NCBI GenBank assembly: GCA_036383995.1
Contig: DASVNG010000029.1
Location: 2,351 to 66,350 of the forward strand
Length of the DNA stretch: 64,000 bases
From: Pseudoxanthomonas sp.
GTDB taxonomy: Bacteria; Pseudomonadota; Gammaproteobacteria; Xanthomonadales; Xanthomonadaceae
Reading direction: 5' to 3'
Shown: positions 1-64,000 of the stretch, piece after piece
Layout of the letters: each line of letters starts with the position of its first letter
How positions within the stretch are numbered: the first letter of the stretch is position 1
Notes under the pieces: generated by a model
What the model was told of the DNA's origin: nothing
Databases searched by the model: none
What the model saw: only the letters and a program-made list of their open reading frames with translations
Translations under genes and position numbers: made by a program

Positions 1-300
1 AATGAAAGAGTGGGCTTTCGCGCCATCGCGCGAGTCACTTTTCTTTGCTTGTGCAAAGAAAAGTAACCAAAAGAAAGCACACCCCGGCGGTGCGCCCTCC
101 GCGCTGCGCGCTGCGGGTCCGCAAGCAGGCCCGGAATTTTCGGAAGGCACATCCCTGTGCCGTCCGAAAACGTCGCGCATCCTGCGCGACGCCCTTCGGG
201 TTTGTCCGGGCCTGCTTGCCGCACCTCAGGGGCCCCGGACCACCAAGAGCAACAGCCGGAGCCAGAGCAACAGCAAGCGCAAGCGCGGTCTTCAAGCATC
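1..300. repeat. Structured multi-hairpin intergenic repeat element with an AGC/GCA-rich tail
   Basis: Perfect 14-bp inverted repeat gcaagcaggcccgg (121-134) / ccgggcctgcttgc (206-219). It encloses smaller hairpins, e.g. cgtcgcgca-tcc-tgcgcgacg at 171-191. The tail at 238-290 (agagcaacagc-type) resembles the tract in the 35618-35729 element. Track ORFs 2..331 and 45..503 look like translated repeat DNA. Confidence 0.5.
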
Positions 301-330
301 TATTTCCCCATTTCTGGGCTACGGCACCTG

Positions 331-3300
331 ATGCCGACTCCGCTGCGCCGTCGTTTGCGGCTGGCGCGTCGTGGCGTGTGGTACGTCGCGGCCGGGGTGC
401 TGGTGTGCATGGCGCTGGTGCTGGGCGTGGCCAGTCAGGTGCTGCCGTTGGCCGAAAGCCATCCGCAGCAGATCCAAGACTGGTTGAGCGCGCGAGCCGG
501 TAGGCCGGTGGCGTTCGATCACGTGACTACCGAATGGACGCGCCGCGGCCCCTTGTTGCGGCTGGACGGGTTGCGGTTGGGCGAAGGCGACTCTGTGGTG
601 CGCATCGGCGAAGCGGAGGTGCTGGTGTCGATGTACGCGGGCCTGCTGCCGGGGCGTTCCTTCACCGAGCTGCGCCTGCGCGGATTGTCGCTGACCCTGC
701 AGCGCGCCAACGACGGTACCTGGTCGGTACTCGGATTGCCGGGACAGAAAACCGTCGGCGATCCATTGAAGAATCTAGAAGGACTGGGCGAGTTGCAAGT
801 GATCGACGGCAAGCTGTCGGTGCTGGCGCCGACGCTGGGCTGGAACGTGCAGGTACCGAAGATTGATCTGCGTTTGCGCGTGGATGGCGACCGCGTGCGC
901 GCCGGCACCCGCGTGTGGATACGCAAGGAGGGCGCGCCGGTGCAGGTCGCGTTCGACTTCGATCGCAGCAGCGGCGATGGCCGCGCTTACCTGGATGCGC
1001 AGGCGGTGGACATGGCGGGGTGGACTTCCTTGCTGCGCTATGCCGGCGTTACCGCCGACTCCGGCGTGGGGCGCGTGCAGGGTTGGGTTGAATTGCGCAA
1101 GCGGCGTGTGGTCCTGGCCACTTCGGAATTGAAGTTGCGGCAGGTGGGCCTGCGCGGCGCTGCTCTGGCGGACGGCGGCAGCGTGCCGCGCGTGCATTTC
1201 GACCGGGCGGAAGGCCGGGTGCGCTGGCGCCTCACACGCAATGGCTGGCGCTTCGACGCGCCGCAACTATTGGTGGGCGACCAGCAGGCGCCGCAAAGGC
1301 TCGACGGGCTGGTGCTCGCGGGCGGTCAGGAATACGCCTTGCTGGCCAACCAGATCGATGCCGCTCCCCTGTTCTCGTTGATGGGGTTGAGCGACCGTGT
1401 CGATCCTGGCCTGCGCCGATGGCTGTCTCAGGCCAAACCCGGCGCCCGTCTGGCCGGTGTGGCCCTGACCGGAAGCCGCGCGGTGGGCATGCGCGCGCAG
1501 GGGCGGCTGGAAGGCATCAGTTTCCTAACGGTGGGCCATTCGCCCGGCCTCAACGGGCTGGCGGGCGAATTCGTCGGCGACGAGCAGGGCTTCGTATTGA
1601 AGCTGGACCCCAAGACCGCTTTCCGCTTCGACTGGCCTACCGGCTTCGGCGTAGTCCATGAAGTGAAACTGGAGGGTTCCCTGGCGGGGTGGCGCGAAGG
1701 CGCGGGCTGGCGGGTGGGTACTTCGGCGTTGCGGATTCGGGGCAAGGATTTCGGCGCCCAGGCGCGAGGCGGATTGTGGTTCCAGGGCGACGGCACGCGG
1801 CCGTGGATCGACATCGCCGCCGATATCGACGAAACGCCGGTATTGGCCGCGAAGGGATTCTGGATACACGACAAGATGTCCAAGGCCACGGTGGATTGGC
1901 TCAATCGCGCGCTGGTCGGCGGCAAGGTGCGCAACGGGCGCGCGATCGTCTCCGGCGATCTGGACGACTGGCCGTTCACCCGCAACAACGGACGCTTCGA
2001 AGCGGTGGCGCGGATCGAAGGCGGGCAGTTCAAGTTCCAGCCCGATTGGCCGGCGATGGATCAGGTGAGCGCGGACATCGCATTCATCGGCAACGGCTTC
2101 TCCATCGAAGGCCAGGGCGCGTTGGCGGGCGTGCGCATAGACCAGTTCAAGGCCGGCATTCCCGAGTTCTCCAAAGCGGAGTTGTCGGTCGGCGCGCGCG
2201 GCGGTTCCGACGCGGCGCAGATGCTGGCGATGTTGCGGCAGTCGCCGCTGCAGAAGAAGTACGGCGACACCCTGACCAGCCTGACCGCCAGCGGTCCCGC
2301 GCGCGCCAGCTACGAGATGCTGCTGCCCTTGCATGCGCAGAGCACGGCGGCAAAGAAAACCCGTGGCACGGTCGAATTGTCCGGCGCGCACCTGGCCGAC
2401 AAGCGTTGGAACCTGGCCTTCGAGAATGTGCGCGGCACCGCCGATTTCGATGACGACGGTTTCGCTGCCGAGAAGCTCGCGGTCAGCCAGAAAGCGCAAT
2501 CGGGCGCTGTCCAGCCCGGCCAGCTTTCCCTGCGCGCCGGCAGTGGCGTGCGCGACAAGCAGCATGCTTTCGAGGCCGAGCTGTCTGCGAACCTGTCTGC
2601 ATCGGAACTCCTGGACCGCGTGCCCGAGATCGCCTGGCTAAAGCCTTACGTGGAAGGGCGTTCGCAATGGACGGTCGGGGTGACCATGCCGCAAGGCGGG
2701 GCAGCCGGCATGCCCAGCAGACTGAACCTGCGTTCGGACCTGGTGGGCACCACGCTCAAGCTGCCCGCGCCGCTGGACAAGCCGGCCTTGCTGGCGCTGC
2801 CGACCACCGTGCAGACCTCGATGCCGATGGGTGCCGGCAATATCGATGTCGCTTTCGGAAAGCTGCTGGCCTTGCGCGCGCGGGGCAGCGGCCGGCAGAG
2901 CGGCGTGCGCGTGGTCCTGGGCAGCAACACGGTGACCGATGCGGCGCCTGCCTCGGGCCTGGTCGCCAGCGGCCGAACGGCTTCCCTGGATGCGATCGAG
3001 TGGATCGCCCTCGCCAAGAGCGGTAGTGGCGATGGCAGCAGTCTGCCCCTGCGCCGCATAGACGTCACCGCCGATCGTTTGCTGCTGTTGGGCTCGGCGT
3101 TCCCGGACACGCGTCTGCAAGTCGTACCTTCCGGCAATGCGCTGGCGGTATCGCTGACGGGTCCGGCGCTGGCCGGCTCGGTGCAGGTGCCCGACGCGAA
3201 GGGCGCGACGATCACGGGCAAGTTCGCACGTCTGTATTGGCGCTCGGCATCGCCAGGCAAGCCCGGCGCCGTCGATGCCGCTGCCGCCGACGTCAGCGAT

Positions 3301-4170
3301 CCGTTCGATCCGGCTTCCGTTCCCCCGCAGAGTCTGGATATCGACGACCTGCGCTTCGGCGATGCCCGCCTGGGCAGCGCGCAGCTGCGCACGCAGCAAA
3401 CCGCCGCCGGCATGCGCGTACAGCAGCTGGCATTGCGATCGCCCAAGCAGAAGATCGACATCCAGGGCGACTGGCTGGGGCGCGGCGCGGCCGCGCGCAC
3501 CCAGCTGACCGCCGATATCGACAGCCAGGACCTGGGCGGCTTGCTGGACGATCTGGGAATCAAGGGCCGGTTGGGCGGCGGTTCGGGCAAGGTGAAGTTC
3601 GACGCCAACTGGTCGGGCAGTCCGGTTGCGTTTTCGCTATCGACCATGCAGGGCAATCTGCACATCGCCGCGCGCAACGGCCAGCTGTTGGAAGTCGAAC
3701 CCGGTGCCGGACGGGTGCTGGGACTGCTCAGCCTGACCCAGCTGCCGCGGCGGATGATGCTGGACTTCCGCGATTTCTTCTCCAAGGGTTTCGCCTTCAA
3801 CCGCATCGACGGCAACGTGCGTTTCGGCGCCGGCGTGGCGCGCAGCGAGGACATGGTGATGGACGGCCCCGCCGCGCAGATCAATATCCGCGGCAGCACC
3901 GACCTGCGCGCGCAGCGCTTCGATCAGACCATCGAAGTGCTGCCCAAGTCGGGCAATCTGCTGACCGTGGTGGGCGCGGTGGCGGGCGGTCCGCTGGGCG
4001 CGGCGATCGGCGCGGCCGCCAATGCCGTATTGAAGAGGCCGCTGGGCGAAATCGGCGCCAAGACCTATCGCGTGACCGGGCCGTGGAGAGACCCCAAAGT
4101 GGAGGTCGTCGGCCGCGAGCAGTCGCAGGTGCAAGCGGTCGGGACGGCTAACACGGCTGGGGCGCTTTGA
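331..4170 (+). CDS. yhdP: YhdP/AsmA2-family large envelope protein (TIGR02099-like)
   Basis: ATG at 331 is in frame with track ORF 157..4170; the upstream part runs into repeat DNA. N-terminal TM helix VWYVAAGVLVCMALVLGVA, 1279 aa. It sits immediately upstream of tldD, as yhdP does in E. coli. Confidence 0.8.
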   Translation: MPTPLRRRLRLARRGVWYVAAGVLVCMALVLGVASQVLPLAESHPQQIQDWLSARAGRPVAFDHVTTEWTRRGPLLRLDGLRLGEGDSVVRIGEAEVLVSMYAGLLPGRSFTELRLRGLSLTLQRANDGTWSVLGLPGQKTVGDPLKNLEGLGELQVIDGKLSVLAPTLGWNVQVPKIDLRLRVDGDRVRAGTRVWIRKEGAPVQVAFDFDRSSGDGRAYLDAQAVDMAGWTSLLRYAGVTADSGVGRVQGWVELRKRRVVLATSELKLRQVGLRGAALADGGSVPRVHFDRAEGRVRWRLTRNGWRFDAPQLLVGDQQAPQRLDGLVLAGGQEYALLANQIDAAPLFSLMGLSDRVDPGLRRWLSQAKPGARLAGVALTGSRAVGMRAQGRLEGISFLTVGHSPGLNGLAGEFVGDEQGFVLKLDPKTAFRFDWPTGFGVVHEVKLEGSLAGWREGAGWRVGTSALRIRGKDFGAQARGGLWFQGDGTRPWIDIAADIDETPVLAAKGFWIHDKMSKATVDWLNRALVGGKVRNGRAIVSGDLDDWPFTRNNGRFEAVARIEGGQFKFQPDWPAMDQVSADIAFIGNGFSIEGQGALAGVRIDQFKAGIPEFSKAELSVGARGGSDAAQMLAMLRQSPLQKKYGDTLTSLTASGPARASYEMLLPLHAQSTAAKKTRGTVELSGAHLADKRWNLAFENVRGTADFDDDGFAAEKLAVSQKAQSGAVQPGQLSLRAGSGVRDKQHAFEAELSANLSASELLDRVPEIAWLKPYVEGRSQWTVGVTMPQGGAAGMPSRLNLRSDLVGTTLKLPAPLDKPALLALPTTVQTSMPMGAGNIDVAFGKLLALRARGSGRQSGVRVVLGSNTVTDAAPASGLVASGRTASLDAIEWIALAKSGSGDGSSLPLRRIDVTADRLLLLGSAFPDTRLQVVPSGNALAVSLTGPALAGSVQVPDAKGATITGKFARLYWRSASPGKPGAVDAAAADVSDPFDPASVPPQSLDIDDLRFGDARLGSAQLRTQQTAAGMRVQQLALRSPKQKIDIQGDWLGRGAAARTQLTADIDSQDLGGLLDDLGIKGRLGGGSGKVKFDANWSGSPVAFSLSTMQGNLHIAARNGQLLEVEPGAGRVLGLLSLTQLPRRMMLDFRDFFSKGFAFNRIDGNVRFGAGVARSEDMVMDGPAAQINIRGSTDLRAQRFDQTIEVLPKSGNLLTVVGAVAGGPLGAAIGAAANAVLKRPLGEIGAKTYRVTGPWRDPKVEVVGREQSQVQAVGTANTAGAL

Positions 4171-4177
4171 GGTCTTT

Positions 4178-4335
4178 CCTTCTCCCATCGGGAGAAAGTG
4201 GCTCGAAGCGACGGATGAGGGAGGGAGAACGACTCGCCGGTAAGTTTCGCTACAAGCTGAGTTCCCATTCCCTCATCCGCCCCCGTATCAAGTACGGGGC
4301 AGGCTCTACAGGCACCTTCTCCCGATGGGAGAAGG
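4178..4335. repeat. MITE-like composite palindromic element, copy 1 (variant)
   Basis: Terminal hairpins ccttctcccatcgggagaa (left) and ccttctcccgatgggagaagg (right). Internal gatgagggag / ccctcatc arms and a ccccgtatcaagtacgggg module. Lies between the yhdP stop and the tldD start. Confidence 0.8.
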
Positions 4336-4381
4336 AACAGCCAGCTTGCCTTTACTTCATTCAACCCCAAACTAGTCCCCT

Positions 4382-5827
4382 ATGACCAATTCCTCCCTGG
4401 CCTTAGCCGAAACCCGCCTCCTTCTCCCCGCCGGCCTCGACCAGCAAGGCCTGCATCGCGCCTTCGGCACCCTGCTCGGTCCCGGCATCGATTTCGGCGA
4501 CCTGTATTTCCAGCATTCCCGGCGCGAGAGCTGGACGGTGGAAGACGGCATCGTCAAGGACGGCGCGCATTCCATCGACCAGGGCGTGGGCGTGCGCGCG
4601 ATCTCCGGCGAGAAGACCGGCTTCGCTTATTCCGACGACATCAATCCGCAGGCGCTGCTGAGCGCGGCCGGTTCGGCGCGCGCCATCGCCCGCGACGGCA
4701 GTTCGCATGCGCCGCATGCGCTGGTGCGCGGCGGCGGCCGTGCGTTGTACTCCAGCGACGATCCCATCGATGCGCTGGACAACGACGCCAAAGTGGAAAC
4801 CCTGCGCGTGGTCGACAAGCTGCTGCGCGCGGCCGATCCGCGCGTGCAGCAGGTGACCGTGAGTCTGGCCGGCGGCGTGGACACGGTGCTGGTGGCGCGC
4901 AGCGACGGCGTGCTGGCCGCCGACGTGCGTCCGCTGGTGCGCATGAACATACAGGTGATCGTCGAACAGAATGGTCGCCGTGAATCGGGCTACGCCGGTT
5001 TCGGCGGACGCTACTCGTATGCGGAATTGTTCGGTGGCGGCAAGCCGGAACAGTTCGCTCGCGAAGCCTTGCGCCAGGCGCTGGTGAATCTGGAAGCGGT
5101 GGACGCGCCGGCCGGGATGATGCCGGTGGTGTTGGGTTCGGGCTGGCCGGGCGTGTTGTTGCACGAGGCCGTGGGCCACGGTTTGGAGGGCGACTTCAAC
5201 CGTAAGGGCACGTCGACTTATGCGGGCCGCATGGGCCAGCGCGTCGCTTCGCCGGGCGTGACCATCGTCGACGACGGCACGCTACCGGGGCGCCGCGGTT
5301 CGTTGAACGTCGACGACGAAGGCACTCAGACCAATTGCACCACCTTGATCGAGGACGGCGTGCTGGTGGGCTACATGCAGGACACGCTCAACGCGCGGCT
5401 GATGGGCGTTGCGCCCACCGGCAACGGCCGCCGCGAATCCTTCGCCCACCTGCCGATGCCGCGCATGACCAATACCTACATGCTGGCCGGCCAGCACGAT
5501 CCGCAGGAGATGATCCGTTCGGTCAAGAAAGGTTTGTACGCGGTGAACTTCGGCGGCGGTCAGGTCGACATCACCAGCGGCAAGTACGTGTTCTCGGCCA
5601 CCGAGGCCTACCTGATCGAGGACGGCAAGATCACCGCACCGGTGAAGGGCGCCACGCTGATCGGCAATGGTCCTGAGACCATGCAGAAGGTGAAGATGAT
5701 CGGCCACGATCTGGCGCTGGACGCCGGCGTGGGCGTGTGCGGCAAGGACGGGCAGAGCGTGCCGGTGGGCGTGGGGCAGCCTTCGTTGCTGATCGAGGGC
5801 ATTACCGTGGGTGGGACGCGGGCTTGA
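4382..5827 (+). CDS. tldD: Metalloprotease TldD
   Basis: 481 aa with the [12 protein letters not shown] zinc-protease motif; ATG start. yhdP-tldD synteny matches E. coli. Confidence 0.95.
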
Positions 5828-5842
5828 GCGGCCTTTGCTCTT

Positions 5843-5965
5843 CCCTTCTCCCTTCGGGAGAAGGTGCCCGAAGGGCGGATGAGGGTACGGCGAAGTCCAG
5901 AATGTTTGAAGCCTCTTGGCTTCGCCGTACCCTCACCCCAACCCCTCTCCCGATGGGAGAGGGGC
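5843..5965. repeat. MITE-like composite palindromic element, copy 2
   Basis: Left arm cccttctcccttcgggagaaggtgcccgaagggcggatgagggtacgg; right arm ccgtaccctcaccccaacccctctcccgatgggagaggggc. Fills the convergent tldD/yjgA gap and abuts the yjgA stop codon. Confidence 0.85.
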
Positions 5966-6513
5966 TAAAGCGCGTCCTCGTCCTCGCCTGCTTCGTTCTC
6001 CGACAACAGCTCGCGCAACTCGCGGAACAACTCGCGGAACGCATGCGGCGGTTTGTTCTTCTTGCGCTCTTCGCCCGCGTTGCGCACCAGTTGGCGCAGG
6101 TGCTGGCGGTCGGCGGTCGGGAACTCGGACAGCAGGTCGGCCAGCGCGGCGTCGCCGTCCTCCAGCAGGCGCGCGCGCCAGGTTTCCACCTTGTGCAGGA
6201 CGGCGGTTTCGCGCCGGGCCGCATCGCCGCCTACTTCCATCGCATCGCGGATCGCATCCAGGGTCTCGTCGCTTTCCCGCCGCATCTGCTTGGCCAGGAA
6301 CTGCAGCTGCCGCTTGTGCGCGATGTGCGAAGTGATGCGCTGGGTTTCGTGGATGTGTTCCAGCAGCTCTTCGGGAATCGGCAGCTTGCCCAGATGGGCC
6401 GGCGCCAGGGCGACCAGTTTTTCCGCCAAGCTGCGGATGTCCAGCGCTTCGCGCCGTTGTTCACTGCGGCTGGGGCCCAGGAATTCGCCGGTCTCCGGGT
6501 CGGTTCCACGCAT
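5965..6513 (-). CDS. yjgA: Ribosome-associated protein YjgA (DUF615/DarP)
   Basis: ATG at 6513 ([10 protein letters not shown]...). C-terminal [34 protein letters not shown] matches the E. coli YjgA pattern. Divergent from pmbA, as in E. coli. Confidence 0.85.
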
Positions 6514-6530
6514 GTTCGTTCTCCAAAACT

Positions 6531-7910
6531 TTGTTACAGGATAAGCCATTGAACGCAATCGCCGATTTTTCCGCCGATGACAGCCTGACCCGACTGGACG
6601 CGCTGGAGAGCTTGTCGGCGCGCCTGCTGGACCGCGCCCGCGCCGCCGGCGCCAGCCAGGCCGAGGTCAGCTGCAGCGAAGACCGTGGCCTCAACGTCAA
6701 CGTGCGCATGGGCGCGGTGGAAACCGTGGAATCCACCCGCGACCGCAGCATCGGCGTCACCGTGTACTTCGGCCAGCGCAAGGGCAGCGCCAGCACCGCC
6801 GACCTGCGCGAAGAGAGCCTGGACGCCACGGTGGCGCAAGCCTGCGCCATCGCCCGCTACACAGAGCACGACGAAGCCGCCGGCCTGGCCGACGCGGCGC
6901 TGATGGCCACCGACTTCCCGGACCTGGACGCCTGGCATCCCTGGGCGCTGGAGGCCGATCACGCCATCGACCTGGCCCTGGCCTGCGAATCTGCGGGGCG
7001 CGGGTTCGATTCCCGTATCGCCAATTCGGACGGAACCTCGGTCGGCAGCGGCGAAAGTGTTTCCGTCTATGCCAATTCGCACGGATTCTTCGGCCGCGAC
7101 CGCAGCACCCAGCATTCCATCGGCTGCGCGCTGATCGCCGGACAAGGCGAAGACATGCAGCGCGACGGCTGGTACAGCAGCGCGCTGTCGCGCGACGGAT
7201 TGGAAGCGCCCGTTGCGATAGGCCGCCATGCGGCCGAGCGCACGCTGGCGCGCCTGTCGCCGCGATCGGTGGCCACCGGCCAGTATCCGGTGCTGTTCGC
7301 GGCCGAAGTCGCGCGCTCGCTGATCGGGCACTTGCTGGGCGCGGTTTCCGGCGGGGCCCTGTACCGGCGCGCCAGTTTCCTGCTGGACCATGCCGGCAAA
7401 CGGATATTCCCGGACTGGTTCGCCATCGAAGAGTTGCCGCTGCTGCGCGGCGGGCTGCGCTCGGCGGCCTTCGATGCCGAAGGCGTGGCGACCCGTCAGG
7501 CGCCGCTGGTGAGCGGGGGCGTATTGCAGCGCTATGTGCTGGGAAGCTATTCGGCCCGCAAGCTGGGCCTGCGGACCACGGCCAATGCGGGAGGCGTGCA
7601 TAACCTCAAGGTCGCCGCCAATGCGGGCGGTTTCGAGGAAATGGTGGGCGGCCTGTCCAACGGGCTGCTGGTCACCGAACTGATGGGGCAGGGTGTGAAC
7701 CCGGTCACGGGCGATTACTCGCGCGGTGCGGCCGGGTTCTGGGTGGAGAACGGCGCCATCGCCTATCCGGTGGATGGCATCACCATCGCCGGCAACTTGA
7801 AGGACGTATTCGCCGGTATCGAAGCGGTGGGCTGCGATGTGGACCCGCGGTCCCATATCAGCTGCGGTTCGGTCCTAGTGGGCAGGATGACCGTCGCGGG
7901 CGGGGATTAA
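6531..7910 (+). CDS. pmbA: Metalloprotease PmbA (TldE)
   Basis: 459 aa, colinear with E. coli PmbA ([25 protein letters not shown]). The start is uncertain: no ATG is available, so TTG at 6531 or TTG at 6549. Confidence 0.9.
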
Positions 7911-8005
7911 CGTTTTTCTGGACATGAGGTGTCGTGCGGCTGTAGTGTCGCCACGGTTAGCCTGCCGCACCACCCACACCCACCATTCCTAAAGGGAAGA
8001 AAGAA

Positions 8006-8383
8006 ATGAGTGAATTCGATAACGTGACCGCCCCACCGCCGGCGCCCTCGGGCGAGGCACCGCAGGAAGACAGGACCATCGGGTTGCTTACGCACCTGTC
8101 CGGCATCATCGCCGGTTTCATCGTTCCGCTGATCATCTGGCTGATCAACAAGGACAAGCCGGAAAAATCCTGGCTGACCGACCAGTCCAAGGAAGCGCTC
8201 AATTTCCAGATCACGCTGCTGATCGTGTACGTGATCGGCATCATCCTTTCGGTGATCCTGATCGGCGCGCTGATCAACCTGATCGCCTGGATCGCCTGCA
8301 TCGTCTTCAGCATCATCGCCGGTCTGGCCGCCAACAAGGGCGAAGCCTACCGTTACCCGTTCGCGCTGCGTCTGATCAAGTAA
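8006..8383 (+). CDS. DUF4870-like small inner-membrane protein
   Basis: 125 aa; ATG preceded by agggaaga. Two or three TM helices (LSGIIAGFIVPLIIWLI, ITLLIVYVIGIILSVILIGALINLIAWIACIVFSII) with the KS.L.DQSKEALNFQIT motif typical of DUF4870. Confidence 0.7.
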   Translation: MSEFDNVTAPPPAPSGEAPQEDRTIGLLTHLSGIIAGFIVPLIIWLINKDKPEKSWLTDQSKEALNFQITLLIVYVIGIILSVILIGALINLIAWIACIVFSIIAGLAANKGEAYRYPFALRLIK

Positions 8384-8403
8384 TCCGGAAATACCGTTTC
8401 CGC

Positions 8404-8437
8404 ACGAAGGCCCGGCTAGTCCGGGCCTTCGTCGTTT
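8404..8437 (+). terminator. Stem-loop terminator after the DUF4870 gene
   Basis: Perfect 12-bp stem acgaaggcccgg / ccgggccttcgt with a 5-nt loop, followed by cgttt. The U-tract is short, so it may be weak. Confidence 0.55.
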
Positions 8438-8473
8438 GCGGGGCCCGTATTCACGTTACTTTGCGGCCAGCTC

Positions 8474-9424
8474 TCAGGATCCAGCCTCAGGCTTGCCTGT
8501 TAGGAGGCTCATTTTGTGCAGTGCATCAAGCATCTCGGGAGGTATTGAGTTGTCCTTAGGCCACCCGCGGTGAGAGAAAATCAATTGCCGATCCTTGTAA
8601 AAATAGAATGTTGGTACGCGGGAGAAGTCAATTCCCGGCCATTTTGAGTTGTCGTACGCAATAGCTATCTTTTGCCGAGGAAATTGCCGATTCCAGCTTC
8701 TGATTTCCACAAGGTCAAGCTCTTTGCTTGCCGCGGCAAGCCAAATTGCATTTCCCCTTATAAAAGCATCTCTAACCAGCACATTGCTATCAATAGACTT
8801 CGCCGCCTTATCAGAGGTTCGGCAGCCAGAAACTACAATGATTCTGTAGCGCGCATCCATAGCTATGTTCTGCAATGAAAGCTCGTCCTCGTTAGTAGAC
8901 AGAAAAAGCGCAGCAGGGCCGTCAGCGGCCAACTGAGAATCGGAGCTCAGACGAGGAACTACAAGACGACCGTCCACGAATTCGTTAGCTCGTAGCGCAC
9001 GCGCTTGTTCCCATTGCCTGGATGCTATAAGAGACTTGAGAATATCGAGCGTTTCACCGTGCCGCTCTACCCCCCTTCGCCTAAGTTCCGCGTAGGTAAC
9101 TTGCATCGAAGAAAGGTAAAGCTGCGTATCTTTATCACCATAAGTCAGAACGTAGTTGTAGACCAATTCTGCCGCACTGAAGATCGCCCTAAGGTCGTTG
9201 GTTTCAACTGTGCCTGGGTTTTGTATCGACGAGGATGTTTGTGAAAAAACATCCTTCAATCTCTGGAGTTTTGTCTCGTTGCTATCTTCCCTTGCTTTAC
9301 TGATGTCTATTAGCTCGGCAAGAGCCAGTTGAATTTGAGAGAGATCTGAAGCGAATCCATTGTTCGATATGGAGCAAAACATGACAAGCAGAAAGAAGAT
9401 CGGTATCCGAGTTCGCGCGCGCAT
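8474..9424 (-). CDS. Secreted hypothetical protein with C-terminal thioredoxin-fold-like domain (CxxS variant); low-GC islet gene
   Basis: 316 aa from ATG 9424 (GTG 9433 alternative). Signal peptide MRARTRIPIFFLLVMFCSISNNGFA. YRIIVVSGCRTSDKAAKSI (beta1 then C-R-T-S) and RVPTFYFYKDRQLIFSHRGW (cis-Pro loop plus strand) fit a thioredoxin fold. A long ORF in ~42% GC DNA is unlikely to arise by chance. Confidence 0.65.
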   Translation of the reverse strand: MRARTRIPIFFLLVMFCSISNNGFASDLSQIQLALAELIDISKAREDSNETKLQRLKDVFSQTSSSIQNPGTVETNDLRAIFSAAELVYNYVLTYGDKDTQLYLSSMQVTYAELRRRGVERHGETLDILKSLIASRQWEQARALRANEFVDGRLVVPRLSSDSQLAADGPAALFLSTNEDELSLQNIAMDARYRIIVVSGCRTSDKAAKSIDSNVLVRDAFIRGNAIWLAAASKELDLVEIRSWNRQFPRQKIAIAYDNSKWPGIDFSRVPTFYFYKDRQLIFSHRGWPKDNSIPPEMLDALHKMSLLTGKPEAGS

Positions 9425-9456
9425 AGTAGCCACAACTTGGTAAGAATTGAGTGGAA

Positions 9457-9486
9457 CCCACTTAAGTAGTCTTGCACTTAAGTGGG
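9457..9486. promoter_or_regulatory. Perfect 11-bp inverted repeat between the two islet genes
   Basis: cccacttaagt - agtcttgc - acttaagtggg. Each half contains CTTAAG. Located 29 nt downstream of the 183-aa gene stop and 33 nt upstream of the 316-aa gene ATG. Confidence 0.5.
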
Positions 9487-9514
9487 GCCACTAGCAATTG
9501 ACAGCTATGATTCG

Positions 9515-10066
9515 TTACTTGCACTTCGCATTACAAGTGCTCCCGTACTCGTAAGTGCACCAGCTATCCTGCCCGTCCACCGTGCAATAGGCGTTCTGAA
9601 CAGGTGGCTCTTCCGTAGTGTTTTCTCCCCCGCCCCCCATTGCTGACATGAAAAGAATGGACTTCTCAGTCGGGTTCTTGGCTTTGAGTCCGGGTATTGA
9701 GGTCAAGTAACGCTGTTGCCCAAATAGGGAAAAAATCGCATATAGGTCGGTCGTGCTTGCTGAATCAAGACCAAGATATGAATAGGAAGCGAGGCCGTGG
9801 CGCGTAAATACCAGGCTCTTCAAGAACTTGTCTCGTAGTTTCGGCGGTAGCTTGTTAAGTGGTGAATCTGGTGTGGTGCGTAGGTAGCGCTCCAGATCCG
9901 ATTTCGATTTTATCGGGGCAGTCGCTTGATCGATTTCGATCTGGGTGGCATTCATTTCGCGAACTAGATCGATCCCGCTGCCCTTCTGAATGCTGGCGTC
10001 TTGAGCGTGGACCGCATGGCTGGCAACGCAGAGCGCCAATGCAAAAGCTGAGAAGATAATTTTCAT
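9515..10066 (-). CDS. Secreted hypothetical protein with Gly-linker and 4-Cys C-terminal tail; low-GC islet gene
   Basis: 183 aa from ATG 10066, with an AAGGA Shine-Dalgarno 5-9 nt upstream. Signal peptide MKIIFSAFALALCVASHAVHA. C-terminus is ...MGGGGENTTEEPPVQNAYCTVDGQDSWCTYEYGSTCNAKCK. Confidence 0.65.
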   Translation of the reverse strand: MKIIFSAFALALCVASHAVHAQDASIQKGSGIDLVREMNATQIEIDQATAPIKSKSDLERYLRTTPDSPLNKLPPKLRDKFLKSLVFTRHGLASYSYLGLDSASTTDLYAIFSLFGQQRYLTSIPGLKAKNPTEKSILFMSAMGGGGENTTEEPPVQNAYCTVDGQDSWCTYEYGSTCNAKCK

Positions 10067-10124
10067 ATTTTTCCTTTTCTGATTTCTTCCAAGAGTTAGA
10101 TCATCCAACCTGAAAGCGCCTTAG

Positions 10125-10364
10125 CTAGACTTCATTGTCTGTGATGCTGTGCTCTTCAGTATTCCCCGCACTCGCTATATACGGAAATGTTCCAGGTTTC
10201 TGATGTCTGGAAAATATTCTGTGCAGAGCCAGTTTGCGAAGAACTGAGCCAAGGTAGCAGCAATGGTCTGATTCGGATCGACGTGAGTATGGGATTCCGA
10301 CTTGGAAAGCTCGAACGTACTCAGTGCTACTTGTCTTTGTGAGCTTTAATGTTTTCGAAGGCAC
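10125..10364 (-). CDS. Doubtful small ORF (79 aa, GTG start) in low-GC islet
   Basis: Open frame only, with no recognisable motif. Overlaps the next ORF by 19 nt in another frame, so the two may be halves of one frameshifted gene. Confidence 0.25.
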   Translation of the reverse strand: MPSKTLKLTKTSSTEYVRAFQVGIPYSRRSESDHCCYLGSVLRKLALHRIFSRHQKPGTFPYIASAGNTEEHSITDNEV

Positions 10365-10609
10365 ACTAGTCTTTGAAAGCGAGGGGTTAATTCTGTTCTA
10401 CCATCACTCATGGAGAATGTGTCTTGGTAGCTCGCTTCAAGCGATTTCACTCTATTCATGAGTGGGTATTCGCGAATGGTTTCGAGGCCGAGTGCAAGAG
10501 ACAATACGGGGAAGCAAGACTTTGTTCCTGATCCGTAAGGCCACATTAAGACAATGATGAATCGTCGTGTAAATGACGTCGGGATCTCATGCAATGCAAT
10601 CTGCAGCAT
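10346..10609 (-). CDS. Doubtful small ORF (87 aa from ATG 10609) in low-GC islet
   Basis: The track ORF 10346..10720 extends into the ispA 3' end; the internal ATG at 10609 avoids that overlap. No motif recognised. Confidence 0.25.
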   Translation of the reverse strand: MLQIALHEIPTSFTRRFIIVLMWPYGSGTKSCFPVLSLALGLETIREYPLMNRVKSLEASYQDTFSMSDGRTELTPRFQRLVCLRKH

Positions 10610-10680
10610 AGTCCCTGTTCGGAACAGTCTCGGTAGCTCTCGCCTTGGTGCCGCGTCCGATGCTCTAGGGCGAAAGTCTT

Positions 10681-11559
10681 CTAGTGCGTGCGGTGGATCG
10701 CCAATTTGCCCAGCGCCCACAGCGCGGTGGCGTGTTCGCGGAAAGGGGCCAGCGCGTCGTGCATGACCCTGTCCAGCTCGACCAGCTTGGCTTTCGCGCC
10801 GTCCATGCCCAGCAAGGCGGGATAGGTCGACTTGGCCTGCGCCGCGTCCTTGCCGATGGTCTTGCCCAACCGCTCCGAGCTCGATTCCACATCCAGGATG
10901 TCGTCGCGCACCTGGAAGGCCAGGCCCAGCGCGTCGGCGAAGGTATCCAGCAGCTTGAGCGTGCCTTCATCGATGCTGCCGCCCATCGCCCCCATGCGCA
11001 CCGAGGCCCGGATCAGCGCGCCGGTCTTGAGGCGGTGCATGCGCTCCAGATCGGCGAGCGTCTGCACCTGGCCGGTGGCGTCGATATCCAATGCCTGGCC
11101 GCCGCACATGCCGCCGGCGCCAGCGGCTACGCTCAGGGCGCGTAGCCAAGACACGCGTAGCTCGGAGGCGACCGGCGCTTCGGCCAGTATTTCGAAAGCC
11201 AGCGACTGCAGCGCGTCGCCGGCCAGGATCGCGGTGGCTTCGTCGAAGGCGACGTGCACGGTAGGCCGGCCACGGCGCAAGGCGTCGTCGTCCATTGCCG
11301 GCAGATCGTCGTGCACCAGCGAATAGGCGTGGATCAGTTCCACCGCCGCCGCAGGCGCGTCCAGCCAGCGCTCGTCGGTGCCGAACACCGCGCCCGTGGC
11401 GTAGACCAGCAGGGGGCGTATGCGCTTGCCGCCGCCCAGCACGGCGTGGCGCATGGCCGCATGCAGGCGTTGCGGAGGAATCGAGGCCGAAGGCAGGGCA
11501 TGACCAAGGGCGGTTTCGACGCGTTGGGCCCAGCGCAGGAACGGGGCTTCAGTTTCCAT
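10681..11559 (-). CDS. ispA: Farnesyl diphosphate synthase (geranyltranstransferase)
   Basis: Aspartate-rich motifs [12 protein letters not shown] and [12 protein letters not shown] at 11559 (METEAPF...) is preferred over TTG at 11574. xseB-ispA synteny matches E. coli. Confidence 0.92.
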
Positions 11560-11809
11560 CAGGCAACGGCGCAAAGGGTTCGGCCGCGTCGGGCTGTTCC
11601 GGATCGCTGAGCAGGCGCACGCGCAACTCGGCCTGTTCCAATGCGGCCTGGCAGCGCCGGTACAGGCCCACGCCGCGCTCGTAGGCGGCCAGAGACTCTT
11701 CCAGGCTCATCTCGCCCTGTTCCATCTTCTCGACCAACAGTTCCAGTTCGTCCAGCGACTGCTCGAAATGGGCGACGGGGGAAGCATCGGGGGCGGGTTT
11801 GCGTGGCAT
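11549..11809 (-). CDS. xseB: Exodeoxyribonuclease VII small subunit
   Basis: 86 aa from ATG 11809, found inside track ORF 11549..12220. Sequence [47 protein letters not shown] is typical of XseB. Confidence 0.9.
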
Positions 11810-11855
11810 GGAGGCAAGTTTGGGGATGCGGGGGGAATAGGTCAATCCAGGCCGC

Positions 11856-13166
11856 TCATGCCTGGCGCGCCCAGTGCAGGCGCGCGCCCGCCTCGCGCAG
11901 CCATGCGTCGAAACCGGCGGAATAAGCCAGGTCCGCGACCGCCACCAGCTCGCCCCCGCCATTGGAGAGCAAGGGCAGGGCCTCGCGTTCCCAAGGCGGC
12001 ACGCCGAGTTCCTGCAGCAGGTTCTTGAGCGTATGCGAATGCGCGCGGCCGGGCAGGGCGATGCGCTCACCGCCCTGGCGCGCGAATACGCGCAGAGGCG
12101 AAGGAAATGCGGCGGCCCCTTGCAGCTGGAGCAGGTCGCCGCCCGGCAGCAGCAACGGCTCGCGCCCGTCCCATTCCGCGTTCCACTCGATCGGCAGCGG
12201 CTCGTGCCGCCGTTGCGCATGCAGCAGATCGCGCCAGCGTTCGATCACCCCGTCGCGCCATTCGAAGCGGGAGCGGGCGTCGGCGCGCGCCGGCAGCAAG
12301 TCGCTTTCGATCTGCGCGACGCCTTCGCCGGGCAGCGGCGGAAGGCCGAGTTCTTCTATCCAGCGACGCAACACGCGTGCGCGCCGCGTTGCCGGCAGTT
12401 CCAGCAGCGTCGCTACCGAAAGCGCGCGCGGATCAGCGGTGCGGGCCATCGCCAGCGCCAAGGCGTCCTCGCGCTGCAGCAGTTCGACGGCATCGGCGCT
12501 CAGCACTGCGCTGCGCATGAAAGCGGCATCGGCCTGCGGCCAGCGTTCGCGCAGCAACGGCAGCACACGCTGGCGCAGGAAATTGCGGTCGTGGCGGAGG
12601 TCTTCGTTGCTGGGATCCTCCAGCCAAGCCAAGCCATGCCAATTCGCGTAAGCGAGCAGTTCGGCGCGTGGCGTCTGCAGCAACGGACGCCAGTGCAGGC
12701 CCGTGGCGAAACCGCGCCATGGCCGCATCGCCGCCAACCCGTCCGGCCCGGAACCGCGCAACGCGCGCAACAGGAAGGTTTCCGCCTGGTCGTCGCGATG
12801 ATGCGCGGTGACCAGCGTTTCGCCTTCTTTCAGCACGCTTTCGAATGCGGCGTAACGCGCCTTGCGCGCGGCAGCCTCCAGTCCTTCGCCGCTGTCGCGA
12901 TCCACTTCCACATTGACGACGGTCAGCGCCACGCCAAGCGCATCGCAAAACGCCGCGCATCGCCTCGCCCATTCGTCCGCGGCAGATTGCAGGCCGTGGT
13001 GCACGTGCGCCGCGCGCAGGCCCTGTGTGCGGACCAGCGGGTCCTGCGACAGCGCATGCAGCAGCACGGTGGAATCCAGCCCGCCGCTCAATCCCACCAG
13101 CAACGGCGCGGGCCGCGTACGGCGCAGGGCGTTGTGCAGGGCGGCAGCGGGGTCGGCGGAGGTCAT
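11856..13166 (-). CDS. tilS: tRNA(Ile)-lysidine synthetase
   Basis: 436 aa with the PP-loop [16 protein letters not shown]. Lies in the accA neighbourhood, as in E. coli. Confidence 0.92.
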
Positions 13167-13285
13167 GCGCCCATGCTAGCGGTTGCGTCCACGGCATGCA
13201 GCGGTTGACCGCATCCGTCGGCGTCCAGGGTCGCTCCTACCGATCCATGGAGGCGCGGCTTGACTCTGTCCACGCTGGGAAAAGA

Positions 13286-14032
13286 TCAGTTCAGCGACGC
13301 CAGCTCGCGCTTGGCCGCATCGATCCACTCGCGCTGTTCGCGCTGGTAATACTTGGGGGAGGCTGCCGAACGGGTCAGGATTTCGTTGAAGATTTCCTTC
13401 GCTTTGCGTGTATCGCCATTGCGGACCAGCAACAATCCATAGCGCGCCCGCGCTTCTTCTCCCGGATATCCCTGCACGACATTCTCGTATTCGTGCAGCG
13501 CGGCCGGCAGATCGCCGCTGGCCTCGACCGTGCGCGCGTAGAGCAGGTGCCCGTCCTTGGAGCGGTAGTCGGGATTGGCCGCGATCAGCGCGTCCAGGGT
13601 CTGCCGGGCCTGTTGCGGCTGGCCCAGGCCGAATTGCGCTTTCGCCAGGCCCATCATCGTCTCGGGGTCGGTTTCGTAAAGACCTTTGAGCGCACCTTTA
13701 TAAAGCTCGGCCGCTTGCTGGAAGTCGCCGCTGGCCAGGCTTTCCTCGGCCAGGCGGCGCCGGTTGGCCTGCGTGTCGGAAAGTCCGAACTGGCGGCTGG
13801 CGTGGCGTTTTTCGCGCTCGGGATCGATCTTCGCCGCGACCTTGCGCACCACGCGCCTGGCGCCCGGGTCGTTGCGCATTCCAGGCAGGACCTCGGCGAA
13901 GAAGTAGATCGCCACCGCGATATACGAGAACACCAGCAGGATGAAGATCCAGTACATCGGCCGGCCGGTGCGGATTACGTGCACGCAGCAGGCGATTTGC
14001 AGCACGATGGAAAGGAGGAGGATGGGGCTCAT
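13286..14032 (-). CDS. Membrane-anchored TPR-repeat protein (PLDc_N-like N-terminal TM hairpin)
   Basis: 248 aa. N-terminal TM pair LLLSIVLQIACCVHVIRTGRPMYWIFILLVFSYIAVAIYFF. Followed by TPR-like helices (FQQAAELYKGALKG..., QQARQTLDALIAANPDY...). Confidence 0.7.
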   Translation of the reverse strand: MSPILLLSIVLQIACCVHVIRTGRPMYWIFILLVFSYIAVAIYFFAEVLPGMRNDPGARRVVRKVAAKIDPEREKRHASRQFGLSDTQANRRRLAEESLASGDFQQAAELYKGALKGLYETDPETMMGLAKAQFGLGQPQQARQTLDALIAANPDYRSKDGHLLYARTVEASGDLPAALHEYENVVQGYPGEEARARYGLLLVRNGDTRKAKEIFNEILTRSAASPKYYQREQREWIDAAKRELASLN

Positions 14033-14126
14033 GGGTCGGTCTGGTGAGATGAGTTGTGCGCCGATTGTATTTTACGGTGCGAGGCCGCGCTGTACCCGCA
14101 ATCCCTCCGCGAATAGCAATCCGGTC

Positions 14127-14199
14127 GTAGGAGCGGCGTAAGTCGCGAAATCTCCTCGCTAGCACAAGAGCTCCCGGTCGCGACTTGCGTCGCTCCTAC
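14127..14199. repeat. GTAG-type REP inverted pair
   Basis: gtaggagcggcgtaagtcgcga (14127-14148) faces tcgcgacttgcgtcgctcctac (14178-14199). Confidence 0.8.
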
Positions 14200-14245
14200 G
14201 CGCTCCTACAGCGAACCGGTGGAGCCGCAGAGCAGCCTGCTCGAC

Positions 14246-14346
14246 GTGGGAGCGGCGTCCCGCCGCGAGCTTTTGATCTTCCTTGGAAAACGCAAAGCAG
14301 AGAATTGCGCATGGACATGAAGCTCGCGGCGGGACGCCGCTCCCAC
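14246..14346. repeat. REP inverted pair (GTGG variant)
   Basis: gtgggagcggcgtcccgccgcgagc (14246-14270) faces gctcgcggcgggacgccgctcccac (14322-14346). Confidence 0.8.
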
Positions 14347-14380
14347 CGGTGTGATTGTTGCGTTTGTGATGAAGCCGGAC

Positions 14381-15340
14381 TCAGGCGGCTTCGTAAGCCC
14401 CGTAACCGCGCAGACGCTGGTACCGCTGCTTCAGCAACTCATCCATCGGCAATTGTTCCAACGCATCCAGCTCGTTGAGCAGCACGGCCTTCAGGCGCGT
14501 GGCCATCTGCCGCGGATTGCGGTGCGCGCCGCCGATGGGTTCGCGCACCACTTTGTCCACCAGGCCCAACGAAAGCAGGCGTTTGGCGGTGATGCCGAGT
14601 TGTTCGGCGGCGTCCTTGGCCTTGTCGGCCGACTTCCACAGGATCGACGCGCAGCCTTCCGGCGAGATCACCGAATAGGTGCCGTATTCCAGCATCAAGG
14701 TGCGGTCGCCCACGCCGATCGCCAACGCGCCGCCCGAGCCGCCTTCGCCGATCACCGTGCACACGATGGGCACTTTCAATTCCGCCATTTCCATCAGGTT
14801 GCGGGCGATGGCTTCGGACTGGCCGCGCTCTTCCGCGCCCACGCCCGGGTAGGCGCCGGGGGTGTCGATGAAGGTCAGCAAGGGAAGTTTGAAGCGCTCG
14901 GCCAGCTTCATCAGGCGCAGCGCCTTGCGGTAGCCCTCGGGCCGCGGCATGCCGAAGTTGCGCGCGATCTTGCTCTTGGTGTCGCGGCCCTTCTGGTGGC
15001 CGATGATCACCACGCTGCGGCCGTCGATGCGGCCCAGGCCGCCGACGATGGCGGCGTCGTCGGCATAGGCGCGGTCGCCGGCCAGTTCCTGGAACTCGTC
15101 GCAGAACACGCGGATGTAGTCCAGCGTGTACGGCCGGGCCGGGTGCCGGGCCAACTGCGAGACCTGCCAGGGAGTGAGGTCGCGGAAGATCTGCGCGGTG
15201 CGCACGCGCAGCTTGTCCTGCAGCGCGTGCACTTCGGCGTCGATGTTGACCGCCGGACCGGTGCTGGCGCTGCGCAGGTCCTGGATCTTGGATTCCAGAT
15301 CGGCGATGGGCTGTTCGAAATCCAGGTAATTCGGGTTCAT
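14381..15340 (-). CDS. accA: Acetyl-CoA carboxylase carboxyltransferase alpha subunit
   Basis: 319 aa, [19 protein letters not shown]..., [23 protein letters not shown] motif. dnaE-accA synteny. Confidence 0.96.
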
Positions 15341-15384
15341 TGGTGGACTGCGGACCGGAAAGGAGGGGGAGTTTAGCCGAAGCG

Positions 15385-15563
15385 GGGTGGGGTGCCCGTA
15401 CGGGTGGGTAGGGCGACCATTGCTTTTCCTTCTCCCACCGGGAGAAGGTGGCGCGAAGCGCCGGATGAGGGAGTGGATTTTCAGATTGACGGACGGTCAC
15501 CGTGGGTCGGAATTCTCATTCCCTCATCCGCCCTCCGGGCACCTTCTCCCGGTGGGAGAAGGG
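15385..15563. repeat. MITE-like composite palindromic element, copy 3 (variant)
   Basis: ttccttctcccaccgggagaaggtg ... ggatgagggag ... ccctcatccg ... ccttctcccggtgggagaaggg. Lies between the dnaE stop (15567) and the accA start (15340). Confidence 0.8.
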
Positions 15564-15566
15564 AAG

Positions 15567-18500
15567 CTAGTTCGCCCAAGGCCTGGAGATAGCGACCTTC
15601 ACTGTCCGAACCCCAGGGTGCGCCCGCAGCGCATCCAGCAGGTCCGTGTCCACGCGCACCGACTTGGGCCCGTTCAAATCCAGCACGCCCGCCACACCGC
15701 GCTCGCCGGATTTCAGCAGCAGGTCCAGGCGCAGAGGGGTCGCGCCGGGACGATGCTTGGAAAGCAGGGCATCGATGCGGTCCCACAGCCCCGGCACGCG
15801 CATGTCCAACCGCAGCGACAGGCGCTGGGCATGGCTGGAGCAGAGCTGCGCGTAGTCCCAGCACTGGCGCACGCGCAGGCTGAAGCCGCCGCTGAATTCG
15901 TCCTCGCGCAGGCCGCCTTGCACAATCAGGATGCGGTCGCGCGTCAGCAGCGGCGCCAGCTGCGTGTAGGCCTCGGCGAACACGCTGCATTCGATGCGTC
16001 CGCGTCCGTCCTCCAGCTGCACGAACACCTGGCTATCGCCCTTGCGGCGCAAGGCGACCACCTGTCCGGCGATGACCACGCCCACTTCCGGGCGCCAGCC
16101 TTTCTTCTCGGCCTGCGGTGCGCCGCTCCACAGCTTGTCCAACTCGCCCAGGTCGGTGCCGACCAGCGAACGCAAGTCGTCGCGATAGGGATCCAGCGGA
16201 TGGCCGCTCAGGTAATGGCCCAGGGTCTCGCGTTCGCCCGTCAGTTTCTGCGACAGCGGCCATTCGTCCACTTCGGTCAGCAGCACTTCCAAGGCGGGCG
16301 CCGCATCGCCGCCGCCGAACAAAGAAACCTGGCCGGCGTCGCGTTCCCTGGCCAACTGATCGGTGGCTTTCACCACTTCCGGAAGCTGCAGCATCAGCGA
16401 AGCGCGGTTCTTGCCCAGCGCGTCCAGCGCGCCCGCATTGACCAACGCTTCCAGCGCACGGCGATTGAGTTTGGACGAGTCCACGCGTTTGCAGAAATCC
16501 AGCAGGTCGTGGAAAGCCCCGCCGCCCGCGCGCTCGGCCGAAATGGCCTCGCAGGCGCCGCGCCCCACGCCTTTGATCGCGCCCAGCCCGTAGCGCACGG
16601 TGCGCGCGTCGGTGGCCACGAACATGTATTCCGAAGCGTTGGCTTGCGGCGGCAGCACTTCCAGCTTCAGCGTGCGGCATTCGTCCAGGAAGCCGACCAC
16701 CTTGTCGGTGTTGTCCATGTCCGAAGACAGCACCGCGGCCATGAATTCGGCCGGGTAATGCGTCTTCAGCCAAGCGGTCTGGTAGGACACCAGCGCGTAG
16801 GCGGCCGCATGCGATTTGTTGAAACCGTAGCCGGCGAACTTCTCCATCAGGTCGAAGATGGAATCGGCCTTGCGCGCGTCGATGTCGTTCTTTCCGGCGC
16901 CTTCGCGGAAGATCTCGCGGTGCTTGGCCATTTCCGCCGGGTTCTTCTTGCCCATCGCGCGGCGCAGCAGGTCGGCGCCGCCCAGCGAGTAACCGCCGAC
17001 GATCTGCGCCATCTGCATGACCTGTTCCTGGTACACCATGATGCCGTAGGTGTCGCGCAGCACCGGCTCTACGCGCGTATCCGGGTACTCCACGGGTTCG
17101 CGCCCGTGCTTGCGTTCGATGAAGGACGGGATCAGGTCCATCGGGCCCGGGCGGTACAGCGAAACCAGGGCGATCAGGTCTTCGAAACGGTCGGGCTTGG
17201 CGCGCTTGAGCAACTCGCGCATGCCGCGCGATTCGAACTGGAACACCGCGCCGGTATCGCCGGTGGAGAACACGCGTTCGTAAGTGGCCGCGTCGTCCAG
17301 CGGGATCGCGGAGATGTCCATCGGCGCTTCGCCGGTGGACTGGCGGCGCACATTGATGGCTTTCACCGCCCAATCGATGATGGTCAGCGTGCGCAGGCCC
17401 AGGAAGTCGAACTTCACCAGGCCCACCGCTTCCACGTCGTCCTTGTCGAACTGGGTCACCGGCGACTTGCCGCGGCCCTCGACGTCGTGTTCGGCGAACA
17501 GCGGGCAGAAATCGGACAGCGGCGAAGGCGCGATCACCACGCCGCCGGCGTGCTTGCCGGCATTGCGGGTCAGGTCTTCCAGTTGCCGCGCCAGATCCAT
17601 CAGGTCGCGCACGTCGTCTTCGTCGCGGTAACGGTCGATCAGTTCCTGCGACACCATGCTGCTGTCGCCTTCGCCCATCGCATCCTTCAGGGTCACGCCC
17701 AGGATGTTGGGAATGAGCTTGGCGATGCCGTCCACCAGGCCGTAAGGGAAGCCCAGCACGCGGCCGGTGTCGCGCACCACCGCCTTGGCCGCCATGGTGC
17801 CGTAGGTGATGATCTGGCTGACCCGGTCGCGGCCGTATTTGCGCGCGACGTAGTCGATGACTTCGTCGCGTCGGTCCATGCAGAAGTCGATGTCGAAGTC
17901 GGGCATCGACACGCGTTCGGGGTTGAGGAAGCGCTCGAACAGCAGGCCGTAGGGCAGCGGATCCAGGTCGGTGATGCCCAGCGCCCAGGCCACCAGCGAA
18001 CCGGCGCCGGAACCGCGCCCGGGCCCGACCGGAATGCCGTGCTGCTTGGCCCAGTTGATGAAGTCGGCCACGATCAGGAAGTAGCCGGGGAAGCCCATGC
18101 GCACGATGACGTCGACTTCCAGGTCCAGGCGCGCGCGGTAGTCGTCGGCGCTGTGTCCTTCGGCCAGCGGATTCTTGCGCAGGCGCTCTTCCAGGCCATC
18201 GTGCGACTGGCTGCGGATCCAGCTGTCCAGGGTCTCGTTGCTGGGCACCGGATACGCCGGCAGGGCGTATTGGCCCAGCGTCAGTTCCAGATTGCAGCGC
18301 TGCGCCAGCGCATGGGTGTTGTCGATCGCATCGGGCACGTCGGCGAACAGCGCGGCCATTTCGTCGGGCGATTTCAGGTATTGCTCGGGGCTGTATTCGC
18401 GCGGACGCTTGGGATCGTCCAGCACGCGGCCGGTGGAGATGCACACGCGCGCTTCGTGCGCGTCGTAGCCTTCGCGGTCCAGGAACCGCACATCGTTGCT

Positions 18501-19124
18501 GGCGATCACCGGAAGCCCGCGCGCGGCGGCGGCATGCAAGGCGAAGGCGTTGAATGCGTCTTCGCCTTCGCGCTGGGTGCGGGTGATCTCCAGGTGCAGG
18601 TTTTCGCCGAAGCTGCGTTGCAGGTCGGCGAGATGCTGTTCGGCGTGTTCGTGGCGCCCGCCCGCGGCCAGCCGTCCCGCGTAGCTATGGCGGCCGGCGA
18701 TGGCGAACAGGCCTTCGCAATCTTCGCGCAGCCATTCCGGTGCGATAGCCACGCCGTCGGTGTGGTGGCCTTCCATCCAGGCGCGCGTCAACAGGCGCGA
18801 CAACGACAAATATCCGGTGTGGTCGCGACATAGCAGGGTCAGCTGCCAGGGGCTTTCCTTGCCGTCGACGATGCTCAGGTCGGCGCCGGCGATGGGCTTG
18901 ATGCCCACCGATTCGGCGGCTTTGTAGAACTTGACCAGCGCGAACAGGTTGTTGCGATCGGTCACCGCCAGCGCCGGCAGCCGCATCTCCACCGCGCGGC
19001 TCAGCAGATTGGGCCGTTTGGCCTTGTCCGGGCGGGCTTCGTCCGGCTTTTCGGGCACGCGGATGGTCGAATCCGCGAGCGAGAATTCGGTGTGCAGATG
19101 GAGGTGGATGAAGCGGGAAGACAT
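15567..19124 (-). CDS. dnaE: DNA polymerase III alpha subunit
   Basis: 1185 aa. PHP-domain N-terminus FIHLHLHTEFSLADS; GFNKSHAAAYALVSYQTAWLK motif. Confidence 0.97.
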   Translation of the reverse strand: MSSRFIHLHLHTEFSLADSTIRVPEKPDEARPDKAKRPNLLSRAVEMRLPALAVTDRNNLFALVKFYKAAESVGIKPIAGADLSIVDGKESPWQLTLLCRDHTGYLSLSRLLTRAWMEGHHTDGVAIAPEWLREDCEGLFAIAGRHSYAGRLAAGGRHEHAEQHLADLQRSFGENLHLEITRTQREGEDAFNAFALHAAAARGLPVIASNDVRFLDREGYDAHEARVCISTGRVLDDPKRPREYSPEQYLKSPDEMAALFADVPDAIDNTHALAQRCNLELTLGQYALPAYPVPSNETLDSWIRSQSHDGLEERLRKNPLAEGHSADDYRARLDLEVDVIVRMGFPGYFLIVADFINWAKQHGIPVGPGRGSGAGSLVAWALGITDLDPLPYGLLFERFLNPERVSMPDFDIDFCMDRRDEVIDYVARKYGRDRVSQIITYGTMAAKAVVRDTGRVLGFPYGLVDGIAKLIPNILGVTLKDAMGEGDSSMVSQELIDRYRDEDDVRDLMDLARQLEDLTRNAGKHAGGVVIAPSPLSDFCPLFAEHDVEGRGKSPVTQFDKDDVEAVGLVKFDFLGLRTLTIIDWAVKAINVRRQSTGEAPMDISAIPLDDAATYERVFSTGDTGAVFQFESRGMRELLKRAKPDRFEDLIALVSLYRPGPMDLIPSFIERKHGREPVEYPDTRVEPVLRDTYGIMVYQEQVMQMAQIVGGYSLGGADLLRRAMGKKNPAEMAKHREIFREGAGKNDIDARKADSIFDLMEKFAGYGFNKSHAAAYALVSYQTAWLKTHYPAEFMAAVLSSDMDNTDKVVGFLDECRTLKLEVLPPQANASEYMFVATDARTVRYGLGAIKGVGRGACEAISAERAGGGAFHDLLDFCKRVDSSKLNRRALEALVNAGALDALGKNRASLMLQLPEVVKATDQLARERDAGQVSLFGGGDAAPALEVLLTEVDEWPLSQKLTGERETLGHYLSGHPLDPYRDDLRSLVGTDLGELDKLWSGAPQAEKKGWRPEVGVVIAGQVVALRRKGDSQVFVQLEDGRGRIECSVFAEAYTQLAPLLTRDRILIVQGGLREDEFSGGFSLRVRQCWDYAQLCSSHAQRLSLRLDMRVPGLWDRIDALLSKHRPGATPLRLDLLLKSGERGVAGVLDLNGPKSVRVDTDLLDALRAHPGVRTVKVAISRPWAN

Positions 19125-19200
19125 ACCGCTAGCAGGGTAGCGGGAGGGGTGGGGTCGAACAAGGCTTGACAGTCCGTGGCGACGCCTGGCCCTTGCTGCG

Positions 19201-19527
19201 TCAGGCTCCGAGGCGTCTGGCGGTGGCAGGCCGGTGCTCGCGTCGGGGCCGTTGCCACTCCAGCTGCGCGGCTTCCTGCAGGCCGGTCCGGCGATAGAGC
19301 AGGTAGCGCGCGATTTCCTCGGCCAGCGTCATCCAGGCGCATTCGCTGGCGCAACCCGTGCCGGCGGCGCTGGCCAGTATCTGCAGCAGCTGGCCGCGCA
19401 CCACGGGCGTGCACGGCCAACGGCGGTCGGCCAGCATCGACCTCAACAGCTGCAGGCGGTCATCGTTCTGATCCAGAACTGGGGGGATGGGCCGGCGCGC
19501 ACCGGCCGGCAGGTAGGCGATGGACAT
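19201..19527 (-). CDS. Hypothetical protein (108 aa)
   Basis: ATG start and strong GC3 codon bias in this frame. No recognisable motif. Lies 101 nt downstream of the DUF1232-motif gene on the same strand. Confidence 0.5.
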   Translation of the reverse strand: MSIAYLPAGARRPIPPVLDQNDDRLQLLRSMLADRRWPCTPVVRGQLLQILASAAGTGCASECAWMTLAEEIARYLLYRRTGLQEAAQLEWQRPRREHRPATARRLGA

Positions 19528-19628
19528 GACGAACCTCTCTGCTTGATTCCGCTGGCCACCCCGCGCTTGCGGGGCGGCCAGGAGCAGGAATTTGCGAATG
19601 CGGACTGCTTGCCCAGTAGAAGCGGGGC

Positions 19629-20279
19629 TCAGTGGACGCGGAACAGCCCGGCGACATCCGGCACATAGCTGCTGCTGCGCACGCGGCGCTGGTGTTCGCG
19701 CAACCCTGCCTCGGCGCGGCGCGCGACTTCCCAGTCCTTGCGGTCGAAACGGAACGTTTCTATCTCCTGCTGGTGCAGACGCGCTTCGATCAGCCGCAGA
19801 CGGCAGAAGTCCTGATAGCTCAGCACTTCGCCGGCCAGCTGCGGCCAGACGGCTTCGACGACGATGGCGTCGTCCAACTGGCCCACCTGCGGGATCCAGT
19901 CGGGGATGAGGTCGTTGTGCCCGTTGAGGTAGTCCAGCACGGCGCTGGCCGGCGCCATCACTTCATTGGCGGGCTGCCAGCCGTGGTCGGCGAGCATGTT
20001 CGACAGCGAGCCGGCCTGTTCCAGCCGCTGGCGGATGCAGGTCGGGGTGGACTGCGAGCCGCAGGAATCGGCCAGCAGGCGCGCAGCGGTCACTACCTGG
20101 TCGCAGTCAAGCGCAGTCCGGTCGCCGGTCAAGGCGGAAAGCAACTGGTTGAAGCGTTCCATGTCCAGGGTGCTGAGACGGAAGCTTCCGATCCGGCGGC
20201 GACGGCTGGGGCGGTTGGGGTTGGTTCCGGGCAACAGCACCTGTGGCAGGGATTCGATGTGATTGGCGTTGGTGGACAT
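19629..20279 (-). CDS. Hypothetical protein with DUF1232 (YkvA-like) core motif
   Basis: 216 aa, ATG start, good GC3 bias. DLIPDWIPQVGQLDDAIVV matches the DUF1232 signature D-x-IPD-x-IP-x-x-G-x-x-DD. No obvious TM helices. Confidence 0.6.
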   Translation of the reverse strand: MSTNANHIESLPQVLLPGTNPNRPSRRRRIGSFRLSTLDMERFNQLLSALTGDRTALDCDQVVTAARLLADSCGSQSTPTCIRQRLEQAGSLSNMLADHGWQPANEVMAPASAVLDYLNGHNDLIPDWIPQVGQLDDAIVVEAVWPQLAGEVLSYQDFCRLRLIEARLHQQEIETFRFDRKDWEVARRAEAGLREHQRRVRSSSYVPDVAGLFRVH

Positions 20280-20425
20280 GATGGGTCTCCGGTAATGGAT
20301 GCTGGGAAAGGCACCCGGTTGGGTGCGCGGCCAGCTTCCGCCGGGTCCGTGGATGGGTCATGATGCCGACACGAAGCTTCCGCCAGCTTTTCAGCTGGAT
20401 TGCGAGGTTTCCATGAGGAATTGCA

Positions 20426-22624
20426 GTGGAGTCCGATTCGGGCACTAACGCAGGCACTCAGGGGGCAAAGCGATATCGCTTCGGCGACATCGTCGTGGAT
20501 GCGGTCGCGTACACGATCAGCCGCAACGGCCAATCGGTGGCAGTGGAACCCAAGGCCTTTTCCGTGCTGCTGGTGCTGCTGCGCCGCGCGGGCCAGTTGG
20601 TTCCGCGCGACGAATTGCTGGATGCGGTCTGGGGCCATCGCCATGTCACTCCCGGCGTGCTGACCCGGGCGATAGCGCAGTTGCGCAATGCGCTGGAAGA
20701 CCATGCCGAAGAACCACACTACATCCAGACCCAGCATGCGGTCGGCTACCGGTTCATCGGCGACCTGGTCGATGAACCGCCCGTTCTGCAAGAGGGGTTG
20801 ATCGAGCCTCAAGCCGAGCACGAGGATTCGGGAGCGGAAACCGGTGCTGTTCCTTCTGTCGAGGCGGGGCAGACCGACGCGATTCCACCAACCGGCCAGG
20901 CGTGGTGGAAATCCCCGGTTCCCTGGTTGTTGGCCGCAGCGCTTGCGCTGGCCTGGCTGATCCGCGACCGCATTCCAACGCGGGTCGCCCCCGCACAAGC
21001 TTCCATCGCGGTGATGCCTTTCACCAATCTGGGAAGCAACAAGGACGACGACTATTTCGCCGAAGGCCTGGCGGTGGAGATGCATGACGCCCTGGCCGGC
21101 GTGGAGGGGCTTAAAGTTGCCGCGCAGTTGTCGTCGTCGGTAGCAAAAATGGAGGGCTCGGATGTCAAGGCGCTGGGCAAGAACCTGGGCGTAGCCACCG
21201 TGCTTTACGCCAGCGTGCGTCGCGAAGGGGAGCGGGTCCGCATCAATGCGCGCCTGTCCGATACCTCCACGGGTTACACCCTGTGGAGCCACAGCTATGA
21301 CCGTCAGCTTTCCGATGTGTTCGCTACCCAGGTCGAGATCGCCGACGAAGTCGTGCAATCGCTGATGAATGTGCTTCCCCAGCAGCGTGAAGCGATCGAA
21401 AAACGCTTGACGCCGACCAGGAGCGCGATCGCCTTCGATGCCTATCTGCGTGGTCTGAAGCAGTTGCTGCAGCCGGAGTCGGGCGGCGACGCGCGGAACG
21501 CAATCGCCTACTTCAACCAAGCGTTGTCGACCGATCGCAAGTTCTCGCGCGCGCAGGCGGGAATCTGTCGGGCCGAAGTCGCCGATTTCATCGACCGCCA
21601 CGATGCCGCCGCCTTCGGTCGCGCGCAGGCCAGCTGCGAACGGGCACGCGGCATGGACCCGGGATTGAGCGAAGTCAATCTCGCCCTGGCCGAGTTGCAT
21701 CACGCCGCTGGCGAGTATGGAAAGGCGGTCGAATACTTCACCAAGGCCGAATCCGACCCGGCCAGCCGTCCGGCGGCTTACGTCGGCATCGCCATCGTGC
21801 ATGCCGAGCAAGGGCGGGAAGCGCAGGCGCTGGACTATTTCAATCGTGCCTTGGCGCTGCGCCCGGGCAATCCCCGCATCCATGCCCAGATCGGCTACCG
21901 GCATTTCCTGGCGGGGCGACTGCCGGAAGCCATCGCCTCTTATCGCAAAGCGGTCGAACTGCAGCCCGACGATGTAGATCTATGGAGTTATCTCGCTGGC
22001 GTCTATCTGACCGCCGGACAAGTCGCCGAGGCCGAGCGCGCCTTGGCCCGGTCCATCTCCATCAGGCCCAGTTACGCGGCATTGACCAATCTCGGCGAGA
22101 TCAAGTACCTCTCCGGCCGCTACGCCGAAGCCGTGGAGCTGCAGCGACGCGCTGTGCGACTGGACCCATCGGATCACCTGACCTGGGGCAACCTGGGGCA
22201 GGCGCAGCTGGCCGACCCGGCCACGGCAGGCGAAGCGCCCGCGGCGTTCCGCGAGGCGGCACAACGCGCGCAACGCTATGTCGAGATCAAAACGGACGAT
22301 GCCAAGACATTGGCGGCGCTTGGGTGGTATCGCGCCAACTTGGGGGAAACGCAGCTGGCACGACAACTGGTCGTCCGTTCCGAAGCCTTGGGCGGCGAGC
22401 CGGGCGAAGTGGCGCTGTACAACGCGCAGACCCTGACCAGCCTGGGCGATCTCGATCAGGCGCGCGAGCGCGTCGCTGCCGCGCGTGCCGCGGGGATCGT
22501 CGAGGACCGGATCGTCGGCAATGCGGCTCTGCGCCGGATCGTCGCGGATGCCCGCGCTGCGGATTCGAGTAAATCCCGCAAAACCGCCCCGAGCAGCAGC
22601 GACGGGCCCACACCAGGAGGATGA
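20426..22624 (+). CDS. ToxR/CadC-like membrane-bound winged-helix transcriptional regulator with periplasmic TolB-N-like and TPR domains
   Basis: 732 aa; GTG start with gaggaa upstream. N-terminal OmpR/PhoB-type wHTH (YRFGDIVVD...VAVEPKAFSVLLVLLRRAGQLVPRDELLDAVWG...VGYRF). One TM helix (PVPWLLAAALALAWLI). Then IAVMPFTNLGSNKDDDYFAEGL and multiple TPR-like repeats. Confidence 0.78.
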   Translation: MESDSGTNAGTQGAKRYRFGDIVVDAVAYTISRNGQSVAVEPKAFSVLLVLLRRAGQLVPRDELLDAVWGHRHVTPGVLTRAIAQLRNALEDHAEEPHYIQTQHAVGYRFIGDLVDEPPVLQEGLIEPQAEHEDSGAETGAVPSVEAGQTDAIPPTGQAWWKSPVPWLLAAALALAWLIRDRIPTRVAPAQASIAVMPFTNLGSNKDDDYFAEGLAVEMHDALAGVEGLKVAAQLSSSVAKMEGSDVKALGKNLGVATVLYASVRREGERVRINARLSDTSTGYTLWSHSYDRQLSDVFATQVEIADEVVQSLMNVLPQQREAIEKRLTPTRSAIAFDAYLRGLKQLLQPESGGDARNAIAYFNQALSTDRKFSRAQAGICRAEVADFIDRHDAAAFGRAQASCERARGMDPGLSEVNLALAELHHAAGEYGKAVEYFTKAESDPASRPAAYVGIAIVHAEQGREAQALDYFNRALALRPGNPRIHAQIGYRHFLAGRLPEAIASYRKAVELQPDDVDLWSYLAGVYLTAGQVAEAERALARSISIRPSYAALTNLGEIKYLSGRYAEAVELQRRAVRLDPSDHLTWGNLGQAQLADPATAGEAPAAFREAAQRAQRYVEIKTDDAKTLAALGWYRANLGETQLARQLVVRSEALGGEPGEVALYNAQTLTSLGDLDQARERVAAARAAGIVEDRIVGNAALRRIVADARAADSSKSRKTAPSSSDGPTPGG

Positions 22625-22625
22625 G

Positions 22626-22964
22626 ATGGCCACTGCACGCAAGACAGCCAGCAAGGCGTACGAGAGAAATGCCGCGAAGAAAGTGGTAAAGAAAATCCCC
22701 AAGAAAAAAATCGGCGGCGCGAAGGGCAAGAACATCGTTGAAAAGGTCCGGGTTGAGCTGAGCGCCGGACGATTCATAGACATCCTGATCACGGTCGCTT
22801 CAGGGCCGAAGGTCGGGCCGGGCCCGAGGCCGAACATTCAGGAGACGGTCCTGCTGCGGCGGATCGACGACGAGCAGGTGCTGACCATCAGCGCCGAACT
22901 GGGCCGCCACGCGACCGCAGGGATCAAGGTAGCGCCGGGGAAACCGCCGACAGGGGGCAACTAG
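22626..22964 (+). CDS. Small Lys-rich hypothetical protein (112 aa), coupled to the upstream regulator
   Basis: ATG at 22626, 2 nt after the regulator TGA (22622-22624). AGGAGG at 22615-22620. N-terminus [36 protein letters not shown]. The 3' end overlaps the rnhB 3' end convergently by 41 nt. Confidence 0.45.
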
Positions 22965-23580
22965 CGGTGGCGGCATGACGCACCGGCGCGAAACTGCGCC
23001 GGTGCTGCGGGCAAGGCCCATGCTTGGCCAGCGCGGCCAGATGCGAAGGCGTGGCATAACCCTTGTGGACGGCGAAGCCGTAAGCGGGGAATTCATCGTG
23101 CAGGGCGACCATCAAGCGGTCACGGGTGACCTTGGCCAGGATCGAAGCGGCCATGATCGAGCGATCCAGCCGGTCGCCGCCGATCAGCGTTTCGGCGCGG
23201 CACGGCAATCCCTTCGGCAACGCATTGCCGTCGATGCGCGCCAGTTGCGCGACATGGGCTACGCCCTCCACCGCGAGCCGCATCCCCAGCATCGTGGCCT
23301 GGTAGATGTTCAGCCGGTCGATCTCGTCCGCTTCCACCAGCACCACGCGCCAGGCCAGCGCGCGTTCGACGATGCGCGCGTATAAAGTTTCGCGCCGTGC
23401 GGCGTTGAGTTGTTTGGAATCGTCCAACCCGTTGATGCGCGGACGGGCAGGGTCGAAGACCACCGCGGCGACCGCCACCGGTCCGGCGAGCGGCCCTCGG
23501 CCCGCTTCGTCCACGCCCGCGATGAGCAAGGGGCCGGCGACGCCTGGCACCGAAGGAAAATCGAGCGCACGCTGGTTCAC
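22924..23580 (-). CDS. rnhB: Ribonuclease HII
   Basis: 218 aa from GTG 23580, overlapping the lpxB stop (GTGA). Motifs [14 protein letters not shown] and DDSK. lpxB-rnhB synteny. The track ORF 22924..24597 is an artificial extension. Confidence 0.88.
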
Positions 23581-24833
23581 GGCCCGACATCCTTCGGCAG
23601 CAACCCGGCGATGGCGTCGGCCGCGCGTGCGGACGCATCCTGGCGCAGCGTTTCGTGGATCTCGCGGTAACGCGGTTGCAGCGCGCCGGTGATTTCCGGG
23701 TGCTGGAACTGGTTCAACACGGCCGCGGCCAGATTCTCCGGCGTGCATTCGTCCTGCATCAGTTCCGGCGCCACATCGCTGCCGGCCAGCACGTTGGGAA
23801 GCGCGTAGCGGTCCACTTTCAGCATTCCGAACGCCTTGACGATGCGGTAGGTCAGCGGCGCCACTTTGTAGCCGACCACCATCGCGCGCTTGGCCAGCAT
23901 CGCCTCCAGCGTGGCCGTGCCGGAGGCCAGCAACACCACGTCGGCCGCCACCATCGCTTCGCGTGCGCGGCCGTCGGTCAGCGTCGGCGGCGTGGCGAAT
24001 CCGGCCTCGGCGATCAGCGGCCGCAGCGCATCCGCACAAGCGGAATTGGCCGCAGGCACCACGATCTGCAGATACGGAACGGATTCGGAAACGATCCGCG
24101 CCGCCCGCAGGAAAATCTTGCCGAGCCGCCCGATTTCTCCCAGCCGGCTGCCCGGCAGTACCGCCAGCACCGGCGTGTAGGCATGCAGGCGCAGCGCCTC
24201 GCGCGCGGCGGCCTGGTCGGGCTCGACCGGCATCTCGTCGGCCATCGGGTGGCCGACGAAACGCGCATCGATGCCATGACGCGCGTAGATCGGCGGTTCC
24301 ATCGGAAACAGGCACAGCACCAGGTCCGCGCTGGCGCCGATCTTCTGCGCGCGCTTTTCGCGCCAGGCCCATACCGAAGGACTGACGTAATGCACGGTGC
24401 GCACTCCGCGCTGCTTCAACCAGCGCTCCACGCCCAGATTGAAATCCGGCGCATCGATGCCGATGAACACATCGGGCTTCCATGCCAGCGCGCGCTCGCG
24501 GAACTGGCCCCGCAGCTTCAACAGGCGCGGCAGGTGGCTGAGCACTTCGGACAGCCCCATCACCGCCAGTTCGCCCGCGTCGTGCCAGGTATCGCAACCG
24601 GCTTCGCGCATCGCTTTGCCACCGATGCCGGCGAATTCGGCGTTGGGGAAACGCTTGCGCAGTTCGCCGATCAATCCCGCGCCCAGCGCGTCGCCCGAAG
24701 CCTCACCGGCGACCAACGCGATGCGCTGCGCGCGCCGTTGGACCTGCAGCATTCCGGGATCGGCGGCAAGATCGGACAGGGTCGGCGCCGTAGCGTCGTT
24801 CCCGGTCGCCGCGCCGCGCCGCCAGCCGCTCAT
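23577..24833 (-). CDS. lpxB: Lipid-A-disaccharide synthase
   Basis: 418 aa; ATG 24833 overlaps the lpxA stop (ATGA). [20 protein letters not shown]-terminal motif. An internal start at MLQVQ is also possible. Confidence 0.9.
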
Positions 24834-25618
24834 CGCAACAGGGGCCGTTCGCCGCTTTCGATGAAATCCAGCAGCGCGCGCACATCGTCGCTGTCGCGCG
24901 CCTGCTCGGCCAGCTGCTGCTTGGCCTCGGCCAACGGCAGGCCCGCGACGTACAGGGTGCGGTAAGCGCGTTTGATCGCGCTGATGCGGTCGGCGTCGAA
25001 ACCGCGGCGTTTGAGGCCTTCGCTGTTGATGCCGCGCGGGCGGCCCTGGGCCTCGGTCGCGACCATGGTGTAGGGCGGCACGTCGCCGCTGACCAGCACG
25101 CCCATGCCCAGGAACGCATGGGCGCCGATGCGGCAGAACTGATGCACGCCGGCGAAGCCGCTCATGATCACCCAGTCGCCGATCTGCACGTGGCCGGCCA
25201 GGGTGGAGTTGTTGGAGAACACGCAGAAGTTGCCGACCTTGCAGTCGTGCGCGACGTGCGTGTAGGCCAGCAGCCAGTTGTCGTCGCCGATGCGGGTGGT
25301 CCCGCCGCCGTCGCCGGTGCCGCGGTTGACGGTGACGAACTCGCGGATGGTGTTGCGGTCGCCGATGACCAGTTCCGTGCGCTCGCCCTTGAATTTCTTG
25401 TCCTGCGGGTCGCCGCCTATCGCCGCATGGCCGACGATGTGGTTGTCGCGGCCGATACGGGTGGCGCCGGTGATGCTGCAGTGCGGCCCGATGACGCTGC
25501 CGTCGCCTATTTCCACATCGGCGCCGATGCTGGTGAACGCACCGACGCGCACGTTAGAGCCGAGCCTGGCGGCCGGATCGATCGATGCGCTGGGATGGAT
25601 CGCGGGCGCCGGGCTCAT
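24830..25618 (-). CDS. lpxA: UDP-N-acetylglucosamine O-acyltransferase
   Basis: 262 aa with hexapeptide repeats. [15 protein letters not shown]-terminus. Canonical operon position. Confidence 0.95.
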
Positions 25619-25621
25619 GCG

Positions 25622-26080
25622 CTACTCCTTCTCGGTTTCGGCGCACAGCACGTCGGCCGAGGCCACTTCCTCGCCGCCGACGCGCGCCACGCAGGTATAG
25701 AAGGTCATGGTGCGGATGATGCGCTTGATCTGCACGTGCAGTTCCAGCACGTCGCCGGGCACCACCATGCGCGAAAAACGCGCGTTGTCTATCTTGACCA
25801 GATAGAACAACTTGTTGTCCGCGACCGTGCCGCGCGAAAGCTGGGTCAATACGCCGCCCGCCTGCGCCAGCGCTTCGATCACCAATACCCCCGGCATCAC
25901 CGGATGCCCGCTGAAATGGCCCTGGAAGAACGGTTCGTTGATGCTGACGTTCTTCAACGCGACGATGCTCTTGTGGGCTTCGAACTCGACCACCCGGTCC
26001 ACCAGCAGGAACGGGTAGCGGTGCGGCAGCAATTGCTGGATGCGGGTCACGTCGATGGGCAGTTTCACGGGTTCGTTCAC
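25622..26080 (-). CDS. fabZ: 3-hydroxyacyl-ACP dehydratase FabZ
   Basis: 152 aa from GTG 26080, overlapping the lpxD stop. [14 protein letters not shown] and FFQGHFPxxPVMPGVL-type motif ([16 protein letters not shown]). Confidence 0.95.
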
Positions 26081-27099
26081 TCTTCCTCCTTGCGCACGCC
26101 GGGGATGCGTCGCGCCAATGAATCCAGTTGTTTGAAGCGGGCCGCGTTCTTGCGCCAGCTGCGGTTGTCGGTCAACGGCGTGCCCGAGGAGTACTCGCCG
26201 GGTTCGCGGATCGAATGGGTTACCAGCGACATCGCGGTGATGGTCACCTTGTCGCATATTTCCAGATGGCCCAGAACGCCCGCTGCGCCGCCGATCAGGC
26301 AGTAGCGGCCGATCCTGGCGCTGCCGGCCGCCGCGCTGCAGCCGGCCATCGCCGTATGCGCGCCGATGTGCACGTTGTGTCCGATCTGGATCTGGTTGTC
26401 CAGGCGCACATCCTCTTCCAGCACGGTGTCGCCCAGCGCGCCGCGATCGATGCAGGTATTGGCGCCGATCTCGCAGTCGTCGCCGACCGCCACGCCGCCC
26501 AGTTGCGGCACTTTGATCCAGTGGCCGGCGTCCATGGCCAGGCCGAAACCGTCCGCGCCCAGCACCGCGCCAGGATGGATGCGCACCCGCCGTCCCAACC
26601 GTACCCGGGTCACCAGGGTCACCCGCGCGATCAGCTCGCTGCCTGCGCCGATCTCGCAATCTTCGCCGATCACGCAACCCGGCCCGATCACGCAGCCTTC
26701 GCCGATGACGCTGTTGGCGCCGATCACCACGAAAGGACCGATATGCACGCCGTTGGCAATGCGCGCAGCGGGGTCGATCACCGCCGAGGGATGGACCCCG
26801 GGATCGCGAGCCGGCTGCCGGTCGAACAGCGCGGCGATTTTGGCGAAGGTAGTGTATGGGTCGCGGGCGATCAGCACGGTGCCAGAGGCTTCGGCGGCGT
26901 CCTGCTCGCGCAACACCACGACCGAGGCGCTGCTGGCCGACAACTGGTTGCGGTAGCGCGGATTGGCCAGGAAAGCCAACTGGCCCTCGCTTGCGCCGGA
27001 AAGAGTGCCCACGCCGCGTATGCGCAGGCCGCCGTCGCCGCGCAACACCAGGGCGTAGCGTTCGGCGATCTCGTCGGCGGTGATGCTGAAGGTATCCAC
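26077..27099 (-). CDS. lpxD: UDP-3-O-acylglucosamine N-acyltransferase
   Basis: 340 aa, GTG start. Hexapeptide repeats; LAFLANPRYRNQL matches the LpxD N-terminal domain. Confidence 0.95.
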   Translation of the reverse strand: MDTFSITADEIAERYALVLRGDGGLRIRGVGTLSGASEGQLAFLANPRYRNQLSASSASVVVLREQDAAEASGTVLIARDPYTTFAKIAALFDRQPARDPGVHPSAVIDPAARIANGVHIGPFVVIGANSVIGEGCVIGPGCVIGEDCEIGAGSELIARVTLVTRVRLGRRVRIHPGAVLGADGFGLAMDAGHWIKVPQLGGVAVGDDCEIGANTCIDRGALGDTVLEEDVRLDNQIQIGHNVHIGAHTAMAGCSAAAGSARIGRYCLIGGAAGVLGHLEICDKVTITAMSLVTHSIREPGEYSSGTPLTDNRSWRKNAARFKQLDSLARRIPGVRKEEE

Positions 27100-27192
27100 T
27101 GGGCGCAGTTTAACGTCTTGGGCGGGGCCGCGTAGAAGAAAGGCCCGGGGTTGCCCGGGCCTTGAGGGGATGCAGTGCCTGCGCGGCGATGC

Positions 27193-29643
27193 TCAGAACG
27201 CGCCGCCGAAGGTGAACTGCAGGCGCTCGATCTCGTCGTCGTCTTCCTTGCGCAGCGGGAACGCGTAGCTGATCGAGATCGGCCCGACCGGCGCACGCCA
27301 CAGCAGCGAGATGCCGGTGGAAGCGCGCAGCTCGCCCGCATCGAAGCTGTCGGTGTCGGCGTAGACGTTGCCGAAATCCACGAACGCCGAAACGCGGGCG
27401 GCCTTGGAGTCGAACAGTTTCGGGAAATACATTTCCAGCGAACCGGTGGTCTTCAGCGATCCGCCCAGGGGCTGTCCGCGAACGCCGGTCACGCTTTCCT
27501 CGGAGCGCGGGCCCAGCGTGTTGTCGCGGAAGCCGCGCACCGAGCGCACGCCGCCGGCGTAGAAGTTCTCGAAGAAAGGCAGGCCCGTTGCGGTAACCGT
27601 GCCGGTCTCGATGCTGCCGGGTGCGCATTCCGCCGGGGTCGCCTTGGTCTGGGGATTGCTGGGGAGGACCGAGCAGAAGCGCCGCGTGGTATCGCTGCCG
27701 TAACTGTCGCCGTAGCCCAGCTCGGCGCGCGTGTTCAGCACCAGCGACTGGCTGAGCGGCCAGTACTTGGAGAACTCGTAATTGACCTTGAAGTACTCGA
27801 CCGTGGAGCCGGGCAGGGTGATTTCGGTGGACACGCGCTGGTAGGTGCCGCGGGTGGGCATGAAGTAGTCGTTGCGCGTGTCTCGCGCCCAGCCCAGTTC
27901 GGTGCGCCAGGCGTGGAAGGTGCGCGTTCCGACGGCATCGATGTAGTCGATGATCGAATCGGGCGTGGAACCGCGGAAGGTCAGGATTTCGTTGGTGTCG
28001 ATGCCGAACAGCAGCGAGACGGTGTCGTTCTCGGTGATCGGCAGGCCCAGTACGCCCTGCGCGGCGGCGCTGGTGGTCGAGTACTGCGCGGTGTTGAAGC
28101 TGGAGTAGTCGAACTCGCGCCACCACAGGTTGTAGCCCAGCGACATGCCTTCGTCGGTGAAGAACGGATTGACGAACGAGAACGAATAACGCTGCAGGTA
28201 GTCGCTGCGCTGCGCTTCCACCGAGACCCGGTTGCCGCCGCCCAGGAAGTTGTTCTGCGACAGCTGGATGGAGGTGGTGAGGCCGGACAGCTGCGAGTAG
28301 CCCAGGCCGAACACGAAGCTGCCCGAAGTGGTTTCCTTGACGTTGAAGACCACGTCCACTTCGTCGTTGCTGCCGGGCACCGGCGGGGTTTCCACATCGA
28401 CGGTCTCGAAATAGCCCAGGCGCTGCAGGCGGATCTTGGAACGGTCGATGGCCGCCTGCGAATACCAGCTGCCTTCGAATTGGCGCATCTCGCGGCGCAG
28501 CACTTCGTCGGCCGAACGGGTATTGCCCTTGAACACGATGCGGCGCACGTTCACGCGCGGGCCGGGGACGACCTGCAGGTTGATGGCGACGGTGCGGTTC
28601 TCGCGGTCCACGGTGGGGATGGGATTGACCTGCGAGAACGCGTAGCCGATGTTGCCCAGGGTGGAGGTGATGGCGTCGGAGGTGTATTCGAGCACGGCGC
28701 GCGAGAAGATCTGGTCCTTCTTCACCAGCACCAGCCGCTCGATGTCTTCCAGCGGCAGCACGGTATCGCCGGTGACTTTCACGTCGGACACTTTGTACTG
28801 CTCGCCTTCGGTGACGCCGGCGGTGAGGTACATGTCGCGCTTGTCGGGACTGATTGCCACCTGGGTGGAGTCCAGGGCGAAATCCACGTAACCGCGGTCC
28901 AGGTAATAGGAGTTCAGCTTCTCGATATCGCCCGAGAGCTTTTCACGCGAGTACTGGTCGTCGCGGCGGTACCAGGACAGCCAGTTGCTCTCCTTGGATT
29001 CCCAACTGTCCAGGATGTCCTTGTTCTCGAACTTCTCGGTGCCGATCAGGTTGATGTGGCGGATCTTGGCGGCCTTGCCTTCCTTGACGTTGATGGTGAT
29101 GTCGACCCGGTTGCGGTCCAGCTTGGTCACCGTCGGGTTGATTTCGACGTTGTACTTGCCGCGGTTGTTGTACTGCTTGGTCAACTCTTGGGTAACGCGG
29201 TCCAGGGCCAGGCGGTCGAAGGTTTCGCCTTCGGCCAGGCCGATGTCCTGCAGGCCCTTGGTCAGGTCTTCGGTCTTGATGTCCTTGTTGCCGCTCAGGG
29301 TCAGTTTGTTGATCGCCGGGCGCTCGGCCACGGTGATCACCAGGATGTCGCCCTGGCGGTCGAGTTTGACGTCTTCGAAGAAGCCGGTGCGGTACAGCGC
29401 GCGGATCGCTTCGCCGATCTTGGTGGAATCGACCGCGTCGCCGCGTTCGATCGGAAGGTAGGTGAGCACGGTGCCGGCCGAAATGCGCTGCAGGCCGTCG
29501 ATGCGGATGTCGCTGGCGGTGAAGGCGTCCGCACTGGCGGTCGCCGGCAGGCCGAATTCCGTCGTCTGCGCCCAGGCCGGCAATGCGATGGCCGAGGCCA
29601 GGGCGAGGGCGAGCAGGCGGCGGGTGGGGAGTCGCGTCATCAT
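27193..29643 (-). CDS. bamA: Outer membrane protein assembly factor BamA
   Basis: ATG 29643/29640 gives the signal peptide MMTRLPTRRLLALALASAIALPAWA. POTRA repeats, then a barrel ending ...ERLQFTFGGAF (C-terminal Phe). The track ORF start at 29760 is an extension. Confidence 0.95.
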   Translation of the reverse strand: MMTRLPTRRLLALALASAIALPAWAQTTEFGLPATASADAFTASDIRIDGLQRISAGTVLTYLPIERGDAVDSTKIGEAIRALYRTGFFEDVKLDRQGDILVITVAERPAINKLTLSGNKDIKTEDLTKGLQDIGLAEGETFDRLALDRVTQELTKQYNNRGKYNVEINPTVTKLDRNRVDITINVKEGKAAKIRHINLIGTEKFENKDILDSWESKESNWLSWYRRDDQYSREKLSGDIEKLNSYYLDRGYVDFALDSTQVAISPDKRDMYLTAGVTEGEQYKVSDVKVTGDTVLPLEDIERLVLVKKDQIFSRAVLEYTSDAITSTLGNIGYAFSQVNPIPTVDRENRTVAINLQVVPGPRVNVRRIVFKGNTRSADEVLRREMRQFEGSWYSQAAIDRSKIRLQRLGYFETVDVETPPVPGSNDEVDVVFNVKETTSGSFVFGLGYSQLSGLTTSIQLSQNNFLGGGNRVSVEAQRSDYLQRYSFSFVNPFFTDEGMSLGYNLWWREFDYSSFNTAQYSTTSAAAQGVLGLPITENDTVSLLFGIDTNEILTFRGSTPDSIIDYIDAVGTRTFHAWRTELGWARDTRNDYFMPTRGTYQRVSTEITLPGSTVEYFKVNYEFSKYWPLSQSLVLNTRAELGYGDSYGSDTTRRFCSVLPSNPQTKATPAECAPGSIETGTVTATGLPFFENFYAGGVRSVRGFRDNTLGPRSEESVTGVRGQPLGGSLKTTGSLEMYFPKLFDSKAARVSAFVDFGNVYADTDSFDAGELRASTGISLLWRAPVGPISISYAFPLRKEDDDEIERLQFTFGGAF

Positions 29644-29759
29644 CACATCCGATTGGGTGGGTGCTGCTGTTGCCTGCAAGGGCGCAGGGGTTTGCCGAAA
29701 TGGGGCCGGCGGGGAAATTGGGTGGAAGCGGGCCGGGAAGAACCGGGGAAGCAAAGCCA

Positions 29760-31121
29760 TCAGGTCACCAGACGGAAAATGTCGTTGTAGAACGCCAGAC
29801 CCATCAGGCTGGCCAGCATGGCCAGACCCACGTATTGCCCGGTGGCCATGGCGCGCTCGCTAAGCGGACTGCCTTTGACCAACTCTATAAGGTAATACAG
29901 CAGGTGCCCGCCGTCCAAGACTGGGATCGGCATCAGGTTGATGATGGCCAGGCTGAGCGACAGCAAAGCCAGGAAATACAGGAACCAGTCGACTCCGCGC
30001 TTGGCCGTCGCATTGGCTACCTGGGCGATGGTGATGGGGCCGGAGATGTTCTTGATGGAGGCTTGGCCGGTCAACATGCGGCGAATCATGCCCAGCGAGC
30101 CGGAAGCCAGCTTGCCGGTTTCCTTGAATGCTGCGGGGATCGCGGCCAGCGGGCCGAATTGCTGTTTGGCATCGTAGGCCGCGGGCTGCAGCTGGGCCGG
30201 GGGGGCGATGCCCAAGGTCCAATATTCCTTGCCTGAATCCGGGTCGCGCCACCAGACCGGCAGGATGTCGAGCGCCAGGCGTTCGCCGTTTCGCTCGACT
30301 TCGATCATGGCGCCGCCGCCCTTGGCACCCAGCTTCTGCACCAGCGGCGAGATATCGCCGAAGCTGCGGACCGGGTCGCCATCGATAGCGGTGATCCGGT
30401 CGCCGGCGACCAGTACCTTGGAAGCAGGCGAGCCGGGTTGAGTCTTCTCGACCAGCGCCGGGGCCAATTGGTGTTGCCAGGCGAAACCGGCAAGCCCTGC
30501 CACGTTCTCCTGGTCGAAGCCGGGCGGCAGATCCGAAAGTGAAAGACTGCGGGTGTGCTCGACGCCCATCCGGTCGGAAACCACGATCTGCGGGTCGTGC
30601 CGGTCCATCGCCGCGGTGGTCATGGCCTGCAGGGCATCGCCCCAGGTGTTGACGGTCTGGCCGTCGACCGCCTGGATCCTGTCGCCGGCCACGAAGCCGG
30701 CCTTGGCGGCCAGGCCACGCGCCTGGCCCACCGTGGCGCTGTAGTCCTGCCGTCCGATCACGAACATCGCCCACAGCAGCGCCACGCACAACACCAGATT
30801 GGCGATGGGACCCGCCGCCACGATGGCGATGCGTTGCAGGACCGGCTTGCGGTTGAAGGCCTGCGGCAGTTCGGAAGCGGGCACGTCGCCCTCGGCCTCG
30901 TCCAGCATCTTCACGTAGCCACCCAACGGAATGGCGGCGATGGCGAATTCGGTGCCATGGCGGTCGTGGCGCGACCACAGCGGCTTGCCGAAGCCCACCG
31001 AGAAGCGCAGCACCTTCACGCCGCAGCGTTTGGCCACCCAGTAATGGCCGAATTCGTGGAACGTCACCAGGACGCCCAGGGCCACGATCATCCACCAGAT
31101 TGAGCCAACGATGTCACTCAT
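29760..31121 (-). CDS. rseP: RIP metalloprotease RseP
   Basis: 453 aa. HEFGHYWVA zinc motif, PDZ region, LNLLPIPxLDGG-type motif ([13 protein letters not shown]). Confidence 0.95.
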
Positions 31122-32320
31122 GCGGGGAGTCTGTGGCCTTGTGTTTGCGCTAGTTGTGAGACGGCGTGTTCGGTGAGGCGGCGCGCCTGCGCGTCGGTCG
31201 CCAGCAGCGCTTCCAGCGACTCGGCCGGGGCTGCGGGCAAACGGGCGAGGGTCTCCTCGACCAGCGCGGGAATGGCTAGGAAACCGATTCGGCCCTGAAG
31301 AAAGGCTGAAACAGCGACCTCGTTCGCAGCATTCAGCACCGCAGGTGCGCTACCGCCGGCTTCCAGCGCCTGCCAGGCCAGGCGCAGGCAGGGGAAGGCA
31401 TCGGTATCGGGCCCTTCGAAATCCAGCCGCCCCTGGCTCAGCAGGTCCAACCCGGCCACGCCCGATTCGATCCGCTGCGGCCAGCCCAGGCCCACCGCCA
31501 GCGAGGTGCGCATGTCGGGCAGTCCCAGCTGGGCCAGCGTCGAGCCATCCACGAATTCCACCAGCGAATGCACCAGACTTTGCGGATGCACCAGTACGCC
31601 CAGCTTTTCGCCGGGCATGTCGAACAGATGGTGGGCTTCGATCAGTTCCAGGCCCTTGTTCATCAAGGTGGCCGAATCGACCGAGATCTTGGGGCCCATC
31701 GACCATTTGGGGTGGGCGACGGCTTGTTCGCGCGTGACCGAGGCGAGCGAATCCCGGCTGCGCCCGCGGAATGGCCCGCCCGAAGCGGTGAGCACGATGC
31801 GTCGCACGTCGCCCTGAGTCTGGCGTGAACGCAGGCATTGGAAGACGGCATTGTGTTCGCTGTCGATCGGGATGATCTCGGCATTTGCGCCGTTCGCCGC
31901 GGCCATGAGCAACTCCCCGGCCAGCACCAGCGACTCCTTGTTGGCCAGCAGCAGGCGCTTGCCGGCGCGTGCCGCGGCCAGGGTGGAGCCCAGACCGGCG
32001 GCGCCCACGATCGCGGCGATAACCGTGTCGCAAGCATCGCCCGAAACCAAGGCATCCAGCGCGGTGCCGCCCGCATGCGCCTGAGTGTCCAGTCCTGCCT
32101 CGCGCAAGCCGTCGCGCAGGGCGGCAAAACGCGATGGGTCGGCGATCACCGCGTGGGCGGGACGGTGGCGGACGCAAAGCGCGAGCAGTGCATCCACCTG
32201 GGTGCCTGCGCTCAGCACCGAAGCCCGCAGACGGTCGGGATGGCGCGCGATCACGTCCAGCGCCGAAGCGCCGATCGAGCCGGTGGCTCCGAGTACCGCG
32301 ATGGCGCGTGCAGAGCTCAT
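31118..32320 (-). CDS. dxr: 1-deoxy-D-xylulose 5-phosphate reductoisomerase
   Basis: 400 aa. [13 protein letters not shown] motif, LANKESLV. 4-nt overlap with the rseP start. Confidence 0.95.
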
Positions 32321-32321
32321 G

Positions 32322-33206
32322 TCAGAAGCCGAACAGTTCCTTGCCCAGCGCGAAGATCGGCAGTGCCGCCAGCACGCCGTCCAGGCGGTCCAGGATGCCG
32401 CCGTGGCCCGGAATCAGATTGCCCGAATCCTTGGCGCCGACGTGGCGCTTGAGCAGGCTCTCGAACAGATCGCCCGCCACCGAGAACAGCACCGTCACGG
32501 TGGCCACCACGAGGAAGGCAGGAACCTGGGGCGGTGTCAGCCCGGCGAACGCCGCGAACAGAAGCCCCGCCGCGACGCCGGCCAGCAAGCCCCCCAACAG
32601 GCCTTCGAGCGTCTTGTTGGGACTGATGCGTGGCGCCAGCTTGCGGCTTCCGAACAATCTGCCGCCGAAATATCGGCCGGCGAAATAGGCGCCGCTATCG
32701 GCGGCCCAGACGATGACCAATGCGGCAAGCAGCCAGAGATGGCCGCGCAGGTTGTCGACGCTGTCGGCGGCGGGCGTCTGGAAGTTGTCGGAGTGGATCA
32801 GGCAAAGCGCGCACCAGGCGGGAACCACGGCAAGCGTGCCGGCGGCCAGTTTGAAGACCCGCGCGTAGGTCTCGTGGTCGGAAGCGAAGTTGAAGAACCG
32901 CAGCCACAGCAAGGACAGAAACCACCAGCAGACGCCGGCCAGGACCACGATCTGGAACAGCGCCGGCGAAAGCCCGGATTCGGTGCGCGAAGCCCACAGC
33001 AGCAGCACCATCAGCATCAGGTTCGCTATCAGCAGCACGGTGCGCGACAAGGTATCGTCGATTTCCGCCAGCTTGAACCACTCCCATAGCCCGATCAGGA
33101 AAACCAGCGCCACCACCGCCGACAGCCATTGCGTCGGCAGCAGCAGGATCGCGGCGATGGCGAAGGGCGCCATGACCAGCGCGGCGATGATTCGGGTTCT
33201 GGTCAT
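32322..33206 (-). CDS. cdsA: Phosphatidate cytidylyltransferase
   Basis: ATG 33206 ([15 protein letters not shown]...) overlaps the uppS stop (ATGA). Multi-TM protein. C-terminal [27 protein letters not shown] signature. Confidence 0.92.
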
Positions 33207-33979
33207 GCGGGCGATTGCTCCGTGGTGGCGTCGGCCACCTGTGCGCTGGTCAGTCCGAAACGACGCTCGCGGCGCGCGTAGTCGTCGATGGCCGATTGCA
33301 GGGTGGCGGCATCCAGTTCCGGCCACAGAAGTTCGGTGAACCACAGTTCCGTGTAGGCCAGCTGCCACAGCAGGAAGTTGCTGATGCGGTGGTCGCCGCC
33401 GGTACGGATGAACAGGTCGGGCGGCGGCAGATCGGACAGCGCCATCTTTGCCGCAACCGCGGTTTCGTCGATGTCCTCGACGCGCAACCGGCCTGCGGAG
33501 ACGTCGACGGCCAGCGCGCGCGCAGCGGCGGCGATGTCCTGGCGCCCGCCGTAGCTGGCGGCGATGACCAGGTCGAGCCGTTGGTTTGCGCGGGTCTGGT
33601 TTTCAGCGGCGTCCATGCGTTCGCGGATGGCGGGGGAGAAACGTTCGCGTTCGCCGATGAAACGCACGCGTACGCCGCGGCGGTCCAGTTCCTCCACTTC
33701 GCGGTCCAGCGCATTCATGAAAAGCTTCATCAGCGCGCCCACTTCTTCTTGCGGACGTCCCCAATTCTCGCTGGAGAAGGCGAACAGAGTCAGCGCGCGC
33801 ACGCCGCGTTCGAGGCAGAAATCGATGCAGACGTTGACCGCGCGCGCGCCGGCGCGATGGCCGATGATGCGCGGACGCCGGCGGCGCTCGGCCCAACGCC
33901 CGTTGCCGTCCATGATGACGGCGAGGTGGCGCGGCACGGCAGCAGGGGCGGGTGTGGATGCGGGCGGCATGGCAGTCAT
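33203..33979 (-). CDS. uppS: Undecaprenyl diphosphate synthase
   Basis: 258 aa. HLAVIMDGNGRWA and RTGGDHRISNFLLWQLAYTE motifs. Confidence 0.96.
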   Translation of the reverse strand: MTAMPPASTPAPAAVPRHLAVIMDGNGRWAERRRRPRIIGHRAGARAVNVCIDFCLERGVRALTLFAFSSENWGRPQEEVGALMKLFMNALDREVEELDRRGVRVRFIGERERFSPAIRERMDAAENQTRANQRLDLVIAASYGGRQDIAAAARALAVDVSAGRLRVEDIDETAVAAKMALSDLPPPDLFIRTGGDHRISNFLLWQLAYTELWFTELLWPELDAATLQSAIDDYARRERRFGLTSAQVADATTEQSPA

Positions 33980-33995
33980 CGGATATGCGACTGCG

Positions 33996-34553
33996 TCAGA
34001 CGGACATCAGTTCCTGTTCTTTGGCCTTCACCACCTCATCGACATCCTTGATCGCCTTGTCGGTGAGCTTCTGGATCTCGTCCTGGGTCTGGCGTTCCTC
34101 GTCCTCGGTGATTTCCTTTTCCTTCAACAGGTCCTTGACCTGCTGGTTGGCGTCGCGGCGGATGTTGCGGATGGCGATCTTGGAATTCTCGCCTTCGCCA
34201 TGCACGTGCTTGGACAGGTCGCGGCGGCGCTCTTCGGTCAGCGCGGGAATGTTGATGCGGATCACCGTGCCGGCGGTGTTGGGGGTCAGGCCCAGGTCGG
34301 AGGCCAGGATGGCTTTCTCGACCGCCGAAACCATCTGCTTTTCCCACGGGCTGATCGTGAGCGAACGCGCGTCGGTCACGGTCACGCTGGCGACCTGGGT
34401 CAGCGGCATGTCGGAGCCGTAGTAGTTGACCTTCAAATGATCGACCAGCGCGGTGGTGGCGCGGCCGGTGCGCAGCTTGGTCAGGTCGTGACGCAGCGCC
34501 TCGATGCTCTTGGCCATGCGCGCCTGGGCGTCTTTCTTGATTTCGTTGAGCAT
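33996..34553 (-). CDS. frr: Ribosome recycling factor
   Basis: 185 aa. [20 protein letters not shown]..., [24 protein letters not shown]. Confidence 0.97.
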
Positions 34554-34646
34554 CGCCGGATTCCATAGCAGTTTCTACGAACCCCTGATTATACGGGGTT
34601 TGACTGCTGGACCGGTTGGGCTTCCAGGGCGGCCTGCCTGCCGCGA

Positions 34647-35549
34647 TCAATGCGAATGATGCGGCGCGGCATCGTGCAGATCGTGCCCGCAGGCCATGCC
34701 TCGCTCGATCTGCAAAGTGGCGTGATTGATGCCGAAACGGTGGTCCAGCGCATGCGTGGTGGCATCGATGAAAGCATCGTGGTCCTGGTCTTCCGGACGC
34801 ACCAGGTGCGCGGTAAGGGCGATCTCGTTCGCGCCCAGCGGCCAGATGTGCAAGTGATGGACCGCCTTCACCCCGGGTTGGGACGCAAGGAAGGCCTGCA
34901 CTTCCGACTGGTCGATATTGGCGGGCACCGCGTCCATGGCCGCGTTGAAGCTATCGCGCAGCAGGCCGAAGGTGCCGACCGCGATCACGATGCCCACCAG
35001 CAGGGCGATGGCCGGATCCAACCAGGACCATCCCAGCAACAGCATGCCCGCGCCCGCCAGCACCGCCGCTAGCGAGACCGCCGCATCGGCCATCAGGTGC
35101 AGGAATGCGCCGCGCTTGTTCAAGTCGTGTCCGTGCCCGTCGCGCAGCAGCCATGCCGCGCCCAGATTCACGAAGATCCCTATCCCGGCGACCACCATCA
35201 CCGGTATGGCGGGGATGGAAGGCGGCGCGCTGAAACGCCGGATGGCTTCCCAGCCCAGAGCCCCGGAGAACACCATCAACAGGATGGAATTGGCCAGCGG
35301 CGACAGCAGGGTGGCGCGGCGCCAGCCGTAGGTGTGGCTTTGGGTGGGCGGGCGTTGCGCCAGTTTGGCGGCCGCCCAGGCCAGGCCCAACCCCAGCACG
35401 TCGCCCAGGTTGTGCAGGGCGTCGGAAAGCAGGGCCAGCGAATTGGTATGGAAACCGTAGCCGGCTTCCAGGGCCGTATAAGCCAGATTGACCAGAATGG
35501 CCCAACCGAAGGCTTGGGTAGCGGAACCGTGGGAGTGGGTGTGTGCCAT
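34647..35549 (-). CDS. Cation diffusion facilitator family transporter (CzcD/ZitB-like)
   Basis: 300 aa from ATG 35549 (MAHTHSHGS...). TM2 motif LLSDALHNLGD. HLMADAAVS. His-rich termini. Confidence 0.85.
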   Translation of the reverse strand: MAHTHSHGSATQAFGWAILVNLAYTALEAGYGFHTNSLALLSDALHNLGDVLGLGLAWAAAKLAQRPPTQSHTYGWRRATLLSPLANSILLMVFSGALGWEAIRRFSAPPSIPAIPVMVVAGIGIFVNLGAAWLLRDGHGHDLNKRGAFLHLMADAAVSLAAVLAGAGMLLLGWSWLDPAIALLVGIVIAVGTFGLLRDSFNAAMDAVPANIDQSEVQAFLASQPGVKAVHHLHIWPLGANEIALTAHLVRPEDQDHDAFIDATTHALDHRFGINHATLQIERGMACGHDLHDAAPHHSH

Positions 35550-35617
35550 GTGCGATAGCCTGGCCAATGCGGCTTGGCGGACACAATTACATCGGGAATG
35601 GGAAATCGGCCATTGCC

Positions 35618-35729
35618 TCCCCCCTTTGAAAAAGGGGGATTGAGGGGGATTTGCTTTTGCTTTTGCTGTTGCTGGCCTTAGAGCAAGATCAAGAGCAAAT
35701 CCCCCGTAGCCCCCTTTTTCAAAGGGGGC
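35618..35729. repeat. Palindromic intergenic element (ccccctttGAAAaaggggg type) with central GCTTTT/GCTGTT tract
   Basis: ccccctttgaaaaaggggg (left) and ccccctttttcaaaggggg (right) flank ttgcttttgcttttgctgttgctgg and agagcaagatcaagagcaa. Lies between the CDF gene start and the pyrH stop. Confidence 0.75.
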
Positions 35730-35756
35730 AAAGCAAAATCTCGCTAGTTCCCGGTT

Positions 35757-36482
35757 TCAGCTGCGCCCCTTCACCAGCGTACCGACGTTTTCGCCGCGCA
35801 GGATGCGCATCAGGTTGCCCGGCACCGACAGGTCGTAGATGCGCAGCGGCACGTCGCTGTCGCGGCACAGGGCGAAGGCCGCCGTATCCATGACCTGCAG
35901 ATCGCGGCCGAGGACTTCGTCGTAGGTCAGCTGGTCGAAACGCACGGCATCGGGGAACTTGCCCGGATCGCGGTCGTAGACGCCGTCGACCTTGGTCGCC
36001 TTCAGCAGAAGATCCGCGCCGATCTCGATCGCGCGCAAGGCCGCGCCCGAGTCGGTGGTGAAGAACGGGTTGCCGGTACCGGCGGCGAAGATGGCGATAC
36101 GGCCTTTCTCCAGGTGGCGCACGGCGCGGCGGCGGATGTAGTCCTCGCACACGTCGTTGATCTTCAGCGCGCTCATGACGCGCACGCGCGCGCCGAGTTT
36201 TTCCAGGGCGTCCTGCATGGCCAGCGCGTTGATCACCGTGGCCAGCATGCCCATCTGATCGCCGGTGACCCGGTCCATGCCGCTGGCGGCCAAACCGGCG
36301 CCGCGGAAGATATTGCCGCCGCCGATCACAAGGCCGATCTCGGCGCCCGCTTCGCGCGCCTCGATGATCTCGCGGGCGATGCGTCCGATCACGGCGGGGT
36401 CGATACCGTAGTCCTCGGCCCCCATCAACGCCTCGCCGGAAAGTTTGAGCAGGATGCGGCGATAGGCGAGGGGAGCGGTCAT
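35757..36482 (-). CDS. pyrH: UMP kinase
   Basis: [22 protein letters not shown] and [11 protein letters not shown] motifs. ATG 36482 (MTAPLAYRR) is chosen by homologue length; ATGs at 36488 and 36515 are alternatives. Confidence 0.92.
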
Positions 36483-36538
36483 GGGCATCTCTGGCGTGGG
36501 GGTAAACAGGCTCATTCTAGCCGAGCCCGCAGCAGCCG

Positions 36539-36895
36539 TCAGGCCTGGGGTTCGTACACCGCGTACAGCTTGCGCGCCGGTTCCAACACTTCCCACACGC
36601 CTTGGAAACCGGCGGCTATCACGAAACTATCGCCGGCGCGCAAGGTGACATCGCTGCCGTCGTCGCCGCGCAGGCGCACGCAGCCGGCCAGCAGATGGCA
36701 GAACTCGTGCTCGGAATAGCTGACGCGCCATGCGCCCGCTTCGCCTTCCCAGATGCCGCAATGGAACGCATTGCCCGCATCGGAGTAGGCATTGGCGACG
36801 GTTTGCATCGGCGTGCCTGCGACCAGGCGCTCGCTGGCCACGGCTTCGGGTGCGTTGCCTGCGGTGTGGTGCGGGATACGGACGATGCCGGACAT
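36539..36895 (-). CDS. Cupin-domain protein (DUF861/cupin_3-like)
   Basis: 118 aa from ATG 36895, found inside track ORF 36539..37750. [57 protein letters not shown] is typical of small COG3450 cupins. Confidence 0.7.
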
Positions 36896-36973
36896 GGCCG
36901 AGGTTCCAGGACAAGGAGGACTTATTATGGCGATCGTGGCGAATCGTCGCCCGTCCATCATCAAGGAGCCGAT

Positions 36974-37669
36974 ATGAGTGTACGTACCCTGCAGGAATTC
37001 CTGGCCTCGTCGAAAGAAAAAGACGTCGGCAGCGATGCCTTCGAACTGGAAAGCTCGCACATGCTCGAAGTGCGCCTGAACGGCATGGTCTGGGCCAAGG
37101 CCGGGTCCATGGTGGCGCGCAAGGGCAACGTGAAGTTCACCCGTCAGGGCATCATGGAGCAGGGCCTGGGCAACCTGTTGAAGAAAATGGTCAGCGGCGA
37201 AGGCATGCAGCTGATGAAGGTGGAAGGCGAAGGCCGCGTGTACCTGGCCGACGCCGGCAAGAAGATCACCCTGCTGCGCTTGGCCGGCGAAGCCATTTTC
37301 GTCAACGGCAACGATGTGCTGGCGGTCGAGTCGGGCATCGAAAGCAAGATCACCATGATGCGCAAGGTGGCCGGCATGCTTTCCGGCGGCCTGTTCAATG
37401 TGCGCCTGAGCGGCAGCGGCATCGTCGCCATCACTTCGCACTACGAACCGTTGACCCTTCCGGTGAACGCGCAGACCGGCCCGGTATTCACCGACCCCAA
37501 TGCCACGGTGGCATGGTCGGGTGGTCTGACCCCGGAAATCGTCACCGATATTTCCCTGGGCACGCTGCTGGGCCGCGGTTCGGGCGAAAGCGTGCAGCTG
37601 CGTTTCGCCGGCGAAGGCTGGGTGGTGGTGCAGCCGTATGAGGAAGTGGTGTTCCAAGCCAAGGAATAA
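36974..37669 (+). CDS. AIM24 (DUF124/TIGR00266) family protein
   Basis: 231 aa from ATG 36974, with AAGGAG at 36963-36968. SGEGMQLMKVEGEGRVYLADAG...FVNGNDVLAVE...GGLFNVRLSGSGIVAITS follows the AIM24 repeat pattern. Confidence 0.7.
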   Translation: MSVRTLQEFLASSKEKDVGSDAFELESSHMLEVRLNGMVWAKAGSMVARKGNVKFTRQGIMEQGLGNLLKKMVSGEGMQLMKVEGEGRVYLADAGKKITLLRLAGEAIFVNGNDVLAVESGIESKITMMRKVAGMLSGGLFNVRLSGSGIVAITSHYEPLTLPVNAQTGPVFTDPNATVAWSGGLTPEIVTDISLGTLLGRGSGESVQLRFAGEGWVVVQPYEEVVFQAKE

Positions 37670-37698
37670 AAGAGACTGCACGGTCTCGGCGAACAGCC

Positions 37699-37795
37699 GT
37701 AGGTCGGCCCCCGTATCAAGTACGGGGCAAGCTCTACGTGGCCGACGCACGAGATAGCCGAGGTACTTCGTGTCGGGGGCGTAGCCCCGACCTAC
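37699..37795. repeat. GTAG-type REP inverted pair with inserted ccccgtatcaagtacgggg module
   Basis: gtaggtcgg...ccccgtatcaagtacgggg... faces gtcgggggcgtagccccgacctac. Same family as 56389-56486. Confidence 0.8.
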
Positions 37796-37801
37796 AGAAA
37801 C

Positions 37802-37830
37802 AAAAAAGCCGCGAAATTCGCGGCTTTTTT
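37802..37830. terminator. Bidirectional rho-independent terminator between AIM24 gene and tsf
   Basis: aaaaaa-gccgcg-aaatt-cgcggc-tttttt. The A-run and T-run flank a GC stem. Confidence 0.8.
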
Positions 37831-37852
37831 GCTTTCTGCGGGAAGTCGGCGG

Positions 37853-38731
<879 letters not shown>

Positions 38732-38884
38732 GGAATTACCTCGATATGCGTAGGGCGGGCCCAGGCCCGCCGTTATGAAATAGCCGGTCAATTCGAAACC
38801 GGCCATCGTTGAAACAATGGCGGGCCGGGGCCCGCCCTATGGATGGGCGGACGCGCACTTTGGCGCGGCCGCATTGCGCCGTGA

Positions 38885-39712
38885 TTACTCGGCGGCTTCG
38901 TTCTCGGCTACGTCGGCGGCTGCCGAAGCGGCCTTCTTGGCCGGGGCACGGCCGCGCGGGGCCTTGGCCGGCTTGCCGTCGGCGCCCAGCTCCACGAACT
39001 CTTCTTCGCGCACGGAGGCCGAATTGGGAGCGGCGGCCTTGCCTTCCAGCACGGCGTCGGCAGCGGCGCGCGCGTACAGCTGCACGGCGCGGATGGCGTC
39101 GTCGTTGCCCGGGATCGGGTAGTCGACCAGGGCCGGATCGTAGTTGCTGTCGACCACCGCGATCACCGGAATGCCGAGCTTCTTGGCTTCCTTGATGGCG
39201 ATGTCTTCATGGCCGATGTCGATCACGAACAGCGCGTCGGGCAGGCGGTTCATGTCCTTGATGCCGCCCAGCGAAGCGAACAGCTTCTCGCGCTCGCGGC
39301 GCAGGCCCAGCACTTCGTGCTTGACCAGCTTGTCGAAGGTGCCGTCGGTTTCGCCGGCTTCCAGCTCCTTCAGGCGCGCCACCGACTTCTTCACCGTGGC
39401 GAAGTTGGTCAGGGTGCCGCCCAGCCAGCGCTGGGTCATGTACGGCTGGCCGCTGCGGATGGCTTCTTCCTTCATCGGCTCGCGCGCGCTGCGCTTGGTG
39501 CCCAGGAACAGCACGATGCCGCGCTTCTGGGCGATGCCCGAGATGAAGTTCATCGCGTCGGAGAACAGCGGAACGGTCTTCTCGAGGTTGATGATGTGGA
39601 TCTTGCCGCGGGCGCCGAAGATGTACGGCGCCATCTTGGGGTTCCAATAGCGGGTCTGGTGGCCGAAATGGACGCCGGCTTCCAGCATCTGGCGCATGGT
39701 GACTTGGGGCAT
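38885..39712 (-). CDS. rpsB: 30S ribosomal protein S2
   Basis: 275 aa from ATG 39712 ([27 protein letters not shown]), with GGAG upstream. Ala/Glu-rich C-terminal tail. Confidence 0.96.
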
Positions 39713-39948
39713 TGCAGTAACTCCTGATAGGGAACCGGCCGCCAGCTTTGGTAAAGGCGGTTGCCCGGCTGCGGGAGCGGCTGGGCGATGGTTCCGGGGT
39801 TGGGCCTCCCTGCGGCTTCCGTGTCCGAACCCCTTGATTCCATTGGGAATCTTGGGGCACCCCGGCACGGGCTGTGGCAGCAGGTGTGTATTTGCCGGTG
39901 TCGCCCGGCATGGGCGGTCTTGCGGGTTTGGCCCGACAAAGCCGCGGA

Positions 39949-39978
39949 ATTATAGCGGGCGGGCGCTCCAGGACGCAA
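39949..39978 (-). promoter_or_regulatory. Candidate sigma70 promoter for rpsB-tsf
   Basis: On the minus strand: TTGCGT (39978-39973), 18-nt spacer, TATAAT (39954-39949). This implies a ~230-nt 5' leader before the rpsB ATG. Confidence 0.4.
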
Positions 39979-40011
39979 ATTGCCCCCACGCCTGTGACCA
40001 GGGCTGCGGCC

Positions 40012-41997
40012 CTAACGCTGCCGGCGCGCGCCGATGTCCACCCGCGCAGCTTGCCGTACCACCACCTGGATCACGCGCTGGGCAGTTGCGTCGTCGATGT
40101 ACCAGGGCAAGGGCAGGTTGTCGGGCACCACGGTCACCCGGTGAGCGCCCGCGGCGACCCGGGGAAACTCGAAATTGCCCAGGCTGTCGGTGCGCGCGGC
40201 GTAGCGGCCGTCCAGCAGCACGGTGACGTTGGCGGCGGGCTGTTCGGAGGCGGCGCGAACACCATCGCCGTTATCGTCCAGGAACAGGCTTCCGACGACC
40301 GAACCGGTAGGGCCGCTGGAGGCGCCGCCCAGCACCGCCTGTGGCCGCCCGGCGCTGCGTTCATAGCGCAGGCTCAGGAATACGGAACGGTCGCGCGGCA
40401 GGGAGATGAAAGGAGTTTCGGTGACCAGCGGATCCAGGACGAAGGGAGAACGTTGCGATCCCGTACTCTGATAAAGCGCTGCGTTCACCGACCAGCGCGG
40501 GGTCATGCGCCAGTTCACGCCCAGGTTGAAATCGGTGCCCCGGACCGCGCCATCGCCGTCGCCATGGGTCCATCGCGCGCTGCCGTCGATCGACAATCTA
40601 TTGCTGAGATCGCGTCCGCCGTACATCGAAACGGTGGCCGCGCGGGTCGGCTCATCCTGGTCTTCGTATCGCAGTTCGCCATAGGCCAGCGAAACCGAAA
40701 GGCGTGCGCCTTGTTGCAGCGGCAGCGCCTGGTCCACGCTGACCTGCCAACTGTCCGCCTCGCCGTCGGCGCCGGCCTGGTCCACTTGCACGCGGGTTTG
40801 ACCCCAGGCGGTGCTTTTGTCCAGGAACAACTGCACGCTGTGCGCAGTGGTGGTGGAATGGCGCAGGTTGAGGCTGGCACCGTAGCCCAGAGTGCTGTTG
40901 GCCTGGTATCGCGCGAATCCGGTGGCGTAAGTGCCGTCGAAACCGGCGCCGGAGATGGACTCGATGCGATCCACGCTGGCGTTCCAGATCCAGCGCGCGT
41001 ACTGGTAGGCGATACGGTAGTAGCCGCCCTGGATGTCGTTGTTGATCGGCAGCGCGCCCCAGGAAAGATCCGGCTGCAGGCGATAGCCGCCGTAGTTGTG
41101 GGTATAGCGTCCGCGCCGCGAGCTGGCGTCGACCCATGCGCCAGCGGCGTCGCCGATGTCGCTTTCGCTGGCCAGTACGTTCAGTTGCACGCCGTCGCGT
41201 TCGCCTTGCCAGGCGGTAGCGGCATAGAGCGCTTGGGTGTCGCCTTGTTCGAACACCGCTTCGCCACGGTCGTCGGGCACGATCCGGCCATGCGTGCCCA
41301 GGAACGAAGCGGCGCCGCTCCATTGCGGAGCCCATCGCCATTGCGCACCCAATGACGCGGCTTCGCCATCGGCCAGTTCGAAGCCGACCATGCGGGTACC
41401 GTTGTACAACCCGGCGCGGCCGAAGGAGCCTTGCAGCAACAGCCCGCGCCGGTCGTCCTGCCACTCGCTGCTGACGCCGGCGAAGGCCACTGTCGGCAGA
41501 AAGAAGCGGTATTGGCTGCGCTGCATGGGCGTGGAGGGCGTGTTCAACACGCCAAGTCCATTGTTCACCCGCCAGCCGCCGTCCAGGTACAGATCGCGTT
41601 GCCACAGCGTGGCTGCGCCGTCGAGTCCGCCCTGGCGGCCCTGCAGTCCGTCGTAGCGCCTGCGGTCGCTGTCGAACAGGGTGGCGTCGAGCGAGAACGC
41701 ACCCCAGGAGTCGGTTTCCCAATAGCCGCCCGCGGCGATGCCGTGTTCGTCGTAGTGGTCGTCGCCGCGCTCGTTGCGGCTGGCCAGCAGTTCCACGTGC
41801 AAAGAACGCGGCAGGCCGCTGCTGTCCTCTTCGGCATCATGGTCAGGCGGCAACGCCTGCAGGTTCTGCGGCGCGATGATCCGGTCGCGGTACGACGGAG
41901 CCGCCTCGGTCTCCTGTGCGCCGGCGTTGCGCATCGCCAGAATGCCGGCGATGCCCAGGGCGAGCGCCAGGCGCGGATGGGCGTTTCGCGAAATCAT
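40012..41997 (-). CDS. Secreted 661-aa outer-membrane beta-barrel candidate with C-terminal carboxypeptidase-regulatory-like/Ig-like domain (cluster gene E)
   Basis: ATG 41997 overlaps the gene D stop (ATGA). Signal peptide MISRNAHPRLALALGIAGILAMRNAGA. Long run of alternating aromatic/Gly beta-strand sequence (YGGYRLQPDLSWG, GGYYRIAYQYARWIW, FNLGVNWRMTPRWSVNAALY). C-terminal ~90 aa is GSLFLDDNGDGVRAASEQPAANVTVLLDGRYAARTDSLGNFEFPRVAAGAHRVTVV. Confidence 0.6.
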   Translation of the reverse strand: MISRNAHPRLALALGIAGILAMRNAGAQETEAAPSYRDRIIAPQNLQALPPDHDAEEDSSGLPRSLHVELLASRNERGDDHYDEHGIAAGGYWETDSWGAFSLDATLFDSDRRRYDGLQGRQGGLDGAATLWQRDLYLDGGWRVNNGLGVLNTPSTPMQRSQYRFFLPTVAFAGVSSEWQDDRRGLLLQGSFGRAGLYNGTRMVGFELADGEAASLGAQWRWAPQWSGAASFLGTHGRIVPDDRGEAVFEQGDTQALYAATAWQGERDGVQLNVLASESDIGDAAGAWVDASSRRGRYTHNYGGYRLQPDLSWGALPINNDIQGGYYRIAYQYARWIWNASVDRIESISGAGFDGTYATGFARYQANSTLGYGASLNLRHSTTTAHSVQLFLDKSTAWGQTRVQVDQAGADGEADSWQVSVDQALPLQQGARLSVSLAYGELRYEDQDEPTRAATVSMYGGRDLSNRLSIDGSARWTHGDGDGAVRGTDFNLGVNWRMTPRWSVNAALYQSTGSQRSPFVLDPLVTETPFISLPRDRSVFLSLRYERSAGRPQAVLGGASSGPTGSVVGSLFLDDNGDGVRAASEQPAANVTVLLDGRYAARTDSLGNFEFPRVAAGAHRVTVVPDNLPLPWYIDDATAQRVIQVVVRQAARVDIGARRQR

Positions 41998-42797
41998 CGG
42001 GACAGCGTGGTCTCGATGTCCAGATGCTGCTTGCCCCAATCCAGGCGGCCCTTCAGCTGCACGGGATAGGCCGGCGCCGGCGGGGGGGCGTTCTCGCTGT
42101 CGCCTTGCGGAGTGAGCGGGATATCGCGGGTTTCGCCGGGCAGGATGGGAAGGGTCGAAGGCGCGAACGCATAGGTCTTGCCACTGCCGTCCTTGCCATC
42201 GACGAAACCTTGCAGACGCGCATGCGCGTTGCCGGCATTGCGTACCAACAGCACCGGCACCAGTTGGCCATCGATGGTCTGCAGTTTCTGTCCGGCGATC
42301 GAAAGCTGTGGGGCGGCATCGCCCAGGGTGAGGTAGACGATGACGCCGATGCGGCCGGAGACCGGTATGGCCACGCCACCGGCGACGTTTTCGGGATCGC
42401 TCTCGATCATGATCGCGAAACGGCATTCGCCGCTGGGCGCATCGGCCGGCACTGCGACTTCGAAGCGGTAACGTTTCTTGGCGTTAGGGCCCATGTTCAG
42501 TTCGCCCGCTTCCACCCCGACCCAAGGGCGGCAACTGCCCGGCGCCAGGGCTTCGGAGAACTGCACGGTGTTGTCCGATTGCAGTGTCCAGTCCGCCGTT
42601 TTCACGGTGTAGTGGGCGGCCTTGTCGGAAACGTTGGTGATTTCGATGACGTCGCGGTAGGTTTCGCCGGCCTTGGCGTTGTCTTCGATGCGCGGTGGCG
42701 AAACCAAAGCGGAGAACCCTTGTGCCCAGGCAAAGCCGGGGGCTAGGCAGCACAGCGCGAAGAAGATTCGGCACAGACGGTGTCGTTGCGTGGACAT
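41994..42797 (-). CDS. Secreted two-domain beta-sandwich protein, periplasmic chaperone candidate (cluster gene D)
   Basis: 267 aa; the ATG 42797 overlaps the gene C stop by 1 nt. Signal peptide MSTQRHRLCRIFFALCCLAPGFAWA. VSPPRIEDNAKAGETYRDVIEITNVSDKAAHYTVKTADW and RIGVIVYLTLG resemble PapD-like or DUF916-like Ig strands. Confidence 0.5.
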   Translation of the reverse strand: MSTQRHRLCRIFFALCCLAPGFAWAQGFSALVSPPRIEDNAKAGETYRDVIEITNVSDKAAHYTVKTADWTLQSDNTVQFSEALAPGSCRPWVGVEAGELNMGPNAKKRYRFEVAVPADAPSGECRFAIMIESDPENVAGGVAIPVSGRIGVIVYLTLGDAAPQLSIAGQKLQTIDGQLVPVLLVRNAGNAHARLQGFVDGKDGSGKTYAFAPSTLPILPGETRDIPLTPQGDSENAPPPAPAYPVQLKGRLDWGKQHLDIETTLSR

Positions 42798-43273
42798 CAG
42801 GGCGTTCCCAAGTCGATTTCGAACGCGAACGCCAGTTGCTCGTCGCGTCGGAGTTTGCTTCCGTCTGCCTGGATCTCCAGGCGCAGGGTGTCTTCGATGG
42901 CGTCGGTCTGGATAGGACCGGCATAGACCAGGGTGCGCTCGCCGCTGCGCAATTCGCCCGGCAACAGGCGGCCCTGCGTGGTCCATCGGGTGGAAACGGC
43001 GGCGGCGGGCCGCATCGGAACGGTCAGGTAGATGCGGGCCTGGCGGCCTTTCCACGGAGAGACGTCCAGACGCACGGCCACGGCGATTTCGCCGGCGACG
43101 TTCGTAGCCAATCGGCCGCGCGCTGCGGTCGGCTGCGGTTTCAGGCGCAAGGTGCCGCCCAGGATCTGGCTGGCGCTGTCGTCGACCCGGTAGGTTTGCG
43201 CAACGGCCGGAGCGATGCACGCTGCCAGAGCGGCGGCGGCAACCGCTGCGAAAAACGACGCGCGCCTGTTCAT
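42797..43273 (-). CDS. Small secreted beta-rich protein (cluster gene C)
   Basis: 158 aa; ATG 43273 overlaps the gene B stop (ATGA). Signal peptide MNRRASFFAAVAAAALAACIAPAVA. No recognisable family. Confidence 0.55.
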   Translation of the reverse strand: MNRRASFFAAVAAAALAACIAPAVAQTYRVDDSASQILGGTLRLKPQPTAARGRLATNVAGEIAVAVRLDVSPWKGRQARIYLTVPMRPAAAVSTRWTTQGRLLPGELRSGERTLVYAGPIQTDAIEDTLRLEIQADGSKLRRDEQLAFAFEIDLGTP

Positions 43274-43905
43274 GGCACCGTCAACGTGTAGGTCACGCGC
43301 CCGTTGTAGACGCCTGCCGCAACCATGTTGTTGTTGCGGTACGAAAATGAGTGGCAGCTTTCGCGCCAGGTATTGACCGGGAAGCTAGCCAGGGTCTGGG
43401 TGCCGCCGGTGAAGGCGCCGGCCGGGAAGGGTTGCGCACCGGTGTCGCCGTTGCCGCTGCTGGTCCAGGTGATCTGCGAGAACGGAATGCTGTCGCCCGC
43501 AACTGTGGTCAGGCTTGCGGGCGCGGTCACGCTCAACGTGCCCGTTCCACCCGACAGCAGCCCGCCGCGATTGAAGCCGCCCACGTAGATTTCCGCCGGA
43601 ACGTTGCAGAACGCAAAGCCGTCGTAGTTGCTGTTGGGCTGGGTTCCGTTCCCGGTCATCGGCAAGGCCGTGCCGTTCCCCAACTGCGCAGCGGGCACGG
43701 TGACCGACACCAGGTTGATGCCGCCGCCAGAGCCAGGCGTCCCATTCGAGCTGAAGGTGCCGGTATAGACGCCGTTGCCGACCCGCAGATAGACCGACGG
43801 GGTCAGCCCATTGGTGATGTTGACGGTGAAGGCTTGGGCCGTCGACGACGTTCCGGCGACGGCCAGCAGGCAGAGCGCCGCAGCGATTGGATTTCTGGCT
43901 TTCAT
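43270..43905 (-). CDS. Secreted Gly/Thr/Asn-rich subunit-like protein B (paralogue of A)
   Basis: 211 aa. Signal peptide MKARNPIAAALCLLAVAGTSSTAQA. Shares the YLRVGNG, INLVSVTVPAAQLGNGT, GDSIPFSQI and C-terminal YNGRVTYTLTVP motifs with gene A. Confidence 0.65.
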   Translation of the reverse strand: MKARNPIAAALCLLAVAGTSSTAQAFTVNITNGLTPSVYLRVGNGVYTGTFSSNGTPGSGGGINLVSVTVPAAQLGNGTALPMTGNGTQPNSNYDGFAFCNVPAEIYVGGFNRGGLLSGGTGTLSVTAPASLTTVAGDSIPFSQITWTSSGNGDTGAQPFPAGAFTGGTQTLASFPVNTWRESCHSFSYRNNNMVAAGVYNGRVTYTLTVP

Positions 43906-43920
43906 GCGGGACTCGGGCAG

Positions 43921-43955
43921 AAAAAAAGGGAGCCGGTTAGCAACCGCCGGCTCCC
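43921..43955 (-). terminator. Rho-independent terminator between cluster genes A and B
   Basis: On the minus strand: gggagccgg - 10-nt loop - ccggctccc, followed by TTTTTTT. It sits 26 nt after the gene A stop and 16 nt before the gene B ATG. Confidence 0.75.
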
Positions 43956-43980
43956 TCCGGACCTTGCGAATACGCAGCGA

Positions 43981-44604
43981 TTACGGCATCGAAGCCGTGT
44001 AGGTGACACGCCCGTTGTTGACGCCGACGCCGCCGTAGGTGCCTGGAGCCGCCACCGCGCCGTTGGCGTAGGTGTAGGTCCAGCGCGCATCGCGGTTCAC
44101 CACTTTGCCGGTGACCGGGGTCAGGGTCAGGGTGCTTGTGGCGCCATCGACCAGGGCCGGGTGCGGCAGCGCCGTGGCCGAGGTCAGGGCGGCCACCGCG
44201 GTGCCGATCTGCCCGTAGGAGATCGTGTCGCCTGCGCCATTGCCCAGCGCGCCCAGGGTGGTGGAGGTGAAGGTGATGTTGCCGTTGTTGCCTACCACCT
44301 TGGCGGTCACGGTGCCATTGCCCACATCGCCCGAGCCGGCGGTAGCGGCCACGGGGGTGCCGTCGCCCAGGTTGGCGGCAGGAACGTTGAACGAAATCAG
44401 GTTGATGGCGGCGTTGGTGGTGAAGTCCGCGCCAGTACCGACGCGCAGGAACAGGATCTTGGGAACGGTGATCTGGAAGTCCAGGCGGGCTTGGGCGGTG
44501 ATCGGGGTGCCGGTACCGGTGGTGTAGGTCGACTCAGCGCTGGCTGCCAGCGGCATCAAAGCCAGGACGGCGGCAGACAGGAGGGCCTTGCTGGAAATGC
44601 GCAT
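43981..44604 (-). CDS. Secreted Gly/Thr/Ala-rich subunit-like protein A (candidate major subunit)
   Basis: 207 aa from ATG 44604, with AAGGA ~10 nt upstream. Signal peptide MRISSKALLSAAVLALMPLAASA. Motifs FLRVGTG, INLISFNVPAANLGDGT, GDTISYGQI and C-terminal NNGRVTYTASMP. The track ORF start at 44826 is an extension. Confidence 0.65.
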   Translation of the reverse strand: MRISSKALLSAAVLALMPLAASAESTYTTGTGTPITAQARLDFQITVPKILFLRVGTGADFTTNAAINLISFNVPAANLGDGTPVAATAGSGDVGNGTVTAKVVGNNGNITFTSTTLGALGNGAGDTISYGQIGTAVAALTSATALPHPALVDGATSTLTLTPVTGKVVNRDARWTYTYANGAVAAPGTYGGVGVNNGRVTYTASMP

Positions 44605-44806
44605 GCTTTCTTGATCCTTAAAAAGGGCGATGGGAAGTAGTGGAAGGGTTGCCAGGCTCAACAATGGGCGTCCGTCTAATCGACGGATCCCAATAAATCC
44701 CTTTAGAATCAGGCTGATGCCGCGTGCGAGTGTGTGTAGGCAGAACTCTTGCCAACCCCGGCTCCCCCCGGCAGATCCTGTCGTCAGCACCCCGGCGGAG
44801 GCTGAT

Positions 44807-44873
44807 GTGAAAGAATTTTCACCCATTAGCGTGGAAACTGTGACTCAAATTTGTTGAAAATGTGACCAGTTTC
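44807..44873. promoter_or_regulatory. AT-rich palindrome/direct-repeat block upstream of cluster gene A (divergent from map)
   Basis: gtgaaa-gaat-tttcac (44807-44822). gaaactg (44834-44840) is inverted to cagtttc (44867-44873). That inverted pair encloses two (c/a)tgtgac repeats at 44838 and 44860. Confidence 0.4.
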
Positions 44874-45051
44874 TCTATTTAAATGTACTAAAGCACTTGC
44901 TCAGCTGAGAACACCGTCACATCGCTGCATGCGGCGATGAGAGTCCTCGGGCTGTCGCTGAATGGCCCGTTAGGGACCCACAACGGCCCCGCAAGCCTTG
45001 CCCATCGGGGGGTTTGTTCAGGAGTAAAGCGAAATCGGCGATAATCCAAGC

Positions 45052-45846
45052 ATGGCTATCACTCTGAAATCCCCCGAAGACCTCGAGCACATGCGTGTAG
45101 CCGGCCGTCTGGCGGCCGAAGTGCTGCAGGTCGTCGCCCCGTACGTGAAGCCCGGAGTGACCACCGCCGAGCTGGACCGGGTCTGCCACGACCATATCGT
45201 CAACGTGCAGCACGCCATCCCAGCCAATGTCGGCTACGGCGGCGGCCATGGGCGCATCCCGTTCCCGTTCACGGTCTGCACCTCGGTCAACAACGTGATC
45301 TGCCACGGCATGCCCAGCGAGGGCAAGGTGCTGAAGGACGGCGACACCGTCAACATCGATGTCACCGTGATCAAGGACGGCTGGCACGGCGACACCAGCC
45401 GCATGTACTACGTGGGCACGCCGTCGGTCATGGCCAAGCGTCTGGTGGAGACCACCCGTGAAGCCATGTTCCGCGGCATACGCACGGTCAAGCCGGGCGC
45501 CACGCTCGGCGATGTCGGCCATGCCATCCAGGAATACGCCGAGTCGCAGCGTTTCAGCGTGGTGCGCGAATATTGCGGCCACGGCATCGGCAAGGTCTAT
45601 CACGACGAACCGCAAGTGCTGCACTACGGTCGCCCCGGCGATGGCGTGGTGCTCAAGCCCGGCATGACCTTCACCATCGAGCCGATGATCAACGAAGGCA
45701 CGCGCTACACGCGCCTGTTGCCCGACGGCTGGACCGTGGTCACCAAGGACCGCAAGCTCTCCGCGCAGTGGGAACACACCGTGGCGGTGACCGAGGACGG
45801 CGTCGAGATCCTGACCCGGGTGCCCGGCGACGACAACGATCTGTGA
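45052..45846 (+). CDS. map: Methionine aminopeptidase type I
   Basis: 264 aa. VCHGMP, DTVNIDVTV, GHGIGKVYHDEPQVLHY and FTIEPM metal-ligand motifs. Confidence 0.96.
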   Translation: MAITLKSPEDLEHMRVAGRLAAEVLQVVAPYVKPGVTTAELDRVCHDHIVNVQHAIPANVGYGGGHGRIPFPFTVCTSVNNVICHGMPSEGKVLKDGDTVNIDVTVIKDGWHGDTSRMYYVGTPSVMAKRLVETTREAMFRGIRTVKPGATLGDVGHAIQEYAESQRFSVVREYCGHGIGKVYHDEPQVLHYGRPGDGVVLKPGMTFTIEPMINEGTRYTRLLPDGWTVVTKDRKLSAQWEHTVAVTEDGVEILTRVPGDDNDL

Positions 45847-48467
45847 GCACCACGGCTGCCGCGAAAGAAACTGGAGCGCGGCCGCCGGGTAGCGAAAGCG
45901 ATGCCGTCTGGTCGGCGCAAGCGCGCGCGACGCTGAACGCTTCGGACGCCAAACTGGCGAAACGTTTCGATCAGGGCGATGAAGTGGATCGCCTGATCGC
46001 CCTGCGCGCCCGTGCGGCCGACCATCTTTTGAAGGACGCCTGGGCGCGCTGCGTTGCTTCCGAAGCGCCGCTGGCCTTGTTCGCGGTCGGCGGCTACGGG
46101 CGCGGAGAACTCTTCCCGCAGTCCGACATAGATCTGCTGGTGCTGGCCGATAGCGAGACCCAGCAAGCGCAGCACGCTTCGCTTTCCCGTTTTTTCGCCA
46201 TGCTGTGGGATGCCGGTTTGCCGGTCAGCCATGCGGTGCGCTCGTCCGGCCAGTGCACCGAGGCAGCGTCCGACCAGACCGTCCTCACGGCCTTGATCGA
46301 ATGGCGTGCCCTATGCGCCGATGAAGCGGCGCAGGCGACGCTGACGGCGGCCATTTCCCCGCAGCAGGTCTGGCCGCCGCGCGATTTCTTCGTGGCCAAG
46401 CGCGAAGAGCTGCGTCTGCGTCATGCGCGTTTCGGCGATACCTCTGAAAACCTCGAGCCCAACCTCAAGGACGGACCCGGCGGTCTGCGCGATCTGCATA
46501 CGCTGGGCTGGATGGCGCTGCGCACTTTCGGCGTGCGCGAACTGGAGCCGTTGATCGGCCTGAGCCATGTCGGCCCCGACGAAGCGGCCGCGCTGGCGCG
46601 CGAGCGCCGCGCGCTCGGACGCCTGCGCTACGGGCTGCATCTGGTCGCCGGACGTCCGGAAGAGCGCTTGCGTTTCGACTACCAGAAGACCCTGGCCGAG
46701 CGCCTGGGCTTCGCCGACGACGAAGAAAACCTGGGCGTCGAGAAGATGATGCAGGGTTTCTACCGCAGCGCGGCCATCGTGCGTCGGGTCAGCGACCGTC
46801 TATTGCAGCGGTTCGAAGAGCAGTTCGACGGCGAGGCGCTGCCCGAGCCGTTGGACGACTTCTTCGCACTGCGCCGCGGCTATCTGGCCGCGCGCGACCC
46901 AGCCTGGCCGCAGGCCGACGTCTCCCAGGTCTTCGCGCTTTTCGCCATGTGGGCGGCGCATCCGGAAGTCAGGGGGCTGCATTCGCGCACCGCGCGCGCC
47001 CTGGCCGAATCATTGACGCGGCTGCCTTCGTTCGAAGTCGCCAGCGCGGCCCAGCGCGCCGGTTTCATGGCTTTGCTGCGCGCGCCGCGCGCCGTCGAAA
47101 CGCTGACCCGCATGGCCCGGCTGGGCGTGCTGGGGCAGTGGATCCCGGCATTCTCGCGCGTGTCGGGACGGATGCAGTTCGATCTGTTCCATGTCTATAC
47201 CGTCGATCAGCACACGCTGATGGTGCTGCGTAACATCGCCGCGTTTTCGTCGGGCCGCGCCGACGAGCGCTTTTCCATCGCCCACGAAGTGTGGCCGCGC
47301 CTGCGCAAACCGGAGTTGCTGCTGATCGCCGGTCTTTTCCACGATATCGCCAAGGGCCGCGGCGGCGATCATTCCGAGCTGGGTGCGGTGGATGCGCGCG
47401 AATTCTGCGCGGCGCACGCTCTCAGCGACGCCGATACTTCGTTGATCTCCTGGCTGGTCGAACAGCACCTGCGCATGTCGATCACCGCGCAGAAACAGGA
47501 CATCTCCGATGCGGAGGTGATCCATCGTTTCGCCACGTTGGTGGGCGACCGAGAGCGCCTGGATTATCTGTATCTGCTGACCTGCGCGGACATCGCCGGC
47601 ACCAGCCCGAAGTTGTGGAACGCGTGGAAGGACCGCTTGCTGGCCGACCTGTATTTCGCTGCGCGCAGGGTATTGCGCGAAGGCCTGGAGCGGCCGATCG
47701 CGGCCGATGCGCGCATGGAAGAGGCGCGCGAATCGGCGCGCGTGCTGATGGCGGTGCAGGGTTTCGATGCGGCTACCGCCGATGCCCTGTTCGGCATCAT
47801 CCCGGAAGAGGGCTTTCTGCGTTTCCGCCCCGAACAGATCGCCTGGCAGGCCAGCGCGTTGCGCAACGTGGCCCCGGGCGAAACCCGTGTGCGCGTGCGC
47901 CGCATCGCCGACGACGGCAATGCGTTGGAAGTCTTCGTGCATTCGCCGGATCGAAGCGGGCTGTTCGCCGCCATCCTGGCGACGCTGGACCGCATGGGGT
48001 TCGGCATCCACCAGGCGCGCGTGCTCGATGGCCCGCACGGCACCATCTTCGACACTTTCGAAGTCCTGCCCGCCGACAGCTACGCCAGTTCCGATCCCGC
48101 CGAAGTCGAAGCCGGCCTGGGCACTGCGCTGGATGGCCCGCTGGAGAAAGTGCGCACTTCCCGCCGCGCGGTGCCTCGGCAGCTCAAACATTTCCGCTTC
48201 GCCCCGAAAATCGAGTTCGGCGACACGCCTGATGGCCGGCGTACCCTGTTGAGCTTGGTGGCGCCCGACCGCCCCGGTCTGCTGTCCGATGTGGCGCAGG
48301 TGCTGCGCGCGCAGGGGCTCAATGTGCACGATGCGCGCATCGCCACTTTCGGCGAGCGCGCCGAAGACCTGTTCCAGATCACCGACGCCAACGGCCAGCC
48401 GCTCGACGAACGAACCCAGCAGGCCCTGCGCGACGCGCTGCGGGCCAGCTTCGAAAACATCCCTTGA
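45843..48467 (+). CDS. glnD: [Protein-PII] uridylyltransferase/uridylyl-removing enzyme
   Basis: 874 aa from GTG 45843, overlapping the map stop (GTGA). Nucleotidyltransferase motif [23 protein letters not shown] domain [13 protein letters not shown], two C-terminal ACT-like regions. Confidence 0.93.
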
Positions 48468-48486
48468 TTGGAAAGACAGAAAGCAG

Positions 48487-49338
<852 letters not shown>

Positions 49339-49344
49339 TTTTTT

Positions 49345-49522
49345 CCCTTCTCCCGTCGGGAGAAGGTGCCCGAAGGGCGGACGCCGCGCAGCAAGTACCC
49401 TTGGGGTGTGAGGGTACGGGGGAGCGAGAATGGTGACGAACCGTTTAGCTTCCACATCCGGCTGTCGTAATTCCGCTTCGCCGTACCCTCACCCCAACCC
49501 CTCTCCCGGTGGGAGAGGGGCT
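49345..49522. repeat. MITE-like composite palindromic element, copy 4
   Basis: cccttctcccgtcgggagaaggtgcccgaagggcgg...gtgagggtacgg ... ccgtaccctcaccccaacccctctcccggtgggagaggggc. Confidence 0.85.
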
Positions 49523-49540
49523 CTAAATCGCAGGAGTTGC

Positions 49541-49900
49541 ATGACTACCTTGTTCGGATTGAAAAACTGCGACACCTGCAAAAAAGCGACCAAATGGCTG
49601 GACCGCTTCGGCGTGGCGTATTCGTTCGTCGACTACCGCGACGACAAACGCACCCCGGAAACCCTGCTGGAATGGTCGAAGCAGGCCGGTGGCTGGGACG
49701 CGTTGATCAACAAGTCCTCGACCACGTGGCGGCAGTTGCCCGAGAACCGCAAGGCACCAGGATCCGACGCCGAATGGAAGCTGCTGCTGAGGGAATACCC
49801 GCAGTTGATCCGCCGGCCCGTGGTGGTGACGGACGATGGAACGATGACGCAGGGTTTCAGCGACAACGGATTCAAGCAGCGCTTCGGGATCGGAAAATGA
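49541..49900 (+). CDS. yffB: ArsC/Spx-family protein YffB
   Basis: 119 aa from ATG 49541. [18 protein letters not shown] matches E. coli YffB. The stop overlaps the dapE ATG (ATGA). yffB-dapE synteny as in E. coli. Confidence 0.85.
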
Positions 49901-51027
49901 GCGATGTCCTTGCGCTGACCAGCGAGTTGATAGCCCGCCGCTCGGTGACGCCGCGCGATGAAGGCTGCCAGGCGCTGATCGCAGAACGACTGCAACGCGC
50001 GGGTTTCGGTTGCGAACGCCTGCGCTACGGCGAAGTGGACAACTTGTGGGCCACGCATGGCAGCGGATCGCCGGTGCTCGTGCTGTTGGGCCACACCGAC
50101 GTGGTGCCGTCCGGGCCGGTCGAGGACTGGGCCAGCGATCCGTTCCAGCCGACTATCCGCGATGGCGTGTTGTACGGGCGCGGCGCCGCCGACATGAAAG
50201 GCAGCGTGGCGGCCTTCGTGATCGCGCTGGAGCAGTTCGCCGCCGCGCACCCCAACCACGAAGGTACGGTCGCGCTGCTGGTCACCTCCGATGAGGAAGG
50301 CGATGCGATCGACGGCGTTCGCCGCGTCGCCGACACCTTCCGCGCGCGTGGCCAGTCCATCGACTGGTGCATTACCGGCGAGCCGTCATCGACCCGCAAG
50401 CTTGGCGATCTTCTGCGCGTCGGCCGGCGCGGCACGCTGTCGGCCACGCTCACCGTCAAGGGCATCCAGGGCCATGTCGCTTATCCGCACAAGGCGCGAA
50501 ATCCGATCCATCAGGCCCTGCCCGCATTGGCCGAACTTGCGGCGCGGCGTTGGGACGAGGGATACGAAACCTTCCCGCCGACCAGCCTGCAGATCTCCAA
50601 CTTCAATGCCGGCACCGGCGCCAACAACGTAATTCCGGGCGAAGCGAAGGTGTTGTTCAACCTGCGCTACAACCCCAACTGGAATGCGGCACAGCTGGAA
50701 GCCGAGATCGGCGCTGTGCTCGACCGGCATGGACTCGAGTACGACGTGCATTGGCATCGCGGTGGCGAGCCGTTCTATACGCCTGAAGGTCGGCTACGTG
50801 CAGTGGCGAGGGAGGTGTTGGGTGAGTTCGCCGGCACGGCTCCCGAGGAAAGTACCGCGGGAGGCACTTCGGACGCGCGGTTCATAGCGCCACTGGGCGC
50901 GCAATGCATCGAGGTCGGTCCGGTGAACGCCAGCATCCACAAGGTGGACGAGAACGTATCGGTCGCCGATCTGGAGGCGTTGCCTGAGCTTTATCGGCGA
51001 CTGATCGAGAGATTGTTGCTGTCGTAA
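49897..51027 (+). CDS. dapE: Succinyl-diaminopimelate desuccinylase
   Basis: 376 aa. [17 protein letters not shown] and SDEEG M20 motifs. Confidence 0.93.
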
Positions 51028-51034
51028 CCTTTTA

Positions 51035-51257
51035 CCCTTCTCCCATCGGCGCCCGAAGGGTGTGCACGGCTGAGAAGGTGCCCGTAGGGCGGACGCCGCG
51101 TAGCAAGCACCCTTGGGGTGTGAGGGTACGGAGAAGCGATAAAGGTAAAAGAACGTTGTTGGTTCAACGTTCGGCTGCAGCATCATCAGCTCCGCCGCAC
51201 CCTCACCCCAACCCCTCTCAGCCGTGCACACCCTGCGGGCGCCGCTGGGAGAGGGGC
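51035..51257. repeat. MITE-like composite palindromic element, copy 5 (both arms carry a complementary ~22-nt insertion)
   Basis: The left arm is interrupted by cgcccgaagggtgtgcacggct (51050-51071). The right arm is interrupted by agccgtgcacaccctgcgggcg (51220-51241). The two are reverse complements with 1 mismatch. Confidence 0.85.
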
Positions 51258-51427
51258 TAATCAGGGCTTGCCAGCCACCCCTCAAACCGGTTAGTTTCGA
51301 TCCATGCCCAACGCTTCCGCCATCGCCCGCTCCAATTCCAACCGCCGCAATATTGCGCGGACGAATAATCGTGCGCGGCCAATGCGGGTCTGCGACTAGG
51401 CGAACAGGAACAAGCCGAATCAACAGG

Positions 51428-51462
51428 AAACCCGCATCGCGAGATGCGGGTTTTTTCTTTTT
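51428..51462 (+). terminator. Strong rho-independent terminator 36 nt upstream of the asnB ATG
   Basis: aaacccgcatc-gcga-gatgcgggttt followed by tttcttttt. It is ~400 nt downstream of the dapE stop, with no credible CDS in between. Confidence 0.8.
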
Positions 51463-51497
51463 ACGTTCTTCGAATTCACAACCTTAGGAGTTCCACC

Positions 51498-53186
51498 ATG
51501 TGTTCCATCTTCGGTATTTTCGGCCTGCAATCGGGCGACGACCTGCAGGGTCTGCGACGCCAGTCCCTGGAGCTTTCCCAGCGCCAGCGCCATCGCGGCC
51601 CGGACTGGAGCGGCGTATATACCGACGAAGGCGCGATCCTAGTGCACGAACGCCTGGCCATCGTCGACCCGGCCGGCGGTTCGCAACCGTTGCGTTCGGC
51701 CGACGGCGAACTGGCGCTGGCGGTGAACGGCGAGATCTACAACCATCGCGAGCTCAAGAAAGAGTTGAAGCAGCCTTACGAGTTTCTCACTGGTTCGGAT
51801 TGCGAGGTGATCAACGCGCTGTACCGCGAAGACGAGCCCGCTTCGTTGCTCAACCGGCTCAACGGCATCTTCGCCTTCGCGCTGTGGGACAAGGTGCGCA
51901 AGCGCGCGTTGATCGCGCGCGATCCGATGGGCGTGTGCCCGCTGTACTGGGGCCACGACCGCGAAGGACGGCTCTGCGTGGCTTCGGAAATGAAGGCCAT
52001 CAGCGGCCTCTGCGCCGATGTGGCGCAGTTTCCCCCGGGGCACTACTACGACAACGCGACCGGCGAACTGGTCAAGTATTACCAACGTCCCTGGCGCGAC
52101 TACGAGGCGGTCGCCGGCGTCGAAGTGGACAAACAGGAACTGCGCGAAGCGTTCGAACGCGCCGTGCATCGCCAGCTGATGACCGACGTGCCCTACGGCG
52201 TGCTGCTGTCCGGCGGCCTCGATTCGTCGCTGGTCACCGCCGTGGCCGCACGTTACGCGCGCCATCGCATCGAGGAGGACGACAAATCCGAAGCCTGGTG
52301 GCCGCGGCTGCACTCCTTCGCCATCGGTTTGAAGGGTTCTCCCGACCTGGCCGCGGCCGAGGTCGCCGCGAAAGCGCTGGACACCGTGCACCACGGCTTC
52401 GAATACACCTTCGAGGAAGGCCTGGATGCGTTGCCGGAAGTGATCCGTCATATCGAAACCTACGACGTCACCACCATCCGCGCTTCCACGCCCATGTACC
52501 TGCTGGCCCGGCGGATCAAGGCGATGGGGGTGAAGATGGTGCTGTCGGGCGAAGGCTCGGACGAAATATTCGGCGGCTATCTCTATTTCCACAAGGCGCC
52601 GAACGGGCGCGAGTTCCACGAAGAACTGGTGCGCAAACTGGACGCGCTCTACAACTACGACTGCCTGCGGGCCAACAAATCGATGATGGCCTGGGGCGTG
52701 GAGCCACGCGTGCCGTTCCTGGACGTCGAGTTCATGGAAGTGGCGATGAAGATGGACGCCAAGTACAAGATGATCGACAAGGGCTCGAAGGGTCACGAGC
52801 GCATGGAGAAAGGAATCCTGCGGGCGGCGTTCGAAGGCTATCTACCGGATTCGATTCTTTGGCGGCAGAAGGAGCAGTTCAGCGACGGAGTGGGCTATGG
52901 CTGGATCGACGGCTTGAAAGCGCATGCCGAGGCGCAGGTCAGCGATCGCGAACTGGCTGCGGCGGCGAAACGGTTCCCGATCAATTCGCCGCTGACCAAG
53001 GAGGCTTATTACTATCGCAGCCTGTTCGAGGAGTTCTATCCCGGCCCTGCCGCGGCCGAAACGGTGCCGGGCGGCAAGTCGATTGCGTGTTCATCGCCGG
53101 CTGCGATTGCGTGGGATGCGAGTTTCGCTAATGCGGCCGATCCGTCGGGTAGGGCGATTGCCGGGGTGCATAACGCGGCGTTGTGA
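51498..53186 (+). CDS. asnB: Asparagine synthase B (glutamine-hydrolysing)
   Basis: 562 aa. MCSIFGIF Ntn Cys2, SGGLDSS PP-loop. AGGAG at 51486-51490. Confidence 0.94.
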   Translation: MCSIFGIFGLQSGDDLQGLRRQSLELSQRQRHRGPDWSGVYTDEGAILVHERLAIVDPAGGSQPLRSADGELALAVNGEIYNHRELKKELKQPYEFLTGSDCEVINALYREDEPASLLNRLNGIFAFALWDKVRKRALIARDPMGVCPLYWGHDREGRLCVASEMKAISGLCADVAQFPPGHYYDNATGELVKYYQRPWRDYEAVAGVEVDKQELREAFERAVHRQLMTDVPYGVLLSGGLDSSLVTAVAARYARHRIEEDDKSEAWWPRLHSFAIGLKGSPDLAAAEVAAKALDTVHHGFEYTFEEGLDALPEVIRHIETYDVTTIRASTPMYLLARRIKAMGVKMVLSGEGSDEIFGGYLYFHKAPNGREFHEELVRKLDALYNYDCLRANKSMMAWGVEPRVPFLDVEFMEVAMKMDAKYKMIDKGSKGHERMEKGILRAAFEGYLPDSILWRQKEQFSDGVGYGWIDGLKAHAEAQVSDRELAAAAKRFPINSPLTKEAYYYRSLFEEFYPGPAAAETVPGGKSIACSSPAAIAWDASFANAADPSGRAIAGVHNAAL

Positions 53187-53192
53187 TTACTC

Positions 53193-53371
53193 TCCCTTCT
53201 CCCTTCGGGAGAAGGTGCCCGAAGGGAGGACGCCGCGCAGCAAGCACCCTTGGGGTGTGAGGGTATGGGGGGAAGCGAACTGGTGACGAACCGTTTAGCC
53301 TCCACCTCCAGCTGCGACAATTCCGCTCCGCCGTACCCTCACCCCAACCCCTCTCCCGTCGGGAGAGGGGC
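53193..53371. repeat. MITE-like composite palindromic element, copy 6
   Basis: Near-identical to copy 4, including the internal gtgacgaaccgtttagc segment. Fills the convergent asnB/acylase gap. Confidence 0.85.
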
Positions 53372-53373
53372 TT

Positions 53374-55767
53374 CTAAGGCTTCAACGTCAAGGTGTATTC
53401 GGCTTTCCCCGGCAAAAACGGCGTCGGCCTCCCATGCACCCAATCCTCATGCCCCGCACCCCAGAACGGCGACAGCGGATTGCCGCTCTGTCCGCCGGGC
53501 ATGTGGATGATGCCTTCGGCTTCGCGGCCGGGCGAGACCACCATGCGTTCGCTGGCGCCGAACGAAGGACCTTGCACGCGCGGCATGGCGCCGTCGCCGT
53601 TCAATTGATCGGCGGGCATGCACAGCGCGGGCTCCAGTAAGGCGGGCAGGGCATTGGCCAGCGGGTGGCAGATCTTGGCGGTATTGCGCTCGCCCCAGGT
53701 GCGTTGTTCCAGCGGGCCCTGTGCGGAAAGATCGTCGCTGACTTGGCGTGCGGCGTCTTCCAGCAGCGCCTCCCAGCTGGGGAAGCGGCGCGACAGCAGA
53801 TTGGCGGGGCGTTCGGTGAGCAGTGGCCAGACCACGCCCTCCAACTGCGGCAGGTCGGGCATTATGAAATCGTCGCCTAGCGCAACCTGTGCAGGCGCGG
53901 TCAGACCGTCGGCGATGCGCGAATGCACAGCCAGCCGCCACGCACGCACGATGCGGTAACTCACCGAGTCGGTGCTGGCGCGCCCTTCCCAGTGGTTTGC
54001 GGCCTTGGCCAGTGCGGCCAGCGCGGGCGTTTTGTCGCGCTGGCTCTCTTTCTGCAACAACGCCCACCAGCGCTGCAGGAACACGGCGCGGTCGTCCAAC
54101 TGGATCGCCAACAGGTCTTTTTCGCTGAAATGCTCACGTGCGAAAAGATCGTCGCGGATCTGCTTGGCGCGTGCGCCCAGCGCGTAACCGCCGTCGCCGG
54201 CAAGCTTCAATCCTGCGTCGTCCATGGTGCGGTTGTTGGCGGTCCACAGGCGGTTGGAAGGCGGGTCGACCAGGCGCGGGGAGGCCGTAGCGTCCGTCGT
54301 CCACGGAGAGCAGGTAAGCGGCGCGTCGGCATTGGTTGCAGCGACGGGCGTGCCCGGAATGGCGAGGTGTTGTTCCGGCGTTGTCGCCAGGCAGCCGGGG
54401 TCGCGTTTCGGGAATCCGCCGATCACCCGCCAACCGATATTGCCGCTGGAATCGGCCACGGTGAAATTCTGCGCGGGAATCCCGGCAACATCGGCCACGG
54501 CAAAGGCGCCGGCTACATCGCGGGCGACGGCCAGATCGGTGAACGAAACCCGCAGCGACCCCGGCAGCTGCGGCGTCCAGCGCAGCGCCAGTGCGGTGCC
54601 GTTCTTGGACTCGTGCAGGATCGGGCCCCAACCCGTCTCGCGCACCACGAAGTCCACGGGCCCCTCGCCGGCGACCTTGATGCTTTCGTGGAAAACCGTA
54701 CGCTTCACGCAACCCGGCGCTCCGTCCTGGCATGCGGGCAGTTCCGCCCAATCGGCCCAGTCGCCGTAGCTGTTGGTGAAGCCCCAGGCGACATGGCCGT
54801 TGCTGCCGACCACGACCGCTGGAAAACCCGGCAGCGTGAATCCGGAAATATCCACCTTGCCGCCGGGCGCACGGGTGTCGGGATACCGCAGGCGCGCACG
54901 GAACCAGATGTTGGGCGCGCGCAGGCCAAGGTGCATGTCGTCGGCAACGATGGCGCGGCCATCGGCGGTCAATGCCCCGTTGATGGCCCAGTTGTTGCTG
55001 CCCGGCGTGCCTTTTTCGGCCAGCGGAGCCAGGTCCTTGGTCGCCGGCACGGGCAGCTTGGCCAGGTCGACCGCATCGACGCCAGGCAGCACGGCATTCC
55101 CGCGTGGCTCGCCGAACAGCGGTGCGTCCCATTCCGTGCCGTCATGAGCCAGCAGGGCATACAACGCCGGAGGAACCACGTTCTTGATTCGCCATAGCGC
55201 CAGCTCGCGCGTGTTCTGCGAGTCCTGCAGGTCGAAGTACATGGCATAGGCGGTCAGGGCCGAATCGGCCAATTCCCAGCGTCTGGGTTGCTGGCGCAGC
55301 AGCAGGTAGGGCCAGGGCCGCGTACGCAGACCGTCCAGACCGGCGTTGACACCGTCGGTATAGGCCTGCAGCTGAGCGCGCTTGTTGCCGGCGAAGCCGT
55401 CCAGGTCGGCCAACACCCGCGCACGCATGCGATGCACGCGACGTTCCTTGTCCAGGTTTAGTGCGATCGGGCCGAACAGTTCCGAGAGCTCGCCGGCCGA
55501 CGTGCGGCGCATCAGGTCCATCTCGAAGTAGCGCTCCTGCGCGTGCACGTAGCCCAACGCGCGGGCCATGTCGGTCTCATTGGCGGCGTCGATGGTGACC
55601 ACGCCCAGGGCGTCGCGGCTCACGGTGACCGGTGCGGACAGGCCGGGCAGGGCCAGTTCGCCGTCCAGCTTGGGCAGGCTGCCGCGCAGCAGCCACCACC
55701 CTGTTCCGACACCTGCGATCACCAGCAGCAACAACAACAGCGCCAGGCGCCTGATCCACTTGAGCAT
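53374..55767 (-). CDS. Penicillin/AHL-acylase family Ntn hydrolase
   Basis: 797 aa from ATG 55767 (MLKWIRRLALLLLLLVIAGVGTGWWLL anchor). ALGYVHAQERYFEMDLMRR alpha-subunit motif. GSNNWAI, with the beta-subunit N-terminal Ser nucleophile. Confidence 0.85.
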   Translation of the reverse strand: MLKWIRRLALLLLLLVIAGVGTGWWLLRGSLPKLDGELALPGLSAPVTVSRDALGVVTIDAANETDMARALGYVHAQERYFEMDLMRRTSAGELSELFGPIALNLDKERRVHRMRARVLADLDGFAGNKRAQLQAYTDGVNAGLDGLRTRPWPYLLLRQQPRRWELADSALTAYAMYFDLQDSQNTRELALWRIKNVVPPALYALLAHDGTEWDAPLFGEPRGNAVLPGVDAVDLAKLPVPATKDLAPLAEKGTPGSNNWAINGALTADGRAIVADDMHLGLRAPNIWFRARLRYPDTRAPGGKVDISGFTLPGFPAVVVGSNGHVAWGFTNSYGDWADWAELPACQDGAPGCVKRTVFHESIKVAGEGPVDFVVRETGWGPILHESKNGTALALRWTPQLPGSLRVSFTDLAVARDVAGAFAVADVAGIPAQNFTVADSSGNIGWRVIGGFPKRDPGCLATTPEQHLAIPGTPVAATNADAPLTCSPWTTDATASPRLVDPPSNRLWTANNRTMDDAGLKLAGDGGYALGARAKQIRDDLFAREHFSEKDLLAIQLDDRAVFLQRWWALLQKESQRDKTPALAALAKAANHWEGRASTDSVSYRIVRAWRLAVHSRIADGLTAPAQVALGDDFIMPDLPQLEGVVWPLLTERPANLLSRRFPSWEALLEDAARQVSDDLSAQGPLEQRTWGERNTAKICHPLANALPALLEPALCMPADQLNGDGAMPRVQGPSFGASERMVVSPGREAEGIIHMPGGQSGNPLSPFWGAGHEDWVHGRPTPFLPGKAEYTLTLKP

Positions 55768-55909
55768 GGTGGGTTTCCGGTAAGGGGGCGGCGGAGATTT
55801 CCGGCGATTATTCCATGCCGGAGGCGACTGCGGATGCGATTGATTCCGATTGAACCATCGCTTTTCCGGTTGCGGCAAACTCTGCGCCGTCCCCACCCGG
55901 AGCGCGCCC

Positions 55910-56392
55910 GTGAAAGGCCATCCTGAAGTCGTCGAATATCTGAAACAATTGCTGCGCGGCGAACTCTCCGCCCGCGACCAGTACTTCATCCATTCGCGCC
56001 GTTACGAAGACCAGGGCCTGCACGCGCTCTACGAGCGCATCCACCACGAGATGCAGGAAGAGACCGACCACGCCGACGCGCTGCTGCGCCGCATCCTGTT
56101 CCTGGAAGGCGATCCGGACATGTCGCCGACGCCGTTCGTGCCTGGGGTGACGGTAGAGGAAATGCTGCGCAAGGATCTGGATCTGGAGTACGAAGTGCGC
56201 GCCCGCCTGGCCAAGGGCATCGCCTTGTGCGAAACCCATGGCGACTATGTCAGCCGCGCGGTGCTGCTGACCCAGCTGAAAGACACCGAAGAAGACCATG
56301 CGCACTGGCTGGAGCAGCAGTTGGGTCTGATCAAGCGCCTGGGTATCGAGAATTACCTGCTGACCAAACTCGGCGAAGGCAAGCCCGCGTAG
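55910..56392 (+). CDS. bfr: Bacterioferritin-family ferritin (lacks the Met52 heme ligand)
   Basis: 160 aa from GTG 55910, with GGAG upstream. Colinear with E. coli Bfr. Ferroxidase ligands E18, E51 and H54 plus EEDHAHWLE are present; position 52 is Thr. Confidence 0.85.
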
Positions 56393-56486
56393 GTCGGGGC
56401 TACGCCCCCGACATCGCTTTGCTGGTGCATACGCATTGTCGGCTGATGCCGATATTCCGTGCGTCGGGGGCGTAGCCCCGACCTAC
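56389..56486. repeat. GTAG-type REP inverted pair filling the bfr/parC convergent gap
   Basis: gtaggtcggggctacgcccccgac ... gtcgggggcgtagccccgacctac. The bfr TAG stop (56390-56392) is the TAG of the REP GTAG head. Confidence 0.85.
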
Positions 56487-56487
56487 G

Positions 56488-58731
56488 TTATTCGACGGCG
56501 AGGCCGTCTACTTTTTGCCAGCCGCGGGGCAACAGGCCGCCGCGAGAAGCGCGCGCACCCACATACTCATCCAGATCCTTGAACGACAGCGACATAGTGC
56601 GCTGCCCGCTCTTCACCAGCAGCGTGCTGCCGGGCGATACCGCCGCTACGGCGACCACGCGTTCGGTGCCCAATTTGGCTTTCGGTATCTCGATGATCTT
56701 GTTGCCCTTGCCTTTGTCCAACTCGGGCAGGTCGGCCAGCGCGAAGGCCAGCAGGTGTCCGGCGCTGGTGACGGCGACGATGCGGTCGGTTTTCGGATCG
56801 GCCGTGTGCGCCGGCTGCAGCACCTTGGCGCCGGTGGATAGATTCAACATCACCTTGCCGGCCTTCTGGCGGCCGGTCAGGTTCTCGAAGCGGGTGACGA
56901 AGCCGTATCCGTGCGAGGAGGCCAGCACGAAGCGCGCGTCGTTGTCGCCCGTGGCCAAGGCCACGAACGACGCGCCGGAGGCGGGCGAGAAACGGCCCGT
57001 CAGCGGCTCGCCGTTGCCACGCGCCGAAGGCAGCGTATGCGTGGCGGTGGAATAGCTGCGGCCTTCCGAATCCAGGAACGCGACCTGTTGCGTGCTGCGT
57101 CCGCGCACCGCCGCCAACAGCTGATCGCCTTCGCGGTAGGACATGCCGGCGGCATCCACGTCGTGGCCCTTGGCCGCGCGGATCCAGCCTTTCTCCGACA
57201 GCACCACGGTCATCGGCTCGCTGGCGACCAGCTCGGTCTCGTCCAGCGCCTGCGCCGCTTCGCGCGCGATCAGCGGCGAGCGGCGCGCGTCGCCGAATTT
57301 CTTGGCGTCGGCCAGCAGTTCGTCCTTGATCAGTTTCTTCAGCTTGGTCTTGGAGGCGAGCGTGGAGATCAGGCGGTCGCGTTCGGCGTCCAGTTCGTCC
57401 TGTTCGCCGCGGATCTTCATTTCCTCCAAGCGCGCCAGCTGCTTCAGGCGCGTGTCGAGGATGTAGTCGGCCTGTTCCTCGCTCAGCTTGAAGCGTGCGA
57501 TCAGGGCGTCGCGGGGTTCGTCCTCGGTGCGGATGATGCGGATCACTTCATCCAGGTTGAGGAAGGCGACCAGCAAGCCTTCCAACAGGTGCAGGCGGCG
57601 CTCGACCTTTTCCAGGCGATGGTTGAGGCGGCGGGTCACCGTGCTGGTGCGGAACTCCAGCCATTCGCTCAGTAGCGTGCGCAGGTTCTTGACCTGCGGG
57701 CGGCCGTCCAGACCGATGATGTTGAGGTTGACGCGGTAGCTCTTCTCGAGATCGGTGGTGGCGAACAGGTGGCCCATCAACTGCTCGGCATCGACCCGGT
57801 TGGAGCGGGTGATCAGCACCACGCGGACCGGGTTGAGATGGTCGGATTCGTCGCGGATGTCTTCCAGCCACGGCAGTTTCTTGGCGCGCATCTGCGTGGC
57901 GATCTGTTCGATCACCTTGGAAGGCGAGACCTGGTAGGGCAATGCATTGATGACGATGTTCTGACCTTCCTTCTGGAAGGTGGCGCGGGCGCGCACGCTG
58001 CCATTGCCGGTCTCGTAGATGGCGCGCAGATCAGCGACCGGGGTGATGATCTCGGCGCTGGTCGGATAGTCGGGGCCGCGCACGTGTTCGCACAGGTCGG
58101 CGACGGTGGCTTGCGGATCGTCCAACAGGCGGATGCAGGCGCTGACGATCTCATTGAGATTGTGTGGCGGCACGTCGGTGGCCATGCCGACGGCGATGCC
58201 GGTGGTGCCGTTCAACAGCAGGTGCGGCAGGCGCGCCGGCATCCAGGTCGGTTCCTGCAGGGTGCCGTCGAAGTTGGGCGTCCAGTCCACGGTTCCCTGG
58301 CCCAGTTCGCCCAGCAGCACTTCGGCGATGGGGGTCAGCTTGGATTCGGTGTAGCGCATGGCCGCGAACGATTTGGGATCGTCCGGCGAACCGAAGTTGC
58401 CCTGTCCCTCGATCAACGGATAGCGGTAGGAGAACGGCTGGGCCATCAGCACCAGCGCCTCGTAGCACGCGCTGTCGCCGTGCGGGTGGAACTTGCCGAT
58501 CACATCGCCGACGGTGCGCGCGGATTTCTTGGGCTTGGCCGTGGCGTTGAGACCCAGCTCGCTCATGGCGTAGATGATGCGGCGCTGCACAGGCTTCAGG
58601 CCGTCGCCGATGAAGGGCAGGGCGCGGTCCAGGACCACGTACATCGAATAATCGAGGTAGGCGCGTTCGGCGTACTCGCGCAGGGGAATCTGTTCGAAGC
58701 CGTGGAAGGTGGGGCGGATGGTTTCGGTCAT
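56488..58731 (-). CDS. parC: DNA topoisomerase IV subunit A
   Basis: 747 aa from ATG 58731. [49 protein letters not shown] is ParC-type rather than GyrA-type. Confidence 0.93.
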
Positions 58732-58802
58732 TGCTCGGCGTGCGTTCGGTGAATCGTGAGCTCCGATTCTAACCGTCGCACCGCAATCCAGACCCCCGGA
58801 AA

Positions 58803-58832
58803 GCAAAAACCCCCGCTTGCGCGAGGGTTTTG
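58803..58832 (-). terminator. Terminator downstream of tRNA-Leu
   Basis: On the minus strand: ccctcgc-gcaa-gcggggg followed by tttttgctt. Confidence 0.6.
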
Positions 58833-58841
58833 CTTTTACCT

Positions 58842-58928
58842 TGGTGCCCAGAAGAGGACTCGAACCTCCACGAAGTTGCCCCCGCTAGCACCTGAAGCTA
58901 GTGCGTCTACCAATTCCGCCACCTGGGC
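58842..58928 (-). tRNA. tRNA-Leu (anticodon CAG)
   Basis: 87 nt: gcccaggtggcggaattggtagacgcactagcttcaggtgctagcgggggcaacttcgtggaggttcgagtcctcttctgggcacca. Anticodon loop TTCAGGT, long variable arm, TTCGAGT T-loop, encoded CCA. Confidence 0.92.
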
Positions 58929-59024
58929 AGGTGCAGGGCGCGCATTCTCCGGATTGCGCGGCAGGATGTCAACGCATGATCCGGCGGTCACGGCCCATAT
59001 TCAGGTGGGGTGTACCATGGACCC

Positions 59025-61475
59025 ATGACGAAGAAGCCAACGAAAGGCGGGTCCAAGCCCGCGTCAGGCAAGCCCGGCAAGCCCGGCACGCGTGCGAAAA
59101 AGACCGGCGGCAGCGGCAAGCCGGCGACCAAATCCAAGCTTCCCCCGTGGATGCCGGACCTGCCCGCCAAAGCGGGCGGCAATGCTGCCAAGGGTCCGCG
59201 CGGCGCCGCCCGGCCGCCGATTTCCCGCCAACCGGCGCCGCCGCAGCGCGGCAGGTTCAGCGATCCGCATGCAGCGCGGGAAGCCGAGCGCTATGCCGAT
59301 CCGATCGCCAGCCGCGAAGCGATCCTGGGCGTGCTCAGCGCCGCCGAAGGCCCGCAGACGGCCGAAGATCTGGCCGCCAAGCTCGAACTCACCACGCCCG
59401 ATCGCTTCGACGCACTGGGCAAGCGCCTGGGCGCCATGGTCCGCGACGGCCAGTTGCTGCAGAACCGCCGCGGCGGTTTCGCGCCGGCCAAGCAGATGGA
59501 CCTGATTCCGGGCGTGGTGATCGCCAATCCCAACGGCTTCGGCTTCCTCAGGCCGGATGAAGGCACCGGCGACGACCTGTTCCTGCCGCCCTATGAAATG
59601 CGCAAGGTCATGCACGGCGACCGCGCCATGGCCTGCGTCACCGGCATCGACCGCAGCGGCCGGCGCGAAGGCAGCATCGTGGAGGTGCTGGAGCGGCGGC
59701 TGTCGCGGCTGATCGGGCGCTTCACCCTGGAGGCCGGCATCAGCTACATGGTTCCGGACGACAAGCGCGTGCAGCGCAATGTGCTGATTCCGCCGGACCA
59801 GCGCGGCGATGCGGTGGATGGCCAACTGGTGGTGGCCGAACTGACCCAGGCGCCGGATGCGCGGCGTCCGCCGATGGGCCGCATCGTTGCGGTGCTGGGC
59901 GACAAACTGACGCCTTCGCTGGTGGTGGAAGCGGCCATCCACGGGCACGAGATTCCCAACGAGTTCCCGCAGGAAGTGCCGGATCAGGCGGCCGCCGTGC
60001 CGCTGGTGGTGGACGAGTCGATGTTCGCCGGCCGCGTCGACCTGCGCGGCATGCCGCTGGTCACCATCGACGGCGAGGACGCCAAGGATTTCGACGACGC
60101 GGTCTATTGCGAAAGCAACCGCCAGGGTTTCCGCCTGGTGGTGGCCATCGCCGACGTATCGCATTACGTGCGGCCCGGCACGCCGCTGGACGACGAAGCG
60201 CAGAAGCGCGCGACCTCGGTCTACTTCCCCGGCTTCGTCGTGCCGATGCTGCCGGAGACGCTGTCCAACGGCATCTGCTCGTTGAATCCGAAGGTCAACC
60301 GAATGTGCTTCGTCTGCGATATGCAGATCGACCGCAACGGCGAAGTGACTTCGTCCAAGTTCTACGAGGCGGTGATGAATTCGCACGCTCGCCTGACCTA
60401 CACCCAGGTCTGGAACGCGGTGGGCGAGAACGACGAGGACGCACGCCAGGCCATCGGCGCGCAGCTGCCGCAGGTCGAGCGCCTGTACCAGCTGTTCCAT
60501 GTGCTGGCCAAGGCGCGCGAGAAGCGCGGCGCGATCGAGTTCGAGACTTCCGAAGTGCGCTTCGTGCTGGACAACCGCGGCGAAGTCACCCAGGCCGGCA
60601 TGCTGCAGCGTAACGACGCGCACAAGCTGATCGAGGAATGCATGATCGCGGCGAACGTGGAAGCGGCCAAGTACCTGCTGAGCGCCCACATTCCCGCACC
60701 GTACCGCGTGCACGACCGGCCGCCGGAGTCCAAGTACGCCGATCTGCTGGAGTTCCTGAAGGAATTCAAGCTGAGCCTGCCGCCGTGGTCGAAAGTGCAG
60801 CCGCGCGATTTCACCCAGTTGTTGAAGAAGATCCGCGAGCGCCCTGACGTGGCCCTGCTGGAATCCGTGGTGCTGCGCAGCCAGAGCCTGGCGGTGTACA
60901 CGCCCGACAACGCCGGCCACTTCGGCCTGGCGCTGGCGGCGTACGCGCACTTCACCTCGCCGATCCGCCGCTATCCCGATCTGCTGGTGCACCGGGCGAT
61001 CAAGTACGCGCTGACTGGCGGAAAGCCGGAGAAATTCCTGTATTCCAACCACCAGATGGCGGCGCTGTCGCTGCAATGCTCCGAGCGCGCACGCCGCGCC
61101 GACGAGGCCGAGCGCGAGGTCGACGAACGCTACCGCGCCGCGTGGATGGAGCAGCACGTGGGCGGCCAGTTCGACGGCGTGATCAGCGGGGTGACCAGCT
61201 TCGGCCTCTTCGTGGAGTTGAACGAATCCAAGGTCAACGGCCTGGTCCATGTGACCCAGCTGCCGCACGACTATTACCACTTCGACCCGATCCGCAAGAC
61301 GCTGTCCGGCGAACGCCGTGGCATGGTCTTCCGCCTGGGCGACCAGGTCCGCATCGTGGTGATGAAGGCCAGCCTGGAAGAGCGCAAGATCGACTTCAAG
61401 CTGGCCGAGGAGAAACAGGTGCAGGGTTTGCCGCCGCGTGGGCAGCCGGCTAAGCAGAAGAAACAGAAGTACTGA
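59025..61475 (+). CDS. rnr: Ribonuclease R
   Basis: 816 aa from ATG 59025. Region homologous to the E. coli RNase R N-terminus (REAERYADPIASREAIL) begins ~80 aa in. RNB domain (DGEDAKDFDDAV, HFGLA..YAHFTSPIRRYPDL) and a C-terminal S1 domain. Confidence 0.93.
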   Translation: MTKKPTKGGSKPASGKPGKPGTRAKKTGGSGKPATKSKLPPWMPDLPAKAGGNAAKGPRGAARPPISRQPAPPQRGRFSDPHAAREAERYADPIASREAILGVLSAAEGPQTAEDLAAKLELTTPDRFDALGKRLGAMVRDGQLLQNRRGGFAPAKQMDLIPGVVIANPNGFGFLRPDEGTGDDLFLPPYEMRKVMHGDRAMACVTGIDRSGRREGSIVEVLERRLSRLIGRFTLEAGISYMVPDDKRVQRNVLIPPDQRGDAVDGQLVVAELTQAPDARRPPMGRIVAVLGDKLTPSLVVEAAIHGHEIPNEFPQEVPDQAAAVPLVVDESMFAGRVDLRGMPLVTIDGEDAKDFDDAVYCESNRQGFRLVVAIADVSHYVRPGTPLDDEAQKRATSVYFPGFVVPMLPETLSNGICSLNPKVNRMCFVCDMQIDRNGEVTSSKFYEAVMNSHARLTYTQVWNAVGENDEDARQAIGAQLPQVERLYQLFHVLAKAREKRGAIEFETSEVRFVLDNRGEVTQAGMLQRNDAHKLIEECMIAANVEAAKYLLSAHIPAPYRVHDRPPESKYADLLEFLKEFKLSLPPWSKVQPRDFTQLLKKIRERPDVALLESVVLRSQSLAVYTPDNAGHFGLALAAYAHFTSPIRRYPDLLVHRAIKYALTGGKPEKFLYSNHQMAALSLQCSERARRADEAEREVDERYRAAWMEQHVGGQFDGVISGVTSFGLFVELNESKVNGLVHVTQLPHDYYHFDPIRKTLSGERRGMVFRLGDQVRIVVMKASLEERKIDFKLAEEKQVQGLPPRGQPAKQKKQKY

Positions 61476-61483
61476 CGTTGCTC

Positions 61484-61629
61484 ACTTCTCCCTTCGGGAG
61501 AAGAGCCTGCCCCATACTTGATATGGGGTGCCCGTAGGGCGGATGAGGGTACGGCGGAGTCCGTGTTGTAAAAACATCATGGACTCCGCCGTACCCTCAC
61601 CCCAACCCCTCTCCCGCTGGGAGAGGGGC
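61484..61629. repeat. MITE-like composite palindromic element, copy 7 (with ccccatacttgatatgggg module)
   Basis: cacttctcccttcgggagaag + gcctgccccatacttgatatggggtgcccgtagggcggatgagggtacgg ... ccgtaccctcaccccaacccctctcccgctgggagaggggc. Confidence 0.85.
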
Positions 61630-61653
61630 TTAAACAGTTACCAAGAGTCGCAG

Positions 61654-62397
61654 ATGAGCAAACAGAACCAATGGATCGCCGGCATCAACGCGGTGGCTTC
61701 GGCCATCGAGAACGATGCCGACAACGTGCGGGAAATACTGCTGGAAGCCGGCAGCAAGAATCCGCGCATCACCGAGATCGAAGAGAACGCGCGCCGCAAG
61801 GGCATCGAAGTGCGCCGCGTCACCCAGCAGGCGCTGGACGGCGTGGGCGGGTCGGTGCGTCACCAGGGTGCGGTGGCGCGCTACGCCGCGGCTAAGACCT
61901 GGGACGAGGGCGAGCTGGCCGGGTTGATCGAAGCCGCTGAAGGCAAGGCGCTGGTGCTGGTGCTGGACGGTGTGCAGGATCCGCACAACCTGGGCGCGTG
62001 CCTGCGTAGCGCGGCGGCCGCGGGCGCGACGGCGGTGGTGATTCCGAAAGACAAATCGGCTCCGGTCAATGCGACGGTGCGCAAGACCTCGGCCGGTGCG
62101 GCGGATCGGCTGCCCGTTTTCCCGGTGACCAATCTGGCGCGCTGCCTGCGCGATCTGCAGCAGTTGGGCGTGTGGATCTACGGGTTGGCCGGCGAAGCCG
62201 AAGCTTCGCTTTACGACACCGATCTGCGCGGCAACGTGGCGCTGGTGCTGGGCGGCGAGGGCGACGGCATGCGCAGGCTCACGCGCGAGCACTGCGACGG
62301 GCTGGTCAAGATTCCGATGCCGGGCGACATCGAAAGCCTCAATGTCTCGGTCGCCACCGGGATCACGCTGTTCGAAGCGGTGCGCCAGCGACGCTGA
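61654..62397 (+). CDS. rlmB: 23S rRNA (guanosine2251-2'-O)-methyltransferase
   Basis: 247 aa from ATG 61654. SpoU motifs LDGVQDPHNLGACLRSA, LVLGGEGDGMR and IPMPGDIESLNVSVATGI. rnr-rlmB synteny as in E. coli. Confidence 0.9.
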   Translation: MSKQNQWIAGINAVASAIENDADNVREILLEAGSKNPRITEIEENARRKGIEVRRVTQQALDGVGGSVRHQGAVARYAAAKTWDEGELAGLIEAAEGKALVLVLDGVQDPHNLGACLRSAAAAGATAVVIPKDKSAPVNATVRKTSAGAADRLPVFPVTNLARCLRDLQQLGVWIYGLAGEAEASLYDTDLRGNVALVLGGEGDGMRRLTREHCDGLVKIPMPGDIESLNVSVATGITLFEAVRQRR

Positions 62398-62442
62398 CCG
62401 GCCGGTTGCCGGAGTCCTTCAGAACCACTCCACGGAGATCGC

Positions 62443-63627
62443 ATGCACAATCCGGTACCGGCTCTGTTCCGTTGCATCGCGGTGGGTGCGCTGTTCGCCA
62501 TGTCGACCCCGTCGCTGGCAGCGCAGGAGCGCATGCGGGCGCGCGATCTCGGCGTCGCGCCGGGGATATTCGCGCCGGGCGCCAACAACGCCATCACCGA
62601 CGTGGCCGGCGTACGCGTAGGCCAGGTCACCCTGAGCGAAGGCGAGCGCGTGCGCACCGGCGTCACCGCGATCCTGCCGCACGAAGGCAACGCCTACCGT
62701 TCGCGTGTACCGGCTGCGTTGCATGTGGGAAATGGTTTCGGAAAATTCGTCGGCAGCACCCAGATCAACGAACTGGGCGAACTGGAAACGCCGATCCTGC
62801 TCACCTGCACCTTGTGCGTGTGGAAAGCCGCCGATGCCATGGCGGCCTGGTTGCTGGAACAGCCGGACATGCAGCAGGTGCGTTCGATCAATCCGGTGGT
62901 CGGCGAAACCAACGACGGCGACCTCAACGACATCCGCGCGCGGCCCGTCACTGCCGAAGCGGTGCGGCAAGCATTGGAAAGCGCCAAGCCGGGACCGGTG
63001 CAGGAAGGCAGCGTAGGCGCCGGCACCGGCACCATCGCGTTCGGCTGGAAGGGCGGCATCGGCACTTCCTCGCGCGTGCTTCCGCAGAGCCTCGGCGGTT
63101 GGACCGTGGGCGTGCTGGTGCAGAGCAATTTCGGCGGCGTGCTGCAGGTAGCGGGCGCGCCGGTCGGCCGCGAGCTGGGACGTTATGCATTCCAGAACGC
63201 AGTCGCAATGCAACCTGGAATCGAGGACGGCCCGGCCGACGATCGCGGCGACGGTTCGGTGATCATCGTCATCGCCACCGACGCGCCGCTGAGCGACCGC
63301 AACCTGCGGCGGCTCGCTTCGCGCGCGATGATGGGCCTGGGGCGTACCGGCAGTTCGGCGTCCAACGGCAGCGGCGACTACGCGCTGGCGTTCTCTACCG
63401 CGGCTTCGGTGCGCCGCGCCTTCGACGCCCCGCGCCACACCACCACCGAGCTTGCCAACGAGCAGATGAGCGGCGTGTTCCAGGCCAGCGTCGATGCGGT
63501 GGAAGAAGCGGTCTACAACTCGCTGTTCATGGCCACCACGGTCAGAGGCAATGGTTACACCGCCGAAGCGATACCGCTGGATCGCGTGCGCAAGATCCTG
63601 GACGAACACGGCGTGCACGCACCTTGA
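62443..63627 (+). CDS. P1/S58 (DmpA/BapA-like) family aminopeptidase, secreted
   Basis: 394 aa. Signal peptide ...ALFAMSTPSLAA. NAITDVAGVRVGQ, TGVTAILP and GETNDG motifs typical of peptidase S58. Confidence 0.78.
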   Translation: MHNPVPALFRCIAVGALFAMSTPSLAAQERMRARDLGVAPGIFAPGANNAITDVAGVRVGQVTLSEGERVRTGVTAILPHEGNAYRSRVPAALHVGNGFGKFVGSTQINELGELETPILLTCTLCVWKAADAMAAWLLEQPDMQQVRSINPVVGETNDGDLNDIRARPVTAEAVRQALESAKPGPVQEGSVGAGTGTIAFGWKGGIGTSSRVLPQSLGGWTVGVLVQSNFGGVLQVAGAPVGRELGRYAFQNAVAMQPGIEDGPADDRGDGSVIIVIATDAPLSDRNLRRLASRAMMGLGRTGSSASNGSGDYALAFSTAASVRRAFDAPRHTTTELANEQMSGVFQASVDAVEEAVYNSLFMATTVRGNGYTAEAIPLDRVRKILDEHGVHAP

Positions 63628-63681
63628 GCCATCGCCGCAACTGAACTCCGAACTACCGCAATCCCCCCGCCAGGCACGTTA

Positions 63682-64000
63682 ATGACCAACTCCCGTCCCG
63701 CCGCATCGGTGCTCATGCCCGTATTGCTTCTGCTGGTTGCGATGTTCTCCATCCAACTTGGCGCGAGCCTGGCCAAGAGCCTGTTCCCGGTCGTGGGCGC
63801 CCTGGGCGCCACCTCGCTGCGCCTGGCCTTCGGAACGTTGATGTTGTGGCTGGTGCTGCGGCCATGGCGCATGCCCTGGCGCACGCTGCCGTGGCGCATG
63901 TTGCTGGGCTACGGCGTTTCGCTGGGCGTGATGAACACGCTGTTCTACCTTTCGCTGCAGACGATACCGCTGGGCATCGCCATCGCGCTGGAGTTCACCG
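63682..64000 (+). CDS. EamA/RhtA-like DMT transporter (5' part only; runs off the window)
   Basis: ATG 63682. MTNSRPAASVLMPVLLLLVAMFSIQLGASLAKSLFP..., consecutive TM helices. Open to the end of the window. Confidence 0.6.
   Translation, partial: MTNSRPAASVLMPVLLLLVAMFSIQLGASLAKSLFPVVGALGATSLRLAFGTLMLWLVLRPWRMPWRTLPWRMLLGYGVSLGVMNTLFYLSLQTIPLGIAIALEFT

Follow-up and report, generated by a model that had tools for sequence, protein, structure and literature searches.

The gap between a DUF4870 membrane-protein gene and ispA in a Pseudoxanthomonas sp. genome holds about 2.24 kb of DNA that looks unlike its surroundings, and the questions that this locus raises are where the DNA came from, how it entered and what its two genes, here called A and B, may do. 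A first-pass annotation, made from the sequence alone, had regarded the islet as an old or non-canonical horizontal acquisition, or a cargo remnant. Here, we followed up this annotation across the window, meaning the whole stretch of 64,000 nucleotides that was analysed, and in related genomes. The account that we consider probable is a recent insertion of ~2.24 kb without mobility genes at a hotspot, with the integron-cassette pool as its source and an operon for exported A and B proteins as its content.

Foreign DNA between two core genes

The low-GC islet proposed earlier is real, as a sliding-window GC plot confirmed. Its mean GC content is 0.485 (~8445-10680) against 0.643 for the genome (z about -5.3, with a standard deviation of 0.030 for 2.2-kb windows), and it belongs to the lowest 0.2% of the 2.2-kb windows, a GC content of 0.49 or less being reached by 33 of 18,703. 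In sliding 300-nt windows the values run at 0.44-0.52 from ~8450 to 10700 and at 0.65-0.72 on either side. The 40-43% GC given in the first-pass annotation holds for the lowest 60-nt lines and not for the islet as a whole, which averages 48.5%. Third codon positions differ in the same direction, with a GC3 of 0.576 in gene A and 0.492 in gene B against 0.80-0.85 in pmbA, the DUF4870 gene, ispA and tilS.

The edges of the islet (8445..10680) were set against empty junctions, using as reference the nearest congener with an empty site (G010), and the switch is abrupt on both sides, as had been claimed. The left edge, at ~8445, lies directly past a conserved terminator hairpin (8404..8432; a perfect 12-bp inverted repeat), and the right edge, at 10680, adjoins the ispA stop codon (10681-10683). 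Both flanks are host DNA outside the islet: on the left the DUF4870 gene (8006..8383, plus strand; Pfam PF09685, E 2.7e-32; GC3 0.85), which adjoins ispA in congeners, and on the right ispA itself, encoding farnesyl diphosphate synthase (10681..11574, minus strand; NCBIfam FPPsyn, E 8.5e-101), with an intact C-terminus that aligns to those of congeners and with the islet beginning directly after its stop codon. The hairpin is also found between the two genes in the empty-site congeners G010, G001, G016 and G009; it is the ancestral terminator common to the convergent DUF4870 gene and ispA, and now lies downstream of gene B.

DNA-level comparison found no match to the islet in 24 congeners and 16 further relatives. 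The junction is empty in 14 of the 24 congeners, where DUF4870 and ispA lie 60-185 bp apart, and in seven congeners different DNA, 0.26-7.6 kb in length, occupies the same place; the gap between the ispA stop and the DUF4870/ispA terminator is a recurrent landing site in the genus. Given its composition and its absence from all 24 congeners, 14 of them with adjacent DUF4870 and ispA, the islet is firmly identified as foreign DNA, horizontally acquired between two core genes. The opposite reading, an ancient resident locus whose low GC reflects special constraint, would predict the same low-GC genes at this junction in congeners; these were looked for and not found, and of the 15 congeners that a family-level search sampled, 14 gave no hit to the gene A profile. 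With the empty junctions and a GC3 that lies 0.3 under that of the neighbours added, and nothing beyond the missing mobility genes on its side, we consider this reading extremely improbable. The same GC3 difference, still ~0.3 from the host's, is why the old age first suggested for the islet is not supported. As a genome event it is ordinary: a short piece of DNA was acquired horizontally at an intergenic hotspot that tolerates insertions.

Route of entry and the cassette pool

Searches found no integrase, transposase, tRNA or flanking repeats, in agreement with the first-pass annotation, and no attC either, so the label non-canonical was apt. The tRNA search covered positions 1-20000 of the window; the flanks hold no direct or inverted repeats beyond matches of chance size; and nothing marks a classical genomic island, prophage or IS element, the islet ORFs having neither a Pfam nor a plasmid match. 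For attC, a fuzzy motif was used, then a structural scanner that proved too strict (it recovered one of five known sites), then a covariance model (R1) built from 11 attC sites of the same genome and of Thermomonas fusca. With filters off, the best match of this model in 7900-11000 reached 2.6 bits (E = 2). A weak attC resemblance ~60 nt upstream of gene A (AATGAAGTCTAGCTAAGGC) lacked significance and was discarded, and the islet edges show no attC relic and no GWT-type junction.

The islet itself thus lacks attC and integrase; a homologous unit does occur as a cassette elsewhere. In T. fusca (L035/L060) an A-B pair is bounded by attC with complementary GTTATGC/GCATAAC ends, and a metagenome contig with an A-B pair (L043) begins and ends in attC halves with the same two ends. 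The genome studied here carries 37 attC-like sites of the attC family of the T. fusca cassettes, at about 11 loci and none on contig C29 (nhmmer), and a six-frame TIGR02249 search of it found no integron integrase, the best match (73.7 bits against a cut-off of 265) being XerC/D-like. In one congener (G017) the DUF4870-ispA junction holds two attC sites (89.8 and 50 bits) that flank a DUF2971 gene and abut the ispA stop. The idea of a cargo remnant fits these observations, since the related pair is an attC cassette elsewhere and the G017 junction holds attC cassettes. The A proteins of the attC-bounded pairs are only 43-47% identical to that of the window and form a sister clade, and the nearest relatives of the window pair (L001/L002 and L009/L010) are without attC. 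As neither the islet nor these nearest pairs carry attC, a cassette origin rests on the sister clade and on one congener's junction, and from these homologies it is plausible that the islet DNA came from the integron-cassette gene pool.

A different route would need no integron at all: homologous recombination, or illegitimate end-joining, after transformation with DNA of an unsampled relative, the cassette examples being merely other vehicles for the A-B module. The missing attC, integrase and GWT junction are what it would predict, as are the nearest pairs without attC boundaries. Moreover, the L001 pair is flanked by 280-bp direct repeats of a host gene, and the inserts at the junction in G019, G020 and G023 hold no intact attC, the sole match being a weak 13-bit partial one in L023. 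The attC cassettes at the very same junction in G017 and the wealth of attC arrays of the cassette's family in the host genome speak against it, and integrase-driven insertion outside att sites has been documented (bioRxiv 10.1101/2022.09.11.507474). We regard this integron-free route as possible but on the unlikely side. Under the preferred cassette-pool account, the insertion would have entered where only a short gap separates the ispA stop from the terminator common to ispA and DUF4870, most likely from the integron-cassette pool of Xanthomonadales, with attC either lost or never carried here. A module that travels as an integron cassette in one genus would then lie, without attC, after a housekeeping operon of a second genus, and the islet bears on the fixation of cassette cargo outside integrons.

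The A-B gene pair

The islet holds two credible ORFs, and these are, as first described, on the minus strand and apparently secreted: gene A (9515..10066, 183 aa), followed by a hairpin and gene B (8474..9424, 316 aa), both with signal-peptide-like N-termini as judged by inspection. Ahead of gene A lies an orphan AT-rich spacer of ~570 bp (10067..10680; GC 0.48) that reaches to the ispA stop and holds no convincing gene. Its small ORFs have no Pfam match, it resembles no other A-B locus, and it contains no attC; an Rfam scan of the islet gave no match, and the interval between ispA and gene A has no minus-strand terminator-like site, the promoter and terminator scan being otherwise uninformative. 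A decayed gene was rejected, with no paralogue in the same genome and no significant homologue in 250 genomes of the order (best per-genome E-value 0.002, not significant). The spacer could act as a promoter region or 5' leader, or else represent cargo that has decayed.

In the product of gene A the signal peptide precedes a conserved N-domain, from which a Gly-rich linker (GGGGENTTEEPP) leads to a four-cysteine knot at the C-terminus (C161-x8-C170-x7-C178-x3-C182-K). Alignments show the framework C-x(5-13)-C-x7-C-x(3-4)-C to be kept in at least 123 of 137 A tails, while the tail sequence on this fixed framework is hypervariable; in 123 of the 137 the final cysteine lies 0-3 residues from the C-terminus, behind a flexible linker. 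A lipoprotein was ruled out by inspection, as its LALC motif does not conform to a canonical lipobox and relatives do not have it. No match to A was found in Pfam or NCBIfam and nothing meaningful among PDB sequence profiles; the structure model is poor (pLDDT 53) and a fold search with it came back empty.

In gene B the signal peptide is followed by a helical domain of ~120 aa (residues ~30-147) and a C-terminal domain that the AlphaFold2 model (pLDDT 72; 70-92 over most of 171-304, with a low-confidence loop near 262-267) places in the thioredoxin fold. The top 50 Foldseek matches in the PDB are all of this fold and include the TlpA/ResA type, peroxiredoxins and 4yod; the match to the TlpA/ResA/CcmG type has a probability of ~1.0 and a target-normalised TM of 0.5-0.57. 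In the model, the domain is thus a TlpA/ResA-like thioredoxin fold with a single, presumably nucleophilic cysteine, Cys201 (SGCRTS), and a cis-Pro motif, VPTFYFY. The active site reads CRTS rather than CxxC; relatives have CKTS, CHIS, CNVA, CHFA/T or CNFS, with CGFC in one only, and the resolving cysteine is missing from nearly all members. A peroxiredoxin was ruled out, since the motif is CxxS and not PxxxTxxC. At the sequence level B matches neither the Pfam models Thioredoxin, Redoxin and AhpC-TSA nor NCBIfam, its relatives reaching only E 0.1-0.2, and PDB sequence profiles return thioredoxins only below threshold (E 0.5-1.2).

That these proteins belong to no nameable family is accurate as far as Pfam and NCBIfam go; they are not orphans, and by homology they form a sizeable unnamed family pair. 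A profile search with A found at least 805 clusters at 50% identity, and A-like genes occur in 14% of the sampled genomes of the host's family and in 25 of 64 genera. In a class-level survey of 400 genomes A-B was found in the present genome only, and a scan of metagenomic contigs added two new A-B loci and no more. Beyond close relatives, a B-like sequence was coupled to an A-like one in 32 of 34 contexts (9/9 metagenomic, 23/25 isolate), so that the coupling appears near-obligate; in seven of the 32, A and B are fused into a single ORF (six isolate genomes, one metagenomic). The fused relatives lack the cysteine knot and have one cysteine in the mature protein, that of the active site, and in other genera these tail-less versions lie between hisG and hisS as core genes. 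No defence or phage family was matched when A, B and distant relatives were scanned with PADLOC and PHROGs, and a plasmid search matched neither A nor B. In many hosts the module is compositionally foreign. In L001, and only there, the pair lies among antibacterial T4SS-effector genes, beside an XVIPCD protein. The present genome has seven XVIPCD proteins, all elsewhere than the islet; an X-Tfe/X-Tfi pair would have the XVIPCD domain on the effector, and neither A nor B has a Pfam match.

The hairpin between the two genes (9457..9486, minus strand) has a perfect stem of 11-12 bp and no U-tract, and folds more stably than any of 200 shuffles (z = -4.53). Its stem is kept in L001 and L010 via compensatory changes (4 of 16 pairs), and analogous hairpins of different sequence are present in most A-B intercistronic spacers that were folded. 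The pair would form a self-contained operon for two Sec-exported proteins and, being co-directional with xseB-ispA and upstream of the old terminator, is probably transcribed with, or downstream of, these genes; the hairpin might keep the level of A above that of B.

Possible functions and known systems

We propose that the N-domain of A docks on B, the two being one polypeptide in the fused relatives, and that the single thiol of B could act on the tethered knot of A, either isomerising its disulfides or forming a mixed disulfide with it. Since fused relatives are without the knot, the chemistry of B would be independent of the A tail in some members, and this weakens a reading of B as dedicated isomerase of the tail. 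A wider interpretation, which we offer tentatively, is that A and B together constitute a redox module of two exported parts that has not been described before, with Xanthomonadaceae-type bacteria as its centre and with a fused form and a mobile split form. As part of this tentative interpretation, the fused gene between hisG and hisS would be vertically inherited and the split operon would travel in integron cassettes and islets, and the split-form A half would have gained the hypervariable tethered disulfide knot, with its framework C-xn-C-x7-C-x3-C at the C-terminus.

The tail could also be the product itself. A would then be a secreted pro-protein that sheds its C-terminal knot as a peptide with antimicrobial or signalling activity, and B the dedicated thiol-disulfide partner or immunity factor of this protein. 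A Sec signal, an N-domain that is conserved and 'leader-like', and a tail whose sequence is hypervariable while its framework is fixed would suit this, as would the order of structural gene, hairpin and accessory gene, the mobility and foreign composition of the module, the surroundings of the L001 pair and the analogues described for other secreted peptides (PMC6606811; PMC4919988). No protease, transporter or immunity gene accompanies A-B, though, no cleavage motif has been demonstrated, antimicrobial families gave no match, and the tail-less fused versions at hisG-hisS in other genera are core genes; a released peptide seems doubtful to us. Similarly unlikely, in our judgement, is that A and B are one periplasmic redox enzyme acting on other envelope proteins or on small molecules, in which the C-terminal C-x3-C of A might supply the one-cysteine B with a resolving dithiol or mobile shuttle, or else act as a small module for targeting or for binding metal. 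The fusions that join the N-domain of A to B in at least six isolate genomes, and which retain the active-site cysteine alone, the terminal position of the last tail cysteine and the missing resolving cysteine of B agree with such an enzyme; hypervariability would be unusual for a catalytic shuttle arm, and the pair has no linked genes for a substrate or partner.

The greater value of the locus lies in this cargo, a protein family pair without a Pfam or NCBIfam model, with near-obligate coupling and recurring fusions. Were the knot the business end, it would represent bacterial cysteine-knot peptides of a new, Sec-exported class, and if a leader-like domain indeed guides it to its own one-cysteine thioredoxin-fold isomerase, the logic would resemble that of conotoxins or RiPPs without RiPP enzymes. 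A one-cysteine periplasmic thioredoxin fold with a tethered, hypervariable four-cysteine knot could inform envelope disulfide chemistry or secreted peptide biology, with relevance to plant- and soil-associated Xanthomonadales.

As an insertion, the islet can be compared with integron cassettes outside integrons, such as CALIN and SALIN elements (Cury et al. 2016, PMC4889954), including non-ilvD CALINs in Xanthomonas (bioRxiv 10.1101/2025.06.18.660453), and attG insertions (Loot et al., bioRxiv 10.1101/2022.09.11.507474). Like these it is small, foreign in composition and of one orientation, has no recombinase nearby and could be driven by a host promoter; the A-B homologues in T. fusca and the metagenome are true attC cassettes, and the host has its attC-like sites without IntI, as in CALIN/SALIN. 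The islet differs in lacking attC or a relic of it, the one defining feature of a cassette, in having no 5'-GWT-3' junction and in the orphan spacer ahead of its genes.

Among thioredoxin-like proteins, B resembles the TlpA/ResA/CcmG oxidoreductases in fold, in the position of its cysteine at the N-terminus of helix alpha-1, in the cis-Pro-type motif and in predicted export. It differs from them in having one cysteine (CRTS, with CxxS/A/T in relatives) instead of CxxC, in its extra N-terminal helical domain, in falling below the threshold of the Pfam and NCBIfam thioredoxin models and in being near-obligately paired or fused with A.

For the pair as a whole, sublancin offers one parallel, with the accessory genes BdbA-BdbB in the same operon. 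The pediocin PA-1 operon likewise includes an accessory thioredoxin-fold gene, PedC (PMC4919988), and in the secreted peptide EntV correct disulfides have been linked to a thioredoxin-family partner, DsbA (PMC6606811). What A-B shares with these systems is architecture only, an exported precursor with a C-terminal disulfide part and a thioredoxin-fold accessory. Their partners have CxxC, their hosts are Gram-positive and they are proven bacteriocins with transporters or immunity genes, whereas A-B has no sequence homology to them, a one-cysteine partner and tail-less fused relatives. Monothiol CxxS relatives of PDI, such as yeast Eug1 and ERp44, can isomerise disulfides or hold clients with the N-terminal nucleophilic cysteine alone. 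Although these are eukaryotic ER proteins, homologous to B in fold only and without a dedicated client gene, they share with B a thioredoxin fold in which only the N-terminal nucleophilic cysteine is present.

Composition and insertion site of the islet

The low-GC character of the islet between the DUF4870 gene and ispA is real and, judged from the contrasts in both window GC and GC3, far beyond chance. In a 300-nt sliding window, GC drops sharply from 0.65-0.72 in the flanks to 0.44-0.52 over about 8450-10700, and the fall is reversed within one window at either side. The abrupt change reported in the first-pass annotation is thus confirmed, but its figure of 40-43% GC is true of the lowest lines only, as the segment 8465-10680 has a GC content of 48.5%. 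In the window's own genome (G000; 3.86 Mb, 57 contigs, 64.3% GC, with the window at C29:2351-66350), GC of 0.49 or below was found in only 33 of 18,703 windows of 2.2 kb (sd 0.030). The islet includes gene A (9515-10066, minus strand, 183 aa) and gene B (8474-9424, minus strand, 316 aa), with GC3 of 0.576 and 0.492, respectively, against 0.80-0.85 in pmbA, DUF4870, ispA and tilS. Between the ispA stop and A lies a 570-bp AT-rich spacer (10067-10680) for which no homologues were found.

A DNA search of 40 relatives returned no match to the islet, though DUF4870 and ispA were detected in almost every one. The two genes lie side by side in convergent orientation in 14 congeners, separated by 60-185 bp and served by a single hairpin terminator. 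When aligned to the closest congener (G010; ispA DNA identity about 85%), the window retains this ancestral terminator hairpin (8404-8432) and about 12 bases beyond it, and departs from the congener at about 8445. At the right edge, foreign DNA begins directly after the ispA stop codon (10681-10683) and the C-terminus of ispA is intact, which places the insertion between the ispA stop codon and the ispA terminator. The hairpin sequence (8403-8447; GAAGGCCCGG...CCGGGCCTTC) is matched over short lengths and at high identity at unrelated sites in several congeners, and once elsewhere in the window's own genome (C33); it may represent a widespread terminator or a motif of REP-like type.

Seven congeners hold other DNA at the same junction. 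The inserts span 2.5 kb in G005, 7.6 kb in G023, 3.8 kb in G019 (DUF1800/DUF1501 and a lower-GC DUF6348 gene adjoining ispA) and 5.1 kb in G020 (a ParE toxin-antitoxin pair among its genes, with a lower-GC 2-hydroxyacid dehydrogenase adjoining ispA), while the surplus DNA in G006 and G011 amounts to 0.26-0.48 kb, G006 also having a second DUF4870 copy there. The 1.6-kb insert of G017 (GC 0.545) is an integron-type cassette, in which a DUF2971 gene lies between two attC sites (L027, G017:C1:1253900-1256950; 967-1036 and 1908-1967) scoring 89.8 and 50 bits with a covariance model built from 11 attC sites of the window's own genome and Thermomonas fusca. The second of these sites, which abuts the ispA stop codon and has a degenerate R' end, looks like the product of an attC x genome-site insertion. 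Horizontal acquisition of the islet, as originally proposed, at this permissive hotspot, a recurrently used gap, is firmly supported by the low GC and GC3, the absence of the islet from the 40 relatives and the empty junctions of the 14 congeners.

The A-B gene pair and its proteins

The cargo of the islet is a conserved gene pair that forms an uncharacterised, fairly widespread two-protein module. High-identity matches are few, with 6 clusters for A and 3 for B among 5.8 billion proteins, and among 185,579 species genomes the only other one with a close pair is that of Thermomonas fusca DSM 15424. A profile of A, searched against 1.84 billion representatives, retrieved 805 clusters with an E-value cut-off of 1e-3 (428 with a cut-off of 1e-10), nearly all of 165-200 aa. 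A-like genes were present in 55 of 401 sampled genomes (14%) of the host's taxonomic family, covering 25 of 64 genera; in a class-wide sample of 400 genomes, the window's own genome was the only match. A precedes B in every locus recovered with close relatives and in 17 of 25 inspected isolate loci, the others being six single fusion ORFs and two short loci with A only. Nine further metagenomic contexts, chosen from diverse A-like genes, all pair A with a B-like sequence (hmmsearch E 1e-7 to 1e-89), as a downstream gene in eight and as a fusion in one. A distantly related A-B pair also occurs in one congener, at a locus unconnected with this junction (L077, G008:C15:18000-26000; 2589-4117 and 6679-7256), and two attC-like sites lie about 2.5 kb from it.

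The description of the products as secreted minus-strand proteins of no nameable family holds, as both A and B have signal-peptide-like starts by inspection and neither A nor B nor any sampled member of the A family matched Pfam or NCBIfam. The N-domain of A carries the conserved motifs APIKS..DL.RYL, SLVFT.HGLASYSY and LSLFG and is followed by a low-complexity linker (GGGGENTTEEPP in the window protein) and a cysteine-rich C-terminus. Exactly four cysteines occur in the last 45 residues of 110 of 153 family members and six in 18, and members with none are mostly truncated. Of 137 tails, at least 123 keep the framework C-x(5-13)-C-x7-C-x(3-4)-C, and 123 have their last cysteine at 0-3 residues from the C-terminus; the sequence between the cysteines varies greatly. 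The tail is predicted to be a tethered disulfide knot. AF2 modelled A poorly (pLDDT 53), and the model gave no fold match.

For B, the AF2 model (pLDDT 72) comprises a helical domain (30-147) and an alpha/beta domain (171-304), and the top 50 Foldseek hits are all thioredoxin-fold proteins (ResA, TlpA-like, peroxiredoxins and the two-domain Bacteroides protein 4yod). The invariant Cys201 sits between strand 193-199 and helix 205-213, and a [VIT]P[TSN]FY motif stands ahead of strand 272-277, a placement that in the model corresponds to the canonical active-site/cis-Pro layout. The second active-site cysteine is missing (CRTS in the window; CxxS/A/T in relatives, with one CGFC), and B is predicted to be a one-thiol thioredoxin fold.

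Fused relatives, hairpin and expression

The six isolate fusions (L071-L076, e.g. L073 3318-4574) are single ORFs of 415-455 aa that join the A N-domain to both domains of B, helical and thioredoxin-like. Their GC is host-like (0.65-0.72 over loci), and in both loci inspected, L072 and L073, from different genera, the gene lies between hisS and hisG; on these grounds the fused genes look resident. The L073 locus also has a Trp-repressor-like gene. Gene coupling and recurrent fusion together show the A N-domain and B to be probable functional partners. In the mature fused proteins the active-site cysteine is the sole cysteine, without a knot, and these tailless relatives argue that the knot is probably an addition specific to the mobile form. 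The knot could be a client of B, which would then be a dedicated isomerase, or a shuttle dithiol serving B, or else a targeting module or released peptide.

The 90-nt spacer between A and B contains a perfect 11-12-bp stem (9457-9486; z-score -4.53, with 0 of 200 shuffles folding as well), which is kept through compensatory substitutions at 4 of 16 pairs in L001 and L010, from the nearest relatives of the window pair, while the remaining spacer has diverged. Equally strong hairpins, unrelated in sequence, occupy the same position in most other A-B spacers folded, and those without include loci with overlapping genes. Most of the hairpins are without a U-tract. We infer that they probably act in processing, stability or partial attenuation, setting A above B. 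The pair runs in the same direction as ispA and lies upstream of the old terminator, with no terminator-like site found between ispA and A; this suggests that it would be expressed by read-through from xseB-ispA.

Mobility of the module and origin of this copy

The reported lack of integrase, transposase, tRNA and flanking repeats is borne out: no tRNA lies in window positions 1-20000, flanking direct or inverted repeats at the islet do not exceed chance size, the islet ORFs match no Pfam, phage or defence family, and no integron integrase (IntI) occurs anywhere in the 99%-complete draft genome. Further, the islet has no Rfam match, and no plasmid relative of its genes was found.

In T. fusca (L035/L060) the pair has a GC of 0.40-0.50 and sits inside an array of attC sites of the form ..CTAACAATTCGTTCAAGCCGA...GGCTTAACTCAGGTGTTAGGC, where the upstream attC ends GTTATGC and the downstream attC begins GCATAAC, a cassette signature. 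L043, a metagenomic contig, consists of precisely one A-B cassette of this kind, cut at attC halves. The GC of the pair is below that of its flanks in every locus where it was measurable. At L056 2140-3561 and L055 3300-3707, other A-B pairs follow immediately after a group II intron reverse transcriptase (L056) or an rve-family transposase fragment (L055), contexts that suggest further vehicles. In L001, a 9.5-kb metagenomic contig, the pair lies amid T4SS-effector-like genes and between direct repeats of ~280 bp (4733-5011 and 7185-7460; 92-94% identical), both derived from the start of a gene for 206 aa; HicAB, a PG_binding_1/GH19-like protein and a T4SS effector are encoded there too, the last with XVIPCD, the domain of Xanthomonadales bacteria-killing T4SS effectors. 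Seven XVIPCD proteins are encoded in the window's own genome (C47, C23, C18, C42, C34, C56), several in or adjoining low-GC regions.

The same genome has 37 attC-like 60-nt sites of Xanthomonadales type, of the same family as those of T. fusca, in about 11 loci (same-strand clusters or singletons) on 10 contigs, among them C9, C18, C23, C25, C27, C34, C41, C47 and C57, and none on C29, the contig of the window. These arrays are of CALIN/SALIN type and overlap many of the ~38 low-GC regions of the genome. An origin of the islet in this cassette pool is plausible, its chances being about evenly balanced; against it, the covariance model found no attC in the islet, alignment to the empty junctions revealed no GWT-type junction, and the nearest relatives of the window pair (L001, L009/L010) are likewise without attC. 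The islet as such represents an ordinary kind of event; its A-B cargo is an uncharacterised module that merits experimental attention. Published work shows that insertion of cassettes by integron integrases also takes place outside att sites, which puts them within reach of host promoters for expression (bioRxiv 10.1101/2022.09.11.507474), and that CALINs lie away from ilvD in about half of Xanthomonas genomes (bioRxiv 10.1101/2025.06.18.660453).

Follow-up and report, generated by a model that had tools for sequence, protein, structure and literature searches.

The 64,000-nt stretch of Pseudoxanthomonas sp. DNA analysed in this study (the window) contains two adjacent genes, A and B, of which the predicted products are both exported hypothetical proteins. 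An earlier note on this DNA had proposed that they represent a periplasmic thiol-disulfide isomerase and a dedicated Cys-rich substrate, which raises the question whether the two proteins act as one functional unit and, if so, on what. The genes are located in a region that differs in base composition from its surroundings.

8443..10682, no strand assigned: islet of 2.24 kb with low GC content, between the terminator of a DUF4870 gene and the stop codon of ispA
9515..10066, minus strand: gene A (ATG start, 183 aa, AAGGA about 7 nt upstream), encoding a predicted exported Cys-hairpin protein
8474..9424, minus strand: gene B (ATG start, 316 aa), encoding a predicted exported monothiol thioredoxin-like protein
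10109..10682, no strand assigned: remainder of the islet 5' of A, low in GC; two short ORFs overlap here, but no gene is recognisable

GC content was 0.42-0.55 in the islet and approximately 0.66 in its flanks (200-nt windows). In the closest congeners (G010, G035, and others) the islet was absent and the sequences corresponding to 6969-8442 and 10683-11575 abutted within 10-110 nt. Since the site is empty in these congeners, the islet is an insertion, and the two-gene A-B islet is horizontally acquired. No target-site duplication was seen at its ends. A 124-aa ORF in the segment 5' of A had no Pfam match, a consensus scan of this segment yielded no convincing promoter, and its DNA was not kept upstream of the homologous gene pairs at loci L001 and L005. 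Consensus promoter and terminator scans of the islet as a whole were uninformative.

Both open reading frames, the tail sequence of A and the C-R-T-S and VPTFYFY motifs of B were read from the DNA as the earlier note had described them. The C-terminus of A reads ...MGGGGENTTEEPPVQNAYCTVDGQDSWCTYEYGSTCNAKCK, with a Cys spacing of C161-x8-C170-x7-C178-x3-C182-K183. The spacing given previously (C-x9-C-x8-C-x3-C) was therefore off by one twice, and is corrected to C-x8-C-x7-C-x3-C. Four segments were distinguished in A.

10004..10066, minus strand: signal peptide, residues 1-21, cut after VHA (by inspection); a low-pLDDT N-terminal helix in the model
9638..10003, minus strand: N-domain, residues 22-143, delimited by family alignments, HMM matches inside fusions, and a pLDDT of 93-98
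9602..9637, minus strand: linker, residues 144-155, GGGGENTTEEPP; block 141-150 has a pLDDT of 69, the lowest of the mature protein
9518..9601, minus strand: predicted four-Cys beta-hairpin, residues 156-183, with C161, C170, C178, and C182

By inspection, the signal of A is a typical Sec signal (MKIIFSAFALALCVASHAVHA, cut before QD). The N-domain carries the motifs APIKS..DL.RYL, F..SLVF...GLASYSY, and Y.IFSLFGQQ, and its core (residues ~50-118) is the portion that HMM searches found fused to B elsewhere, in A-B as well as B-A fusions. An AF2 model of A, built from a 112-sequence alignment, reached a pLDDT of 88.4 and a pTM of 0.78 (an alignment of 3 sequences gave a pLDDT of 48). It consists of a helical domain and a confident C-terminal beta-hairpin with strands at residues 156-164 and 167-178 (pLDDT ~97). 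This model, in which the tail is a hairpin within the fold of A, does not agree with the knotted free peptide that had been envisaged. The Cys framework and fold of the tail also differ from those of the disulfide-rich CS-alpha-beta defensins and knottins. A resemblance of the tail to bacteriocins or toxins, likewise suggested before, was not borne out: the A model matched no solved structure, bacteriocin and toxin folds included, and the 27-residue tail, used on its own as query of a PDB profile search, retrieved nothing (best E = 1.7). Neither A nor representatives of its family belong to a Pfam or NCBIfam family.

Conservation of the tail among homologues, on which the earlier note had made its proposal depend, was observed. 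Across 112 A homologues the four Cys are at least 90% conserved, with the consensus D(H/Y)xxYxC-x5-C-x7-C-x3-C-COOH, and in close homologues that are 73-78% identical overall the tail is almost invariant, its loops being conserved and not diversified. Strict conservation and purifying selection of the tail were seen wherever A is a separate gene. Across the family the linker differs in both length and composition; the G4 run noted before is indeed present in A, but it is restricted to the clade of the window and is not a family feature. Residues Y97, Y109, Q118, and D134 are conserved in tail-bearing A and not in tail-less fusions, as would be expected if they contact the hairpin, although such differences between split and fused forms may reflect phylogeny instead.

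The following features were assigned to B.

9350..9424, minus strand: signal peptide, residues 1-25, cut after GFA (by inspection)
8873..9349, minus strand: N-terminal domain, residues ~26-184, presumed helical
8477..8872, minus strand: predicted thioredoxin-like domain, residues ~185-316, based on Thioredoxin_2 and PDB profile evidence
8813..8824, minus strand: putative active site C201-R-T-S, read from DNA
8597..8617, minus strand: putative cis-Pro strand V270-P-T-F-Y-F-Y, with P271 invariant and F273 at least 90% conserved

The signal of B (MRARTRIPIFFLLVMFCSISNNGFA, cut before SD) is again, by inspection, typical of Sec export; an alternative GTG start at 9433 would give a product of 319 aa. 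A lipoprotein reading of either signal was rejected, as a lipobox is absent and the Cys is preceded by L or F. B of the window had no Pfam match, and its family, which comprises 1387 clusters at 50% identity, has no NCBIfam model. No member gave a gathering-score match to a thioredoxin model, ten rescanned CxxC members scoring at most 20.9 bits against a threshold of 27. Profile evidence below that threshold nevertheless pointed to a thioredoxin fold. PF13098 (Thioredoxin_2) was matched by 8/135 B members (best E = 1.2e-5), and in members with a CxxC the alignment covered positions 8-94 of the 104 in this profile, the sub-threshold matches running from the CxxC through the cis-Pro. In a PDB profile search, the family motif 'w.TPTFYF..DG.lV..v.GW' aligned with 'ATPTFFFLRDGQQVDKLVG' of thioredoxin h (E = 0.001), the cis-Pro strand of B being placed on ATPTFFFL. 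As in the thioredoxin superfamily, the motif directly follows a hydrophobic beta-strand (IIVVSGC201RTS), and ~70 residues further on is the cis-Pro, with a beta-strand and hairpin after it.

In 135 family representatives the column of Cys201 is at least 90% Cys and Pro271 is invariant. The active site reads CxxS in 67 of these, CxxT in 30, CxxA in 21, and CxxC in 15, so that 118/135 (~87%) carry a monothiol CxxS/T/A site. By these sequence criteria B is a mostly monothiol thioredoxin-fold protein, in line with its first description. Judged by family conservation, neither the tail Cys of A nor Cys201 and Pro271 of B are chance features. The N-terminal domain of B, in which R136 and A141 are conserved, showed weak, sub-threshold profile matches to PPR/TPR-like repeats; it had no match to the DsbC N-terminal family models, and hhalign comparison of the two families detected no homology between A and the B N-domain. 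A glutathione-peroxidase-like reading, considered for CxxT sites with a conserved 'WN', was dropped: the WN lies ~27 residues upstream of the cis-Pro strand, which is not where peroxidases have their WNF motif.

Distribution of the two genes was analyzed in 301 genomes of the host's order, where B was present in 37 of the 39 genomes that carry A. The 43 A-domain matches in the order included 17 A-then-B pairs (gaps of 8-433 nt) and, in one open frame, 19 A-B and 3 B-A arrangements. The co-occurrence anticipated earlier was thus observed at 39/43 matches, as adjacency or fusion and in both domain orders, and adjacency was kept at 26-29% identity. When long (389-449 aa) representatives of the B profile were checked, 13 were A-N/B fusions and the 14th a tandem B-B protein. 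Twenty B matches in the order occurred without any A. In 12/12 pairs with a tailed A, B is monothiol, a number that is not significant against the 11% CxxC background (P about 0.25), and it has a single mature Cys in the cases inspected. Since the two families are almost always adjacent or fused in related bacteria, we conclude that A and B are one functional unit, for thiol handling in the cell envelope. The earlier note had paired B with a Cys-rich substrate. However, approximately half of the A-domain matches are fusions without the tail, in which the active-site Cys is often the only Cys (7/13 fusion representatives), which indicates that the constant partner of B is the A N-domain. No separate Cys-tail gene was found near fusion or B-only loci.

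Our preferred interpretation, to which we assign a probability of roughly 0.45, is that A and B are two parts of one periplasmic thiol-disulfide module, in which B docks on A and handles its tethered hairpin. Both proteins would be exported by Sec. With only the nucleophilic first Cys retained (C201-R-T-S), B could attack disulfides or become linked in a mixed one, which it would not itself be able to resolve. A would be a compact protein in which a variable linker connects a helical N-domain to a C-terminal beta-hairpin; the four Cys would staple this hairpin, which would pack on the N-domain. We infer that docking of the A N-domain on B would bring the tethered hairpin to the active-site Cys, and that B may then shuffle or check the hairpin disulfides, or retain the hairpin in a mixed disulfide. 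Such monothiol isomerase or retention chemistry would resemble that of CxxS protein disulfide isomerases. The tail-bearing two-gene form would be the mobile form, spread by horizontal transfer, of an older module, in which A N-domain and B are joined in one tail-less polypeptide that is inherited vertically among housekeeping genes. Against this reading, the modelled hairpin has C161 opposite C170, which suggests consecutive disulfides that could be made by the general DsbA machinery with no isomerase involved. The single-Cys fusions, together with the 20 B matches without A, suggest a core function of B that does not need the hairpin, which could be an add-on with another role.

Lone-Cys chemistry has precedents in eukaryotes. 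The first Cys of the CGHC motif of PDI suffices for isomerase activity, and ERp44 (CRFS) retains clients through mixed disulfides. Like B (CRTS), ERp44 and yeast Eug1p combine a thioredoxin fold with a first Cys only, and such proteins can only attack a disulfide or form a mixed one, whether to isomerise or to hold a client. These proteins, however, reside in the eukaryotic ER/Golgi and have a-b-b' domain sets, and no homology to B was detectable beyond the fold; the likeness is one of working, not of family membership. DsbC and DsbG are, as B is predicted to be, periplasmic proteins with an extra N-terminal domain before the thioredoxin domain, and the proposed task, disulfide shuffling or Cys guarding, is the same. 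Moreover, for some B members the best-scoring Pfam model is Thioredoxin_2, the domain type of DsbC/DsbG. These matches are nevertheless below the Pfam threshold and the N-domain of B is unlike the DsbC dimerisation domain. Mature B has a single Cys (CRTS) where DsbC/DsbG have a CxxC pair and a dimerisation domain, and its partner domain A-N, which looks obligate, has no counterpart in DsbC/DsbG. As B is monothiol in ~87% of representatives, DsbD cannot recycle it in the usual way.

Dedicated thioredoxin-like helpers are known in MauD for the methylamine dehydrogenase light chain, PedC for pediocin PA-1, and BdbB for sublancin. As proposed for B, a thioredoxin-fold gene is found beside the gene for the single Cys-rich exported protein that it serves. 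These helpers differ in being CxxC enzymes from larger operons with processing, export, or cofactor genes, whereas B is monothiol, belongs to a two-gene unit, and also occurs with the proposed client and helper fused; homology was not detected. CnoX (YbbN), a chaperedoxin that forms mixed disulfides with its clients, shares with the predicted architecture of B the combination of a thioredoxin-like domain and a helical repeat domain, but it is cytoplasmic with the reversed domain order, and the TPR/PPR similarity of B is sub-threshold.

This last comparison bears on a tentative, somewhat doubtful alternative, in which A and B, as two subunits or fused, act as a periplasmic redox chaperone on other envelope proteins. 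As in DsbG and CnoX, the lone Cys of B would be linked transiently, by mixed disulfides, to single Cys residues of clients, or reduce these when sulfenylated, with the A N-domain as client-binding or oligomerisation subunit and the hairpin as a regulatory or resolving accessory in some lineages. Such a function would be consistent with the tail-less fusions, which are common, vertically inherited, and located among housekeeping genes (between accA and an NYN gene, or beside hisS/hisG), with the frequency of single-Cys fusions and with the occurrence of B without A. Some fusions carry extra Cys, either a C-x4-C or C-x5-C element (L020, L021, L024, P0038, P0086) or two lone Cys flanking the A N-domain (L049, L050), that could be resolving thiols, and the PPR/TPR-like matches of the B N-domain, sub-threshold as they are, concern the type of repeat that CnoX joins to thioredoxin. 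However, any client is hypothetical, the strict conservation of the tail where A is separate exceeds what would be expected of an optional accessory, and the tail-bearing form travels as a self-contained two-gene cassette.

B differs from the known dedicated helpers, which are CxxC enzymes, in that its large family has mostly lost the resolving Cys. In the literature searched, no description was found of a periplasmic monothiol thioredoxin of the B kind, or of XVIPCD combined with thioredoxin, and its partner domain A-N is without a Pfam or NCBIfam model, a solved-structure match, or a paper. Three evolutionary states of B were seen: B on its own, B joined to A-N (in either order), and B as a separate gene with a Cys-hairpin candidate client. 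The small, two-gene unit may provide a natural system for studying what a single-Cys thioredoxin fold does in an oxidising compartment, be it isomerising, holding, or guarding Cys, and the module would give names and a working hypothesis to two 'hypothetical protein' families in roughly 13-19% of the genomes of an order that includes plant-associated and opportunistic genera.

Binding of a metal (Zn, Cu, or Fe) by the four tail Cys, with B keeping them reduced or loading the metal, was also considered. The conservation of the Cys, their arrangement in two short-spaced pairs at the chain end, and an Asp-His/Tyr just upstream (DHxxYxC) that is conserved in many A members would fit a binding site. 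Yet this His is absent in the window's own clade, the spacings (x5-8, x7, x3) differ from those of known zinc knuckles, and the periplasm is oxidising. A lone-Cys protein without a partner cannot supply reducing equivalents, and neither a linked CcdA/DsbD-like gene, at the loci read, nor metal-related neighbours were found. We consider metal binding very improbable.

Split A-B pairs usually have a lower GC content than their flanks and fusions that of their host, consistent with a tail-bearing cassette that moves as such. At two independent records (L001, L031) the cassette adjoins genes for bacteria-killing type IV secretion effectors (XVIPCD), Imm11, HicAB, and SymE, and in Zooshikella its vicinity includes an Rce1/Abi-like gene as well as a P2-like tail cluster. 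A and B had no match to PF20410 (XVIPCD); with Sec signals and no lipobox they fall outside the X-Tfe/X-Tfi classes, in which an effector that ends in XVIPCD and lacks a Sec signal is paired with a periplasmic immunity lipoprotein. The link is only one of neighbourhood, in L001 and L031.

These neighbourhoods, and the low GC content and mobility of the cassette, are relevant to the reading of the earlier note, which we consider unlikely: that A, composed of pro-domain, linker, and mature C-terminal peptide, gives rise to a secreted, disulfide-rich peptide of antimicrobial or toxin-like type, and that B is its dedicated maturation isomerase or an immunity protein of the producer, neutralising the peptide through a mixed disulfide. 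The order of signal, conserved pro-like domain, variable linker, and Cys-rich C-terminus recalls antimicrobial-peptide precursors, and PedC and BdbB are thioredoxin-like helpers of such peptides. However, in the islet and at L001, L031, L033, and L034 neither a protease nor a C39/ABC exporter nor any other gene for secretion or immunity was found, and in 72,556 plasmids tblastn searches with A-like and B proteins gave no match. The A family has no conserved cleavage motif, the G4 run being clade-specific, and A has a Sec signal instead of the GG/GA motif, C39/ABC, or modifying enzyme of double-glycine-leader bacteriocins and RiPPs. Unless a further system exports them, A and B would stop in the periplasm. 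Further points against a released peptide are the compact modelled fold that includes the tail, the conserved loops, the failure of model and tail profile to match any solved structure, peptide toxins included, and the persistence of the A N-domain in tail-less fusion to B. Nothing specifically supports a cleaved bacteriocin. Of the functional unit proposed in the earlier note, the coupling of the genes was thus confirmed; a maturation or immunity role is without specific support, and is possible for the mobile, tail-bearing versions.

A broader and quite unlikely combination of these elements would be an undescribed, order-specific envelope thiol system, in which a new-fold A-N recruits a lone-Cys thioredoxin and of which the tail-bearing cassettes are a derived, weaponised form. 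In that case the stapled hairpin of these Xanthomonadales-like bacteria would represent a new, Sec-dependent class of effector, antibacterial or signalling, and its monothiol partner would mature or neutralise it. The landing of cassettes beside effector/immunity islands for interbacterial killing would thereby be explained, and a hairpin that is an exported effector would be a new peptide scaffold.

A last feature is located between the two genes.

9457..9486, minus strand: perfect 11-bp inverted repeat within the 90-nt A-B spacer, predicted to form an RNA hairpin on the transcript

Such a hairpin could set a high A:B expression ratio, as would suit a peptide precursor and its helper. It is kept in L001 and L005/L006, where both arms carry changes, and other strong hairpins occur in the A-B spacers of L007, L011, and L018.

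Genes A and B, encoding an exported Cys-hairpin protein and an exported monothiol thioredoxin-like protein, were both found on the minus strand, inside a sharply bounded low-GC stretch (the islet, window 8443-10682) with a GC content of 0.42-0.55 versus approximately 0.66 in its flanks (200-nt windows).

Features of the islet and its border
8404-8432, perfect 12-bp GC-rich hairpin (ACGAAGGCCCGG / CCGGGCCTTCGT) downstream of the DUF4870 gene
8474-9424, minus strand, gene B (316 aa), Sec signal peptide at its start
9457-9486, perfect 11-bp inverted repeat (CCCACTTAAGT / ACTTAAGTGGG) within the 90-nt A-B spacer
9515-10066, minus strand, gene A (183 aa), good ribosome-binding site and typical Sec signal peptide
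10109-10682, low-GC DNA upstream of A (~570 nt), with two overlapping short ORFs only (10125-10364 and 10346-10720)

The pairing observed in the earlier note was confirmed, and the B motifs C201-R-T-S and V270-P-T-F-Y-F-Y were both read in its sequence. The C-terminal sequence quoted for A was also correct; in its quoted Cys spacing the first two gaps were each one residue too long, the tail reading C161-x8-C170-x7-C178-x3-C182-K. Neither protein matched a model in Pfam and NCBIfam scans.

A profile search for B among 1.84 billion representatives yielded 1387 clusters at E up to 1e-3, of which 456 had E up to 1e-30. Across 135 aligned representatives (consensus IVVV.HPLCHFS ... WLAP ... WN..HP ... 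W.TPTFYF..DG.LV..V.GWP), the active-site Cys column was at least 90% conserved and Pro271 invariant; the active site read CxxS in 67, CxxT in 30, CxxA in 21 and CxxC in 15. Pfam Thioredoxin_2 was matched by 8/135 members at E up to 0.01, all below the gathering score; in CxxC-bearing members the alignment, likewise below that score, ran from the active site to the cis-Pro strand (profile positions 8-94 of 104). The family profile matched thioredoxin h at the cis-Pro hairpin (E = 0.001). The Cys column, Pro271 and this match bear out, on sequence evidence, the fold proposed in the earlier note: B carries the hallmarks of, and is predicted to be, a divergent, mostly monothiol thioredoxin-fold protein. 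Its N-domain is putatively helical, from weak PPR/TPR-like profile matches. In a congener (G026, locus L016, 1012-2325), a B-family gene (CGFS) was apparently fused to an N-terminal lipoprotein domain of ~170 aa with lipobox LAGC and a C-x7-C pair; a near-identical relative (L017) has an ordinary signal peptide in its place.

Profile searches recovered 148 A homologues, every one labelled hypothetical, mostly from Xanthomonadales-type genera (Dyella, Luteimonas, Arenimonas, Stenotrophomonas, Xanthomonas, Luteibacter, Rudaea) and a minority from Burkholderiales, Zooshikella and alphaproteobacteria. As the reading in the earlier note requires, the tail was conserved: in the family alignment, conservation was at least 90% for the tail's four Cys and for the motifs of the N-domain, and the tail was the most conserved segment of A among close homologues. 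Its usual form, at the extreme C-terminus, was D(H/Y)xxYxC-x5-C-x7-C-x3-C. Four tail Cys were present in 57/112 members and six in 38/112; in the same set, the C-x8-C form and the G4 linker seen in the window were clade-specific, and the G4 linker is not a general feature.

In an AF2 model of A (112-sequence alignment; pLDDT 88.4, pTM 0.78), a helical domain, which includes a small beta-hairpin at 86-96, is joined by a poorly defined linker to a long beta-hairpin at the C-terminus (156-164 / 167-178, pLDDT ~97); the model matched no solved structure. Y97, Y109, Q118 and D134 were 88-94% conserved in tail-bearing A proteins and not conserved or absent in tail-less fusions, as expected if the hairpin packs against a surface that they form; common descent could also play a part. 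The tail thus looks like part of the fold of A rather than a released peptide. The peptide-maturation or immunity system suggested in the earlier note is improbable: mobility and toxin-island neighbourhoods are the evidence in its favour, but the pair comes with neither a conserved cleavage motif nor a gene for a protease, an exporter or immunity. A metal site in the tail is very improbable.

Co-occurrence of the two genes elsewhere was borne out. Of 301 genomes sampled within the order, 39 had the A domain and 56 had B, with B present in 37/39 A-bearing genomes; an A-like gene lay directly upstream even of B homologues with only 26-29% identity. The 43 A hits comprised 17 separate A-then-B pairs (gaps of 8-433 nt), 22 fusions in one open frame (B downstream in 19, upstream in 3) and 4 without a nearby B. 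Among 401 genomes spread over the phylum (E up to 1e-5), B had one match beyond the family of the window and A none; both families are rare outside the order.

Fusions consisted of a signal peptide, the A core (~residues 50-118) and full-length B, without the Cys tail. Of 14 long representatives (389-636 aa) matching the B profile, 13 were such A-B fusions; the other (P0031, 636 aa) consisted of two B units in tandem, both with a monothiol site. The active-site Cys was the sole Cys of the mature protein in 7/13 fusions; a C-x4-C or C-x5-C was present in the linker of two, and CxxC in three. B-then-A fusions had CxxC plus one Cys on either side of the A core. Because fusion occurs in both orders, there is strong evidence that the A N-domain and B work together physically. 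It is through that domain that the two families are coupled. A protein with two tandem A N-domains was encoded in G073 (L030, 2042-2899), a genome (87% complete) in which B was not detected.

In the preferred reading, to which we assign a probability of about 0.45, the A N-domain would dock on B and present the tethered, disulfide-stapled hairpin to its lone nucleophilic Cys; B would then isomerise, proof-read or hold the hairpin via a mixed disulfide. This is known chemistry of CxxS protein disulfide isomerases, here proposed for B. The interpretation in the earlier note is partly supported. As the main rival, the A N-domain and B could be a general envelope redox chaperone whose clients are third-party proteins, the hairpin being an accessory. 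For the family core this view is favoured by the many fusions with a lone Cys and by the B genes that lack A, but as an account of the pair it is rather unlikely. Systems in which an exported Cys-rich protein has its own thioredoxin-like partner are known, and A and B represent a new variant of these, built from two families lacking Pfam or NCBIfam models; their split, fused and solitary forms make up an informative evolutionary series.

Fusions had the GC content of their host and stood alone among housekeeping genes, either accA and a NYN/LOTUS gene (three genera) or hisS and trpR/hisG. Split, tail-bearing pairs had a GC content below that of their flanks in 7/8 loci and, where neighbours were read, lay within accessory DNA. 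The pairs in a metagenome contig (L001) and in Xanthomonas campestris pv. phormiicola (L031, CP102593) adjoined XVIPCD type IV effectors with Imm11, HicAB or SymE genes, and that of L034 lay beside IS66, an Rce1-like gene and a P2-type tail cluster; nothing notable neighboured the L033 pair, and a search of plasmids turned up no copy. The effectors lay within a few kb of the pair (L001, 2169-3872 and 7468-8814; L031, 369-4577), and neighbours across both loci included SymE fragments and a peptidoglycan-binding GH19-like protein. On the preferred reading, the two-gene islet would derive, as a mobile form, from an older module in which the parts were fused.

Only 10-110 nt, with nothing but a shared terminator hairpin, separate the pmbA-DUF4870 block (window 6969-8442) from ispA (from 10683) in the closest congeners, and the islet was absent from this site in 11/11 congener loci examined. 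Window 8443-10682 is therefore a 2.24-kb acquisition specific to this genome; it contained no target-site duplication or mobility gene. The 8404-8432 hairpin also occurs at the congeners' empty site, where the DUF4870 gene and ispA converge on it, and the insertion point was just beside it. The nearest homologous pairs, on metagenome contigs L001 and L005, were 73-78% (A) and ~56% (B) identical; that of L001 likewise formed a low-GC islet within higher-GC DNA. The 10109-10682 stretch, with no Pfam match and not shared upstream of A in these contigs, may be a decayed remnant of a former carrier of the cassette. By eye, the L001 islet was bordered on both sides (4430-5030, 6826-7446) by REP-associated tyrosine transposase-like fragments, which may be relevant to cassette movement.

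The spacer hairpin (9457-9486) was kept at the same place in L001 and L005/L006 with both arms changed, and the distant pairs L007, L011 and L018 had other, unrelated strong hairpins at that position; a possible role for the spacer hairpin is as an attenuator or stabiliser within the operon, by which A would be favoured relative to B. In another congener (G025, L014, ~1504-2600, minus strand), gene B was intact, but upstream of it, in the same open frame, no more than the Cys tail of an A-like gene (...PSQPCDHDRYACGKQGTCAAAFNKICTRNC) could be read. The profile match there passes through one TGA, which suggests a decayed or frame-shifted A-like gene.

Follow-up and report, generated by a model that had tools for sequence, protein, structure and literature searches.

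Gene E, located in the 64,000-nucleotide stretch of DNA analysed here (hereafter the window; Pseudoxanthomonas sp., contig DASVNG010000029.1), probably encodes an usher equivalent: the translocation and assembly pore of a fibre system that is a simplified, non-canonical relative of the chaperone-usher pathway and is specified by the five-gene cassette A-B-C-D-E. We regard an export pore as its most likely role because E is a large outer-membrane barrel ending in a β-sandwich and always lies beside a pilus-chaperone-like gene. The term usher analogue fits E best, although E may be an usher homologue that has diverged very far. We showed computationally that E joins a barrel to a sandwich, that ushers are its top structural matches, that the model of D has a chaperone fold, that D and E co-occur, and that the motifs of E are conserved. 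The features of the cassette are listed in Table 1.

Table 1. Positions of the cassette genes and of the parts of E (position 1 is the first letter of the window).
Feature	Position	Strand	Description	Basis
Gene A	43981..44604	minus	207-aa secreted protein, candidate major subunit	ORF, conserved strands
Hairpin between A and B	43918..43958	minus	terminator-like, 12-bp stem and U7	RNA fold
Gene B	43270..43905	minus	211-aa secreted protein, candidate subunit, A paralogue	two conserved Cys
Gene C	42797..43273	minus	158-aa secreted protein, no Pfam or PDB match	family alignment
Gene D	41994..42797	minus	267-aa periplasmic protein, two Ig-like domains, PapD-like chaperone fold	AlphaFold2, Foldseek
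Gene E	40012..41997	minus	661-aa outer-membrane protein, stop codon 40012-40014	ORF and translation, homologue length, ATGA overlap
E signal peptide, residues 1-27	41917..41997	minus	cleavage between AGA and QE	sequence; helix 8-20 in the model; A27 nearly invariant
E N-terminal segment, residues 28-63	41809..41916	minus	conserved peptide, then acidic stretch	low-confidence model
E β-barrel region, residues 64-549	40351..41808	minus	26 DSSP strands, no plug insertion	AlphaFold2, Foldseek
E last barrel strand, residues 536-549 (DRSVFLSLRYERSA)	40351..40392	minus	candidate internal β-signal ending Y545	AlphaFold2 strand
E linker, residues 550-563	40309..40350	minus	joins barrel to C-terminal domain; no regular secondary structure	pLDDT 51-67
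E C-terminal β-sandwich, residues 564-661	40015..40308	minus	CarboxypepD_reg/SdrD_B type, at the usher CTD1 position	Pfam, PDB profile, hhalign, conservation
E EF-hand-like loop, D574-x-N576-x-D578-G579-x5-E585	40243..40278	minus	putative Ca2+ site	conservation

The minus-strand reading frame of E runs from the ATG at 41997 to the stop codon and gives 661 aa. The homologues of E are 640-690 aa long and start at the position of the same ATG. Frame and homologue lengths agree with the initial annotation, which had described E as an outer-membrane component of 661 aa with a signal peptide. The start codon of E and the stop codon of D overlap in a shared ATGA, through which the two genes appear to be translationally coupled. 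The plus-strand reading of 40012-41997 contained no ORF, and its translation was not a protein. The longest ORF of E (804 aa) is a high-GC artefact, and its start was rejected because the ORF overlaps D and the homologues start at the 661-aa ATG. Some homologues are longer (760-934 aa), and their N-terminal extensions were without any Pfam domain. The E family comprised 232 word-index matches and, at E<1e-30, approximately 440 cluster representatives; conservation of the E motifs extended down to 25% identity. Family size and motif conservation confirmed that the observation exceeds chance.

The acidic segments proposed to follow the signal peptide were found at residues 50-61 (PPDHDAEEDSSG) and 75-86 (NERGDDHYDEHG). 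In the N-terminal segment, the acidic stretch comes after a conserved peptide, Y36-x-D38-[RQK]-[LVI]-[ILM]; residues 22-56 were modelled with a pLDDT <50 (AlphaFold2). Y36 was kept in 99 and D38 in 103 of 109 family representatives sharing 25-49% identity, and the motif also occurred in the distant cassettes L016-L021.

The AlphaFold2 model of E, built from a 38-sequence alignment, had a pLDDT of 78 and a pTM of 0.72. DSSP assigned 26 long strands to residues 64-549, with short turns on both faces of the barrel, and the modelled sandwich spanned residues 564-659. The barrel-type region of the initial annotation was modelled as a barrel, and its length is therefore about 486 aa rather than the proposed 550 aa. 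The usher plug is an Ig-like domain inserted in the β6-β7 loop (PMC4356140). In the E model, strands 6 (171-181) and 7 (186-198) are connected by four residues, and the longest inter-strand segment anywhere in E has 24 residues. Since no inter-strand insertion exceeds 25 residues, E has no plug domain. Longer conserved loops were found at residues 152-171 (strands 5-6) and 307-322 (strands 13-14), and R164, P168, W313, G324 and Y326 were the conserved loop residues. These two most conserved barrel loops sit at the positions at which PapC carries its gating hairpin and helix, between strands 5-6 and 13-14 (PMC4356140). It had also been noticed that the chain ends in GARRQR rather than in an aromatic β-signal, and the last barrel strand is indeed internal. 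This strand contains SVFLSLRY, in which Y545 was present in 93 of the 109 representatives and position 543 was L, V or I in 106.

Conservation within the family is highest in the C-terminal sandwich, where residues 628-632 form an [LVI]PLPW motif. Its assignment to the CarboxypepD_reg/SdrD_B type was supported by Pfam matches, which in E itself stay below the gathering score, and by a PDB profile search. Residues 564-661 matched CarboxypepD_reg with an E-value of 4.9e-5 at full length and 9.7e-7 as an isolated domain (PF13620; 24 and 29.5 bits, gathering cut-off 32.3). SdrD_B also matched (PF17210; 19.7-23.5 bits, gathering cut-off 29.7), and the two matches recurred in 37 and 36 of 38 E homologues, respectively. 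Two relatives, P0260 and P0261, scored above the SdrD_B cut-off (34.2 and 33.8 bits). The PDB profile search with E retrieved the B domains of UafA and SdrD, whereas a search of the PDB with the E sequence alone gave no match. In addition to the sequence-level match, E shares with the SdrD/UafA B domains and CarboxypepD_reg the DxNxDG...E Ca2+ loop and a TDxxGxFxF motif. Elsewhere these domains are repeated in the stalks of Gram-positive adhesins or stand at the N-terminus of TonB-dependent receptors; E, by contrast, has one copy only, placed after an outer-membrane barrel and bearing the family-specific [LVI]PLPW tail.

The D-x-N-x-D-G pattern pointed out in this module is present and conserved across the 109 representatives: D574 was found in all 109, N576 in 102, N, D or S at position 578 in all 109, G579 in 95, and E585 in 107. 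This is the DxNxDG...E loop of SdrD-type B domains, which also occurs in the SdrD_B matches, and it may bind Ca2+. Given the even strand count of the model and the periplasmic N-terminus, the sandwich should be periplasmic, as had been suggested.

We then compared E with the canonical ushers. Ushers are five-domain machines (NTD, barrel, plug, CTD1 and CTD2) in which subunits pass from the NTD to the CTDs and the plug gates the pore (PMC4356140). E shares with FimD and PapC a large outer-membrane barrel followed by a predicted periplasmic sandwich at the CTD1 position, and a candidate internal β-signal. E also resembles them in adjoining, and being apparently translationally coupled with, a gene for a two-domain PapD-fold chaperone, and in the accompanying genes for small secreted paralogous candidate subunits. 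However, E is 661 aa long rather than 800-900 aa and has 26 strands in the model rather than 24. No Pfam match to Usher (PF00577), PapC_N or PapC_C was found in E, and Usher gave none even at E<=1. A folded N-terminal domain (PapC_N, about 125 aa) is absent, as only the 36 residues 28-63 precede strand one (pLDDT <50), and the chain ends after a single sandwich, without a match to CTD2 (PapC_C). E also differs from the ushers in the EF-hand-like, putative Ca2+ loop of its C-terminal domain and in the scoring of this domain as CarboxypepD_reg/SdrD_B. The statement that E lacks the canonical five-domain architecture was thus correct. Counter-evidence to the pore reading comes from the barrel, which has no sequence link to the ushers and a different modelled strand number, from TM-scores that do not set ushers apart from MtrB, from the existence of stand-alone barrel relatives, and from the absence of three of the five usher domains (NTD, plug and CTD2).

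The structural comparison gave a different picture. The best 16 Foldseek matches of the E model in the PDB were FimD and PapC (E-values 2e-14 to 4e-9). MtrB and OprD came next, both at 1.6e-8, leaving the best FimD match about six orders of magnitude ahead of these two and of the TonB-dependent transporters. By TM-score the ushers (0.38-0.40) were not separated from MtrB (6r2q_B), which had the highest value, 0.41. When the E family was aligned by hhalign with 11 canonical ushers, E 563-661 aligned to usher 644-750, which is CTD1 because it lies at the end of PF00577, directly before PapC_C. The probability was 86.8% (E 4e-6) in the full-length context and 49.7% (E 1.7e-4) for the domain alone, compared with 1% for reversed usher sequences and at most 1% for A, B, C and D against ushers. 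The headline of the initial annotation, that E is "not usher-like", holds for the sequence, in which no usher domain is recognised. It fails as an overall description in view of the fold matches, the CTD1 alignment, the PapD-like fold modelled for D and the co-occurrence of D and E.

These results raise the question of whether E belongs to the usher superfamily by descent, as a very divergent member that either lost the NTD, plug and CTD2 or represents a pre-plug ancestral form. This is a sub-case of the pore reading that makes a stronger evolutionary claim, and we consider it a real possibility that falls somewhat short of an even chance. The top fold matches, the hhalign alignment to CTD1, the PapC-like placement of the conserved loops (strands 5-6 and 13-14), and the PapD-like fold of the partner D all argue for it. 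In contrast, the barrel itself could not be aligned with ushers above the control (hhalign probability 11.7% versus 9.9% for the reversed sequences), and its modelled strand number departs from that of ushers. Furthermore, in HMMER the sandwich scored higher with CarboxypepD_reg and SdrD_B than with any usher model; because of this preference, the similarity to CTD1 could reflect a shared sandwich fold only.

The product of the adjoining upstream gene D was modelled with a pLDDT of 87.8 (AlphaFold2). Foldseek matched it to WxLIP, CfaA, CsuC, YadV, FimC, Caf1M, PapD, DraB, FaeE and EcpB, and the model indicates that D has a chaperone fold of the PapD/CsuC/CfaA type. The best single match was WxLIP (9i25_C, E 4e-9), and the best matches from Gram-negative bacteria were CfaA and CsuC. 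Weak WxLIP_PGBD Pfam matches were found in 17 of 30 D homologues, and a PDB profile search with D gave no meaningful match. The operon of E thus includes a predicted cognate PapD-fold chaperone gene that adjoins and overlaps E. Among 26 genomes, the D family was found within about 3 kb in all 10 with a barrel-plus-sandwich relative of E, and in none of the other 16. When the complete genome was searched in all six frames with PF00577, no match was obtained, although the search did score the E. coli control and 12 of 41 relatives as positive. This genome thus offers no canonical usher with which D could work instead of E. A D-like gene in another class (L119) was also followed up, and neither a barrel nor an usher lay in its vicinity.

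A and B are paralogues (hhalign probability 99.5%). In both, hydrophobic residues alternate along the N-terminal strand, and a C-terminal strand is conserved. The conserved strands of A are the alternating N-terminal ARLDFxVxIP and the C-terminal GRVTYTASMP; in B, C100 and C184 are invariant. Terminators follow major-pilin genes, and the terminator-like hairpin likewise follows A; a simple scan returned a weaker version of this hairpin than the RNA fold. C is not a lipoprotein, since Cys19 is not conserved in the family alignment. The idea that C supplies an NTD or plug in trans was dropped because hhalign of C against the usher NTD, plug and CTD2 gave nothing; alignments of C with A, B, D and the C-terminal domain of E were also blank. 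Pfam scans of the A, B and C families (including the WxL, fimbrial and SCPU domains), PDB profile searches with A, B and C, and NCBIfam and PHROGs scans of A-E yielded no meaningful match. The only Pfam/NCBIfam family link among A-E was the C-terminal sandwich of E.

Conserved copies of the five-gene cassette occur in Lysobacteraceae, Comamonadaceae and Thiolinea, and the cassette was found in at least four different chromosomal contexts. Its genes stay together while their order and orientation are shuffled: E is convergent in L017 and L018, first in L019 and L021, and divergent in L120. Outside the cassette, the sequences closest to the barrel belong to stand-alone barrels of 520-560 aa in unrelated contexts. 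The barrel-only relatives L020 and L022 have no chaperone neighbours and lie in unrelated surroundings.

Alternatively, E may be a sheath of 26 strands like MtrB, or a barrel of general secretion or anchoring function, that holds or exports at least one of A, B and C as a complex exposed on the surface, with D as a holdase and no donor-strand polymerisation. We judge this unlikely. MtrB, the sheath of the Mtr complex, resembles E in barrel size, in its 26 strands and in its short loops, and the TM-score, the stand-alone barrel relatives and the lack of sequence homology between the E barrel and ushers are all compatible with such a role. However, MtrB ranked only 17th by Foldseek E-value (1.6e-8, compared with 2e-14 for FimD), E has no MtrB_PioB Pfam match, and MtrB lacks a C-terminal sandwich. 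No cytochrome domain was found by Pfam in the neighbours A-D, and no lipoprotein partner is available, C included. Furthermore, the fold predicted for D is specifically that of donor-strand chaperones, and two paralogous small subunits with a terminator after A form the layout of a pilin operon.

CarboxypepD_reg domains are common in TonB-dependent receptors, and OprD/Occ porins and TonB-dependent transporters were among the fold matches of E (about 1e-8 to 1e-7); nevertheless, it is highly improbable that E is a solute porin or transporter, or a polysaccharide or amyloid exporter of the FapF, CsgG or PgaA type, with a function unrelated to A-D, as E strictly co-occurs and appears translationally coupled with D, has no plug, TonB-box domain or TonB_dep_Rec Pfam match, and lies in a cassette without polysaccharide or amyloid genes, and as none of FapF, CsgG, PgaA and BamA/TamA, with which a comparison had been suggested, was among its best 50 Foldseek matches. 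POTRA and Omp85 Pfam matches were also absent from E.

Taking E as the assembly pore, we propose the following model. A, B and possibly C would be exported by Sec and caught in the periplasm by the PapD-like chaperone D, which would hand them to E. E would provide a large barrel, modelled with 26 strands, that has neither an internal plug nor a folded N-terminal domain. Its sandwich, positionally and perhaps evolutionarily the usher CTD1, would hang in the periplasm on the 14-residue linker, where it could dock chaperone-subunit complexes and, at rest, gate the pore. The N-terminal peptide YxD[RQK]h[ILM] may serve as a docking site and so stand in for the absent N-terminal domain in recruitment. 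We infer that the fibre would form by donor-strand exchange.

Among the known donor-strand systems, the archaic (sigma, Csu/CupE) and alternative (alpha, CFA/I) ones come near to the cassette. They share with it the modelled fold of D, which is close to CfaA and CsuC, a compact operon of major subunit, further subunits, chaperone and outer-membrane pore, and environmental hosts. However, their ushers are of the canonical five-domain kind, and their pilins, of SCPU type or class 5, are recognised by Pfam. The WxL/WxLIP (Elr) pilus of Bacillota, in which a chaperone primes the subunits by donor-strand complementation (bioRxiv 10.64898/2026.10.17.759780), shares with the cassette the best fold match of D. 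It differs in that the chaperone of this Gram-positive system is anchored in the membrane, anchoring is by sortase and an outer-membrane pore is lacking, and Pfam detected no WxL domain in A or B. In the literature we found no description of a plug-less or usher-like system, or of Lysobacter fimbriae of the cassette type; the system worded as "usher-like" in PMC13734109 is an ordinary archaic chaperone-usher system. Tentatively, and with more doubt than for the divergent-usher origin of E, we suggest that the cassette may represent a separate, unrecognised lineage of donor-strand fibres in Proteobacteria. Such a lineage would combine a plug-less pore of about 26 strands, a Ca2+-sandwich gate and recruitment by the N-terminal peptide in a two-module "minimal usher", and it would show which usher domains are dispensable.

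If the pore reading is true, a barrel with one sandwich, tied to a PapD-fold chaperone and paralogous subunits, would be a minimal solution to the usher problem. It would make testable which usher domains are essential for the catalysis of fibre assembly, by what means a large barrel that has no plug is kept closed, and whether Ca2+ controls gating. Hundreds of cassettes in Lysobacteraceae, Comamonadaceae and Thiolinea, which include soil, water and biocontrol bacteria, carry only generic annotation. Because the only labels given to their proteins are "carboxypeptidase-like regulatory domain-containing" and hypothetical, a whole class of surface fibres has probably been overlooked in these bacteria.

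Gene E was the last gene of the minus-strand cassette A-B-C-D-E, whose five products all carried signal peptides. Its ORF ran from an ATG at 41997 to the stop codon at 40012-40014 (minus strand, 661 aa), and the D stop and the E start overlapped as ATGA. The initial annotation had placed E at 40012-41997; these limits were correct, but a plus-strand translation is meaningless. A longest ORF of 804 aa (from 42426 to 40012, minus strand) was rejected as a high-GC artefact because it overlaps D and the homologues start at the 661-aa ATG (the 120 homologues listed were 570-705 aa long, nearly all 640-705 aa). This ORF spans the whole D/E junction, and over-long ORFs are common in 66% GC DNA. Over-calling of this kind may also account for some database homologues of 760-934 aa, in whose extensions no Pfam domain was found. 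The sequence features first described for E were all present: the signal peptide (residues 1-27, cleaved between AGA and QE), the acidic stretches PPDHDAEEDSSG and NERGDDHYDEHG, a long Y/W/G-rich region, the C-terminal module LFLDDNGDG...TDSLGNFEFPRVAAGAHRVTVV and the terminal GARRQR. In addition, an N-terminal peptide, Y36-x-D38-[RQK]-[LVI]-[ILM] followed by acidic residues, was conserved down to 25% identity, although it was modelled at low confidence. One E relative (L018:3720-6524, minus strand) had an N-terminal extension of ~300 aa ahead of its YVDQLI motif, with two similar segments (...YRGYWSLWPGETLFKIA... and ...LLPLAPGEDLEEVAWLL...) and no Pfam match.

The structure of E was predicted with AlphaFold2 on a 38-sequence alignment (mean pLDDT 78, pTM 0.72). 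The barrel-type region proposed in the initial annotation was predicted as a barrel of ~486 residues. No inter-strand segment exceeded 24 residues; therefore, the model has no plug-sized insertion. The plug of ushers sits between strands 6 and 7 (PMC4356140), which are joined in the E model by four residues. The even predicted strand count, together with a periplasmic N-terminus, would place the C-terminal sandwich in the periplasm.

Features of the cassette and of the predicted E structure
Feature	Position	Strand	Remark
Gene A	43981-44604	minus	
Hairpin	43918-43958	minus	12-bp GC-rich stem + U7; directly after A stop, before B
Gene B	43270-43905	minus	
Gene C	42797-43273	minus	
Gene D	41994-42797	minus	
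Low-confidence segment	E residues 22-56		AlphaFold2
26 strands	E residues 64-549		AlphaFold2; 10-18 residues each, turns mostly 2-6 residues
Longer inter-strand connections	E residues 110-124, 152-171 (with short helix), 307-322, 511-536		AlphaFold2
Linker	E residues 550-563		AlphaFold2
Beta-sandwich	E residues 564-659		AlphaFold2

The C-terminal domain was the most conserved part of E. It matched CarboxypepD_reg (E-value 4.9e-5 in full-length E, 9.7e-7 with the domain isolated) and SdrD_B (1e-3 and 6.5e-5, respectively), in both cases below the Pfam gathering score. The two matches recurred in 37/38 and 36/38 homologues, and distant relatives surpassed the SdrD_B cut-off. A profile search of the PDB retrieved the UafA and SdrD B domains. 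The loop D574-x-N576-x-D578-G579-x5-E585 has EF-hand-loop spacing and is a putative Ca2+ site. Among 109 representatives 25-49% identical to E, its residues were almost invariant (D574 109/109, N576 102/109, N/D/S at position 578 109/109, E585 107/109). At its end the domain carries a [LVI]PLPW motif specific to the family (P629 107/109, L630 109/109, P631 109/109, W632 106/109).

We then compared E with the ushers. The initial annotation had called E not usher-like, which is true of its domain architecture and family membership; Pfam gave no match to Usher, PapC_N or PapC_C. The statement misleads about the fold of E, its context and its probable function. In a Foldseek search of the PDB with the E model, chains of FimD and PapC took the first 16 places (E 2e-14 to 4e-9). 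MtrB and OprD came next at 1.6e-8, followed by TonB-dependent transporters, and an MtrB-like sheath is a reading that fits less well; the TM-scores were uniformly low (0.38-0.41) and did not discriminate among the matches. When the 109-member E-family alignment was compared by hhalign with 11 canonical ushers from same-genus genomes, the sole significant local match joined E 563-661 to usher residues 644-750 (Prob 86.8%, E 4e-6). Pfam mapping of the usher (PapC_N 54-189, Usher 205-744, PapC_C 753-816) shows that the region matched is CTD1. The C-terminal domain alone gave Prob 49.7%, compared with 1% for the reversed-sequence control. A, B, C and D, which double as negative controls, gave nothing. 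The two most conserved non-strand barrel segments of E lie between strands 5-6 (R164, P168) and 13-14 (W313, G324, Y326), positions occupied in PapC by the lumen hairpin and capping helix that control gating (PMC4356140), a parallel that is no more than suggestive. E may be either a divergent homologue of ushers or an analogue of them. Homology is favoured by the fold ranking, by the alignment to CTD1 and by where the loops lie, whereas the non-alignable barrel (hhalign 11.7% vs 9.9% for the control), the predicted 26-strand count and the existence of stand-alone barrel relatives call for caution. Two such barrels of 520-560 aa (L020:7687-9366 and L022:3417-4985) match the first half of the E barrel at E 1e-13 and lack both the C-terminal sandwich and A-D neighbours; one adjoins MotA/MotB-like genes and the other DUF4197 and dxs.

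The neighbours of E were examined likewise. D (267 aa) had no Pfam family and just weak Ig-like matches. Its AlphaFold2 model (pLDDT 87.8) comprised two sandwich domains and matched WxLIP, CfaA, CsuC, YadV, FimC, Caf1M, PapD, DraB, FaeE and EcpB, all of which are donor-strand chaperones; some D homologues already bear the UniRef label 'molecular chaperone'. A and B were paralogous (hhalign Prob 99.5%). N-terminal strands with an alternating-hydrophobic pattern were conserved in both, as was a C-terminal strand, and B had two invariant cysteines. C (158 aa) was secreted and not a lipoprotein, with no detectable relatives of known function. The strong hairpin after A resembles an intrinsic terminator or attenuator and could keep A in high ratio to the B-E products, a layout likened to the terminators after major-pilin genes. 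PF00577 was absent from the whole host genome and present in 12/41 close relatives; accordingly, the cassette is the sole candidate chaperone-usher-type system of this genome.

An exhaustive profile search found ~440 cluster representatives of E at E<1e-30. The best 150 were mostly full-length (620-800 aa) with the E architecture, and the rest were fragments or giants with Cna-B-type repeats. Their annotations were only 'carboxypeptidase-like regulatory', 'SdrD B-like domain-containing' or hypothetical. The Lysobacteraceae hosts were Pseudoxanthomonas, Luteimonas, Lysobacter, Arenimonas, Thermomonas, Vulcaniibacterium and Marilutibacter, and a distant clade occurred in Thiolinea and Comamonadaceae (Variovorax, Polaromonas, Hydrogenophaga, Xenophilus). 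The order A-B-C-D-E was retained in 80 Lysobacteraceae loci; in distant genomes, the five genes remained together in varying order and orientation. The conserved glnD-map / rpsB-tsf-pyrH neighbourhood carries the cassette at differing points (window 38885-45846, L023-L102): it separates map from rpsB in 14 loci and tsf from pyrH in 3. In the remaining loci, those of most Lysobacteraceae, it lies outside these sites. The varied locations suggest that the cassette has moved repeatedly as a unit; in the window it had no mobility genes next to it. At phylum scale the system was rare (4/401 genomes). In a 26-genome test, the D family occurred in 10 genomes, exactly those with a barrel-plus-sandwich E relative and always within ~3 kb of it, and was absent from 4/4 genomes with barrel-only relatives and from 12/12 negatives. 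The reading of E as a porin or exporter with no tie to the neighbouring genes fits less well. A D-like chaperone gene (E 4e-19) was also found in another class of the phylum (L119:9232-10140, genome G532), flanked by small ORFs without Pfam matches and with no E-like barrel or canonical usher within ~9 kb; it may belong to a different partner system. In a cassette variant (L120:7853-13844, genome G504), the transcription of E diverges from that of D, B and two genes resembling A. No C homologue was detectable there; C may therefore be dispensable or have been replaced.

On the simplest interpretation, E would serve a chaperone-usher-like fibre pathway as its outer-membrane pore, pared down to a barrel and one CTD1-like sandwich. 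The N-terminal peptide and the Ca2+-loop sandwich are conserved down to 25% identity, which calls for a function. The Y36-x-D38 peptide would take over from the missing NTD in docking chaperone-subunit complexes. Since E has no plug, the sandwich, with its Ca2+ loop and PLPW tail, may serve as a gate as well as a second docking site. Neither Pfam nor NCBIfam includes the E system, and no description of it was found in the literature searched. All of the evidence presented for it is computational.

Follow-up and report, generated by a model that had tools for sequence, protein, structure and literature searches.

Genes A and B, neighbours in a 64,000-nucleotide stretch of Pseudoxanthomonas DNA (the window, to which all coordinates below refer), encode diverged, secreted paralogues, and together they open a five-gene operon, A-B-C-D-E. 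Judged by their sequences, the putative subunits and outer-membrane pore of this operon belong to no known protein family, and the whole looks like a fibre system so far undescribed. In the model of the fourth protein, D, the two domains are plainly folded like those of donor-strand chaperones. A probably serves as the major and B as the minor subunit of a surface fibre, one assembled by a chaperone-assisted donor-strand pathway that has diverged too far to be detected by sequence; a probability of about 0.6 may be assigned to this reading. The features on which the argument draws are the following.

43981 to 44604, minus strand: gene A, putative major fibre subunit; 207 aa, ATG at 44604, 23-aa signal peptide (open reading frame and translation)
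44464 to 44535, minus strand: aa 24-47 of A, ESTYTTGTGTPITAQARLDFQITV, the extension with which the mature protein begins, up to the near-invariant Pro48 (column statistics)
43984 to 44010, minus strand: C-terminal strand of A, aa 199-207, RVTYTASMP, common to B (model and conservation)
43921 to 43955, minus strand: GC-rich hairpin and seven-T run in the A-B gap (ViennaRNA)
43270 to 43905, minus strand: gene B, diverged paralogue of A and putative minor subunit; 211 aa, 25-aa signal peptide (open reading frame and translation)
42797 to 43273, minus strand: gene C, a secreted protein of 158 aa found in every complete locus (translation)
41994 to 42797, minus strand: gene D, putative donor-strand chaperone; 267 aa, periplasmic, two beta-sandwich domains (AF2 and Foldseek)
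42351 to 42386, minus strand: loop of D that leads into the final strand of domain 1, aa 138-149, V-x-x-x-V-x-I-P-V-x-G-R (model and conservation)
40012 to 41997, minus strand: gene E, putative outer-membrane beta-barrel; 661 aa, barrel about aa 65-548 (domain matches and periodicity scan)
40033 to 40305, minus strand: C-terminal Ig-like domain of E, about aa 565-655 (domain and PDB matches)
39960 to 45028, no strand: inserted block of 5.07 kb, the operon with a 424-bp upstream region, between rpsB and map (empty-site comparison)

Paralogy of A and B

The sequence-only reading took A and B to be diverged paralogues, and alignment bears this out. The mature proteins are 32% identical across their whole length (BLASTP with composition-based statistics, E=7e-11). 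Their Smith-Waterman score of 164 compares with 50.5 +/- 8.8 (maximum 99) in 2000 shuffles of B (z=12.9), so the likeness is no effect of composition. Family profiles built from about 70-94 loci align A48-207 with B35-211 at an hhalign probability of 99.7% (E=1.3e-25). The pairwise and profile-profile alignments proposed at the outset are therefore both significant; the search for further paralogues, proposed there too, found none in the window's own genome.

The four motif blocks said to be shared are all present in the translations, are aligned with one another by BLASTP, and are conserved. Two details call for amendment. The terminal pattern was given as G-x-(V/Y)-x-G-R-V-T-Y-T. Its VTYT core is common to both proteins, but A carries a 6-residue insertion relative to B immediately before the C-terminal strand, so the common pattern is instead G-x-Y-(insert)-N-G-R-V-T-Y-T. 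Also, the stretch DFQITVPKILFL, taken for a single N-terminal segment of A, is really an extension ending at Pro48, specific to A, together with the first core strand, KILFLRV, common to A and B.

That B has two cysteines and A none holds for the mature proteins. C100 and C184 of B are invariant in 68/68 relatives (one further Cys lies in the signal peptide), and A has no Cys, its mature part being free of Cys in 92 of 94 relatives as well. Both proteins are rich in Gly, Thr, and Asn, as had been pointed out, and also in Ala, and are low in charge, but such a composition is by itself no evidence for fibre subunits.

More than 1400 relatives of A are on record, falling into 463 clusters at 50% identity, and all are named 'hypothetical'. 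In 42 of 51 loci, none of the other four proteins is as well conserved as A. This is the reverse of classical adhesive pili, in which the pilin is the least conserved part, and it is a point against the donor-strand reading.

Conservation and insertion of the operon

The gene set of the cassette is kept in about 60 loci from Xanthomonadales, Burkholderiales, and Steroidobacteraceae, hence in two proteobacterial classes. The genes are ordered A-B-C-D-E, with one to three copies of A, except in a subset of Burkholderiales, where the order is C-D-E-A-B. The cassette occurs in at least 278 species genomes, and culturable strains of Lysobacter, Luteimonas, and Pseudoxanthomonas carry it. In two genomes of the same genus, rpsB and map are adjacent and the operon is absent. 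Homology to this empty site stops at 39959 and restarts at 45029, the inserted block standing in place of 48 bp.

The 75-nt gap between A and B folds at -30.2 kcal/mol (ViennaRNA), giving a 12-bp stem and then TTTTTTT. From its sequence, this hairpin is a candidate intrinsic terminator or attenuator after the putative major-subunit gene. In related loci, 47 of the 49 distinct A-B gaps contain a GC hairpin of 7 bp or more, 23 of these with a T-rich tail. The median A-B gap is 83 nt, and the B-C, C-D, and D-E overlaps are 4, 1, and 4 nt; B through E are translationally coupled. The variable copy number of A, the conserved hairpin, and the coupling of B through E may be regarded as gene-dosage features, and as such they speak for the donor-strand reading. 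So does the lack of a competing classical usher/PapD_N system: a PF00345 scan of the whole source genome found no PapD_N gene, and the genome has no match to Usher either.

Predicted fold of A and its two ends

A is a beta-sandwich in its AlphaFold2 model (pLDDT 97.3). Nine of its ten best PDB matches by Foldseek are chaperone-usher pilins, and the other is a Pyrobaculum donor-strand bundling pilus (7ueg, second best; weak, TM 0.28). The pilin matches are weak too (best E=2.9e-3, TM 0.33/0.43; overall TM 0.3-0.43). No WxL chain is among the best 50 fold matches, and a viral structure library held no meaningful match. Neither of the outcomes that the sequence-only reading had set against itself, a complete non-Ig fold or the want of a significant A/B alignment, occurred.

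The C-terminal strand had been called pilin-like. VTYTAS is indeed the last beta-strand of the model (mature residues 177-182), and pilins are the best matches, but those matches are weak and the motif is non-classical. Classical chaperone-usher subunits have a C-terminal motif with a penultimate Tyr and a Gly at position -14. A ends instead in a Pro, kept in 83 of 94 sequences. R199, V200, T201, Y202, T203, and A204 are each conserved in at least 88 of the 94.

The N-termini of both proteins had been put forward as donor strands. For A the proposal gains from the family alignment, where the extension follows a near-invariant alternating pattern, A-x-A-x-L-x-F-x-I-x-I-P. The hydrophobic fraction at positions 37, 39, 41, 43, 45, and 47 is 0.89-1.00 (94 sequences), F43 is found in 91 and P48 in 93 of 94, and the motif A37-x-A39-x-L41-x-F43-x-I45-x-V47 is on these grounds a candidate donor strand. 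The couplings obtained by mfDCA, Q44-S71 (second highest overall), D42-R199 (third), R40-I67, and D42-L69, fit an extension that adjoins the start of the C-terminal strand and strand 67-71, a position like that of a G strand; covariation of this kind cannot tell cis from trans contacts of the extension. Matters are less favorable for B. Its mature N-terminus has a short stretch, F26-x-V28-x-I30, much shorter than that of A and without the conserved LDF motif, and its role as donor is for that reason less clear. The extension, absent from B, is kept in a diverged paralogue, X, of Usitatibacter.

Held against chaperone-usher subunits, then, A presents weak pilin fold matches, a conserved alternating extension, and covariation beside the C-terminal strand. 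In the model of the A monomer, however, the N-terminal 27 residues are ordered (pLDDT 90-94) yet form no regular strand, so A may be complete as it stands and may not polymerise at all, its own extension docking in cis.

Proteins D, E, and C

The AF2 model of D (pLDDT 92.8, pTM 0.84) has as its best PDB match by Foldseek WxLIP (9i25_C, 9i1y; E=2.5e-9), followed by YadV, CfaA, CsuC, FimC, PapD, Caf1M, DraB, FaeE, EcpB, and CupB2 (E 1e-8 to 2e-6). The alignments with chaperone-usher chaperones take in both domains (about 240 columns) at a TM (target) of 0.5-0.6. The best 50 matches are mainly WxLIP and the classical, alternate, and archaic chaperone-usher chaperones. Also among the fold matches are MSP, CEP192, HYDIN, and RbmA, and the occurrence of the PapD-like fold in such non-chaperone proteins counts against the donor-strand reading.

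At the level of sequence, D has no significant match in Pfam or the PDB; the sole match of its profile to PDB sequences, again WxLIP, is not significant (E=0.2). PapD_N and PapD_C (PF00345/PF02753) match neither D nor its 66 relatives at E<=0.1, and the same set has no match to PF11797. PF06030 gives a weak, below-threshold match in 16 of the 66 relatives (best E=0.0023). Some relatives are labelled PapD or fimbrial chaperone in IMG and UniRef.

The loop at aa 138-149, running up to the invariant Arg149, is a candidate chaperone donor segment. Its positions 138, 142, 144, and 146 have hydrophobic fractions of 0.80-1.00, and P145, G148, and R149 occur in 68, 67, and all of 69 sequences, respectively. 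The loop is also the sole low-confidence, hence presumably flexible, stretch of the model (pLDDT 58 for mature residues 111-120). FimC has the same layout, alternating hydrophobics before an Arg, in TLQLAIISRIKLYYRP. R8 and K112 of PapD are conserved basic residues of the cleft that anchor the subunit C-terminus; the invariant R36 and R149 of D (mature R11 and R124) lie at comparable positions, sequence position alone being compared.

E is a putative outer-membrane beta-barrel with a C-terminal Ig-like domain, as judged from domain matches and from a crude periodicity scan that gives about 20-24 amphipathic segments. Of 57 relatives, 56 carry an SdrD_B or CarboxypepD_reg domain and 5 match OMP_b-brl, and the PDB matches of the C-terminal domain are the B domains of SdrD and UafA. 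Usher (PF00577) matches neither E nor the 57 relatives, and the hhalign probability of E against FimD is 0.1%. In Pfam and NCBIfam scans of the five proteins, the C-terminal domain of E gave the sole significant match, and scans with the family alignments agreed. PDB sequence searches with single proteins and profiles returned that domain and the insignificant WxLIP match alone.

The mature N-terminus of C has a conserved (T)YRVDDS motif directly after the signal peptide. C was considered as a lipoprotein, which is ruled out by the lack of conservation of the Cys in the apparent lipobox, and as a third paralogue, which is ruled out as well (hhalign probability <7%, the profile of C resembling none of those of A, B, D, and E).

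Discussion

If the donor-strand reading is right, the five proteins would all be exported by Sec, and D, with its PapD/WxLIP-like fold, would cap each subunit in the periplasm by putting the alternating hydrophobic segment that precedes Arg149 into the subunit groove. The chaperone would then be displaced, at barrel E, by the N-terminal extension of the following A, and the subunits, linked in this way into a fibre, would be threaded through E. B, which shares the core and the C-terminal strand of A but differs in its short N-terminus and its conserved pair of Cys, would be incorporated rarely, perhaps as tip/initiator or as terminator. C may be an accessory protein, and the hairpin after A may keep A in excess over B-E.

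Such a system would resemble chaperone-usher pili (Fim/Pap, CFA/I, Csu/CupE) in several respects. D has the periplasmic chaperone fold of two Ig domains, and A is a beta-sandwich with weak matches to pilins and an alternating N-terminal extension. The putative major and minor subunits are paralogous, with a hairpin after the gene for the major one, and E appears to be a barrel of the outer membrane whose C-terminal beta-sandwich domain is periplasmic. Unlike those systems, the cassette has no sequence match to the PapD_N, Usher, Fimbrial, and SCPU families, and it has an extra conserved small protein, C. An usher is a 24-strand barrel with a plug, an N-terminal domain, and two C-terminal domains, whereas E is about 200 aa shorter (661 aa vs 878 aa in FimD), and neither a plug nor an N-terminal domain nor a second C-terminal domain can be recognised in it. 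Hhalign against E. coli FimA, FimC, and FimD found nothing (probability 0.3% for D vs FimC), and by this profile comparison membership in the classical chaperone-usher families is rejected at the sequence level. The weak pilin match of A and the absence of any sequence relation of E to ushers count against the donor-strand reading.

A second comparison is with the WxL/Elr system, reported as confined to Bacillota, in which WxLIP-type proteins are donor-strand chaperones and the Elr donor consensus is small-x-small-x-aliphatic-x-Phe (bioRxiv 10.64898/2026.10.17.759780). WxLIP (ElrE/WxLIP; DUF916/DUF3324) is the best structural match of D, and the extension of A resembles the Elr consensus. The WxL/Elr chaperone (PF06030+PF11797), however, has a C-terminal transmembrane helix, and D, as its sequence reads, has no C-terminal membrane anchor. 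The WxL domain matches none of A, B, C, and 104 relatives of A, the five conserved genes include neither a sortase nor an LPxTG protein, and the host is diderm, with an operon that includes the putative outer-membrane barrel. Pam pili of CPR bacteria are built of Ig-like subunits joined by donor strands, from an operon with putative chaperones (PMC13278184). The proposed fibre would be like these and the archaeal bundling pili/threads, recently found donor-strand fibres whose sequences resemble those of chaperone-usher pilins little or not at all, but it differs from them in phylum and envelope type, with no common families, and the archaeal fibres are assembled without a chaperone.

The alternative that survives best, though an unlikely one, is that A and B are surface or secreted beta-sandwich proteins, monomeric or laterally associating (serving for example as an adhesin, as a lectin-like coat, or as a surface layer), with D as escort and E as exporter. 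There would be no strand exchange, and the extension would pack on its own subunit. The model of A, confident throughout and with no free or disordered arm, would suit such a protein. The weakness of the pilin matches points the same way, yet the best matches of A are still donor-strand pilins, some of them (3me0_B, 5iqm_A) from crystals in which the chain lacks a donor strand of its own. The observed couplings are equally compatible with docking in cis; a chaperone fold with a flexible alternating loop, on the other hand, is a hallmark of donor-strand complementation. And while the very high conservation of A would suit specific contacts with a ligand or within a lattice, a major/minor paralogue pair, an attenuator, and extra copies of A are typical of polymer subunits.

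It is decidedly less probable that the operon encodes an envelope system unrelated to fibres, serving for example uptake or sensing, in which E would serve as channel for a substrate, D as a periplasmic scaffold or binding protein with a generic Ig fold, and A and B as binding proteins in the periplasm or associated with the outer membrane. None of the components has a family assignment, PapD-like and Ig-like folds are generic (the matches of D include non-chaperones), and CarboxypepD_reg domains occur also in TonB-dependent (SusC-type) receptors. Such a system fits poorly with a conserved five-gene set that has no TonB box, plug domain, ABC or inner-membrane component, or regulator, and pilin-like and chaperone-like folds in adjacent genes would be hard to explain by chance. 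Least credible by far is an amyloid formed by nucleation-precipitation, as in curli or Fap, with A as major subunit, B as nucleator, C and D as periplasmic anti-aggregation factors, and E as secretion channel: the gene logic recalls csgBA-csgC/E/F/G and fapA-F (paralogous subunits, small periplasmic proteins, an outer-membrane channel) and the Gly/Thr/Asn/Ala-rich, low-charge composition is suitable, but A is a confident globular beta-sandwich (pLDDT 97) and not a stack of imperfect repeats, no internal repeats are apparent in its translation, none of Curlin_rpt, CsgG, FapF, and related families matches in Pfam, and the fold of D matches donor-strand chaperones, not CsgC or CsgE.

Donor-strand fibres were long regarded as defined by the PapD and usher families. 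In 2026, diverged donor-strand fibres were reported in Bacillota (WxL/Elr; bioRxiv 10.64898/2026.10.17.759780) and in CPR bacteria (Pam; PMC13278184). The cassette, if the donor-strand reading is true, would add a Proteobacterial system that profile databases have missed, with a non-usher outer-membrane component and an unusually conserved subunit, nearly all relatives carrying the name 'hypothetical'. A more ambitious and rather doubtful proposal is that the operon represents a third, independent diderm lineage of chaperone-guided donor-strand pili, with a new pilin fold family, a non-usher barrel in E, perhaps C as a plug or adaptor acting in trans, and D intermediate between WxLIP of Gram-positive and PapD of Gram-negative bacteria. 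If D does occupy that place, it would be an evolutionary link of families recently reported as disjoint. Confirmation would also yield seed alignments from which new protein families could be defined for all five genes and, because culturable Lysobacter, Luteimonas, and Pseudoxanthomonas carry the cassette, a tractable model for strand-exchange assembly coupled to a different pore.

A pair of secreted paralogues heads a five-gene operon

A minus-strand operon, A-B-C-D-E, begins with A and B, and all five of its products are secreted:

43981-44604, minus strand: gene A, 207 aa, typical Sec signal peptide
43270-43905, minus strand: gene B, 211 aa, typical Sec signal peptide
42797-43273, minus strand: gene C, 158 aa
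41994-42797, minus strand: gene D, 267 aa, putative donor-strand chaperone
40012-41997, minus strand: gene E, 661 aa, putative outer-membrane barrel

For A-E, Pfam and NCBIfam gave nothing significant, although the C-terminal end of E matches CarboxypepD_reg/SdrD_B below threshold, and a sequence search of the PDB found no relative except for the C-terminal domain of E.

The sequence-only reading had taken A and B for diverged paralogues with four blocks in common. All four blocks are present in both proteins, and BLASTP with composition adjustment (32% identity across the mature proteins, E=7e-11) pairs each with its counterpart. Smith-Waterman alignment scores 164, which is 12.9 SD above the level of 2000 composition-preserving shuffles (none scored more than 99), and profiles of the two families, drawn from related loci, match with 99.7% probability (E=1.3e-25, A48-207 with B35-211). 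A and B are therefore genuine paralogues, and low complexity does not explain their similarity. The contrast in cysteines holds as well: the two in mature B are invariant (68/68 relatives), and the A family is essentially Cys-free.

The last three junctions, B-C, C-D and D-E, overlap. A and B are separated by 75 nt containing a GC stem of 12 bp and, after it, TTTTTTT. Across related loci the A-B gap has a median of 83 nt while the remaining junctions overlap, and of 49 distinct loci 47 have a GC hairpin 3' of the final A copy, with a T-rich tail in 23 of these. The hairpin would serve as an attenuator. The gap is widened to 108-268 nt in three Lysobacter loci (L013, L025, L037) by tandem GC-rich palindromic units, CCCGCGGTACGCGGGAACGGCCCCGGCTCGA-like, that look REP-like.

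Insertion and distribution of the cassette

The operon and a 424-bp upstream region occupy the divergent intergenic region between rpsB and map. In two genomes of the same genus that lack the operon, rpsB and map are adjacent, with only 48 bp at the site. Since a 5.07-kb block (39960-45028) replaces those 48 bp, the cassette is, by this comparison, an acquired insertion. Elsewhere in the window, the segment 8001-10000 has a GC content of 0.51 (about 0.65 in the rest) and may be another acquired segment.

Close relatives of A number more than 1400, every one labelled 'hypothetical', and in an exhaustive search the family falls into 463 clusters at 50% identity. When one genome was scanned for each species, 278 proved to carry the cassette. 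Its distribution is patchy: of 301 genomes sampled within the order 5 have it, and it is missing from the two same-genus genomes. The 79 related loci that were fetched come from Pseudoxanthomonas (94% identity), Lysobacter, Luteimonas, Arenimonas, Thermomonas and Dokdonella, and from Usitatibacter, other Burkholderiales and Steroidobacteraceae. Where the flank is long enough, in about 60 loci, the set is kept as A(1-3 copies)-B-C-D-E; in a subset from Burkholderiales the order is C-D-E-A-B instead (L032, L044, L045, L048, L049, L051, L056, L059, L061; in L055, also rearranged, C-D-E lie on the opposite strand). In this subgroup identity is about 30-45% in C, D and E, and the five genes stay together despite the changed order.

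In 42 of 51 loci A is better conserved than any of the other four proteins, with median identities of 67% for A, 59% for B, 55% for D, 45% for C and 41% for E. This reverses the situation in classical pili, for here the putative major subunit A stands above the putative chaperone D and pore E. The high conservation of A could stem from constraints of tight packing, or the cassette may have spread horizontally not long ago. Between Pseudoxanthomonas and Usitatibacter, A is about 74% identical. A full-text search, with incomplete journal coverage, found no paper on this protein family.

The fold of A and its N-terminal extension

AlphaFold2, given a 104-sequence alignment, models mature A as a beta-rich fold (pLDDT 97.3, pTM 0.86). 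No PDB entry matches it strongly (Foldseek E 3e-3 to 0.03, probability 0.8-0.99, TM 0.3-0.43), and a viral structure library gave no match. Nine of the best ten PDB matches are chaperone-usher pilins (PapG pilin domain, FimG, FimA, FimF), the tenth is Pyrobaculum's donor-strand bundling pilus, and CS20, PapE and Csu pilins come lower in the list. The pilin-like C-terminal strand that had been proposed thus survives in part: VTYTAS is the last strand of the model, but the resemblance of the fold to pilins is weak.

The proposal that alternating-hydrophobic N-termini of both proteins could donate a strand fits A much better than B. By family profile alignment, mature A begins with a 24-residue extension, missing in B, whose motif A37-x-A39-x-L41-x-F43-x-I45-x-I/V47-P48 is almost invariant and alternates strictly between hydrophobic and polar residues, like the small-x-small-x-aliphatic-x-Phe pattern of the Elr donor-strand consensus; B has just F-x-V-x-I. 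In the monomer model the extension is ordered but forms no regular strand. Mean-field DCA of 337 A sequences (Neff about 199) gave ladders that agree with the model strands (e.g., 132-182, 134-180, 136-178, 140-174). Q44-S71 and D42-R199 are within the top three couplings, and R40-I67 and D42-L69 fall in the same register. These couplings put the extension parallel to segment 67-71, beside the start of the C-terminal strand, a covariation-based placement that a cis and a trans contact fit alike. This is where strand G lies in an Ig fold, and where the donor strand sits once chaperone-usher pili are assembled.

In some loci of Usitatibacter and Burkholderiales a third paralogue of far greater divergence, X (160 aa in Usitatibacter), lies in convergent orientation just after E; the window lacks it:

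L001:12536-13018, minus strand: paralogue X; also in L003, L018, L031, L051 and L061 (weak A matches in these other loci)

X matches A with an hhalign probability of 99.4% (E=2e-21) and retains the A-type N-terminal motif and C-terminal Pro. Across Usitatibacter and Burkholderiales such third paralogues are about 150-160 aa, with an N-terminal S-L-D-F-x-F-x-V-P and a C-terminal Pro.

D, E and C

The model of D (pLDDT 92.8) has two beta-sandwich domains and is uncertain only at mature residues 111-120. The PDB matches of this model are strong and agree with one another: first WxLIP of Enterococcus faecium (E=2.5e-9), then YadV, CfaA, CsuC, FimC, PapD, Caf1M, DraB, FaeE, EcpB, CupB2 and SfaE (E 1e-8 to 2e-6, about 240 aligned columns, TM 0.5-0.6). 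A recent study (bioRxiv 10.64898/2026.10.17.759780) showed that WxLIP/ElrE-type proteins act as membrane-anchored donor-strand chaperones for a pilus of Gram-positive bacteria; it describes their sequence family as separate from the PapD chaperones and restricted to Bacillota. IMG and UniRef name a few relatives of D 'P pilus assembly chaperone PapD' or 'fimbrial chaperone'. The flexible loop of D carries V138, V142, I144 and V146 (hydrophobic fraction 0.8-1.0), followed by near-invariant G148 (67/69), invariant R149 and a long hydrophobic strand; TLQLAIISRIKLYYRP of FimC is laid out likewise, and a second invariant Arg, R36, lies near the N-terminus as does R8 of FimC/PapD, both resemblances being positional only.

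A crude periodicity scan of E counts about 20-24 amphipathic segments in residues 65-548; the putative barrel closes with FLSLRYE, and an Ig-like domain follows. A family search found no Usher match in E, profile comparison with FimD was null, and neither an usher nor a PapD_N gene was found in the whole genome. The sole label among relatives of E is 'carboxypeptidase-like regulatory domain protein'. E may be an usher-like barrel in shortened form, or a pore of another kind.

C shows no detectable relation to A, B, D or E by profile comparison. C is not a lipoprotein, since the Cys of its apparent lipobox is not conserved. The mature N-terminus YRVDDS is conserved: in nearly all of about 60 relatives (T)YRVDDS comes immediately after the point of signal-peptide cleavage. 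This element could be another donor-type or plug element.

Interpretation

We read the operon, with a probability of roughly 0.6, as encoding a fibre of the chaperone-assisted donor-strand type, in which A would be the major subunit, B the minor one, D the chaperone and E the outer-membrane pore. Several independent lines of evidence converge on this: the weakly pilin-like fold of A together with a clearly chaperone-like D and its flexible alternating loop; the strictly conserved five-gene set with its outer-membrane barrel; a major/minor paralogue pair with variable A copy number and a presumptive attenuator after A; and the invariant alternating extension of A beside the C-terminal strand. 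The main rival, that A and B are surface proteins that do not polymerise and are served by the same chaperone and pore, seems rather improbable, and amyloid-type and non-fibre readings are less likely. Sequence-level membership failed for chaperone-usher and WxL/Elr families alike, and so the cassette is filed as a putative variant of the donor-strand pilus, belonging to neither.
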